NCBI GenBank assembly: GCA_002269645.1
Contig: NIVC01000609.1
Coordinates: 1 to 64,000 of the forward strand
DNA length: 64,000 bases
Direction of reading: 5' to 3'
Origin: Macrostomum lignano
Lineage: Eukaryota
Of the stretch, positions 1 through 64,000 are shown piece after piece. A program made the translations under genes and the position numbers. The number at the start of each line of letters is the position of its first letter. Position 1 is the first letter of the stretch. The notes beneath the pieces were generated by a model. The model was not told the origin of the DNA, ran no database searches, and saw only the letters and a list, made by a program, of their open reading frames with translations.

Positions 1-1026
1 GAAAGTTTAATTTCCTGCAGCAATCAAGCTAAGCAGGGCAGTGAGTAAGTTCAAGTAAACAACCTACCCGAGACTCAGTAGCAGGCTTAGAGTTTGTAGC
101 AGAAGATGAAGATAAACCGCAGCTGCGGCCGCGGCCGCTGCAGCAGAGGGCGTGCCGCGGAAGAATCAGCCCCGAGTGTCACCTCGATCGCCATGGATCT
201 AATAGCGTTTAAAGCCGTTAGCTGGAAAATAATATGATTGGCTGTTAGTTCTACAGCTTTACTACTAATAGCCAATTTAAGTAGAATATTGCGCGTGTCA
301 AACTTCTCAAAAAACATTTGAAATACAAAAATGAAACTAGAGATAGATAAAATACAGAATACAGTGACTACTTTCAAACTCAAATGCATCGTGTTTCCTG
401 GAAAACCAGTGGACAAAATTTATCAATAACAGTTGCGAGGAAGCAGGTACAAATGGTACTGCTATGCACTTGTTAAATCAGATCTCAGATGTAATTTTTC
501 TAACTTGCGGAAGTCAAGAGATGAAACCTCTGACCTACGTAACTTTTCAAGCATTTTTCTTTGCGCAGAGGAAAAAGATAAGCTTCTGTAATTTCTTTAG
601 AATTACTTGTGTAGTTCAAGCTACTTAGTAAGTAGTAAGGACATGAACTATTATTTTTTAATTGCTTGAAAGATATTGATTAGAAAAAGATGCAAAGCCA
701 GACAATTAGCCAGATATATTATCTAATTTACTATTAATATGCCGTATTCTGTTCATTTTCAGGCCTCTTTATCTCTTGAATAATCTTTCAACCTTCGGAT
801 TCTTTATCAAAAATTATGCTCAATAGAAAATTTTCTACAACAAAACCCGACTGGATGATTTTAAGAAACCAAAATCACGCAATATTGGACAACTGCAGGA
901 CGCTACCGGTACACTCGATTTTCTTAGAAATGACCTGGAGGCCGGTAAGGAACGTGTATTTTCCACATTGCTAGTGACTTTATTGAGCTTTAGAGAACGC
1001 ATAGAGATGAGTGAGGTCTCGTCATG

Positions 1027-1640
1027 GGTACTTGCTATCTGGGGGATGCTTGCTATCTGGGGGACGCTTGCTGTCTGGGGATGCTTTCTGTCTGGGGGAT
1101 GCTTGCTATCTGGTGGATGCTTGCTGACTGGTGGATACTTGCTATCTGGGGGATGCTTGCTATCTGGGGGATGCTTGCTATCTGGGGGATGCTTGCTGTC
1201 TGGGGATGCTTTCTGTCTGGGGGATGCTTGCTGTCTGGGGGATGCTTGCTGTCTGGGGATGCTTGCTGTCTGGGGGATGCTTTCTGTCTGGGGGATGCTT
1301 GCTATCTGGTGGATGCTTGCTGACTGGTGGATACTTGCTATCTGGGGATGCTTGCTGTCTGGGGGATGCTTGCTGTCTGGGGGATGCTTGCTGTCTGGGG
1401 ATGCTTACTACCTTGGGGATGCTTGCTGTCTGGGGGATGCTTACTACCTTGGGGATGCTTGCTGTCTGGGGATGCTTACTACCTTGGGGATGCTTGCTGT
1501 CTGGGGATGCTTACTACCTTGGGGATGCTTGCTGTCTGGGGGATGCTTACTATCTTGGGGATGCTACTGTCTGGGGGATGCTTGCTGCGAGCTATCTGGG
1601 GGAACTTGCTATTTGGGGGGATGCTTGCGGTCTTGGGGAT
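1027..1640. repeat. Minisatellite, about 18-20 nt, ggggatgcttgctgtctg
   Basis: Direct tandem copies, G-run rich. Confidence 0.95.
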
Positions 1641-2090
1641 GCTTTCTATTGAGGGGGAATACCTGTTATCTTTGTGAAGGCTTTATTTTGTTGCCATTTT
1701 GTTGCTTTTAGAAAAAGAGATTCATAGTAAACATCTTTGTCCGTGACAATTTTACTTGAATAAGGTGATTTATAAAACTGAAGAAGGAATTGGTTCTTCA
1801 GAAAATGTGCTTTCTAAAGGATTTGCATGAATAATTTTTTCTCCTTGCTTATTGGGCGCCCTGAAGGGGGGCACTAGTTTGCTAGTCCATATACTAAAAG
1901 CATCAACCACTTTACACAATTGCATAATTTGGAAAGGCACTTATGCACTGACTGGCTGCGCTATCTCGTCGTTCACGGTCTCTCTTAATTTATCACACTG
2001 TGCCAAGCAGCACCACGGTGAATGGTGAATTCTAAGAAATATTCATATGATTGGAGGTTTTGCACATTGAGAAGGGGCAAGGGCACACAG

Positions 2091-2603
2091 TTATAGTCGC
2101 AGCTGGCTAAAGCTCAAATTGCCGCTAAATGGCCGAGCCAACGCCGCCTGAGAATCCATGTGGGCCAGCTGACAGACGGGAGACTCATCCCCAGCTTGAG
2201 CAGTCGCTGGCTCGGCAGCAGCCGCCTCAGCCTGGCGAACGCACTCGCGAATAGTTTCCATACAGTCGGCCCGATTCAGCAGCCGCTTCCTAGTCCGATC
2301 GGAGGCCACCACAAACTGACCGTCGCGGCTGATCCTGTCCGAGTACAGCTGCACTAATCGCGGCTTCAATCGCTGGGGAATGAAGCTGGCCTGAGCCAGG
2401 TTGAATCGGATTTCAACTCGAGCCGTCGAGCCGGACGGCGAATCCGACAATGGCCGGCCGTTCACAGAGCAGCCCTCGCGAATGTGCAGCTCCTCGATCG
2501 GGATGCGCCCGGTGAAGCTGCCGGATGCGGCGGCGGCTGCGAAGCTTCGTCTAAAAAGTTGAACTCCGCATGCAGAGGCGAGCAGCATTGGCAGACGCGA
2601 CAT
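2091..2603 (-). CDS. MRPL58: ICT1/mL62 (MRPL58)-like mitoribosomal protein, RF-1 fold, GGQ motif absent
   Basis: Single-exon 170-aa ORF with an Arg/Ser-rich presequence-like N-terminus. IPIEELHI...ARVEIRFNLAQASFIP...RISRDGQFVVASDRTRKRLLNRADCMETIRECV aligns by eye to human ICT1 IPLDRLTI...KAEVRFHLATAEWI...[33 protein letters not shown]. Confidence 0.75.
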   Translation of the reverse strand: MSRLPMLLASACGVQLFRRSFAAAAASGSFTGRIPIEELHIREGCSVNGRPLSDSPSGSTARVEIRFNLAQASFIPQRLKPRLVQLYSDRISRDGQFVVASDRTRKRLLNRADCMETIRECVRQAEAAAAEPATAQAGDESPVCQLAHMDSQAALARPFSGNLSFSQLRL

Positions 2604-2811
2604 TGGCTGGCTTTAGACAGTGCAAACTGATATTTGACCACAGCTGATTTGACTTGGGCCTGGCATGAAAAGTAGATTTGCCAATTATGAATCTAAGAAA
2701 CTTTGGGGATTGGCGATTTTCCGTGTGTAAGGCGAATTTTACACATAGGGAAAACGTTCCAGGTACAGAAAGATTTTGCAGACTACAGGGGAATTCTCCA
2801 GGAAGGGGAAC

Positions 2812-3062
2812 TATCAAAGATAGGATCTAGGGGGTATTCTCCATGCAGGGGTAATATCGAGGATAGGATCTAAGAGGGCTCATTAGGCAGGCGAATTATC
2901 GAGGATAGGATCTAAGAGGGCTCATTAGACAGGCAAATTATCGAGGATAGGATCAAAGAGGGCTCATTAGGCAGGCGAATTATCGAGGATAGGATCTAAC
3001 GGGGCTTATTAGACAGGGAAATTATCAACGATAGGGTTTAAGGGGTTTCTTCGGGTAGGGGA
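2812..3062. repeat. Degenerate minisatellite, about 42 nt, gaggataggatctaagagggctcattaggcaggcgaattatc
   Basis: About 6 diverged copies. Confidence 0.85.
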
Positions 3063-3817
3063 ATTATAAAAATAAGATATCAGAATAAAATAAATCGAAG
3101 TAAAGGCCATTTGGATAAATAGCTGCACACTCGATTCAATGCAACTGATTGATTAAAGTTTTGCACGTACTATGATAATAATAACAACAAAAGATTTATA
3201 ATATAGACTTTGATAAATCTATCAATTACAATGCCACTTAGAAAACCGTTAAAAAACTCAACAGCAAAGTGCATTAATAATAAGTATAGAGATTAAAGTT
3301 AGAGACGGCCAATAAATATTGATAAATATGTATATGAAAATATATTATATAATAATACATATTTAAAACCCGAAAATGTCTATCAGTAATAATGCCCCAC
3401 GTAATCACAGCACCCTTACGTTAGATTGTGTCTTCTATAACATTAAACACATACAGATTTGATCTGATTAGTAAAGCTTCAATTTGCATCACAGGTTAGT
3501 GCAATAAAGTGCAAGACGTCACAGTACCTTAACAAACGCAGAACAGAGGTAAATTCAAATTTACAGTAGAATACAAAAAGAGAAACGCTGATTTTTTGCT
3601 TCTAAAAATCACAATTTTATATCAGAGATTGTGCCAGAATAAGTCGGTACTTTTGTTTGTGAAAATATAGTTTTTTATTAACAATAAAAAAGGAACACAA
3701 CCTAAGGGTGAGCACGCCTGCCTTTAATTGATAGATAGCTTGATTCTAACTAAATCCGGGATAAGTGACTAGATTAAAGCAAAGGACGAGTCTGTGAAAA
3801 CCGCATGCTAGCAGCGG

Positions 3818-4240
3818 CGGTCACTGACAGGCTGGGGGATAGTGGCGGCGGTCACTGACAGACTGGGGGATAGTGGCGGTGGTCACTGACAGACTGGGGG
3901 ATAGAGGCGGTGGTCACTGACAGACTGGGGGATAGTGGCGGTGGTCACTGACAGACTGGGGGATAGAGGCGGTGGTCACTGACAGACTGGGGGATAGTGG
4001 CGGCGGTCACTGACAGACTGGGGGATAGTGGCGGTGGTCACTGACAGACTGGGGGATAGTGGCGGTGGTCACTGACAGACTGGGGGATAGTGGCGGTGGT
4101 CACTGACAGGCTGGGGGATAGTGGCGGTGGTCACTGACAGGCTGGGGGATAGTGGCGGTGGTCACTGACAGGCTGGGGGATAGTGGCGGTGGTCACTGAC
4201 AGACTGGGGGATAGTGGCGGTGGTCACTGACAGACCGGGG
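3818..4240. repeat. Minisatellite, 31 nt, ggtcactgacagactgggggatagtggcggt
   Basis: About 13 copies. Confidence 0.95.
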
Positions 4241-4859
4241 AATAGACAGACAAAAGCATCTAATAGTTGCTAATGATTAGTGGACAGAAAAGTCAATCAA
4301 AATGTTAAGAAAGTCATGCAAATTAAAGCGCACAGGTTACCGCTTACTAGTAAAAGAAAAGCACTTTGCTCAGAGCAGGGCAAAAAGCTATTAAACTAAG
4401 TGCGGCTAAAATGATAGTCCAATCATGTAAGCACAAGTGGAGACAGTATACACGATTTAGGCCAAATGTTTAACCTTCTGTACATGCAGCGATTGGCTGA
4501 GCACAGTAAGTATCAAATCTATAGCAGATTGTACTCAGTACGATTGTATAATACTCGTAGAAGCTTAGCTACTAGAAAAGTTCAATTCTCAGAAACGAAT
4601 AAAACCTGCTTTACAATGTGACAATGTTAATATAAGGCATCTTTTGAAAATGTTAAGTCAAGCAGCAGTAAATACCTCTTAAATAGTACTTTAAGTAGTC
4701 CAGATTGTGTCCAATTGATATAAATTCAGTATATTATACAATTCTCAACTTCTACAAGCTGATAAAGACAGCAAAAACTGACTACTTATCATGAGTAGTA
4801 TTAGTAGTAGCAGTAGCACAATGATAAAAAACACCAATTAAAAATGCTGCCAGCTCAGC

Positions 4860-7800
4860 TCAGATCATCGTATTTTTAAAGGGCAGCTTGCTAACAGCCG
4901 CTATAGGCGGCGGCATCGCTGTTGAAATGCCGACGCCTCCGCCACGCAGACTCAGCCGAGCGTGCGCCTGCGGTGGTTGCTGCTGCTGCTTCTGTTGTTG
5001 TTGTTGATGCTCCGCGCTGGAAACCGACGATAATTCCCGTCTGAAAGCGCGGCGGAATTCGCCGCCTCCTGCGCCCCCGCCAAGTAGAGAAGCTCTGGAA
5101 GCGGGAACTGGCGGCACTGGTTTGATTGGCTTTTTCTGCTGCTGTGTGGGAGGAGGCGGCGGCGGCGAAGGAGAGCGTTGCTTGACCTGCTGTTGCTTTT
5201 GTTTTGGCTGCTGTTGCGAACTGCCGTTGTTAGTAGATGGAGCCGCTGAGAGGCTGAGAGGGAAGATCAAATTTTAAGCAAAGTTAGCATCGTGCCTCAT
5301 CGTCCCTTTTATTGCCAGCCACTTGACTGTCAACAATTTAACTGCCAGCCACTTGACTGCTAGCCACTTGACTGCTAGCCACTTGACTACTAGCCCTTTA
5401 GCTTCCGACCTGAATCTTAACCCCTATCCTAAAATTGTCTGCAGTAAAACTGAGACAGTCAAAAACCAGTCTCCCAATTAAAACGCGTTGAATATGTATT
5501 TGTAGAATAATACAACAATTTTCTGTACTGCATAGGTTTCGCGTGTTGGCTAATTGATAAAAGTTCACTCACTCAGCAGTGGAGGACACCGTGCTGCCGC
5601 CAGTACTTGATGCAGCATCAGCAGCCGATGCAGCTGACGCCGGCTGGGGCGGCCTGTCGCACTGGGCCAGACTCTCCTTAACTAATCTATTTAGCTCCAT
5701 CAATACGGCCTTGCGACAATGCGCGCCTTTTAATAAATCGTTCATGGGTTTCTCCCAGTCGCCGCCAGACCATACTAAATAGGCGCCGTGCAGGCCGGAC
5801 TCTAATACCCGATCCTCGCTAACTGGCGCTCCCCAAAGCAACAGCCAGCTGTGCAGGCAATTAGCCGACCAATACAGCAACAGGTTGGAGGCGAATTTCT
5901 GTCTGATAGCTACTAGCTTATCCCAATCCAGTCTGACGTAGCGCAGCAGTGCAACGCCTAGGGCTAAGCTGCGCCTATACCGGCGCTGCCTGACAGCCAA
6001 CTGGCTGCCCTTCAAATCGGCTTTGTCTAGCGTTAGCAATAGGCTGCAATCCACCATAGCGCAGCGGAACTGATCCGCTAGTTGGCGGAGGCCCAACGAT
6101 GGCAGCAGCTGGCTGGCTAGCCAGACACAGTCCAGGCTGGGCGCCGGCTGCGGGGCGCGACTGTCTGGCGATGTCAGACGGTCAATGGCCAGACGGAGAC
6201 GCCGACGATGCAGCGGCTCTTGAATGGCCAGCTCGCGCTGCATGTCCGAGTCGGTTAGGCGCGCCAGAATGTCGCCGGATTTCACCGTGGCCTGAAGGTA
6301 TGGTTTGAGAGTCTGTCACTGACCTGGACTATAGAGTCTGTCACTGAACTAGATTGCAAAGTCTGTCACTGACTGGACTATAGAGTCTGTCACTGACTGG
6401 ACTATAGTGTCACTGACTGGACTATAGAGTCTGTCACTGACTGGACTATATAGTCTGTCACTGACTGGACTATAGTGTCACTAACTCGACTATAGTGTCA
6501 CTGACTCGACTATAGTGTCACTGACTCGACTATAGTGTCACTGACTGGACTATATTGCGTCACTAACTGGTCTAGTGTGTCACTGACTGGACTATAGTGT
6601 CACTGACTGGACTATAGTGTCACTGACTGGACTATAGTGCGTCACTAACTGGTCTAGTGTGTCACTGACTGAACTAGATTCTGTCACGAGACAGTCTGGA
6701 CCAATGATATTTTTCAGAAAATTGATGGATTAGTCAATAATGAACAGATACTCAGGTTTAGACACTAAAAACTTGAAGGTGTTCAAAGAACATGTTCTCC
6801 TATTACGCACCTGCAGCCGTTCGGCATAAATGGCCAAGCCCACAGTCGGGCTGGCTGCCCAAGCGGCGACGTGCTCGGCTCGCCATCTGGACAGCGGCAG
6901 CGACAGCGCCTCCCTAGCCAGCTGGTCCTGCCGTCCGGCGGCGCCGCCACCGCTAGACTTCTTTGTCCTAGTGGAAGTTCGCAGCAGTTTCTGCCGGCCA
7001 AATTCAACGTCTTCGCCGGTCTGACGCTGCTGCGGCGGCTGCGACTGCGCCGGGGCAGCGGTGGTCACAGCCGTGACAACTTCGTCATCGGCGGTTACGT
7101 CGTCGTAAAATTCGTCGGCATCCCGACGCTGACGATCTGGACTGTCCTCGGACTGAGCCGAGTGGGCCGAGTTGGTGTCGCCCCGGCCGCTATCGGCGGC
7201 GCTGGCTACGCTGCCACCGAGAATGTGCAGGCACTGTTGAAGACTCCGGTCGGCGGAGTCGTATTCGACCATGCCGGAGGTCGACGCCGCATTGCTGATT
7301 GTCGCTGTCTGCGTAGCCGCATCGACGCCAACAACAGCGGCAGTTTGACGTTCGGCTAGTGCGGCGCGAACCCGCCTCTTCTGACGGTCCAATTCGTTTT
7401 TTAGCTTGACCACCTTTTGTATAGTTAAATAGGAATTGGAAATGCTGATGTTACTACTCACTATGGATTATAGAAGACAAAATAGAGTTTACTTTTTTTT
7501 TAAGTAATAATAATTGATTACACCTTCCTTAATGGGCAGATGTGCAACCGACAGATCAGCCGCAGCTATTGCGCGGCGCATCTGAAGGCTGCGTACGGCT
7601 GATCAGTCCAAGGACTGGGGGGGGGGTCGCCACACACACCCCAATAACACCAGCTAATGGTAAGATTCAAGTGCTCAAGGACTCGGATCTCAGAAATTGT
7701 TCCGAGTTGGTCGAGAATCGAACCCCCGACCTTTCAGTCGTGAGTCCGGACTCTAACCACTAGGCTAGAGCATTAGTTGGGGTAATTGAGGGTGTGTGGC

Positions 7801-9873
7801 GTCTCCTCTCCAGTGCATGGACTGAACAGCCGTACACAGCCTTCAGATGCGCCGCGCAATAGCTGCGGCTGAGCTTTCGGTTGCACATCTGTCCATTAGG
7901 GAAGATGTAATCAATTATTTCTCTAAGTAAAAAGAATTAATTTCTGGTAGCTCAGCTCCAGTCTATATTTGTTTCGCATTCGTAATCATGTAGATTGTAC
8001 ATTCGAAGCAAAGCATACTACTTGTGTACAATTCCTTTTATACTGTGTCTTATAAGCGTCAGAATTACGTACAGTGCCATTCGGCATCCTGAATCCAAAC
8101 TCATTAGAATCAATAAAATCATCAGAATATGAACTACAGAAAATACGGAATTTCAAGGCCACATTACAAACAAACGTGGGCTACAAGCCATACGCTCGTA
8201 CTACGAGTAGTATGCTTTAAAGGGCCTTAAATTTGAGTCATAACAGTTGATCAATTATGTTTATATTAAACTGATACAAAACTGATTGTGAGATTGTGTG
8301 CTGATAAATTAAAAGCGGTTAATTAGCGGTTAAATCAGCTCGGACAGCAACTATCTAATATAAACCATAAATAATTATAGTAGCAACCTCTTTATTACTC
8401 ACTGAGCCGTTAAAAAGTAAATTTTAAACGCAATCTAAAGCGTAAATAGCGAATTCAAAAAGAAACTGAATGATATTAGATTGTAAGTCACACAATTAAA
8501 TTTAATTTTATAATTGGTAATTATGTTTGACAAAACGTGACAAACTCGCTTATTAAAGTGACATTATTTTGTATATCTGCAACAAATTAACGGTTAAAAC
8601 TAAAATTACCTCTTCTTCAGACTGAAAAATGAATTGAGAAGTCACTACTAATTATCAAGACCAATTTAAATTGAATTAAAAAAAGAAAATAACTAACTAA
8701 CTCAGCTGAAATGGACGCTTCTGTTTACCCAGGAAATGACACTATTTACCCAGGAAATGACACTATTTACCCAGGAAATGACACTATTTACCCAGGAAAT
8801 GACACTGTTTACCCAGGAAATGACACTGTTTACCCAGGAAATGACACTGTTTACCCAGGAAATGACACTGTTCACCCAGGAAATGACACTATTTACCCAG
8901 GAAATGACACTGTTTACCCAGGAAATGACACTATTTACCCAGGAAATGACACTGTTTACCCTGAAAATGACACTGTTTACCCAGGAAATGACACTGTTTA
9001 CCCTGAAAATGACACTATTTACCCAGGAAATGACACTATTTACCCAGGAAATGACACTATTTACCCAGGAAATGACACTATTTACCCAGGAAATGACACT
9101 ATTTACCCAGGAAATGACACTATTTACCCAGGAAATGACACTATTTACCCTGAAAATGACACTATTTACCCAGGAAATGAGACTATTTACCCAGGAAATG
9201 ACACTATTTACCCAGGAAATGACACTATTTACCCAGGAAATGACACTATTTACCCAGGAAATGACACTATTTACCCAGGAAATGAGACTATTTACCCAGG
9301 AAATGACACTATTTACCCAGGAAATGACACTATTTACCCAGGAAATGACACTGTTTACCCTAAAAATGACACTATTTGCCCTAGAAATGACACTTTTAGC
9401 CCTGGTAATGACACTATTTATGACCACCTAGATATCACCCTATTTGACCAATCGGAAATGGCACGGGAAATGGAATGATACTATTGCCAATTTCACTGAC
9501 ACTGATGAGTACCTGCAAACACCTTACAAATAGCTCATAATTAGCTTACCTCTCTCAAGCAGGCGGCCGACTTTTCATTAGACTCCCTACAGAAGGCCAG
9601 CATATCGAGTTTCTCTTGTTCGCCCTGCTCCAACTGTTCAAGCAACTGTTTCACTTGGCGCAGCAGGTCGACTCGCTCCCGCTTCAAGTCCTCAATCTCC
9701 TTACAGGTCCGCTGCGCAGCACTGTCGGGGCCGTCAGAGACGGACAATTCAACGCTGGAATCGTCGCTATCCGATGAATCTTCGCCGCTACTGCTGGCTG
9801 AGGCGCTGCCATCTTCGTCTGTTAGCTTCTGATTGTTATTATTATTTGCAGACGACTTATTGTTGGTTGTCAT
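4860..9873 (-). CDS. KAZN: Kazrin-like protein (N-terminal coiled coil plus three SAM domains; liprin superfamily), about 679 aa
   Basis: GT-AG exons with consistent phases: 9873-9550, 7413-6811, 6291-5573, 5253-4860. Motifs LKRERVDLLRQVKQL (coiled coil), LPLSRWRAEHVAAW...VKSGDILARLTDSDMQRELAIQEPLHRRRLRLAI (SAM1), LDCVWLASQLLPSLGL (SAM2) and ESGLHGAYLV (SAM3) match kazrin/liprin-beta. Confidence 0.8.
6310..6680. repeat. Minisatellite, 20-24 nt, gtcactgactggactatagt (kazrin intron 2)
   Basis: Tandem copies. Confidence 0.92.
7508..7767 (-). mobile_element. tRNA-derived SINE copy, core partly deleted
   Basis: Reverse complement has an A-box (tagcctagtggttagag) and a B-box (ggttcgattctcgacc). 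Body is shared with the 11380-11670 copy. Confidence 0.8.
7771..7919 (+). mobile_element. 3' half of the same SINE family, head-to-head with the 7508-7767 copy
   Basis: tcggttgcacatctgtccattagggaagatgtaatcaattatt is the near reverse complement of aataattgattacaccttccttaatgggcagatgtgcaaccga at 7508-7550. Confidence 0.8.
8725..9420. repeat. Minisatellite, 21 nt, acactatttacccaggaaatg (kazrin intron 1)
   Basis: About 33 copies; explains the repetitive ORFs. Confidence 0.95.
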
Positions 9874-10540
9874 GGCAACTCTTCAATTAGGCTTCTTATA
9901 TGTCTAGTGCAGAGAAAGATCCTTCTTTAGCAGTCGATAGGACAGGCAGAAACAATAGCCAATTGGCCAACTATGGAGCTGGCTGAATTCGCCATGAATT
10001 TGAATTATAGAACAATAATTAATTTGCACTACTGATGTCAGTAATACTAACAGCAAAAGACAATTTTTATTTCAAGAAACAATTAACTACAACTTGATTA
10101 AATGCCTAATTCAGAATTTACTTTGCTATTTAAATTACTAATATATACGACTTCAATACTAGCTTCAATGACACTAAGGCAACTGGGCTAATAAACAAAG
10201 CCAACGCACTCACTCACACTTGTCTTAAAGTCTGCCAATAAATATAAAAAACAGCAGGCATGCAGATTAGCCCATTTACTAATTAGTTAAGTCTGCAATA
10301 CAACCGAACAAGCAAAGTGAAATCAATCACAAATAATCAGTAGTTGAAGCAATAGTATTTGAGCAATAAATAACAAAGCTGAGACCGACGTTAAGGTAGG
10401 GAAAATAATTCACAAGTTTGCATTGCCATCGATATTTAAATGCGCACGGCTTAGTTGACAAGCAAATTTTACAGCAAATAAATGTTCATTTCTACTATTG
10501 CTCTACTTAGTAAGTAGCAACACAAGCACATTGAAGACAT

Positions 10541-13500
10541 TCACTCGGAAAAGTCGGCTTGATCAACAAATTCTAACAAAGATTTCTCCTCGGCGCGAAC
10601 AAATCGATATAGCAATTCAGCCAAATTATCGTGACACCTGTCCATCTGGGCGGCCATTCTAGCATCGAATCCGACAGCTGTAGGCTTCTTCTCATCGGCA
10701 TTAACTGGCGGGAACAGGTTCAGCTCGATACCTGCGCTATTATGCAACAATGCCAGTTCCTCAATGGTCTCGGGTAGGATGACGTAATCAGCAAATTGTG
10801 GGCAATATTTGAAGCTGGAGCGCCCTCTGATTAGATTCAATAGCGCGTCTAGCTGGTGCTGGCGCTGCTGCTGTCCCTCGGTTTCTTCGTCTGGCCAGTC
10901 CCGCTGCAGCAGCACCAGACAGTGGCCGATGAGGCAGTCTGGCGCATCGCTAGAGCTGTCAGCCCGGCTGGCTAAGCCAACTAGAAGATCCGCCAAGGTG
11001 GCCACCAGCAGGCGCAGCGCCAGGCCGCAGGTTAGCGGCGCGAGGCACGGCGCCGCGGCCGGAGGTTGAGCGTCGGCTAGCGAGATGGCGGGCGCCGGTG
11101 ACGAGAGAGATATCAGGCTGCCATCGGACGGCGACAGGGCTTGGCAGCAGGCCAGGAGCGGGCGGACTGAGGCGGCCTGTGCGATAGATAAAAGTACACA
11201 GTTTTAAAGTGCAAAACTGAGTAAAACTGATGATAGATAGATAGACGCTGCATAAATATGTAATTGTGTCTAACAGGGACTAATAGAAGATCATTAGACA
11301 GGTGTAACTATGGATCAAACAGGATTCTGGTGAGACTAAATATCTAACAGGATCAGATTGAGGATTAGCAGAGGTCACTAACTTTTTACCTGCCCAAATG
11401 GGCAGATGTGCAACCGACAGCTCAGCCGCAGCTATTGCGCAGCGCACCTGAGGCTGCGTACGGCTGTTCAGTCCAAGGACGGGTTGAGGGTCGCCACACA
11501 CCCTCAATTACCCCAGCTAATGCTGGCACCCATTTTACAGCTCATGGGTGAACTGAAGCAATGCAGAGTTAAGTGTCTTGCTCAAGGACACAATTTGTTC
11601 CAGTGGGGTCGAGAATCGAACCCCCGACCTTTTAGTCGTGAGCTCGATGCTCTAACCACTAGGCTACAAACCATCTACGCCGCTAAATATCTAACAGGAA
11701 CATGTGTGGGATCATCAGAGATGGTGTTAACAAACCATAGCTCCCTGCAGCTGAAGGCACTGAGCCTCATAATAGAGCCTGTGCTCAGTAGGCCAAGCCT
11801 CCGGCCCTGACGCAAGCAGGCGCAGCTCCTTCAAGCAGGCAGCCGGCTGTCCAATGTACAGCAGGTGCTCAGACACGATGCTATCTAACCAAGCCAGCCT
11901 GACAGCGCCCCGACGCTGCAGTCGATCCTTGATCGAATCAATTCTTCGCTGCAATTCCGGCCAATCCCGTATTAGCCAAACAATATTGCTGGCCGATAAA
12001 AAAGCTTTAGAGGCTTCGCGGCGAGCAATTGAAACTGTTGGCATTTGCAGTTTGTCGGCTACTGGGCGAAGGCAGTGCAACAGTAGGATGGCGTGACTGG
12101 ACGAAGCGCTCTCCAAGTTGGACGCGTCGATGCCCTGGTGAGCAGTTGCCGACGTGACTGACTGTGGCGACGTTGGAGGCGTTGGCGATGTTGAACCCGA
12201 CTGCTGCCGGGCCAGACGGTAAAATCGATTGGCGGCTTCCGCTAGAAGAAGCAGACTAACTGCGGCCAGAGACTTGATCTAGTGGAGGAAAATATTTGGA
12301 AATCGCATCTAATCATGTCTTTGTCCAGACGCAAAATGGCATCTCTTTTATGCATAATAAACCCAATCTAAACGACATCTAGCGATAACAAATGGCACCT
12401 AGCGATTACAAATGGCACGTCCTAGCGATAGCAAATGGCACCTAGCGATTACAAATGGCACTTAGCGATTACAAATGGCACCTAGCGATAGCAAATGGCA
12501 CCTAGCGATAACAAATGGTACCTGGTAGGAAAAAATGGTGCCAACCGATAACAAATGGCACCTAGCGATAACAAATGGCACCTGGTAAAAACAAATGGCA
12601 CCTAGCGATAACAAATGGCACCTAGCGATAACAAATGACACCTAGCGATAACAAATGGCATCTAGCGATTACAAATGGCACCTAGCGATTACAAATGACA
12701 CCTAGCGATAACAAATGCCATCTAGCGATAAAAAATGACATCTAGCGATAACAAATCTTCTACCAATACTAAACTCTTCTTAATACTATGACTACATTAA
12801 TGTCCGTCAGTTCTCGAGTAAATAAATAAATGTAAAGTTTAAGCACCTGATTAGAATCCAATTCTGAACTAGCTGCAGCCGATAGTACAGAATCCGGCTG
12901 CCCTCTGGCCAGCTGATGCAACTGCAGGCCCAGCTGGTGGCACAGCCTATCAGCCAGTTGGCGGCCAGCTACCGGCCAAGAATTGCCAGATAGTTGCCAG
13001 CTGTCCAGCAGTGCTTGCTGCTGCTGCTGTGCAGAGCCCACAGCAACGTAAAATTCCATAGACATTGTTAACAACTTTCGAAGTAATTTTGAACTTAATT
13101 GCACGCTGCCACTACTTGCATTGGCGCCGTCTAGTAGTACGGGAAGCACATCCACAACTAGGCATTTTCGATGCTTGTTGAGCACTGTGTCTTCGCAAGA
13201 GTCCTACAAAAGTAGAGCGATGGGGATAGGTTATAGATCGCAGGCATTAAAAAACTGGTCGAGTTTTGAGTTACATCAAAATGCCAACTACGTCAACTGA
13301 ATCAACTAAACCGGCACTGGAATGGCATCTCCCCAGACCGAAATGGCACCTCTTTACACTGAAATTGCATCTCTCCACACTGAAATGGCATCTCTCCACA
13401 CTGAAGTGGAATCTTTCCAAACTGAAATGCCATCTCTAAACAGACATGGCACCTCTCCACACTGAAATGGCATCTCTAAACAGACATGGCATCTCTCCAC

Positions 13501-16180
13501 ACTAAAATGGCATCTCTAAACAGACATGGCATCTCTCCACGACTCCACACTGAAATGGCACTCTCCACACTGAAGTGGAATCTTTCCAAACTGAAATGCC
13601 ATCTCTAAACAGACATGGCACCTCTCCACACTGAAATGGCATCTCTAAACAGACATGGCATCTCTCCACACTAAAATGGCATCTCTAAACAGACATGGCA
13701 TCTCTCCACGACTCCACACTGAAATGGCACTCTCCACACTGAAGTGGAATCTTTCCAAACTGAAATGCCATCTCTAAACAGACATGGCACCTCTCCACAC
13801 TGAAATGGCATCTCTAAACAGACATGGCATCTCTCCACACTAAAATGGCATCTCTAAACAGACATGGCATCTCTCCACACTGAAGTGGAATCTCTCCACA
13901 TTGAAATGCCATCTCTAAACAGACATGGCACCTCTCCACACTGAAGTGGAATCTCTCCACATTGAAATGAATGAAATGAATGAATGAATGAATGAAAATG
14001 AAATGAATCTCTCCACACTGAAGTGGCATCTCTCTACACTGAAGCGGCATCTCTCCACACTGAAATGGAATCTTTCCAAACTGAAATGCCATCTCTAAAC
14101 AGACATGGCACCTCTCCACACTAAAATGGCATCTCTAAACAGACATGGCATCTCTCCACACTGAAGTGGAATCTCTCCACATTGAAATGCCATCTCTAAA
14201 CAGACATGGCATCTCTCCACACTGAAGTGGAATCTCTCCACATAGAAATGCTATCTCTAAACAGACATGGCATCTCTCCACACTGAAGTGGAATCTCTCC
14301 ACATAGAAATGCTATCTCTAAACAGACATGGCACCTCTCCACACTGAAGTGGAATCTCTCCACATTGAAATGAATGAAATGAATGAATGAATGAATGAAA
14401 ATGAAATGAATCTCTCCACACTGAAGTGGCATCTCTCTACACTGAAGCGGCATCTCTCCACACTGAAATGGAATCTTTCCAAACTGAAATGCCATCTCTA
14501 AACAGACATGGCACCTCTCCACAGAGAAATGCCATCCCTAAACAGACATGGCATCTCTCCACACTGAAGTGGAATCTCTCCACATTGAAATGCCATCTCA
14601 AAACAGACATGGCATCTCTCCACACTGAAGCGGCATCTCTCCACACTGAAATGGAATCTTTCCAAACTGAAATGCCATCTCTAAACAGACATGGCATCTC
14701 TCCACACTGAAGTGGAATCTCTCCACATTGAAATGCCATCTCTAAACAGACATGGCATCTCTCCACACTGAAGTGGCATCTCTCCACACTGAAATTGAAT
14801 CTTTCCAAACTGAAATGCCATCTCTAAACAGACATGGCACCTCTCCACATTGAAATGCCATCTCTAAACAGACATGGCATCTCTCCACACTGAAGTGGAA
14901 TCTCTCCACACTGAAGTGGAATCTCTCCACATTGAAATGCCATCTCTAAACAGACATGGCACCTCTACATACTGAAATGACATCTCTCCACACTGAAATG
15001 GAATCTCTCCACACTGAAATGGCATCTCTCCACACTGAAATGGAATCTCTCCACACTGAAATGGAATCTCTCCACACTGAAATGGAATCTCTCCACACTG
15101 AAATGGCATCTCTCCACACTGAAATGGCATTTCTCCACACTGAAATGGAATCTCTCCACACTGAAATGGCATCTCTCCACACTGAAATGGAATCTCTCCA
15201 CAGTGAAATGGCATCTCTCCACACTGAAATGGAATCTCTCCACACTGAAATGGCATCTCTCCACACTGAAATGGAATCTCTCCACACTGAAATGGAATCT
15301 CCACACTGAAATGGAATCTCTCCACACTGAAATGGCATCTCTCCACACTGAAATGGCATTTCTCCACACTGAAATGGAATCTCTCCACACTGAAATGGCA
15401 TCTCTCCACACTGAAATGGCATCTCTCCACACTGAAATGGAATCTCTCCACACTGAAATGGAATCTCTCCACACTGAAATGGCATCTCTTCAAACCTGAA
15501 TAGCTGAAAACAATCAATACAGACACATCGAAGCAGCCTAGATATAGATTCAAGTGCTTGAACGGTTTGGATTGCAAGGAACGAACCTGTTCAGCCGCTA
15601 GCAGAGCTTCAACAAGCGACGAGCCTTGCTGTGCAGCCACAGACGGATATTGTTGAATAGCGTAGAGCAATAGGCCAGCCTGCTCTAGGGCGCTGCCAAC
15701 TGATTGGCCATATTTCAGCAACAGCTCGCATTGCAGCCGGCCGGGCAGGCGGCCAAACAGTGCGGTTGAGGCGGCATCTCCATCAGCTTTAGTCACGCCT
15801 TCCAGTACTCGGCTGAGCTCCTGATAAAACAGCGCCTCGTTGGGATTTTCGGCGTACATTTGCATGAAAGCGGCCGCCGCCGCGTCCCAATCGGCTTCAT
15901 CTCTGGCTAACTGATAGGCCCAGCGGCGAACTTTGAAACTGTCTCGCCAAAGGCATTTAGCCAGTGCCAGATGACACCTGGCTAGCTGATAATCACCTTG
16001 GCTAGAGCGGGTTTCAATTGCTGAGCAGACGAAATCAACATCAGCTTCTAAGCGTTTCGATGCCGGCACTAATGGAGGCGGCTCGGTGGAACCTGATGAA
16101 GACGATGGGGCAGAGGCTGGAGCCGAGGAACCAGACGATGGCGGTGCAGCTTTGCGCTTTAGCTTGTTTGATGACGACAT
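10541..16180 (-). CDS. INTS10: Integrator complex subunit 10, about 709 aa
   Basis: Exons 16180-15587, 13203-12847, 12278-11736, 11176-10541, all phase 0 with GT-AG. LFGRLPGRLQCELLLK, QQGSSLVEALLAAE, HRKCLVVDVLPVLL, IGHCLVLLQRDWP and QMDRCHDNLAELLYRFVRAE match human INTS10 (LFETLPGRVQCEMLLK, GEALLEAE, FRKLFVCDVLPLII, LGHVIVLLQQEWP). The summed length is almost identical to human INTS10. Confidence 0.92.
11380..11670 (-). mobile_element. tRNA-derived CORE-like SINE in INTS10 intron 3
   Basis: Reverse complement: tRNA head with A/B boxes, then tgtgtccttgagcaagacacttaactc...ctgtaaaatggg, which resembles the MIR/CORE consensus tgaccttgggcaagtcacttaacctc...ctgtaaaatggg. Confidence 0.85.
12378..12755. 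repeat. Minisatellite, 20 nt, cacctagcgataacaaatgg (INTS10 intron 2)
   Basis: Tandem copies. Confidence 0.93.
13320..15492. repeat. Minisatellite, 21 nt, atctctccacactgaaatggc, with higher-order blocks (INTS10 intron 1)
   Basis: Tandem copies with interspersed tctaaacagac variants and a duplicated (tgaa)n insert. Confidence 0.95.
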
Positions 16181-17190
16181 TCCAAAGGAAAATAAATACA
16201 ATGGCTGCACTGAAAATGTTTCATTATTTGAGTTTATGCTCAATTATATTTTTTGTGCTTTTGTGAATTATTTACATCATTGTTAAGTCGATGGCCTGAG
16301 TGGGTAGCTTTATAAAGCTATTGATAAAGTTCCTAATAAAGCTGTTGATGAAGAGCTGCCAATAAAGCTGTTAATGAAACAGCTGATATTGCTAACACTA
16401 ATAAACTTGCATTAGCCTAAGACAGCTATTTACCTTTATTATAGATAATAAAAGCTGCAATATAAAATGTAACATGTCAAGTATTTCTCTAAATTCATTG
16501 TGTTCATTGCAATTTCCATTGAACATAGGCTATATTTAGGAAAATCTAGGCCTTTAAGCTAACAAAGCAACAAAGCAGCTAATAGCCCTATTGCAGCCAG
16601 AGTTTGAATTGCTCTAGATGCCCCATGTAACAATCTTATTCTATATTTACCTGCAAAGCATTTGGCTTTTAGGTCATATTTTTAAAAAAGTTATTACTAG
16701 TTAGCTTATTGAAAAAGATTTTTGGTAACAACTACTTCAATGACAAGGTTTAGACTAGTTAGTAATAGCCTCAATCAAATCAGTGATATTGCTATAAATT
16801 ATAAGACTTACTTAAGTAAATACAACTTATACATAAATAAGAATATATATATAGAAAGACTACATAGAAAGTATGTATCCCTCTACTTAAGTGCACATAT
16901 CTCTTAAAATCCAAATCCAAATCAATCCTGGTTTAAGTCATTTTAAAGAAGAGGCATGCTGCTTTCAAACGATACCAAACTTATGTCAATGCAACTTACC
17001 AAACGTTTGCTACAAGTAAAAGTAACACTACTTACTTTCCAGACACCTCTTATAGATTGTCTATTGCTGCTTTGATTATTACCTGATCAATATATTGCCA
17101 AATTCTCTTATTGCTAGATTGACTAGACTACAATCTAGAAGCTAAAAAAGGTAATATCATTTGAAAAGAATTAGCTAAGCTAGGGGCCTA

Positions 17191-17851
17191 GGTATCCACA
17201 TTTTGGTGCTTGTGCTTTTTGGTGCCTAGTGTTTAAGTACCCCAGCTTGCTTTTTAGTGCCTAAATTATAATTTAGAATTGGACACAAAAATATAGACAG
17301 TGAGCCCTAATTTAGCAATAAGTGCTTTGCTTTTGCAGTACTTATTTACTTTAAAAAACGAAGGTATTATTTAGTTTGTTAACTGACCTGGTATTTTAAT
17401 TAAAAAAATAGTTTTATTTCATTTAATTTTTTCTCTAGTCTTGCATTCAATTCTAAAAAAAAGATATGATTAAAAAAATCAATACTAAAATAGACAAGTT
17501 ATATGGATTTCAATCAAAACTACATGTAGCATTATTAATAGATTTTATCTTTACCTAACTAAGTCTTCATAGCATGCTTGCTAGGTATAGCCTTATATTT
17601 GTATAAATGATATAGCAAATGTGTGCAATTAAATTGATTGGATTTTTTAAAACTAAAAAAACATACTAGTTTATCAAAATAAATACTAATCTTATTAAAA
17701 ATATTAAACATTTAAAAAATTATTCATTATGTTTGTTATAGGATTTTTTATTATTATCATTTTTGCATTATAGATAAAGATGCTGAAAAGCAATCTGAGG
17801 CACCAAAATGCAGGGCACCAAAATGCATAGGCACCAAAATGCATAGAAACT
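17191..17851. mobile_element. MITE A (GG-starting TIRs with ggcacc(g/a)aaa subterminal repeats, 8-bp TSD)
   Basis: Ends ggtatccacattttggtgc / gcaccaaaatgcatagaaact. Flanks ggggccta (17183-17190) and agggccta (17852-17859). Homologous to MITE B in the opposite orientation. Confidence 0.75.
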
Positions 17852-17878
17852 AGGGCCTAAGCATAGGGGCCTAATATT

Positions 17879-18681
17879 GGCATACTTTCATTATAGAAGA
17901 CCCAAAAATGCGTGACTTTTATAATGGAAGACCCATGGAAAAGGGGAAGAAATCAATCGAAAAACGAGCATTCACTAACAAAATGAAAGCGTAGCAAAAG
18001 TTAATTCCACACAAAGTTGATGCTTTAATTGACAGTGCTTAATTTCACACAAAGTTGTTATACTGTAATTGCAAGCGTTTATTCCACCAATCTCATACCC
18101 AGCCTGGCACCCTCCCTCACCTTCAAAAAAGAAGACCCAACTCATTTCACCTAAGTATTTACAACACTGAGGTCTTGCATTACGAAAGTAAGAGACCTTA
18201 ATGTTAAACTTACTTCTGCAGAATTTCCAACAGGTAACCGACAATGAACATCGTGATGTCCATTGGGTGCAGCTTCGACCTCTCTTAAAAGCTTCTATAT
18301 CCCCTACTTTTGTTTCAGAAGACCTTTAATGGATGCTTAACATTGTCAGTCTTTTAAAACGAAACTGTATATATCATAGAAAATGTACCCAAGGCCGACA
18401 CAGGAAAACAAACCCTACGTTTCTGCAGCTTTTGTTGCTGCCACCCCTACTACCTTCATTTTGGAAGACCTTCAATGAAATAGTAGCTTGACAGTCTTCT
18501 AAAACGAAACTGTAATATAAACTGTAATAAAGGACACACAAAGCCATTAAGAATAAACAAACAAAATAATAGACAACAATATATATATAAGTAGCTTCTT
18601 ATGTATTAGGCGGGTCTTCTTTTTTGAAACTGCCAGCTTCCTATTTAATACATAGAGGGTCTTCTAAAACAAAAGAATGCC
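17879..18681. mobile_element. MITE C, non-autonomous DNA transposon with perfect 8-bp TSD
   Basis: TIR ggcatactttcattatagaagaccc versus reverse complement ggcattcttttgttttagaagaccc (21/25). TSD ctaatatt at 17871-17878 and 18682-18689. Internal gaagacc repeats. Confidence 0.8.
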
Positions 18682-19725
18682 CTAATATTATAATTGTTTG
18701 TTATTTTGTTTTTAGTAAATTTAGATTTTTAAGCAAAACTTTTATAGGCCTATTATAGGCCTACCTATACTTAAAAATGTTTGGCTTATATTAAATACTA
18801 GGCCTAGCTACCTAGAGGGGGCTTATCCTGACTCCCGTTGAGTCCTACTCCTAATCATAAATAAGGATTATATGCTGATTTCTAGCTAGACTATAGCCTA
18901 GGATTTCAAGTTACTTTTTCTTTTGTAATGTTTCAATTTCAAAACAAAAACATTATCATTAGGGCCACTAACATCAAAATCAGCACAATAATATTGTAAG
19001 ACAAGTAAGTGCAAATTCATATGTCCTTAAATCAAATGACAAATGCCAATCTGTTATCTGGGATGAAACTTCTCCAAAGAGCATAGAAAATCTGCATAAA
19101 ATTCAAGCACCCACATATAGACCGGTAGACCCTAGTTGTAATTGTAATCAGCTGTTGTTTTGCAGGTAAAAACGTCTAATTTAAATTGGGAATTGCCTAA
19201 TTGACTAGGCCTAACGACAATGGAAAGGAAATGAAAAGTTTCAATGTCTACAAACATATTGTATTTATTTAAACATTGATAACAATCGATATTATTGTCC
19301 TGATTGTGAAAACACTAAATCGTATTCAATTTGAAACTGGACATTTCACATCAGAAATTTTTTAATATCATATTTGACAGTTATTAAAGACGATATTGTT
19401 ATTTAATCGCATTTCTTTTTAGTCGCACGCGCACGTACGATCGGAGGGAATTCCGAGGGAGGACTGAACAGTTGATTCCGATTTCATGCGGAATTTAAAA
19501 ATGTTTTTATTTTAAAACTGACATTAAACAAAGCTGCTTATAACAGCTCATTCGTTAAGAAGATTTTACGACTTTATTGTTGCTTAGTGAATTTTATCGA
19601 CTTTTTCACACAACGCAATATTTTTCTCAAGTATGTTTTCCTGTGAATAATACTCCTTGCTTTCTTAGAATGGGTCACTAATTTGAGGGGACGAGGCGTT
19701 GTTGGCATCGAAGGCATGCAATGAC

Positions 19726-20003
19726 TAGAGCTCGGCACCGTACCGGAACCTGTTTTCTAACGGCTATGGATCCGGCAGTGCATTATAATATAGACAGAAC
19801 ATTATAATTTTCTTTCTACAGGTATTGATATTGAGATTTTGTTCTAAATAAGATTCAAGACGATATGATAAGATTCGAAACAACAAGATGCTTCTAATGT
19901 TCAGACTTGTTAAGATATGTTCTTAGTAGTGTTTTGGTATGCTTTTATACGGCACTGCCGGATCCATAGCTGTTAGAAAACGGGTCCCGGTGCCGAAACT
20001 CTA
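19726..20003. mobile_element. MITE D, hAT-like (TAG-starting TIR, about 50 bp)
   Basis: tagagctcggcacc...ttttctaacggctatggatccggcagtgc mirrored by gcactgccggatccatagctgttagaaaa...ggtgccgaaactcta. Flanks gcaatgac / gccattac (6/8). Confidence 0.7.
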
Positions 20004-20422
20004 GCCATTACCAGCATCGAAACTCAACTCTGTTGCTAAGTCCCCAAATCCATGCAGGAACTTAGAGCTCCACTTTGAGAGTGATGAAAGAATTCATCTC
20101 AACTTTAGCCCCTACCACCCAACCACAATGTGAACATAGCATTGACCATCTATGTTGATGCTTGAGTCCTAAATTCCAGGGACTTAATTAATTGAGATTT
20201 AATTAAAAAAAGTACTCACTTTGAAACTGGCAATATTCATTTATTTGAACTAGGCTACTACCCTAACTATATCAAAGCAATAGCTCAAAATATGATATCC
20301 AAAACTTTCCATTTAGGCCTAGTAGAATAATAAACTTTCTATTGTTCTCTGTTGGTAAAACTTTATTAAAATTTTGTAAAATAGTTAAATGTGTAAAACT
20401 AGAGGATAGCCACATTTCTCTA

Positions 20423-21297
20423 GGTTTCCATGCATTTCGGTGCCTGTGCTTTTTGGTGCCTGGCATTTCGGTGCCCTAGATTGCCTTTCGGTGCCCCAGT
20501 TTATATTATGCCAAAATGGTGATAATAAAAAAGAAATCCTATAACAAATATAATATAAACTTTACAAAACGTTTGATATTTTTAATAAAAGCAAAAATAA
20601 TTTTGTGAAACTGGCACGTTTCTTTAAATTGGAAAAATCCGTTCAATTTAATTGCATACATTTGCTGTATTCTGAATTCTGTATATATAATATAAGCTGG
20701 CTGCACTCAGCAAGCATGCTAGTGCTATGAAGACTTAGTTAGGAAAGTTAAAATCTATCAACAATGCTATATATAGTTTTGATTAAAATTATGAAATGTG
20801 ACAAGTGACAATGTGAAATATATGTATTTTAATTAGTATTGATTTTTTGAATCACCCGATCATGTTTTATTTCATAAAACTGCCTAGGAAATGAAGCAAG
20901 TATTATTTAATGAACTGAAATCTTTTTGGGCATAAATATTGGACCATATTCTATAAGATTTTATTATAAGCGCATTTGGGGCATTAGTTTAAAATTTTGA
21001 CGCAGCTGAGACGCGCGGCTATAGTGACATGGAAGTAAATTGAATCGAGTCAACTGGCCTAATCGAAAACCATTTTTTGAATTCATTAAAACAGCAGGTC
21101 AGCCATTTAACTAAATGAATAATACCTTCTTTTTAAAGTAAATAAGTACTGCAAAGACAAAGCACTTATTGCTAAATTAGAGCTCAATCTCTATATTTTG
21201 TGTCCAATTCTAATATATAATTTGGGCACCAAAAAGCAAGCTGGGGCACTGAAATGATCGGCACCGAAAAGCACAGGCACCGAAAAGCGTGGATACC
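20423..21297. mobile_element. MITE B, same family as MITE A, inverted relative to it
   Basis: Ends ggtttccatgcatttcggtgcc / ggcaccgaaaagcgtggatacc. Flanks tttctcta (20415-20422) and tttctgta (21298-21305). Confidence 0.8.
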
Positions 21298-23274
21298 TTT
21301 CTGTATCTATATACTTTGCCTATATCTATATACTTTGTATCTATATCTATATTATCTATATATCCATAGGCCTAGCTATAGCAAAACTCTAGCCTACAGG
21401 GTCCTTGTAGCTTTTAGTAGGGCCTAGGCCTAGCTTAGGGCAACAAGCCTTTGACTAGATGATATGGCTAGTCAATTAAAGTTTTTGCCCATGTAATAGT
21501 TCAGAAGGCTATATCATGCATGTCTTTACATAGAATAGGCCTTTACATAGGCCTTTGCATGCCTTTACATAGTGCATAGAACAATAAGTGGCCTATGCCA
21601 ATCCTTATTGTCATTTCAATCTTTGGCATAAGGCTGCCAAGGTATAAGAACCATTGGCAATCAAGTAAACATGATTATGTCTTAGGCAATATCTCAGTAA
21701 TTGATCTCAGTAGGTAGGTCAGACCCAGAGGTCACCATGAAGACTACTTTTTTCTACATATTTAGCTTAAGGCCAACTTGTGATGTTGCTGCCATTAGCT
21801 TAGGCTATCCAGTAGCTACTAGGTATCTTTAGCTATCAGTGATAGTAATACAAGGCTTTACTTCTTTTGGTGCTATCAACTTATGCATCTTCTTAGCAAG
21901 AAGCCATTATCTAGGTAGGCAAGCTAGTCCTCAATAGGCCAAGCACAAACAAGAAAGATACTACAGTATCACCCTGTAGCACACCTAATGACATTCTTAA
22001 TTGGTCTAATAATCTATTTGATATCATCACTAAAGTGGTTATATCCTAGTGCATTGCCATGATAGTAGAAATAAATTGCTCTGCTATGTTATACATGCAA
22101 AGCATAAGAGGTAGCACACTATAAACAAATAAATTAAAAGCCTTGAAGAAGTAAATGAAGATTATCATGAGACTTGCCAGATAGATGTGCACCTCCTTGA
22201 TGATGCATCAGAGAGCTAGGATCTATATCAATGTAATGCAATATGGGCAGAACCCATTTTACTCAAGGCATAGAAACTAGTCTAGCAAAGGCTACAACTA
22301 AGCTAATAGCACATGGTTGAACAGCTTTGCTGCATAGAACATAGTTGAGATCCCCCTGTGCTCCTCCTGTTATGTCATGCTTGGCTTCTTTGGAATCACA
22401 ATGATATGTATAGTTGTCCACTTATGAGATGTGGCACCTCCAGAGAGGACATTCAAATAGTACACCCGGTGGAATCACAGTTAGGAACACCCGTGAAGGT
22501 ATTCTAGATTTACTCTAGTTTTAAGTCGTAAACAGTTCACCTTTCCAAAGTAATTCGGTCTTCATAACTATATAAATGTTAAAATATCAACTGATATTCT
22601 TATCATATTTTTTTATTAAAGTTTACAAGATATAAAAACAATATTTTTAAACGATTGTTCCAATTTTTATTTGGACAACTTAAATATCCAGACATTCGAA
22701 TATATTTTACATTTCCCTTAATAAAATATATCTTACGTAACACAGTTTATTTTAAACAATATAAGAACATTTTTACGTTTAAAGTTCACGACAAAATGGA
22801 TATTAGGGAACTTAAAAAAGGGAACGACACGTTATGATTAAATAAAATAATCGAACCGTCATTGTGACTTATATTATATATCCTAAATCAGGTAATTCGA
22901 AGAAAAATCTAGTCGTTACAAACCGTTTTTAAAATTTTATTGAAAACAAACTTATTGTCTAAATAACTTCAAAACTTGTGAGAAATTTGTTCCCCGGTGA
23001 ATCTTTTCAATATGATACAAAGGGATATCAGAGAAACTGAGATATATTACTGATAGGATAGTAAATCGAACGAACTAATACAAACTTAACAAATTTAAAC
23101 GTTTAGGATTAAAATCTTCTGAAGTTGATTCCCATCGTTTGAAAAAATCCATTTAAATTATTGTAATAGATTAGAATTTAGTCCGTACTAAGACCCCAGT
23201 CGTACTCATCAAATTAATATTAGGACTCTAATGCAATGTCAGATATATTAACTACATTGGAACTGAAAGTCAGT

Positions 23275-23910
23275 TACGACGGTAAATAAGCCGACGTTGA
23301 CAACCGCAACGACGACGACGACGACGAGTCAACCGACGTGGGAGTCGGGTTTCGTAACTTTACGATGTTTTGGCTAAGGCTTCGGTCGTTAAATTGTAAT
23401 CTTCCGACGTCAGGTCTGTTTTAGTCGACGCAGGACGTGAAAGCGTAACTGTTTAGTTGACCTCGGGCAGTAGCGCCGGAGAGGTTAACGACCTTAGACT
23501 TACTGTTTACGCCGTAACGGCTGACAGACATGTGCGGCGTGTCAGCGTAACTTCTGGTACCGAGCACGACGACGTCCTGCCTGCCAACGTTGGAATACCT
23601 CTTAGAAGCTGACCAGTGGAGCGGCGGATGTCGATGGTGATACGGCAGATTTCCGCCGTCATCGGTTCCGTTAGCTTTAAGTTGTAGATTTAGCTCAAAC
23701 TTACTGTCGCCGTTGCTCCCGCCTAACAAACGGTTTCCGCCGAGCCTAGTCCGGCGAAGTCACGACGACAAGTCAAACCGAGGGCACGACCGATAGACGC
23801 AGTGACACCACGAGCCTAAGAAGGAGATATGCTCCGTAGCCCTCGCCGCGTTCTCAGCGAGCCTCAGGCAACCTAACCGGTCGATAGGACAACTATTAGT
23901 GGGCAAAGGC
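23275..23910 (+). CDS. ACVR2: Hidden exon 1 of the ActRII-like receptor (signal peptide, Cys-box ectodomain, TM), in the complemented block
   Basis: Complement translates without stops: MLPFIRLQLLALLLLLLLSWLHPQPKALKCYK...EGCSPDKISCVLH...SNCWNLNDKCGIADCLY...GSCCCRTDGCNL...VLLFSLAPVLAICVTVVLGFFLYTRHRERRK...HPFP, followed by donor gtgaga. Confidence 0.92.
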
Positions 23911-26900
23911 CACTCTGGAACACGGTTTAAGTAAAAAGTCTACATCGAAACAAATACGGTGAGATAAGATATATCAATCGTAAACACGGTAGGATAAGAT
24001 CAACATCATCATAAACACGGTGGGATAAGGTCGACATCACCATAAACACGGTGGGATAAGGTCGACATCAATCATAAACACGGTGGGATAAGGTCGACAT
24101 CACCATAAACACGGTGGGATAAGGTCGACATCATCATAAACACGGTGGGATAAGGTCGACATCAATCGTAAACACGGTGAAATAAAATCGACATCAATCG
24201 TAAACACGGTAGGATAAGATCGACATCATCATAAACACGGTGGGATAAGGTCGACATCACCATAAACACGGTGGGATAAGGTCGACATCAATCATAAACA
24301 CGGTGGGATAAGGTCGACATCACCATAAACACGGTGGGATAAGGTCGACATCATCATAAACACGGTGGGATAAGGTCGACATCAATCGTAAACACGGTGA
24401 AATAAAATCGACATCAATCGTAAACACGGTAGGATAAGATCGACATCAATCGTAAACACGGTAGGATAAGGTCGACATCAATCGTAAACACGGTAGGATA
24501 AGGTCGACATCAATCGTAAACACGGTAGGATAAGATCGACATCAATCGTAAACACGGTAGGATAAGATCGACATCAATCGTAAACACGGTAGGATAAGAT
24601 CGACATCAATCGTAAACACGGTAGGATAAGATCGACATCATCATAAACACGGTGGATAAGACCGACATCAATCGTAAACACTGTAGGATAAGGTCGACAT
24701 CATCATAAACACGGTGGGATAAGATCGACATCATCATAAACACGGTGGGATAAGGTCGACATCATCATAAACACGGTGGGATAAGGTCGACATCATCATA
24801 AACACGGTGGGATAAGGTCGACATCATCATAAACACGGTGGGATAAGGTCGACATCAATCGTAAACACGGTGGGATAAGGTCGACATCATCATAAACACG
24901 GTGGGATAAGGTCGACATCATCATAAACACGGTGGGATAAGGTCGACATCATCATAAACACGGTGGGATAAGGTCGACATCATCATAAACACGGTGGGAT
25001 AAGGTCGACATCAATCGTAAACACGGTGGGATAAGGTCGACATCAATCGTAAACGCGGTGGGATAAGGTCGACATCATCATAAACACGGTGGGATAAGGT
25101 CGACATCATCATAAACACGGTGGGATAAGGTCGACATCATCATAAACACGGTGGGATAAGGTCGACATCAATCGTAAACACGGTGGGATAAGGTCGACAT
25201 CATCATAAACACGGTGGGATAAGGTCGACATCATCATAAACACGGTGGGATAAGGTCGACATCATCATAAACACGGTGGGATAAGGTCGACATCAATCGT
25301 AAACACGGTGGGATAAGGTCGACATCAATCGTAAACGCGGTGGGATAAGGTCGACATCATCATAAACACGGTGGGATAAGGTCGACATCATCATAAACAC
25401 GGTGGGATAAGGTCGACATCATCATAAACACGGTGGGATAAGGTCGACATCATCATAAACACGGTGGGATAAGGTCGACATCAATCGTAAACACGGTGGG
25501 ATAAGGTCGACATCAATCGTAAACGCGGTGGGATAAGGTCGACATCAATCGTAAACACGGTGGGATAAGGTCGACATCAATCGTAAACGCGGTCGACGTC
25601 GAACTTCCTAAACGTAGAGTCAAAATCGGCGGAATAATAATTATTTCTAGATGAAATGCTGGGTAATTAATGGACAAGATTCCACCCGGTGGACAGGTCG
25701 GTATAAGCCGATTTCCTCGCGGACCGTTGGCCGTTTAAGCCGACGCACATGTAACCGCTTCTGCGGCTCTGCCTAGTCGCTCATCGGCATTTCCACAAGG
25801 GCGGCGTCCTCGCCCCGTCGACCGATCAACTCGTCCTCGACATGTCGGACGGCCTCTACTCAGTGGGGTTGTATGAGACGAAATAGCCCCGGCTAGTCAC
25901 GCCGGTCCCAGGTCTGGACGCGGATACCAATCAGTGGCTCATGGTGGGCGACCCTTCACGAGTGCTGATGGACCGGCCGGTGTGCCAGAGGACCTAGGTC
26001 GACGAGCTAGATCGGCTCAGGGAGTCGGCGCCGGACCGTAAGGACGTGCTCTCGTCGTCGCTCTTTGGGCGATAACGAGTAGCCCTATAGTTTTCAGCTT
26101 TGCACAATTAATCCAGCCTGGATTCGACGACGTAACGGCTAGACCCTAACCGATTCTTCAAAAAAGTCCCGCTCAGATAGCCGCTGCAAGTAGGCGTCCA
26201 AACATGAAAATAAACTATCAACACAGAGTCTTACAGTCACGTCTATAACCAGTCATGAAAGTCTAGCGTCTGGTTGATAGACAGTCATCAAAGTCTAGTG
26301 TCTGGTTGATAGACTGTCGTAAAAGTCTAGCGTCTGGTTGATAGACTGTCATCAAAGTCTAGTGTCTTGTTAATAGACTGTCATCAAAGTCTAGCGTCTG
26401 GTTGATAGACTGTCGTCAAAGTCTAGCGTCTGGTTGATAGACTGTCGTCAAAGTCTAGCGTCTGGTTGATAGACTGTCATCAAAGTCTAGCGTCTGGTTG
26501 ATAGACTGTCGTCAAAGTCTAGCGTCTGGTTGATAGACTGTCATCAAAGTCTAGCTTCTGGTTGATAGACTGTCGTCAAAGTCTAGCGTCTGGTTGATAG
26601 ACTGTCGTCAAAGTCTAGCGTCTGGTTGATAGACTGGTCGTCAAAGTCTAGCGTCTGGTTGATAGACTGTCGTCAAAGTCTAGCGTCTGGTTGATAGACT
26701 GTCGTCAAAGTCTAGCGTCTGGTTGATAGACAGTCATCAAAGTCTAGTGTCTTGTTAATAGACTGTCATCAAAGTCTAGCGTCTGGTTGATAGACACAGC
26801 AGTTTCAGATCGCAGACCAACTATCTGTCTTGACTTACTTGACTTAGCTGCAGGGGGCGTCCGGCGGATGCAGCGGGGAGGGGGAGGAGACCGCCCATTC

Positions 26901-29900
26901 CGCTAGCCCCTGGCGACCAACGACTTCCGTTGAAGTGGTGTCGCTCAGGGGGACCCGTCGGTCTCGCCTGCAGCGCGGTCCTCCTCACCGACGGTGGGGA
27001 AGAAATCAGCTCGTCCGGTGTCCCTGAGGTACCGGGCGAGCAGCGGGATGCTCTCGGGCCTGCAAACGTCGGAGAGAACCGGGTTTGGCCCGAGGTGAGT
27101 AAGCCTGGCCCTGGTGAAAACCGGGCAGTGGCAGATAAAATGCTCGGCGTTTTCACTGCCTGAGCGGCAGAAGGGGCACCGCTCCTCGGGTACTTGGCCC
27201 TGAAGGAAGCGGTGGCGAGAGAAGCAGCCATGCCCGGAGAGGGCCATGCTAACTGCTCTGAGGTCTCTGCGGTTGAGCCTGAGGAGGGCTCTACGCAGGA
27301 GAGGAGAGGGACAGGGGACGGCAGCACGGGATTGCCTACAATTCCGGGTGTCGTGCCACCTGTGGAGATGCTCGGAGTCAGCCCAGCGCTTAACGCGGGA
27401 ATTGATCACCGAGGCGGGGATGGGGGCACCCGGGCCCGGCCCCAATAGCGCGCCGGCGGAGCCAGCCTTGGCCAGCAGGTCAGCGCGCTCGTTGCCGAGG
27501 AAGCCGGCGTGGCCCGGGATCCATCTGAGCTCCACCTGGTTGCCTAGCGCAAGCCCGTTGAGCTGGGTGTTGCAGTCCAGGACGGACCTGGAGCTGGCGG
27601 TGCTGCGGCAGAGGGCCCGAAGGGCTGCTTGGCTGTCAGAGTGAAAAATAAATTTCCGGCCGCTAAGCTGCCTTCGGCGCAGCTCTGCGCGCAGGAGCTG
27701 ATGGCAAGCACCTCGCTCTGAAAAACACTGGAGTTGAGCCCAGTGTGCTGGGAGTAGTTCCACACCACTTCTCCATTGAAGAAGACGCAAGCTCCGAAGC
27801 CTGAAAGACCATGCCTCATAGAGCCGTCAGTGTAACAGTGGACTTCAGAGTCGCTCCAGCTGTCACTCGCCTCGTGTCGAGGCTGAATGGTGACCTTATA
27901 CCTTTGGCTCAGGAGAAGGGTGGCTGGGATCGAGTCTTAACCACGCGGGCTACGGGGCGAGAGCCCTCAAGCCCTTCGCAATATTGGCGCCACTTGGCCG
28001 TCTTGGCCCTTCTGACTTGGCCCTTAAACTCGTGGATCGCACGGGTATAGGCCTCTCTGTCAGATGGGTCTTTGGTTTTGAGCGCTCGCCTTTGGAGGGT
28101 CCTGGCTCGGCGCCGAAGGGCCCCGAGCTCTGGGTTCCACCAGGGAGCAGATTTCTTGCCTTTATAGGCCTTTAGGGGGCAGGCTGCTTCAAAGGCAGTG
28201 GTAATCGCCCCGCCCAGGGAGGAGGCGAGATCGTCCACCACCTGGCAGTCAGAGAGGTCACTGGGGGGTCAAGATCCCGAAGGCCGCGGCTCAGCTTCGA
28301 GCCAAAGGCGGCCCAATCGGTGTTCCTGACGTTCCGACTCCAAGTGACCTTAGGCTTTTGCTTGGTCGGCTCAATGCAAAAGCGGATAAAGCGGTGGTCC
28401 GAGAGCGAGTCCTCGTCCCACACTCGCCAGCCCGTAACTGCGGAAAGCAGTCCGGGTGAGGCGATGGTGGTGTCGATGACTTCGGCTCACCGCCCATTAT
28501 TGAACGTTGGTGCATTGCCCACGTTACAGAAGTTGAGGTTAGTGCTGCTGACATAGGCCAGCAGCTCCTCGCCTCTGTTATTGGTGTTCCTGCTGCCCCA
28601 ATGCAGGTGGTGTGCGTTCACATCCCCTGCAATGAGCAGCTCGAACCGACGGGACGCGGCGTAGTCAATCAGGTTGACTAGTACGCCGCAGACTACTGGG
28701 GCATCGCCTGGAAAATAGGCAGAAGCTACCAGCACAGGTTTATTGGGAATGAGGTTATTGATTTGAACAACACAGATGTCCCCAGTCGAGAGATCAGGTC
28801 TCATCCATGCCTCAAAAGCTTTTGCAGCAAAGACCAGAGATCTTGGGCGAGGCTGAGAGCCCGCCATGCAAAAACAGTGGTAGCCAGATGGCACATTATT
28901 TGGCTTACCTTTAGTCATCCAGGGGTCCTGTACGAAGACCAGGCCCGGAAGCTGTTGCTCTGCCGTGCGCATCAGGTTGACCGACGCCGCCACGCAGTGC
29001 TGGGTGTTGATCTGCAGACACCAGGTAGTCGCTGGCATCATTGCAGATCGGATGTTGCAGCCGCCAGGAGTTCCTCCTCCTCCTCGGCGCTCACCGGCTT
29101 CGGGTCGGGGTCGCCGGTGTCCATGGGCTCTTCTTCAGCAAAAGGCCCCCGATTGGCCGGAAGGCAGTAGGCAGCGTTCGCCGCCCTTTGCCCACCATCC
29201 ATGGGGTCCTCCGCCTCAGATTGGCCCAATGCCCTGGAGCAGCCAGCCGCCTGGGCAGGCGGGTCCGTCTCCAGTCGGCCCTGCCCCGAGGGGTTGGGCC
29301 CAGCTGGGACGTCCCCACCCTCCCTGGACGAACTGGTGCGCCTAGGCGTCCCGGCGACCTCTCGCCTCAGCTGGGAGATTTTGGCGGTACGGACTGCCTC
29401 AGCTGCACGCTGGTACAGGCCGCGCCGCTTGGTGCTGCGCGCCGGGCGTCGGTCGCCTCCGCCCTCAGCAGCGCGCTCAGCTTTGCCCGCGCGGCCGTGC
29501 TGCCGGGCAGGGCGGTTTGCTTTGGCAGTCTGAGCAGAGGCTTGCGCCTCGGCCCCGGCCGCCTCCGCATCCCGCCCGCCCTGCTCACTGCCACGGGGAG
29601 GGTCGGCCTCGTAGGAGCGGATGCGCAGCTTCCAAAGGCCGACGTTGATGAAGCTGCCGTGTGGATAACGCCTCATCCAGGCGTCCGACAGCCCCAGGAT
29701 GGCTGTGAAGCCAGTGCCGTCGGTGCGCTTAAGGGTGTCATGCACCACTAGGCCCGCGGCGGGAAGCTCCCGGTTGACTGCTAGCAGTCCTTTCCGGAGC
29801 TCGTCAGCAGAGGTAACAACGCTCCTGGCCGGGACCCAGATTCGATGCCTCTTGGTCCGGGGGCGCTCGTCCTCTCTGCAGAAGGCTAGGTTGAGGTCCC

Positions 29901-32659
29901 AGCTCTGCTCGGGCAGCAGCTCAAGGAGCCGCCGACCCGAGTCAGCATCACTGGGCCAAATGAGAAGGCACGAGTCCCTCGTCGCATTCGAATGAATGTT
30001 CAGAGGCGTGCCCTTCAGAGTTTGCTTCCACAGGAGGCCATCAACGGCACTTCTCACCTGCTTCAGCTGATCGGGAGACAGGCGCGCGTCCTTTCCCAGG
30101 ATGACAACCGCCGGTTGCCTCTTTGCCGCATCAGCGTAGGAGGCCCGGGGGTCAGTGGAGCTTTCTTCAGGTGGGCTGTCCACCCTCCCGGCTGCATCGG
30201 CCTCCCTATCCTGGGCAGGGGCTTCCGTGGGCTCGAGGCCCTCTTCCGCCACCGCCCCAGATTGGGAAGCTTCCGCTGCCGCGGGCCGTTGGCCCCTGGC
30301 GCCGGTTAGGCTTCCGCCCTCCTTGGCCCCCCTCGCCTTGTTAAGTCGACGGCGGGCAGCTCCAGAGGTGGTGCTGCGTTTCTTAGCAGCTGGAGTAGCA
30401 GGTGTCTTCTCGGAGGCACCGCTCAGAGTTGGCTCCACGGGTCTCGCCGAGGCGTCCCCGATGGTAGCAGGTGGTATGGCCGAGGAGTCCACGGCCCCAG
30501 CCGAGGCCGGAGGCACTGTGTCATCCACAGCCGGTTTGTTACTTCGGTTAGAAGCCATTGGCTGGAAGTAAAAAGGTGGGACTTCCTGCAGAACACAGGC
30601 AAAGAGCCGCAAGGCCGCAACCCCAAACCAAGCGGCAGGCCCCCAAAAAGCAAAATACCACCCTGCGGGGGGACCCAAAAGCGCAAGGGGAACCGTTAGC
30701 GACCAGACTACTCCCTGGCCAAGCGTCCATCAGCACGGAGTTACACTGGGACATTAGAGGGTGCGTTTATGGTCACACCAGGACCCGGCGCCAACGAATC
30801 AGCTCGGCAGGGCCCAAGGGGGCCTGCCTTAACACCCACGGGACGAGTACCCTTCGAAGTGCGCCTTGCAAGGTGAAAATCAGGAGACAGAGTCTCTAGA
30901 GCTATCAGCCCGCCAGGGGAGGCAGGTGTGAGCATCGCTGGCTGGGATAAAGGCCATACCAGTCTCATACTGCACAGATAGTTCACCACGCCATTACGTG
31001 CAGGACCCGGGGTCCTGGGGGCAACAGCCCCGGCCCAACTATCTGTCAGTAGTTTCAGATCACAGAACAATTATCTGACAGTAGCTTCAGATTGCATAGC
31101 AGTTATCTAACGGTAGTTTCAGATCACAGAACAATAAATCACTGCAGGTTGGCACCAGGCGCTACATGTCGCCGGAAGTCCTTGAAGGCGCGATGAGTTT
31201 CTACAAGGACAGTTTCCTACGCGTTGATGTCTACTCTCTGGGCCTGGTGCTGTGGGAGATGCTCACCCGCTGTACGGACGCGTACGGAGCCGAAGGCGTG
31301 CCAGCCTACAGGCTGCCATTCGAGGCGGAGACGGGCTCCAGCAACCCCAGCCTGTCGCAGATGCAGGCAGCTGTTGTTATTGAACGCAGGCGGCCGGAGT
31401 TCCCGGCCGAGTGCCAGTCGCATCAGGTGAGTATTATGGCAAAGGCAATAGGAACTGCGCTTTTTAGCTTGCCATTAAAACAGACAGTATCTTAGCAGAC
31501 CTCTGGCAGAGAGTCAAGAAGGTCAAATGCCCCCCTTTTTTAGCAAAAATGGTGTCTTGCGAGTATTGCCTAGTTTAACCCACCATTACACCTTGTATAT
31601 TTACTATTGTTGGCTTCCTAAAGCCATGGCATTTTATAACTGCCCCCCACCTCAAGCCATGGCATCTTATAACTGCCGCCCTTCAAGCCATGGCATCTTA
31701 TAACTGCCGCCCTTCAAGCCATGACATCTTATAACTGCCCTCGCAAGCCATGGCATCTTATAACTGCCGCCCTTCAAGCCATGACATCTTATAACTGCCC
31801 TCGCAAGCCATGGCATCTTATAACTGCCGCCCTTCAAGCCATGGCATCTTATAACTGCCCTCGCAAGCCATGGCATCTTATAACTGCCCTCGCAAGCCAT
31901 GGCATCTTATAACTGCCGCCCTTCAAGCCATGACATCTTATAACTGCCCTCGCAAGCCATGGCATCTTATAACTGCCGCCCTTCAAGCCATGGCATCTTA
32001 TAACTGCCCTCGCAAGCCATGGCATCTTATAACTGCCGCCCTTCAAGCCATGGCATCTTATAACTGCCCTCGCAAGCCATGGCATCTTATAACTGCCGCC
32101 CTTCAAGCCATGACATCTTATAACTGCCCTCGCAAGCCATGGCATCTTATAACTGCCCCCCCCCCTCAAGCCATGGCATCTTAGCAACTCCCCATTGAGC
32201 CAATTGGCATCTCAGCAACTCTCCATTAAGCTTTTTAGCTGCCTTAAAAACTTGTTACGTGTAACTTTATGAGTACGTATAGCACTAAAGCCATTACAGC
32301 ACATTCAAAGTAAAACTGTGGTGCAAAGCTACAGATTATCTGTTCGACCTTGAACTAATTAATCGAATAATCAGGGCTTGTCCTACCTGCGCGAGACCAT
32401 CTGCTGCTGCTGGGACCACGTGCCAGAGGCCCGATTGACAGCCGCCTGCGTAGCCGAACGATGCAAAGCCCTGCGCCGTCTGCCTGTCAGCGTGGCCGCC
32501 GAAGAAGCCAGACGTCGGCAGCAGGAGGAGCAGCTCGCCGATCAGCAGGCGCCCGCCGCAGACCTGCAGCTGCCGCAAGCCGCTGTTATCAACGAAGCAT
32601 CTGCTGCCGCCTCCGCAGAGGAGCTGCGACCGCTGCGCGAAGCTGAGGACGCAGTCTGA
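23275..32659 (+). CDS. ACVR2: Activin type II receptor-like Ser/Thr kinase (TGF-beta type II receptor family), about 571 aa, 4 coding exons; exons 1-2 readable only after in-place complementation
   Basis: Exons 23275-23910, 25683-26198, 31148-31426, 32375-32659, all phase 0. Signal peptide, 10-Cys ectodomain, TM segment, no GS box, complete kinase domain. Confidence 0.9.
23930..25595. repeat. Minisatellite, 31/32 nt (true sequence tagtatttgtgccaccctattccagctgtag), receptor intron 1, inside the complemented block
   Basis: About 50 tandem copies of atcataaacacggtgggataaggtcgacatc as displayed. Confidence 0.95.
25683..26198 (+). CDS. ACVR2: Hidden exon 2 of the ActRII-like receptor (kinase subdomains I-VII), in the complemented block
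   Basis: Complement: acceptor ttctaag, then 172 codons VGHLSSHIRLKERLATGKFGCVY...VAVKVF...HPNILCFIGA...LWLVTEYHPLGS...KPAIAHRDIKSRNVL...CCIADLGLAKKFFQGESIGDVHPQ, then donor gtttgt. Confidence 0.95.
26250..26829. repeat. Minisatellite, 32 nt (true sequence acagcagtttcagatcgcagaccaactatctg), receptor intron 2; continues at 31036-31135
   Basis: Displayed as the complement up to 26795, then in normal sense. Confidence 0.95.
26945..29041 (-). pseudogene. Disrupted ORF2: APE endonuclease, [RT deleted], RNase H, CCHC
   Basis: APE motifs QINTQH, VQDPW, SAYFP, GDVNAHH.WGS, SLSDHRFI. In-frame TGA at 28487-28489. 1-nt frameshifts near 28255 and 27690. RNase H motifs YTDGS, VFQSEVLAI, HSDSQAAL, WIPGHAG..GNERADLLAK. 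C-terminal CPFC...EHFICHC. Confidence 0.88.
29038..30558 (-). CDS. ORF1 (gag-like, DUF4780-like central domain) of the retrotransposon, 506 aa from MASNRS
   Basis: Uninterrupted ORF directly upstream of APE, with a basic low-complexity N-terminus and central LLIWP...RIWVP...ELRKGLLAVN..L. The domain name is from recall, not from a search. Confidence 0.75.
   Translation of the reverse strand: MASNRSNKPAVDDTVPPASAGAVDSSAIPPATIGDASARPVEPTLSGASEKTPATPAAKKRSTTSGAARRRLNKARGAKEGGSLTGARGQRPAAAEASQSGAVAEEGLEPTEAPAQDREADAAGRVDSPPEESSTDPRASYADAAKRQPAVVILGKDARLSPDQLKQVRSAVDGLLWKQTLKGTPLNIHSNATRDSCLLIWPSDADSGRRLLELLPEQSWDLNLAFCREDERPRTKRHRIWVPARSVVTSADELRKGLLAVNRELPAAGLVVHDTLKRTDGTGFTAILGLSDAWMRRYPHGSFINVGLWKLRIRSYEADPPRGSEQGGRDAEAAGAEAQASAQTAKANRPARQHGRAGKAERAAEGGGDRRPARSTKRRGLYQRAAEAVRTAKISQLRREVAGTPRRTSSSREGGDVPAGPNPSGQGRLETDPPAQAAGCSRALGQSEAEDPMDGGQRAANAAYCLPANRGPFAEEEPMDTGDPDPKPVSAEEEEELLAAATSDLQ
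31148..31426 (+). CDS. ACVR2: Exon 3 of the ActRII-like receptor (kinase VIII-X)
   Basis: cag|VGTRRYMSPEVLEGAMSFYKDSFLRVDVYSLGLVLWEMLTRC...YRLPFEAETGSSNPSLSQMQAAVVIERRRP...HQ|gtgagt. Confidence 0.95.
31622..32180. repeat. Minisatellite with alternating 31/28-nt units, caagccatggcatcttataactgcc(gccctt/ctcg)
   Basis: Tandem copies in receptor intron 3. Confidence 0.93.
32375..32659 (+). CDS. ACVR2: Exon 4 (last) of the ActRII-like receptor (kinase XI plus tail)
   Basis: cag|GLSYLRETICCCWDHVPEARLTAACVAERCK...stop. Matches the ActRII pattern [22 protein letters not shown]. Confidence 0.92.
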   Translation, partial: GLSYLRETICCCWDHVPEARLTAACVAERCKALRRLPVSVAAEEARRRQQEEQLADQQAPAADLQLPQAAVINEASAAASAEELRPLREAEDAV

Positions 32660-32749
32660 TGCGCCATAGGAAGCCATCGTCTGTCTGATATGCACTTTTG
32701 CCTACTCTTGAGTAGAAATATTGGTTATTTATATCCTCTGTTATGCATT

Positions 32750-33183
32750 CAGATCCCCAGATCCCACTACTGGGGAATTTGGAATCCCCTTGTCTGTCTC
32801 TCAGATCCCCAGATCCCACTGCTGGGGAATTTGGAGTCCCTTTGTCTGTCTCTCAGATCCCCAGATCCCACTACTGGGGAATTTGGAATCCCCTTGTCTG
32901 TCTCTCAGACTCCCAGATCCCACTACTGGGGAATTTGGAATCCCATTGGCTGTCTATCAGATCCCCAGATCCCACTACTGGGGAATTTGGAATCCCCTTG
33001 TCTGTCTCTCAGACTCCCAGATCCCACTACTGGGGAATTTGGAATCCCCTTGGCTGTCTCTCAGACTCCCAGATCCCACTACTGGGGAATTTGGAATCCC
33101 CTTGGCTGTCTCTCAGATCCTCAGATCCCACTAGTGGGGAATTTGGAATCCCCTTGTCTGTCTCTCAGATCCCCAGATCCCAT
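32750..33183. repeat. Minisatellite, about 52 nt, cagatcccactactggggaatttggaatccccttgtctgtctctcagatccc
   Basis: About 8 copies. Confidence 0.93.
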
Positions 33184-33774
33184 TAAGACAACGTGATTCC
33201 CCATTTTTCTCGTGAAGTGAGCAGCAGTACATTGCATCATACTAAAGAGCTCATGGAAAAAGCGACTGTTGTTTCGCGAAATGATCTATCAGGTGTTTAA
33301 AAAAATCAATTTCTATTAATTACTGACGTATGGAACAAGCTATACCTTCTCTGCTTCTAAATCCTAGGAGTAAATATCGATAACTTTTTTAACTAATAAA
33401 AACTTGCTGACTTCTGCCTTCAACTAAGCAAATGTGTCACACAGTCCCAGCGTTAATCTGTTGTGTTTTAGTATATTTTTCCTTACCATTTCTCCTCCAT
33501 ATAGTACTAGTAGTAGCTACTATTAGTTTTGCTGGCCTAGCTATCCTTTATTTTCTTTTCTGTTGCTAAAAAGCAGCACAATTGCTTTGTATATTGCTTT
33601 TCGCGATTTTGTCTTTTAGTTTTTTTATTTGTTTCTGTTGCTTTTGCGTTAGGGTTATTTTTGTGCTATAATAATAATGCCTTCACTAATTTATTGTACG
33701 AGTATTCGTTTGTCTGCTTCATCTGTTTTATTATCTATTTCAGCTGCCAATGATTAGGTAGTTCGTTGACTTCC

Positions 33775-34535
33775 CCTATCAAATCCCCATCAGCACATTG
33801 AATACCCCCTTCAAATCCCCATCAGCTCACTGAATACCCCCTTCAGATCCCCATCAGCTCATTTAATACCCCTTCAGATCCCCATCAGCTCACTGTATAC
33901 CCCCTTCAGATCCCCATCAGCTCATTGAATACCCCTTCAGATCCCATCAGCTCATTTAATACCCCCTTCAGATCCCCATCAGCTCATTGAATTACCCCTT
34001 CAGATCCCCATCAGCTCATCGACTACCCCCTCAGATCCCCATCAGCTCATTGAATACCCCTTTAGATCCCCATCGGATATTTGAATACCCCCTCAGATCC
34101 CCATCAGCTCATTGAATACCCCTTCAGATCCCCATCGGATATTTGAATACCCCTTCAGATCCCCATAGGATATTTGAATACCCCTTCAGATCCCCATCGG
34201 ATATTTGAATACCCCTTCAGATCCCCATCGGATATTTGAATACCCCTTCAGATCCCCATCGGATATTTGAATACCCCTTCAGATCCCCATCGGATATTTG
34301 AATACCCACTCAGATCCCATCAGCTCATTGAATACCCCTTCAGATCCCCATCGGATATTTGAATACCCACTCAGATCCCCATCGGATATTTGAATACCCC
34401 TTCAGATCCCCATCGGATATTTGAATACCCACTCAGATCCCCATCGGATATTTGAATACCCCTTCAGATCCCCATCGGATATTTGAATACCCACTCAGAT
34501 CCCCATCGGATATTTGAATACCCACTCAGATCCCC
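33775..34535. repeat. Minisatellite, 31 nt, gaataccccttcagatccccatcggatattt
   Basis: Tandem copies with a variant gradient. Confidence 0.93.
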
Positions 34536-34804
34536 ATGATATCCAATACTGTATTAGCTTTAATGCGCCCAGAAATTTAGCAATTTCCTTTGCAAGCGCG
34601 CGTAGTGTTACACACAGAGCTCTTGTAAAACAAGTATGTGTATATTTGAATAAATATAAACTATTCTATAAGTACGCTCATATTTTTTCAATTTGCTTTT
34701 CATGTTGTAATAACAACACTTGCAAGGTATATGAGAGAATTTTGCTTCAATATTTCTATTTTTTACTACCGAGATCCAGATACTTTTATTAGTAGTCACT
34801 GCCA

Positions 34805-36233
34805 GCTTCATCATCTCAGCTTCATCCCCGTTACTGATCCTCTGCTTCATCACCGTCACAGATCCTCAGCTTCATCACCATCACTGATCCTCAGCTTCAT
34901 CACCGTTACTGATCCTCAGCTTCATCACCGTCACAGATCCTCAGCTTCATCACCATCACTGATCCTCAGCTTCATCACCGTCACTGATCCTCAGCTTCAT
35001 CACCGTCACTGATCCTCAGCTTCATCACCGTCACTGATCCTCAGCTTCATCACCGTCACAGATCCTCAGCTTCATCACCATCACTGATCCTCAGCTTCAT
35101 CCCCGTCACTGATCCTCAGCTTCATCACCGTCACTGATCCTCAGCTTCATCACCGTCACTGATCCTCAGCTTCATCACCGTCACTGATCCTCAGCTTCAT
35201 CACCGTCACTGATCCTCAGCTTCATCACCGTCACTGATCCTCAGCTTCATCACCGTCACAGATCCTCAGCTTCATCACCATCACTGATCCTCAGCTTCAT
35301 CACCGTCACTGATCCTCAGCTTCATCACCGTCACTGATCCTCAGCTTCATCACCGTCACTGATCCTCAGCTTCATCACCGTCACTGATCCTCAGCTTCAT
35401 CACCGTCACTGATCCTCAGCTTCAGCACCGTCACTGATCCTCAGCTTCATCACCGTCACTGATCCTCAGCTTCATCCCCGTCACTGATCCTCAGCTTCAT
35501 CCCCGTCACTGATCCTCAGCTTCATCACCGTCACTGATCCTCAGCTTCATCACCGTCACTGATCCTCAGCTTCATCACCGTCACTGATCCTCAGCTTCAT
35601 CACCGTCACTGATCCTCAGCTTCATCACCATCACTGATCCTCAGCTTCATCACCATCACTGATCCTCAGCTTCATCACCGTCACTGATCCTCAGCTTCAT
35701 CACCGTCACTGATCCTCAGCTTCATCACCGTCACTGATCCTCAGCTTCATCACCGTCACTGATCCTCAGCTTCATCACCGTCACTGATCCTCAGCTTCAG
35801 CACCGTCACTGATCCTCAGCTTCATCACCGTCACTGATCCTCAGCTTCATCCCCGTCACTGATCCTCAGCTTCATCACCGTCACTGATCCTCAGCTTCAT
35901 CACCGTCACTGATCCTCAGCTTCATCACCGTCACTGATCCTCAGCTTCATCACCGTCACTGATCCTCAGCTTCATCACCGTCACAGATCCTCAGCTTCAT
36001 CACCATCACTGATCCTCAGCTTCATCACCATCACTGATCCTCAGCTTCATCACCGTCACTGATCCTCAGCTTCATCACCGTCACTGATCCTCAGCTTCAT
36101 CACCGTCACTGATCCTCAGCTTCATCACCGTCACTGATCCTCAGCTTCATCACCGTCACTGATCCTCAGCTTCAGCACCGTCACTGATCCTCAGCTTCAG
36201 CACCGTCACTGATCCTCAGCTTCATCACCGTCA
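34805..36233. repeat. Minisatellite, 25 nt, gatcctcagcttcatcaccgtcact
   Basis: About 57 highly homogeneous copies. Confidence 0.95.
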
Positions 36234-36608
36234 CAATTATAAATACAATTACAAAAGTCAATTAAAATCAAAGTAATTATAGTAATTTCTTAAGCGTTGT
36301 TTTGCAATAGTTTATTTTGCTCAAAATTTACAGTGAGATTTATTAATTAAAAGCGATAGACTTCATTTTCACTATTGAGCTCATTAAAGTTCATTAATAG
36401 CATACAGTATTTTAATGTCGTCTATGTTTATTGAAATGGGGGCGAAGTATGCTACTGACTATATGAATTTGGTAAGTACTAAGTCCGGCGTATATGACTA
36501 AGATAGTATTGGATAAAAATACATGTATTGCTTAGTTCTAATATTCGCTTAGCTTAGAGTAAAGACTTGGGTACAAAATATGCTAAAATGATTAGCAGAA
36601 AAAATCAA

Positions 36609-36833
36609 TCAGAATAGCGGCTTCATATTGATCATATTCTCGGCGAAGGTGAACGGCAGTTTAATCACTTTAAGTATGGCCTCGCAAATGTCTTTAATTG
36701 GATCGATGCAAGCTCCAAATGGCAGCAGGAAGATGTAGATCCAGGCCAGCAGGAACGCGATTGGCCAGCCTAGGAATATCAGGGCTAGGAACCATAGGAT
36801 GGACCATAGAATGCCTGGGCACAGATCGGCCAT
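36609..36833 (-). CDS. 74-aa uncharacterised membrane microprotein
   Basis: ATG-to-stop ORF in non-repetitive sequence with a protein-like hydrophobic pattern: MADLCPGILWSILWFLALIFLGWPIAFLLAWIYIFLLPFGACIDPIKDICEAILKVIKLPFTFAENMINMKPLF. Candidate 37-nt GT-AG 5'UTR intron at 36899-36935. Confidence 0.75.
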   Translation of the reverse strand: MADLCPGILWSILWFLALIFLGWPIAFLLAWIYIFLLPFGACIDPIKDICEAILKVIKLPFTFAENMINMKPLF

Positions 36834-37479
36834 TCTGCTAGATGACTCACTGTTCTCAAGCGGAGTTGTATGAGGGGGTTGGGAAGATTTTCTGCGACCT
36901 ATAAATGTAGTTAAGCAAATCGAGTTTCAACTCACCCGACTATAGAAGAGTTTCTCGTTATTATATCCTAAAGTTAGGCGACAACTGTTCAGTGATCTGT
37001 GTTTTCAAACAGACTTCTACTGACGTTATATTATTTAAGCTAGCAGTTTTCAGCTGAGCCCTGGGATTGGCCAAGAGCTTCGGAGGAGTTTTTGTTCAAG
37101 AAATCTAGAATCGATATCGGTATTATTCAACTGCAAGCCTGTGTGCTGTGCCAGTTATAACTACTGTACAATTGACTCCCATTCTTCTCAGCAACAGGAA
37201 TTAAACTAAACTAGCTTTAGTTACTGGAAGCCTGTCTACTTGTATTAAGTTTTGATATGACGGAGTTGAAAACACGTGGGGACTGAGGGGACGCGATCGG
37301 ATCAAATGGTTTCGAGCAGGTGCACTGGCATGCAGAGGGGACGGGAGAGAGAATGAGCACTGCACAGAAGAATAGCTTGCCAGCTGGTATTATCTGATAG
37401 TTGAGAACTCTATACTGTGACTTACATTTTCCGGCCGTGTAGACACTGGCCATTCCTCCTCAATATTCGTGTCCTGTCA

Positions 37480-38555
37480 CTCTCCCTCCCCTCAATTGTC
37501 TTGCCCCCTCCTCCCTTCTTTCCCCCTTTCCCCTCTTCCTCCCCTTTCCCACCTCTTCTTCCCCCTTTCCCTTCTCTTCTCCCCCTTTCCCCTCACTTCC
37601 TCCTCCTTCCCCCTCACTTCCTCCCCTTCCCCCTCACTTCCTCCTCTTTCCCCCTCACTTCCTCCCCTTCCCCCTCACTTCCTCCCCTTCCCCCTCACTT
37701 CCTCCCCTTCCCCCTCACTTCCTCCCCTTCCCCTCTTCTTCCCCTTTCCAATCTCTTCTTCTCCCTTTCCCTTCACTTCCTCCCCTTCCCCCTCACTTCC
37801 TCCTCCTTCCCCCTCACTTCCTCCTCTTTCCCCCTCACTTCCTCCCCTTCCCCTCACTTCCTCCCCTTCCCCCTCACTTCCTCCCCTTCCCCTCACTTCC
37901 TCCCCTTCCCCCTCACTTCCTCCCCTTCCCCCTCACTTCCTCCCCTTCCCCCTCACTTCCTCCCCTTCCCCCTCACTTCCTCCCCTTCCCCTCTTCTTCC
38001 CCCTTTCCAATCTCTTCTTCTCCCTTTCCCTTCACTTCCTCCCCTTTCCCCCTCTCTTCCTCCCCTTCCCCTCACTTCCTCCCCTTCCCCCTCTTCTTCC
38101 CCCTTTCCAATCTCTTCTTCTCCCTTTCCCTTCACTTCCTCCCCTTTCCCCCTCTCTTCCTCCCCTTCCCCCTCACTTCCTCCCCTTCCCCTCTTCTTCC
38201 CCTTTCCAATCTCTTCTTCTCCCTTTCCCTTCTCTTCTCCCCCTTTCCCCTCACTTCCTCCTCCTTCCCCCTCACTTCCTCCCCTTCCCCCTCACTTCCT
38301 CCCCTTCCCCCTCTTCTTCCCCCTTTCCAATCTCTTCTTCTCCCTTTCCCTTCACTTCCTCCCCTTTCCCCCTCTCTTCCTCCCCTTCCCCCTCACTTCC
38401 TCCCCTTTTCCCCTCTCTTCCTGCCTTTCCCCTCCTCCACTGCTCCCCTTACCTCTGCCCCCTCTCCCTTTATCTCTCTACTCTCACCGCCACTCCCCTC
38501 CTGCTCTCTCCTCTTCTTCACCTCTTCTCTCCTTCTCCCCCACCCTCTCCCCCTC
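37480..38555. repeat. Polypyrimidine (CT-rich) tandem tract, about 20-21 nt, ttcctccccttccccctcac
   Basis: More than 1 kb almost free of G on the + strand. Confidence 0.95.
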
Positions 38556-39127
38556 TCCTGTAGATAGCTGTGTGGACAGCTAGCCTCTAGTTGTATCACT
38601 CCCCTATGCTCAAACTGTAGCTAAATTACCATCTTTATAATGCTCCTAATAGTTCTTTCAGCATCATTAAAGTTGTGCTTACAAATGATGGATAGAAATC
38701 AATATAGTAAGTCGTTTTTTTTAAACTTCTTGGCGCTGAACCCATTGTTGCCATGCAAGCAAATGTATTAATCTCCTACTCGAAAAGCATCAAACAGAAA
38801 AAATTTGCTTTAATGCACCCTGTAAGCAATGTCAGTGTACTGAATTGGTTGTTAAATACTTGCAACAAGTTAGATTTACCGAAATAATCTGGCCTATGAA
38901 AATTTAATAAATCAATTACGAGCGTAGCATTTACCCCATAGCTATTGCCAAAAACAGTTCTATTCAAGTTCAGTTGGGACAAAAATTCAAGTAGAACGGC
39001 GTAATCTGCATGAGTATGAAGTATAAAACGTGAGAGAACGATTTTTATACAGGACCTATAGTGTCTGGGGGTGGGCGGGTGGGTGTGAATTATTTACTCT
39101 GCCTGTGAATGCCTGATTGTGATAAGT

Positions 39128-39660
<533 letters not shown>

Positions 39661-40116
39661 ATACAAAAACTGGAATGGGGTGTCAAAGTGAAAATTAAAA
39701 GCGACACATACGCTGCAGTTACTGGTAGTAGTGCGGACAGCAAACGAAATACAAACTAAATAAACTAAGTAAAACGTAAGCGACAATATTTACATATCAA
39801 AGTGTTTTAGTAGTTATTTCTGAGCTGCATTAAATATGCAAAAACTGCAATGATTGGGTTTAATCGCGTGAACTTGCGAACTTTCAAAATAGTTCATTAT
39901 CTTTGATGATTGGTTTAGACTGGGGCACAACTGTTTATAAGAATACTAAGTACAGATGATTGCAAGAATATAATCATCAAGTTATTCTAAAATCAAATCT
40001 GATATTCATAACACTTTGGCGACCTGACAAAAACTAAATTGAGAGTAAGGACGATTTTTTGATAGAATAGCGACTTGATGATGAGCAGAGGCTGCTGAAA
40101 TTAACGCTCACAAAGG

Positions 40117-57661
<17,545 letters not shown>

Positions 57662-57717
57662 CTGGCGGAGACCACGTGGAGACAAATGGGAGATTAGTTT
57701 CAGTGCTGAATAGCTGC

Positions 57718-58032
57718 CCCACTCCTCACTCAGACACCCACCCACTCCTCACTCAGACACCCACCCACTCCTCACTCAGACACCCACCCACTCCTCACTC
57801 AGACACCCACCCACTCCTCACTCAGACACCCACCCACTCCTCACTCAGACACCCATCCCACTCCTCACTCAGACACCCACCTCACTCCTCACTCAGACAC
57901 CCACCTCACTCCTCACTCAGACACCCACCCACTCTTCACTCAGACACCCATCCCACTCCTCACTCAGACACCCACCTCACTCCTCACTCAGACACCCACC
58001 TCACTCCTCACTCAGACACCCACCTCACTCCT
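57718..58032. repeat. Minisatellite, 23-24 nt, cactcctcactcagacacccacc
   Basis: Tandem copies. Confidence 0.93.
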
Positions 58033-58479
58033 CCACTCGTCACCATTTCGCAGATTCAGTTGGGAGGCAGTCTGCATTAAAAACCCATCACAGTGTCATT
58101 GCCAGCTGAGGGCCCGCATTTTTCCATATTTGGCACCTGATGAGCCGCCCCAGCGCAGTTAACTTGTCTTAGAATATTTATTCAAACGTATAATTTTTCC
58201 TCCCTTAGCATGATTAGACCCATCCAATTTTTTTGACAAGAAATAAGCGATAAAGCCCGCATGCTTTCTGCTGTTTTACCTTTATTATCAAAGCTTTTTT
58301 ATTCTCAACGCCCGAAAATCAAGAAGGAGAATTGAGCCACTCACCGACATGGCTTCATCCGAGTGAAGGTCCTGAGGCATTCCGTTGCTGTCAGCCGAGG
58401 AGGACTGGGGTGGCTGCAACGGCAAAATTATACCAGACATTTTACGAGTATAAAAGGAATTTTGCTATGCATGGTCGAT

Positions 58480-58915
58480 CTAGTATATGCATTGTCGCTA
58501 GATCTATATGCATTGTCGCTAGATCTATATGCACTGTCGCTAGATCTATATGCATTGTCGCTAGATCTATATGCATTGTCGCTAGATCTATATGCATTGT
58601 CGCTAGATCTATATGCATTGTAGCTAGATCTATATGCATTGTCGCTAGATCTATATGCATTGTCGCTAGATCTATATGCATTGTCGCTAGATCTATATGC
58701 ATTGTCGCTAGATCTATATGCATTGTCGCTAGATCTATATGCATTGTCGCTAGATCTATATGCATTGTCGCTAGATCTATATGCATTGTCGCTAGATCTA
58801 TATGCATTGTCGCTAGATCTATATGCATTGTCACTAGATCTATATGCATTGTCGCTAGATCTATATGCACTGTCACTAGATCTATATGCACTGTCGCTAG
58901 ATCTATATGCACTGT
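58480..58915. repeat. Minisatellite, 21 nt, tgtcgctagatctatatgcat
   Basis: About 20 copies; the unit contains the palindromes tagatcta and atgcat. Confidence 0.95.
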
Positions 58916-59754
58916 CGCAATAACTACTGTCGCTAGACTTCTATCTCTGCCGCTTAGCCATGGGGCAAATATTCGTGCCGGAACTCATCAGTGGGGACAT
59001 TAATATTAGTAAATTTCTAATTGATCATTGCAGAACTATGACAATTGCCTTCAGAAGCTTTCTGGCGAATATTTCGTGTCGTGAAGATTTTCACAGGAAA
59101 TTTTCTATCCTTCTTCTTTTTCGCGTGACAACTGCAGCAAGAGCCCTAAGCTCAAGAAAGGTGCGCCTTCAGCCCGGCAACTAATTAGAGAGAATATCCA
59201 CTGAAAAATCTGTGTTCCTATGAAGCTGGGGAATTTTTTCGACTTGTCGACTTGTCGATCAGGTGGATCTCGGCGGCTGGTGATGATGGAATTTGGCAGC
59301 CCAGAATCACAAGATGAAGAACAGCGAATTGGAGAGGTGCCGGCACAAGCTGTTTAAGAATCTGCGCGCGGCTCCCCATCCGACGCAATGTTTGAGCAGT
59401 TTGGGAGTGGGAGTGACTGGGACAGGAGGCTGAGCTGGGAGAATGAGCACTGCAAGGAGATGAAAAACAATGCACTCGGGCGTACTGGGCCTGTTTGTCC
59501 AAGCCGGGGGCGGGCTTGGGACTTCAGCAGTCAAAGCTAGGGGGGGGGGTGGCAGAGAGTGCTCAAGGTCTCATAGGTGCAACCGCAATTGCTGCACCTG
59601 ACGGCGAGATTAAGACAGTCTAAAATTCACTCACTGCTCCCAATGTATATACCCCTGAGGACTCGGGGGGGCGGGCGGGGGTGAGGGGAGATGGGAGTAT
59701 CAATGACAAAGTCATAAAGTCTCAAGTTTTATTACTTCTCACTTTGTAATTTGC

Positions 59755-59938
59755 ATTCCTGATCCCATTCCTGATTACTGATGATCCCATTCCCATTACT
59801 GATGATCCCATTCCCATTACTGATGATCCCATTCCTGATCACTGTTAATCCCATTCCTCATTACTGTTAATCCCATTTGTCATTACCGTTAATCCCATTT
59901 GTCATTACTGTTAATCCCATTCCTGACTACTGATGATC
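59755..59938. repeat. Short array, about 22 nt, atcccattcctgattactgatg
   Basis: About 8 diverged copies. Confidence 0.85.
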
Positions 59939-60461
59939 CAATAAAACAATTAACTGATAAAGCCATAATGCAATTTATAGGTAAAGTAACAAAAAATTAG
60001 TTTAATTGACAAGATTACAGCTAAAACTATTTTTGGTCTGACTATTTTCTTCCCGCCAATACGAGCGTACCTTAGCAGCGTGACTGTTGTCTTGATTCAT
60101 TACTTGGCTGGGAAGATCTCCCGCATTCTCCTCACACCTCGCTTTAGCCATCAATTTTCAATTTCCCCACTCTGTTTTTTAATTTCTGAGGCCTCGCTGG
60201 GCTCCCTCTCTTTTTGAAGCAGCAATTTCCATATTTTAATTGAATTTCTCAGGCGTTCCAAGGTGCCGGAATCGCTCTATCTCCAAAGGCCCGCTTTAAT
60301 TCTGAGTCCATTATAATTCAAAGTCAGCAATAGAAATGTTGCTTTGGAAATTTTGTTAGCTGGTTATAAAGGCTGATGGTCGAGGTAATATTTCTAATTC
60401 GGCTGAACAGCGGGAGTTTGGGAATAGAAATAATAATAATAAACTACTTGACTCTAAGACT

Positions 60462-61420
60462 GCCGGATCTATGACCCTGCGGAGGACAGACTGCCAGATC
60501 TATGACCCTGCGGAGGACAGACTGCCAGATCTATGACCCTGCTGAGGACAGACTGCCAGATCTATGACCCTGCGGAGGACAGACTGCCAGATCTATGACC
60601 CTGCGGAGGACAGACTGCCAGATCTATGACCCTGCAGAGGACAGACTGCAAGATCTATGACCCTGCTGAGGACAGACTGCCAGATCTATGACCCTGCGGA
60701 GGACAGACTGCCGGACTTATGACCCTGCTGAGGACAGACTGCCGGACTTATGACCCTGCGGAGGACAGACTGCCAGATCTATGACCCTGCTGAGGACAGA
60801 CTGCCAGATCTATGACCCTGCGGAGGACAGACTGCCGGACTTATGACCCTGCTGAGGACAGACTGCCGGACTTATGACCCTGCGGAGGACAGACTGCCAG
60901 ATCTATGACCCTGCGGAGGACAGACTGCCAGATCTATGACCCTGCTGAGGACAGACTGCCGGATTTATGACCCTGCAGAGGACAGACTTCGAGAACAATG
61001 ACCCTCCAGAAGACTGAATTCCAGATCTATATGACTCTCCGGAGGACTGATGTATGACCCTCAAGAGAACAGACTTCCAGATCTATATGACTCTCCAGAT
61101 GACAGATGTATGATCCTCAAGAGAACAGACTTCCAGATCTATATGACTCTCCAGATGACAGATGTATGACCCTCAAGAGAACAGACTTCCAGATCTATAT
61201 GACTCTCCAGATGACAGATGTATGACCCTCAAGTGAACAGAATTCCAGATCTATATGACTCTCCAGATGACAGACGTATGACCCTCAAGTGAACAGAATT
61301 CCAGATCTATATGACTCTCCAGATGACAGACGTATGACCCTCAAGTGAACAGAATTCCAGATCTATATGACTCTCCAGATGACAGACGTATGACCCTCAA
61401 GAGAACAGACTTCCAGATCT
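60462..61420. repeat. Minisatellite, 31 nt, atctatgaccctgcggaggacagactgccag, grading into a derived dimeric unit of about 57 nt after about 61010
   Basis: Tandem copies. Confidence 0.93.
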
Positions 61421-61884
61421 AATTCAAGGCCACAGGAGGTGCGTCAAATTATACACAGGTCAATTGAATCAAGTTGTACTTCTCGTGGAATTTCCCGCTA
61501 GCGAATTTAAGACAGCTGAACTGAAGTGAAGTACAAAAGTTGGACAGCAATGCTGCAAAGTTTTGTATTCAGTCGGTCCTGCCTGAATTGTTGATAGAAA
61601 GAGAGACAGGTTTCGTATATGGAATCAGCATATGGAAAACAGCCGCACCGGCAGTCTACCGTGACCCATGACAAGCTGTCCTGGGCTCTCGGGAACGACT
61701 TCGATTCCACACACCCACTTCTCTCTCCCTGCCTTCTCCGGCTATTCATGACGAAGGTTGACGATCCACTTTTAATTTGGCCTAGGTATGAATTAATTAA
61801 TTCGTTGCTGATATTCTTTTCTCGGGGGGTTGCCGTGTCTTCGTTGAGAGAGAGGCACAGATAGAGAGGGAAAGAAGAGGGAGA

Positions 61885-62370
61885 GAAGAGGTGGAGAGAC
61901 AGAGTGGAGAGAAAGAGGGGAGAGAAAGAGTGGAGAGACAGAGTGGAGAGAAAGAGTGGAGAGAAAGAGTGGAGAGACAGAGTGGAGAGACAGAGTGGAG
62001 AGAAAGAGTGGAGAGACAGAGTGGAGAGACAGAGTGGAGAGACAGAGTGGAGAGAAAGAGTAGAGAGACAGAGTGGAGAGACAGAGTGGAGAGAAAGAGT
62101 GGAGAGACAGAGTGGAGAGAAAGAGTGGAGAGAAAGAGTGGAGAGAAAGAGTGGAGAGAAAGAGTGGAGAGACAGAGTGGAGAGAAAGAGTGGAGAGAAA
62201 GAGTGGAGAGACAGAGTGGAGAGACAGAGTGGAGAGACAGAGTGGAGAGACAGAGTGGAGAGACAGAGTGGAGAGAAAGAGTGGAGAGAAAGAGTGGAGA
62301 GAAAGAGTGGAGAGAAAGAGTGGAGAGAAAGAGTGGAGAGAAAGAGTGGAGAGAAAGAGTGGAGAGAAAG
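61885..62370. repeat. Minisatellite, 13 nt, agagtggagag(aa/ac)
   Basis: Tandem copies. Confidence 0.95.
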
Positions 62371-63134
62371 AGGAAAGAGAAAGATGGGGGAGAAAGAGAG
62401 AAAAGGTGGAATAAAAGGAGAGAAGAGGAAGGAAAAAGTAACCAAAAGCAGACCATTTGCACAGATTGAAAGTGAACTACATGCTGTTTAAAAATTGCTG
62501 CAAGCAGCCAGTCTCGCGGTGGCTAGACTTACCTGAATAAGTCGCCTCTGCTTTTGCTGCCGAGGCTTCGATCTCTTGCAGCCTCCTGCTCTCCTGCGCT
62601 TTCCCATCCTTGACAGCTGCTTCCCTCTCTGTCACTTTCTCTCCTGAACCTGCTTCGTCTTTCTTCTTTATACCCGTGCCTGCCTGTCCTTGCCTGCTCG
62701 AAAAAAACACTGATAGAGGGGCACCAGGGGCCTTTGGGAAGTAAGTTTAGGAAGAGGATAGACCTAGCGCGAGCGCTTTGTAATCAAGCTGATACCCCGG
62801 CCTCCTCCCCTCTTCCCGAGTTCCCGGGTTGCGCCCAGGTGCCTGGCCTGTGTGCGTGCGTCAGCTTTCTCTGTCATTCGTTCCTCGCCGTCTGCTTCTC
62901 ACTACTGCAGACTGCTATCAGCTGTCAGTCAAAGCAGGCTGCAAGTTTGCGGCTGTCGGGCGACGCTGCAGCCGGCCTCTAAACGACGTCTTATTGGCCC
63001 CCGAAAAAAAAGTGATGCTTGCGTCACTGTGTACAAGAAACTGCTTTTCACTCTCATTACCCTATGATTGCGTTTAAACCTAAACCTTAATCTCAATGGG
63101 AATAGCTTGGGAACAAGGACTAAGCATGGACTGT

Positions 63135-63578
63135 GTGAAGCTTCTGGATGGGGATTGTGAAGCTTCTGGATGGGGATTGTGAAGCTTCTGGATGGGGATT
63201 GTGAAGCTTCTGGATGGGGATTGTGAAGCTTCTGGATGGGGATTGTGAAGCTTCTGGATGGGGATTGTGAAGCTTCTGGATGGGGATTGTGAAGCTTCTG
63301 GATGGGGATTGTGAAGCTTCTGGATGGGGATTGTGAAGCTTCTGGATGGGGATTGTGAAGCTTCTGGATGGGGATTGTGAAGCTTCTGGATGGGGATTGT
63401 GAAGCTTCTGGGTGGGGATTGTGAAGCTTCTGGATGGGGATTGTGAAGCTTCTGGATGGGGATTGTGAAGCTTCTGGATGGGGATTGTGAAAATTCTGGA
63501 TGGGGATTATGAAGCTTCTGGGTGGGGATTATGAAGCTTCTGGGTGGGGATTGTGAAGCTTCTGGATGGGGATTGTGT
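63135..63578. repeat. Minisatellite, 22 nt, gaagcttctggatggggattgt
   Basis: About 20 copies. Confidence 0.95.
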
Positions 63579-63899
63579 AAGTTTGGAGATGGGGATCGTT
63601 CCATCCCTATGGGAATGGGGATGGAAAGTTAAAATTTCTATGAAGTTTCCGTGATTGGGTGGCCTGGTTACAACGAGATTCGCTTGAATCTTGGAAAATC
63701 ACCTCTTGATCCAGGGCGACGGGACGCCAAATCGTGTGCCCCACCCTGTTGGTCGTTAGTGCCATCCTATTTAATTATCCTTTACATGAGGTCTCTTCAC
63801 GCTCTTGCCCAGCCTACGTCACGTTTTTATTCTTCAGCGACCAGGGCTGTGACGAATTGCAATCGGCGATTTTTAGGGAATTATCTGACCTAAAGTCTG

Positions 63900-64000
63900 A
63901 CCACTCTCTCACAGCTTACCCCACTCTCACACAGCTTACCCCACTCTCCTACAGCTTACACCACTCTCCCATAGCTTACCCCAATCTCCCACAGCTTACA
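63900..64000. repeat. Minisatellite, 20 nt, ccactctcacacagcttacc (runs off the window end)
   Basis: Tandem copies. Confidence 0.85.

What the first reader, a model, noticed from the sequence alone, without database searches (positions are those of the whole stretch)
22450..26795. 4.35-kb block written as complement-without-reversal, hiding two receptor exons from all six reading frames
Seen in sequence: the block has gacgacgac runs where this genome normally has ctgctgctg. Complementing each base in place gives a stop-free 212-codon exon (23275-23910: signal peptide, CCCRTDGCN Cys-box, TM) and a stop-free 172-codon kinase exon (25683-26198: ATGKFG, VAVKVF, HRDIKSRN, IADLGLA), with canonical AG/GT ends. 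These join in phase to the ordinary + strand exon at 31148 (DVHPQ|VGTRRYM). Established: a real inversion gives a reverse complement, and no known polymerase or recombinase produces an in-place complement, which would need parallel-stranded copying or inverted backbone linkages. Inference: most likely a gap-fill, scaffolding or processing step reversed a minus-strand segment without complementing it. Either way, standard annotation would report this receptor as a truncated kinase fragment. If raw reads confirmed the displayed sequence, it would be extraordinary.
Basis: partly seen in the sequence, partly recalled or inferred. Interest (0 to 1): 0.95.

Follow-up and report, generated by a model that had tools for sequence, protein, structure and literature searches.

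The report
Complement-only assembly error hiding receptor exons
A 4.3-kb stretch of a public flatworm (Macrostomum lignano) genome contig was deposited with every base complemented but not reversed; this data-processing error hides the first two exons of an ordinary activin-type receptor kinase gene and is not a biological oddity.

Summary
That reading gives two exons (212 and 172 codons). They splice in phase to ordinary + strand exons at 31148-31426 and 32375-32659, giving a 571-aa ACVR2-like type II receptor Ser/Thr kinase.

The window is positions 1-64000 of GenBank contig NIVC01000609.1 (Macrostomum lignano assembly Mlig_3_7, GCA_002269645.1). The public record is 100% identical across the block, so the anomaly is in the deposited assembly.

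Two other copies of the locus in the same assembly carry the region in normal form. They match the window only after in-place complementation, colinearly and plus/plus, with 99.2% identity in the exons.

A protein from a different source (UniProt A0A1I8IFU7) carries this copy's private residues and spans all four exons.

CpG/GpC counts and a Markov likelihood test single out this block and no other in the 64 kb.

Verdict: a late text-processing or assembly artefact; the responsible step was not identified. It has curation value and little biological interest. Raw reads could not be checked.

The parts
22454..26795 (.). Block deposited as the in-place complement (no reversal) of the true + strand sequence; 4342 bp, +/-1 at the right end.
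   Evidence: The as-is sequence matches L001/L002 through 22453 and the complement matches from 22454. The best right seam is 26795|26796. All 133 complement-only HSPs to L001/L002 lie within 22459-26796, all plus/plus, with none outside. Markov LLR and dinucleotide tests agree.
23275..23910 (+). Exon A, read left to right after complementing: start codon, signal peptide, Cys-rich ectodomain with CCCRTDGCN, TM segment; 212 codons; GT donor follows.
   Evidence: 99.2% nt identity to L001/L002 after complementing. 200/200 aa identical to P0124.
23977..25593 (.). 31-bp tandem array (about 51.5 copies) in intron 1, inside the block and displayed in complemented form.
   Evidence: Copy number differs among the paralogous loci.
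25683..26198 (+). Exon B, read after complementing: kinase N-lobe through the activation-loop start (ATGKFG, VAVKVF, HRDIKSRN, IADLGLA); 172 codons; AG before, GT after.
   Evidence: 99.2% nt identity to the paralogues. 172/172 aa identical to P0001, P0121, P0122, P0124 and P0125.
26258..26828 (.). 32-bp tandem array in intron 2 that crosses the right seam: 26258-26795 is complemented, and the last unit 26796-26828 is in normal form.
   Evidence: The complemented part matches the + strand remainder of the array at 31035-31135.
26829..31034 (-). Degenerate non-LTR (LINE) retrotransposon inserted in the 32-bp array of intron 2. It is in normal orientation and is not part of the artefact. It has a 13-bp target-site duplication, CCAACTATCTGTC, at 26816-26828 and 31035-31047.
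   Evidence: ORFs. Pfam Exo_endo_phos_2 at 2e-11 and RNase_H at 3e-7. TSD. Absent from L001/L002. LLR positive.
31035..31135 (+). Remainder of the 32-bp array (3 units) in normal form, just upstream of exon C.
31148..31426 (+). Exon C (93 codons, VGTRRYMSPEV...CQSHQ), ordinary + strand.
   Evidence: The annotated partial protein PAA79901.1 begins at 31160.
32375..32659 (+). Exon D (94 codons plus stop; ...CWDHVPEARLTAACV...), ordinary + strand.

Best explanation
The block is a sequence-handling artefact in the deposited Mlig_3_7 assembly of Macrostomum lignano. In contig NIVC01000609.1, positions 22454-26795 were written as the base-by-base complement of the true + strand. This is the same as a reverse-complemented segment that was flipped back by reversal only.

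The true locus is an ordinary four-exon gene for a type II TGF-beta-family (ACVR2-like) receptor Ser/Thr kinase, one of three near-identical subgenome copies. By homology, such a receptor binds an activin/BMP-type ligand through its Cys-rich ectodomain and phosphorylates a type I receptor to drive Smad signalling. That function is inferred from the family, not tested here.

Shown: the complement relation, the seams, the presence of the block in the public record, the normal form in the paralogues, and the truncated annotation.

Inferred: the error arose late, after consensus and polishing, possibly when separate assembly units were joined. The block is as clean as its flanks, and both seams lie 33-37 bp to the left of points where the subgenome copies diverge structurally.
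For: - The window as displayed is 100.000% identical over 11,841 bp, block included, to NIVC01000609.1:21160-33000.
- As-is alignment to paralogous loci L001 (NIVC01000037.1) and L002 (NIVC01001871.1) stops at 22453 and resumes at 31035. After in-place complementation, 22454-26826 aligns colinearly, plus/plus.
- After complementing, exons A and B are 99.2% identical to the paralogues, the same as normal exons C and D (99.0-99.6%); intron sequence is about 96.5%.
- The block carries window-private substitutions at rates similar to its flanks and shows no excess of 1-bp indels.
- P0124 (UniProt A0A1I8IFU7) comes from a different DNA source, since its exon C is scrambled. It is identical at 200/200, 172/172 and 94/94 residues in exons A, B and D, including the private residues S19, Q24, L142 and N147.
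- The reconstructed kinase domain is continuous across the seam: ACVR2A E=1.5e-94, Pkinase 2e-35.
- The tandem repeat continues in phase across the right seam only in complemented form.
- The annotated product on this contig is a 183-aa partial protein.
- CpG/GpC counts and the Markov LLR flag only this block.
Against: - No raw reads, assembly intermediates or second-assembly DNA could be examined, so the claim that the real DNA differs from the record rests on paralogues and on one protein from another source.
- No step of the published pipeline (Canu, Pilon, SSPACE; PMC5730564) is known to me to emit complement-only sequence, so the culprit is unidentified.
- That A0A1I8IFU7 derives from the earlier ML2 assembly is my own recollection, not a tool result.
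- The truncated annotation could partly reflect the 4.2-kb LINE in intron 2.
Confidence: 0.95

Rival explanations
1. The real genome carries a genuine inversion (reverse complement) of this 4.3-kb segment in this subgenome copy, and the record shows it reversed but not complemented. The gene copy would then truly be disrupted, with a data error on top.
For: comp(S) equals rev(revcomp(S)), so the record alone cannot tell whether the truth is S or revcomp(S). Both seams lie close to structural breakpoints between the copies.
Against: P0124 carries this copy's private residues and joins exons A-D in one ordinary gene model from another source. Both seams are in exact register with the paralogues and with the tandem-repeat phase. 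This reading needs two events instead of one.
Confidence: 0.025
2. The complement-only block was introduced after GenBank, in the local copy of the assembly or in window preparation, and the true public record is normal.
For: I could only read the collection's copy of the record, not GenBank directly.
Against: The separately fetched locus L003 is identical across the block. The NCBI protein for this contig (PAA79901.1) is a 183-aa partial protein starting 12 nt into exon C, whereas the two normal loci have 568- and 630-aa models. That is what transcript mapping onto an already faulty contig would give.
Confidence: 0.02
3. The displayed sequence is physically real in the worm: a 4.3-kb in-place complement produced by some unknown parallel-strand copying process.
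For: None positive. It is not formally excluded, because no reads were examined.
Against: No known polymerase or recombinase produces an in-place complement (established knowledge). The block keeps exons more conserved than introns and an intact ORF only in a reading that no cell could use. The same allele is read normally in another source. Dinucleotide biases are mirrored exactly, as a text operation would give.
Confidence: 0.003

Closest known systems
Activin receptor type 2A/2B (ACVR2A/ACVR2B), type II TGF-beta-family receptor Ser/Thr kinases
   Same: Architecture of signal peptide, Cys-rich ectodomain with a CCCxxxxCN box, single TM segment and a kinase domain without a GS box. The kinase domain matches ACVR2A (PDB 3q4t) at E=1.5e-94 over residues 219-513, better than TGFBR2, BMPR2 or any type I receptor. 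Best named database hits are ACVR2A/B at 38-52% identity.
   Different: The ectodomain is too diverged to hit Pfam Activin_recp or any solved ectodomain significantly. It has a flatworm-specific Ala/Glu/Gln-rich C-terminal tail and only four exons.
Paralogous M. lignano copies Mlig020019g1 (PAA92954.1, L001) and Mlig022484g1 (PAA63109.1, L002)
   Same: The same gene at 98-99% protein identity, with the same exon structure and intronic tandem arrays.
   Different: They are deposited in normal form. They lack the LINE in intron 2 and carry an extra ~720 bp upstream. L001 has a 4.6-kb insertion in the 5' part of exon A. They differ at the private residues N19, H24, S142 and S147.
Genuine chromosomal inversion or inverted misassembly
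   Same: A discrete segment with two sharp breakpoints that removes exons from the reading strand.
   Different: An inversion gives the reverse complement. Here the as-is block has no match to the paralogues on either strand, and only the unreversed complement matches, plus/plus and colinear.
Orientation errors in database entries (sequences submitted reversed or complemented only)
   Same: The same class of text-handling mistake. That such whole-entry errors exist is my own recollection, not a tool result.
   Different: Here the error affects an internal 4.3-kb block of a 122-kb long-read contig rather than a whole short entry. A full-text search found no description of such blocks in genome assemblies.

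Membership tests
Type II TGF-beta-family receptor Ser/Thr kinase (ACVR2-like) | Intracellular Ser/Thr protein kinase domain with catalytic motifs (VAVK, HRDxKxxN, DLG) | tested here: met
   Pfam PF00069 at 2.1e-35 over residues 222-501. Motifs at VAVK246, HRDIKSRN345 and DLG365. ACVR2A E=1.5e-94.
Type II TGF-beta-family receptor Ser/Thr kinase (ACVR2-like) | Closer to type II than to type I receptors; no GS box before the kinase | tested here: met
   ACVR2A/B score 320/297 bits, TGFBR2/BMPR2 about 220, and type I receptors 210 or less. No SGSG motif.
Type II TGF-beta-family receptor Ser/Thr kinase (ACVR2-like) | Cys-rich three-finger ectodomain (Pfam Activin_recp PF01064) | tested here: inconclusive
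   The CCCRTDGCN box and spaced cysteines are visible. PF01064 is not matched even at E<=10; there is only a sub-threshold CD59 three-finger hit (25.4 bits against a cut-off of 33.9). The BMPR2 ectodomain matches at E=2.3, not significant.
Type II TGF-beta-family receptor Ser/Thr kinase (ACVR2-like) | N-terminal signal peptide and a single transmembrane segment | tested here: met
   Read directly from the sequence only: LLALLLLLLLSWL at the N-terminus and VLLFSLAPVLAICVTVVLGFFLY at residues 163-185. No predictor was run.
Type II TGF-beta-family receptor Ser/Thr kinase (ACVR2-like) | Ligand binding and phosphorylation of a type I receptor | not testable with these tools
   Needs biochemistry.
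Biological inversion | The segment is the reverse complement of the ancestral or paralogous arrangement | tested here: not met
   The as-is block gives no HSP to L001/L002 or to the rest of the window on either strand. The complement matches plus/plus only.
Complement-without-reversal data artefact | In-place complementation restores colinearity, reading frames, splice sites and repeat phase with flanks and paralogues | tested here: met
Complement-without-reversal data artefact | An independent source reads the same allele in normal form | tested here: met
   At protein level only: P0124 is identical in exons A, B and D, including four private residues, and comes from a different DNA source because its exon C is scrambled. 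No DNA is on record for it.
Complement-without-reversal data artefact | Raw reads contradict the deposited sequence across the seams | not testable with these tools
   No read data are accessible.

The most novel reading that the evidence does not exclude
The deposited sequence is physically true, meaning this flatworm subgenome really carries a 4.3-kb in-place complement of a gene segment. That would imply an unknown parallel-strand DNA copying or rejoining mechanism.

A much more likely, and much less exciting, secondary reading is that a reproducible software fault wrote this block. In that case more complement-only blocks would sit in Mlig_3_7 or in other assemblies built the same way, silently truncating gene models. 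I put that at roughly 0.2 probability and about 0.3 interest.
Probability: 0.003. Interest if true: 0.95.

Novelty: not a real feature. Interest (0 to 1): 0.15.

Why it matters
Biologically there is nothing new. The gene is an ordinary ACVR2-like receptor that is already annotated in full at two paralogous loci.

The practical value is curation.
- A widely used reference assembly (GCA_002269645.1) contains at least one internal complement-only block.
- The block turns a 571-aa receptor into a 183-aa "partial" protein (PAA79901.1).
- It would mislead copy-number, subgenome, expression-mapping and guide-design work on this locus.

The case also shows that this error class is invisible to six-frame translation and to ordinary both-strand alignment. 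It is easy to detect with statistics that change under reversal, such as CpG against GpC or a Markov likelihood of the sequence against its complement, or by aligning the complement of an assembly to its own transcriptome.

Tried and rejected
- ORF length as evidence: rejected. The complement-only reading gives longer stop-free runs elsewhere (479 aa at 40103) because of tandem repeats.
- A second block at 47001-47500, which was negative only with the model trained on L001+L002: rejected. It coincides with a 25-bp satellite (46894-47692) and is positive with the other model.
- The 4.2-kb GC-rich segment 26829-31034 as part of the artefact: rejected. It is a normally oriented minus-strand LINE with a target-site duplication.
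- The block as an unpolished region, which would date the error before Pilon: not supported. There is no excess of 1-bp indels.
- The block as a patch copied from another subgenome copy: rejected. It carries window-private substitutions and private residues.
- A long direct repeat at the 720-bp indel that could place that breakpoint exactly on the left seam: none found, only short microhomology.
- DNA for the independent protein models P0001, P0124 and P0125: not on record.
- Literature search for complement-only blocks in assemblies: nothing relevant.
- The 2023 Mlig paper reports 36% of assembly length in scaffolds chimeric between subgenomes but does not mention this error type.
Full report
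**1. The observation**

I read 22300-27000 and complemented the block in place without reversing it.
- Positions 23275-23910 give a stop-free 212-codon frame that starts with ATG. It contains a poly-Leu signal peptide, a Cys-rich ectodomain with CCCRTDGCN, and a hydrophobic TM segment.
- Positions 25683-26198 give a stop-free 172-codon frame with ATGKFG, VAVKVF, HRDIKSRN and IADLGLA.
- In the complemented reading, GT follows both exons and AG precedes the second.
- The frames join in phase to the ordinary + strand exon 31148-31426 (…DVHPQ|VGTRRYM…) and to a final exon 32375-32659. The product is 571 aa.

**2. Is it more than chance?**

ORF length alone is not evidence in this window. Because of tandem repeats, the complement-only reading yields even longer stop-free runs elsewhere, up to 479 aa at 40103. 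The other evidence is decisive.
- The reconstructed protein has one continuous kinase domain spanning complemented and ordinary exons. Pfam Pkinase scores 2.1e-35 over residues 222-501. ACVR2A (PDB 3q4t) scores E=1.5e-94 over residues 219-513.
- Statistics that change under complement-only mark exactly this block. CpG exceeds GpC and AC+GT exceeds CA+TG only in 23-27 kb.
- I trained a strand-symmetric order-3 Markov model outside the block. All nine 500-nt windows from 22501 to 27000 prefer the complemented reading (mean -30 nats). The 118 windows outside average +30 +/- 22 with a minimum of -4.6.
- A model trained only on the paralogous loci gives the same block. It adds two isolated windows, the stronger of which falls in a 25-bp satellite.
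- The 32-bp tandem repeat at 26258-26795 continues in phase past the seam (26796-28) and recurs at 31035-31135 on the + strand, but only as the complement of what is displayed. The complemented block gives 16 plus/plus HSPs to that array. The as-is block gives none until 26797.

**3. Where the window comes from**

A protein search found an intact 597-aa protein, 99% identical (P0001). Its cluster consists of Macrostomum lignano proteins. I fetched the encoding contigs of three members, which gave three loci of assembly GCA_002269645.1 (Mlig_3_7).
- L003 is NIVC01000609.1:21160-42659. It is 100.000% identical to window 21160-33000 as displayed, block included, and window coordinates equal record coordinates. 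The anomaly is therefore in the deposited assembly, or at least in the collection's copy of it.

**4. Comparison with normal copies**

L001 (NIVC01000037.1, 630-aa model) and L002 (NIVC01001871.1, 568-aa model) are the other copies of the locus. M. lignano has S, L1 and L2 subgenomes, and 36% of Mlig_3_7 by length lies in scaffolds chimeric between them (PMC10733133).
- As displayed, the window aligns to both loci up to 22453 and again from 31035, with nothing in between on either strand.
- With the block complemented in place, 22454-26826 aligns colinearly, plus/plus.
- I aligned complement(window) to L001/L002. All 133 HSPs lie within 22459-26796, all on the plus strand, and none lie outside.
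- At base level the left seam is 22453|22454. The right seam is 26795|26796, one base better than the alternatives.
- After complementing, exons A and B are 99.2% identical to the paralogues, the same as ordinary exons C and D (99.0-99.6%). Intron sequence is about 96.5% identical.
- The block carries window-private substitutions at rates similar to its flanks and shows no excess of single-base indels.

So the block is a clean, faithful complement of this copy's own sequence. It is neither a low-quality patch nor a copy of another paralogue.

**5. An independent reading of the same allele**

P0124 (UniProt A0A1I8IFU7) matches the complement-derived protein at 200/200 residues in exon A, 172/172 in exon B and 94/94 in exon D.
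- The match includes the four residues private to this copy: S19, Q24, L142 and N147. All other copies have N, H, S and S.
- P0124 has a scrambled stretch in exon C that the window lacks. It therefore derives from a different DNA sequence.
- I believe that source is the earlier ML2 assembly, but this is my recollection and not a tool result. No DNA is on record for P0124.

That source reads all four exons in one ordinary gene model. This argues that the true arrangement is the plain colinear one, not a real inversion that was then mis-written.

**6. What it is and how it arose**

No known polymerase or recombinase produces an in-place complement (established knowledge), whereas a text operation does so trivially. 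The complement of S equals the reversal of the reverse complement of S. Either a segment was complemented without being reversed, or a reverse-complemented segment was flipped back by reversal only.

The published pipeline was Canu 1.4, Pilon 1.20 (Illumina and RNA-seq) and SSPACE 3.0 (PMC5730564). I know of no fault in these tools that does this, so I cannot name the step. Two clues are available, and both are inference.
- The block is as clean as its flanks. This fits an error made after consensus and polishing.
- Each seam lies a similar distance to the left of one of the two nearby large non-tandem differences from the paralogues.
  - The left seam is 37 bp before the ~720-bp indel at 22490|22491.
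  - The right seam is 33 bp before the LINE insertion point at 26828|26829.
  - The interval between the breakpoints is 4338 bp, against a block of 4342 bp.
  - This fits two models. In one, the block was a separate assembly unit ending where the subgenome copies diverge and was joined to its neighbours through ~35-bp overlaps. In the other, an interval was applied in a slightly shifted coordinate system.

**7. The gene**

It is a type II TGF-beta-family receptor kinase closest to ACVR2A/B.
- The kinase scores 320 and 297 bits against ACVR2A/B, about 220 against TGFBR2 and BMPR2, and 210 or less against type I receptors.
- There is no GS box.
- The ectodomain has the Cys box but is too diverged for Pfam Activin_recp or for any solved ectodomain.
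- By family homology it should bind an activin/BMP-type ligand and phosphorylate a type I receptor. This was not tested.
- The ORF of this copy is intact once the block is corrected. Intron 2 carries an antisense degenerate LINE (EEP endonuclease 2e-11, RNase H 3e-7) with a 13-bp target-site duplication.

**8. Verdict**

- It is not a biological feature.
- It is a curation issue in a public reference assembly that truncates one gene model.
- I found no other such block in the 64-kb window or in about 50 kb of the paralogous loci.
- The genome-wide frequency is unknown.
- The raw-read test remains the decisive step and could not be run here.

Noticed in passing
window 26829-31034 (minus strand); TSD at 26816-26828 and 31035-31047: A degenerate LINE-type retrotransposon sits in intron 2 of the receptor gene. 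It has a 546-aa ORF1 with no Pfam hit, an EEP endonuclease fragment and an RNase H, while the RT region is broken by stops. It has a 13-bp target-site duplication, is inserted into the 32-bp tandem array, and is absent from the two paralogous loci.
   Followed up: yes
window 22490|22491 vs L001 4037-4756 / L002 8491-9210: About 720 bp of AT-rich sequence is present upstream of the gene in both paralogous loci and absent from this copy. The junction shows only short microhomology (CACTT). The segment has no match elsewhere in the window in any of the four orientations.
   Followed up: partly
window seams 22453|22454 and 26795|26796: Both seams lie 37 and 33 bp to the left of the two nearby large structural breakpoints between the copies. 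The block length (4342 bp) nearly equals the distance between the breakpoints (4338 bp). This suggests the block was a discrete assembly or alignment unit. It remains unexplained.
   Followed up: partly
L001 about 5561-10200 (corresponds to window ~23298, in the poly-Leu part of exon A): The L001 copy has a 4.64-kb insertion inside the 5' part of exon A. Its annotated protein PAA92954.1 (630 aa) accordingly has a different, longer N-terminus that lacks the start of the signal peptide seen in the window and in L002.
   Followed up: no
whole window, e.g. 13315-15489, 23977-25593, 34815-36234, 40246-41368, 50136-51970: The density of tandem arrays with 13-95-bp units is extraordinary: about 30 arrays scoring above 400, some with 50-100 copies. 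Copy numbers differ between the three subgenome loci. This matches the published repeat content of the M. lignano genome.
   Followed up: no
window 45008-45915 and 37520-38434: A nearly pure-purine GA-rich array (GC skew 0.75, AT skew 0.90) and a CT-rich array lie about 7 kb apart. They are strongly strand-asymmetric low-complexity tracts.
   Followed up: no
window 36609-36833 (-) and 40117 onward (-): Annotated neighbours downstream of the receptor are a 74-aa ORF with no Pfam hit and a PDE8-like cyclic-nucleotide phosphodiesterase (PDE8A_N, PAS_9, PDEase_I) on the minus strand. Both are conserved in position at the paralogous loci.
   Followed up: no
P0124 (UniProt A0A1I8IFU7), residues aligned to exon C (query 442-477): The independent model of this same allele has a 36-residue scrambled stretch in exon C and returns to frame in exon D. 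This probably reflects indel errors or a mis-splice in its source assembly.
   Followed up: no
window 40103 and 29223 (complement-only reading): Stop-free runs of 479 and 346 codons occur in the complement-only reading of ordinary sequence, because of tandem repeats and GC-rich DNA. ORF length is therefore not a usable detector for this error class. Homology or reversal-asymmetric statistics are needed.
   Followed up: yes

What the first reader, a model, noticed from the sequence alone, without database searches (positions are those of the whole stretch)
26761..26829. Single-base seam: a minisatellite flips to its parallel complement at 26795/26796
Displayed units read aaagtctagcgtctggttgatagac up to 26795. 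The next bases are acagcagtttcagatcgcagaccaactatctg, the base-wise complement of the same unit, continuing in exact register with no lost or added base. This fixes the right edge of the block and shows that the order is preserved while the bases are swapped. The seam lies inside a repeat, 34 nt from a retrotransposon end, a typical contig-break or gap-fill position (inference).
Basis: seen in the sequence. Interest (0 to 1): 0.7.

Follow-up and report, generated by a model that had tools for sequence, protein, structure and literature searches.

The report
Complemented-not-reversed block: assembly artefact
A 4.3-kb stretch of a public flatworm (Macrostomum lignano) genome contig was written with every base swapped for its partner but not reversed, a data-handling error that hides half of a receptor kinase gene; it is not a biological feature.

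Summary
The 32-nt minisatellite at 26258-26795 is followed at 26796-26829 by 34 bases that are the exact, in-register parallel complement of the unit.

The seam is the right edge of a 4342-bp block, 22454-26795, displayed complemented but not reversed.

- A Markov and dinucleotide test flips sign only inside this block.
- Complementing the block in place makes it colinear, same strand, 94-99% identical with two paralogous loci of the Macrostomum lignano assembly GCA_002269645.1.
- Complementing restores GT/AG splice sites and a four-exon, 571-aa activin-type-II-receptor gene. Exons 1-2 lie in the block and exons 3-4 outside it.
- One kinase domain is split by the seam: Pfam positions 1-154 inside the block, 158-255 outside.
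- An independent UniRef model of the same gene copy is identical over 429 consecutive residues spanning that junction.

Window 21160-42659, the stretch retrieved, is base-for-base identical to NIVC01000609.1, so the error is in the public record. There the gene is annotated only as a 183-aa partial protein.

The 34 true-sense bases right of the seam end in the 13-bp target-site duplication of a LINE insertion.

No DNA process yields a non-reversed complement, so this is a software artefact. The responsible pipeline step is unknown. Biological interest is low. The practical value is a correctable error in a reference assembly.

The parts
22454..26795 (.). Block displayed as the parallel (non-reversed) complement of the true sequence; 4342 bp.
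   Evidence: The log-likelihood ratio of as-shown versus reversed is negative in every 300-nt tile from about 22500 to 26795 and positive on both sides. CG>GC, AC>CA and GA>AG hold only here. Its complement aligns colinearly, same strand, to paralogous loci L001 and L002 at 94-99%. The left edge is pinned at 22453/22454 by alignment.
22453..22454 (.). Left seam, between 22453 and 22454, in unique non-coding sequence.
   Evidence: The as-shown sequence matches L001 and L002 up to 22453. The complement matches from 22454 onward with no gap in the paralog coordinate (L001 3999 to 4001). Mismatches are fewest with the cut at 22453.
26795..26796 (.).
   Evidence: The complement alignment to L001 ends exactly at 26795, and the as-shown alignment of array units starts at 26796.
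26258..26795 (.). 32-nt minisatellite, the part displayed in complement; it lies in intron 2 of the receptor gene.
   Evidence: TRF. The true unit is TTTCAGATCGCAGACCAACTATCTGACAGCAG, as in L001 and L002.
26796..26829 (+). Last 34 nt of the array before the LINE, in true sense; it ends with the left copy of the 13-bp target-site duplication (26817-26829).
26830..31034 (-). Non-LTR retroelement with an internal deletion: ORF1, APE endonuclease and RNase H are present, the RT region is missing. It has a (TAAGTCAAG)n 3' tail at its 26830 end and is flanked by the 13-bp TSD CCAACTATCTGTC. It is absent from both paralogous loci.
   Evidence: Pfam Exo_endo_phos_2 E=2.8e-11 and RNase_H E=3.4e-7. Translation shows the APE end and linker running directly into RNase H. 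TSD. The array is uninterrupted in L001 and L002.
31035..31135 (+). Remainder of the 32-nt minisatellite in true sense; it starts with the right TSD copy (31035-31047).
23275..23910 (+). Exon 1 of the activin-type-II-receptor gene (signal peptide, Cys-rich ectodomain, TM); readable only after complementing.
   Evidence: GT donor at 23911 in the corrected sequence, shown as CA.
23977..25593 (.). 31-nt minisatellite in intron 1, also displayed in complement.
   Evidence: TRF. Its complement aligns to L001 10855-12117.
25683..26198 (+). Exon 2 (N-terminal half of the kinase domain, Pfam Pkinase positions 1-154); readable only after complementing.
31148..31426 (+). Exon 3 (kinase continues, Pkinase positions 158 onward), readable as shown.
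32375..32659 (+). Exon 4 with the TGA stop, readable as shown.

Best explanation
The seam at 26795/26796 is the right edge of a 4342-bp interval (22454-26795) of the deposited contig NIVC01000609.1 (Macrostomum lignano Mlig_3_7, GCA_002269645.1). In that interval every base was replaced by its Watson-Crick partner without reversing the order. Equivalently, a piece that should have been reverse-complemented was only reversed.

This is a sequence-handling error made while the assembly was built or processed. It is not a property of the animal's DNA.

The true locus reads straight through. It is a four-exon activin-type-II-receptor kinase gene on the + strand. Its intron 2 holds a 32-nt minisatellite that a LINE inserted into. 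Because an in-place complement neither adds nor removes bases, the repeat continues in perfect register across the seam.

Shown: the extent of the block, its exact seams, restoration of the gene, splice sites and paralog colinearity on complementation, and identity of window 21160-42659 (the stretch retrieved) to the public record.

Inferred: that software did it, and which kind of step. The likeliest is a reverse-complement routine that reversed a whole contig but failed to complement one sub-interval, for example a case-sensitive base translation meeting a lower-case stretch. Another possibility is an interval 'inversion fix' that reversed without complementing.
For: - Parallel-complement identity of 34/34 in register at the seam.
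- The strand-symmetric Markov log-likelihood ratio is negative (-7 to -31) in all 15 tiles from 22501 to 26701 and strongly positive on both flanks. The cumulative maximum falls at 22458-22504.
- Dinucleotide asymmetries CG/GC, CA/AC and AG/GA are inverted only in 23000-26795.
- In paralogous loci L001 and L002, as-shown 21000-22453 aligns at 99%. The complement of 22454-26795 aligns colinearly on the same strand at 94-99%. As-shown 26796-26827 and 31035-31600 align again.
- tblastn with the paralog protein finds only residues 381-568 in the window as shown. After the in-place complement it finds all 568 residues in four colinear + exons at 97-100%.
- GT/AG splice sites appear in the block only after complementing.
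- One Pfam kinase domain is split by the seam: positions 1-154 from the block, 158-255 from as-shown sequence.
- UniRef A0A1I8IFU7 (P0124), an independent model carrying this copy's private residues, is identical to the corrected product over 429 consecutive residues crossing the junction between block-encoded and outside-encoded residues.
- The LINE's two 13-bp TSD copies are both in the as-shown sense, so the right-hand side is the true sense.
- Window 21160-42659 is identical to NIVC01000609.1:21160-42659. The record annotates only a 183-aa partial protein, PAA79901.1, exactly the part outside the block.
- From established DNA chemistry: strands are antiparallel, so inversion, recombination, replication and repair can yield a reverse complement but never a non-reversed one.
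Against: - No raw reads, AGP or intermediate assembly files could be inspected, so the claim that reads contradict the record is inferred, not shown.
- The published pipeline (Canu 1.4, Pilon 1.20, SSPACE 3.0) has no step that I know to produce this, and the window holds no N or case information.
- Only one such block was seen in about 114 kb of this assembly examined (window plus L001 and L002), so a systematic bug is not demonstrated.
- After complementation, divergence and indel rates to the paralogs are the same inside and outside the block. This says nothing about when the error arose.
Confidence: 0.97

Rival explanations
1. A gap fill or contig join, the reader's specific guess: the block was a separate piece (a small contig or a read-derived gap filler) inserted between two contigs with its orientation mishandled.
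For: The right seam lies in a minisatellite 34 nt from a copy-specific LINE insertion. The left seam lies 37 nt from a copy-specific 720-bp deletion. Both are places where assemblers break. The block's 4.3 kb is in the range of a single PacBio read or small contig (my own knowledge). SSPACE scaffolding was used.
Against: Both seams are exact to the base, with no overlap, loss, gain or N. Joining independently assembled pieces rarely gives that. An already-complemented piece could not have been overlap-merged. No gap-filling program is listed in the methods.
Confidence: 0.25
2. A genuine biological structure: the genome really holds a 4.3-kb segment that is the parallel complement of its paralogs.
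For: Only that the sequence stands in a public record and reads could not be checked here.
Against: No known replication, repair or recombination mechanism can make it. The block would need to evolve 97-99% 'identity in complement' to two paralogs, base by base and colinearly. It would also need mirrored splice sites, mirrored codons and mirrored genome-wide k-mer bias. An independent model of the same gene copy has it in the normal sense.
Confidence: 0.002
3. An ordinary inversion (reverse complement) or a mirror/palindromic repeat, misdescribed by the reader.
For: Inversions between paralogous regions are reported in M. lignano (PMC10733133). The window is full of tandem and mirror-like low-complexity repeats.
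Against: The complement matches the paralogs plus/plus with ascending coordinates, so the order is not inverted. The minisatellite unit does not match itself under complementation. Plus/minus hits of the complemented window are confined to simple purine/pyrimidine and (TAGA)n tracts elsewhere.
Confidence: 0.005
4. The block was planted in the window by the scan's operators as a test.
For: A clean, single, in-place complemented interval is what a synthetic control would look like.
Against: The independently fetched public record (NIVC01000609.1:21160-42659, via the look-up of encoding contigs) is identical base for base, block included. Its GenBank annotation already shows the consequence, a partial 183-aa gene.
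Confidence: 0.01

Closest known systems
Strand-handling errors in sequence records (complement or reverse applied alone instead of reverse-complement)
   Same: The order is preserved and the bases are swapped. The seams are exact. Genes become unreadable until the interval is complemented. Strand-symmetric k-mer statistics look time-reversed.
   Different: Such errors usually affect whole submitted records or primers. Here an internal 4.3-kb interval of a long-read contig is affected, and the responsible program is not identified. I found no paper describing this for Mlig_3_7 or in general.
Assembly misjoins and spurious inversions in repeat-rich, polyploid genomes (36% of Mlig_3_7 by length is in chimeric scaffolds, PMC10733133)
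   Same: It lies in a neopolyploid genome with three 97-99% identical copies. The edges sit beside copy-specific structural differences and inside a minisatellite.
   Different: A misjoin or inversion keeps valid DNA polarity. This block does not: it is neither chimeric (it is this copy's own sequence) nor inverted.
Mirror repeats / H-DNA-forming tracts
   Same: Read on the opposite strand, a parallel complement is a reversed copy, formally a mirror relation.
   Different: Mirror repeats are short homopurine/homopyrimidine tracts symmetric about a centre. Here a complex 4.3-kb sequence with exons is mirrored relative to paralogs on other contigs, not relative to a neighbouring arm.
Activin/TGF-beta type II receptor serine/threonine kinases (the gene that the block disrupts)
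   Same: The corrected 571-aa product has a signal peptide, a Cys-rich ectodomain, a TM segment and a Ser/Thr kinase. Its best named relatives are activin receptor type-2A/2B at 35-50% identity.
   Different: Pfam's Activin_recp model did not reach threshold on the ectodomain (only a weak CD59-fold hit). Function is untested.

Membership tests
Sequence-handling artefact: interval complemented without reversal | The complement (not the reverse complement) of the interval is colinear and same-strand with homologous loci, while the flanks match as shown. | tested here: met
   (L001 and L002, 94-99% identity).
Sequence-handling artefact: interval complemented without reversal | Coding frames, domain continuity and GT/AG splice signals are restored by complementing in place. 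| tested here: met
Sequence-handling artefact: interval complemented without reversal | Polarity-sensitive k-mer statistics (CG vs GC, CA vs AC, Markov likelihood) are reversed inside the interval only, with abrupt edges. | tested here: met
   The other negative tiles are single tandem arrays.
Sequence-handling artefact: interval complemented without reversal | Seams have no gained or lost base. | tested here: met
Sequence-handling artefact: interval complemented without reversal | Raw reads contradict the displayed junctions and support the corrected ones. | not testable with these tools
   No read data were reachable. The only indirect support is the independent gene model P0124.
Biological inversion | The interval matches homologs as a reverse complement with inverted order. 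| tested here: not met
   No minus-strand colinear match of the as-shown block. The match is plus/plus after complementing.
Scaffold gap fill / contig join | A contig boundary, N run or AGP component edge at the seam. | tested here: inconclusive
   There is no N in the window. The methods list Canu, Pilon and SSPACE.
Non-LTR (LINE) retrotransposon insertion (the neighbouring element) | APE endonuclease, reverse transcriptase, target-site duplication and a 3' tail. | tested here: inconclusive
   APE and RNase H Pfam hits, a 13-bp TSD and a (TAAGTCAAG)n tail are met. The RT region is absent: the linker runs straight into RNase H. It is therefore an internally deleted copy.
TGF-beta/activin type II receptor kinase (the gene after correction) | Extracellular Cys-rich three-finger domain, a single TM segment and an intracellular Ser/Thr kinase without a GS box. 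| tested here: inconclusive
   Kinase met (Pkinase E=4e-23 and 1e-7). Named best hits are activin receptor 2A/2B. The ectodomain reaches only a sub-threshold CD59-fold hit. Absence of a GS box was not examined.

The most novel reading that the evidence does not exclude
The displayed junctions are real: the M. lignano genome holds a 4.3-kb segment that is the non-reversed complement of its paralogs, made by an unknown polarity-violating copying process. A much more likely but milder reading is that the error is systematic, and many intervals of Mlig_3_7 (and perhaps other assemblies built with the same scripts) are silently complemented. I put that at about 0.3; it would matter for curation, not biology.
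Probability: 0.002. Interest if true: 0.95.

Novelty: not a real feature. Interest (0 to 1): 0.12.

Why it matters
Biologically it does not matter: the seam is an artefact.

Practically it matters in three ways.

- Mlig_3_7 is the reference assembly for a regeneration and stem-cell model flatworm. The error hides exons 1-2 (384 of 571 residues) of one of three copies of an activin-type-II-receptor gene, which the record annotates as a 183-aa fragment.
- Reads, transcripts and guide RNAs cannot map to the block. Paralog and subgenome comparisons will score it as a 4.3-kb indel.
- The tests used here would find any further cases across this or other assemblies. They are a polarity-sensitive Markov likelihood and alignment of the complemented sequence to paralogs.

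Tried and rejected
- Self-BLAST of the complemented window on both strands was swamped by mirror-like simple repeats ((TAGA)n, purine tracts). Only the plus/plus subset was informative.
- A model trained on L001 and L002 gave extra negative tiles (6301, 6901, 43201, 46801-47401, 57001). Each coincides with a single tandem array, so they are not further blocks.
- Looking up the transcript-derived protein P0001 found no contig. Its cluster members did.
- I tried to sample more of the assembly through homologs of the LINE's RNase H ORF. The search returned only 10 proteins and no NCBI M. lignano contigs, so assembly-wide prevalence could not be estimated.
- A literature search for complement-without-reversal assembly errors found nothing relevant. 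The 2023 subgenome paper mentions chimerism, not this.
- I compared indel rates inside and outside the block to date the error relative to Pilon polishing. There was no difference, so the result is uninformative.
- Case and N information in the FASTA was absent.
- I considered and rejected inversion, mirror repeat, a self-complementary unit, a planted test and real biology (see rival explanations).

Full report
**Observation**

The window holds a 32-nt minisatellite at 26258-26795 (16.8 copies, 93% matches). Laid out in register, the array ends at 26795. The next 34 bases (26796-26829) are the base-by-base complement of the unit, not reversed, with no base lost or added.

A BLAST of the complemented (non-reversed) window against the window, restricted to plus/plus, gives 34/34 identity to one unit and 32/32 to six others. 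The 32-mer occurs once in the window at up to 3 mismatches, against none expected in 100 shuffles. The array does not match itself under complementation, so this is not a quirk of a self-symmetric unit. About three further units in the same sense as 26796-26829 lie at 31035-31135.

**Which side is wrong, and how far it goes**

- Dinucleotide pairs that are not symmetric under reversal (CG/GC, CA/AC, AG/GA) have the opposite bias in 23000-26795 from everywhere else in the window.
- A strand-symmetric third-order Markov model trained outside the region prefers the reversed reading in every 300-nt tile from 22501 to 26701 (log-likelihood ratio -7 to -31). It prefers the displayed reading on both sides. 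The cumulative curve peaks at 22458-22504.
- Other isolated negative tiles coincide with single tandem arrays and are noise.
- No open reading frame of 120 codons or more exists in 16243-26824 as displayed. The complemented sequence has two on the + strand, at 23254-23943 and 25551-26213.

**The gene**

The two complement-only frames encode a signal peptide, a Cys-rich ectodomain and a TM segment, followed by the N-terminal half of a Ser/Thr kinase. The rest of the kinase is encoded as displayed on the + strand at 31148-31426 and 32375-32659.

Pfam places Pkinase profile positions 1-154 in the complemented exon and 158-255 in the displayed exons. That is one domain cut by the seam.

The joined protein finds a 97%-identical, 99%-coverage cluster of Macrostomum lignano proteins. 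Named relatives are activin receptor type 2A/2B at 35-50% identity.

**Source of the window and the paralogs**

The cluster members lead to three loci of assembly GCA_002269645.1 (Mlig_3_7):

| Locus | Record | Protein |
|---|---|---|
| L001 | NIVC01000037.1 | 630 aa |
| L002 | NIVC01001871.1 | 568 aa |
| L003 | NIVC01000609.1 | 183 aa, partial |

L003 (record positions 21160-42659) is identical base for base to window 21160-42659, block included. With matching coordinates, the window appears to be the first 64 kb of that contig. The anomaly is therefore in the public record and was not introduced by the scan.

Against L001 and L002 the alignments run as follows:

- Displayed 21000-22453 aligns at 99%.
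- The complement of 22454-26795 aligns colinearly on the same strand at 94-99%.
- Displayed 26796-26827 and 31035-31600 align again.

The left seam is at 22453/22454: the paralog coordinate runs on without a gap, and mismatches are fewest with that cut. The block is 4342 bp. After complementation its divergence and indel rate to the paralogs equal those of the flanks. It is therefore this copy's own sequence and not a foreign patch. Three 97-99% identical copies fit the three subgenomes described for this neopolyploid (PMC10733133).

**Restoration test**

tblastn with the 568-aa paralog protein finds only residues 381-568 in the window as displayed. After complementing 22454-26795 in place it finds all 568 residues in four colinear + strand exons at 97-100% identity.

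The exon borders then carry GT donors and AG acceptors, which inside the block are displayed as CA and TC. The corrected coding sequence is 1716 nt and encodes 571 aa with a TGA stop.

UniRef A0A1I8IFU7 (P0124) carries this copy's private residues. It is identical to the corrected product over 429 consecutive residues (13-441), crossing the border between block-encoded residues (up to 384) and the rest. It is also identical over the last 94 residues. So an independent gene model of the same copy has the normal sense. My recollection, not checked here, is that this entry derives from the earlier ML2 assembly.

**The neighbourhood of the seam**

The seam lies in intron 2 (26199-31147). The minisatellite was hit by a non-LTR retroelement at 26830-31034 on the minus strand. 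The element has these features:

- A 13-bp target-site duplication, CCAACTATCTGTC, at 26817-26829 and 31035-31047.
- A (TAAGTCAAG)n tail.
- APE and RNase H domains, with the reverse-transcriptase region missing.
- No counterpart in either paralog, where the array is uninterrupted.

Both TSD copies are in the displayed sense. This independently shows that the right side of the seam is the true sense.

**Mechanism**

DNA strands are antiparallel. Inversion, recombination, template switching and repair can produce a reverse complement, never a complement in the same order (established chemistry). A complex 4.3-kb segment with mirrored exons, splice sites and k-mer bias, 97-99% 'identical in complement' to two paralogs, can only be a computational product. 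An in-place base swap also explains the perfect register at both seams.

Which program did it is not shown. The paper lists Canu 1.4, Pilon 1.20 (Illumina and RNA-seq) and SSPACE 3.0 (PMC5730564). The window has no N or case information. My best guesses, both from general experience and untested, are:

- A routine that reversed a whole contig but complemented only some characters, for example a case-sensitive translation meeting a lower-case stretch.
- An interval 'inversion fix' that reversed without complementing.

One unexplained detail: the block length (4342 bp) nearly equals the distance between this copy's two private structural differences. These are the 720-bp deletion junction at about 22490 and the LINE insertion point at 26829/26830. 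Both seams lie 34-37 nt to the left of those points. That hints that an alignment or coverage step defined the interval.

**Comparison with the known, and verdict**

This belongs with strand-handling errors in sequence records. It is not an inversion, a chimeric join or a mirror repeat; each was tested and not met. I found no description of it in the literature held here.

It is not a real genomic feature. The specific contig-break or gap-fill suggestion remains untested.

The consequence is concrete. The GenBank annotation of this copy is a 183-aa partial protein (PAA79901.1) that starts just inside exon 3. Whether more such blocks exist in the 764-Mb assembly could not be assessed. None was seen in the 50 kb of L001 and L002, and the attempt to sample further contigs failed.

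Noticed in passing
window 23275-32659 (+), exons 23275-23910, 25683-26198, 31148-31426, 32375-32659: This is a four-exon activin/TGF-beta type II receptor kinase gene (571 aa after correction), one of three 97-99% identical copies in M. lignano. The public record annotates this copy only as a 183-aa partial protein (PAA79901.1).
   Followed up: yes
window 26830-31034 (-): A GC-rich non-LTR retroelement has ORF1 (563 codons, no Pfam hit), APE and RNase H, but the reverse-transcriptase region is deleted. It carries a 13-bp TSD and a (TAAGTCAAG)n tail, and sits in a minisatellite inside intron 2. It is absent from both paralogous loci, so it inserted after the duplication.
   Followed up: partly
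window 22490-22493 versus L001 4037-4756 and L002 8491-9210: This copy lacks about 720 bp present in both paralogs, 37 nt to the right of the left seam. The distance from this junction to the LINE insertion point (about 4338 bp) almost equals the block length (4342 bp), with both seams offset 34-37 nt leftward. Unexplained; it may be a clue to how the interval was defined.
   Followed up: partly
whole window, e.g. 1031-1587, 8724-9420, 13315-15489, 23977-25593, 34815-36234, 40246-41368, 50136-51970: Minisatellite density is extreme: dozens of arrays with 12-95-nt units and hundreds to thousands of bases each (50 TRF rows at score 200 or more). This fits the reported 15% tandem-repeat content of this genome. 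Many create long spurious ORFs in several frames.
   Followed up: no
window 14867-16243 (-): An ORF with an Integrator subunit 10 N-terminal domain (Pfam INT10, E=6e-15) runs on into the 21-nt tandem array at 13315-15489. This is presumably an exon followed by a repeat-filled intron.
   Followed up: no
L001 5573-10200 versus window 23298-23309: The paralogous locus L001 has about 4.6 kb of extra sequence just upstream of or within the start of exon 1, relative to the window and L002. Its annotated protein (630 aa) has a different, longer N-terminus.
   Followed up: no
P0124 (UniRef A0A1I8IFU7) residues about 430-470: The independent model of this gene copy has a roughly 40-residue out-of-frame stretch in exon 3 relative to the window. 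It looks like uncorrected indel errors in that other assembly.
   Followed up: no
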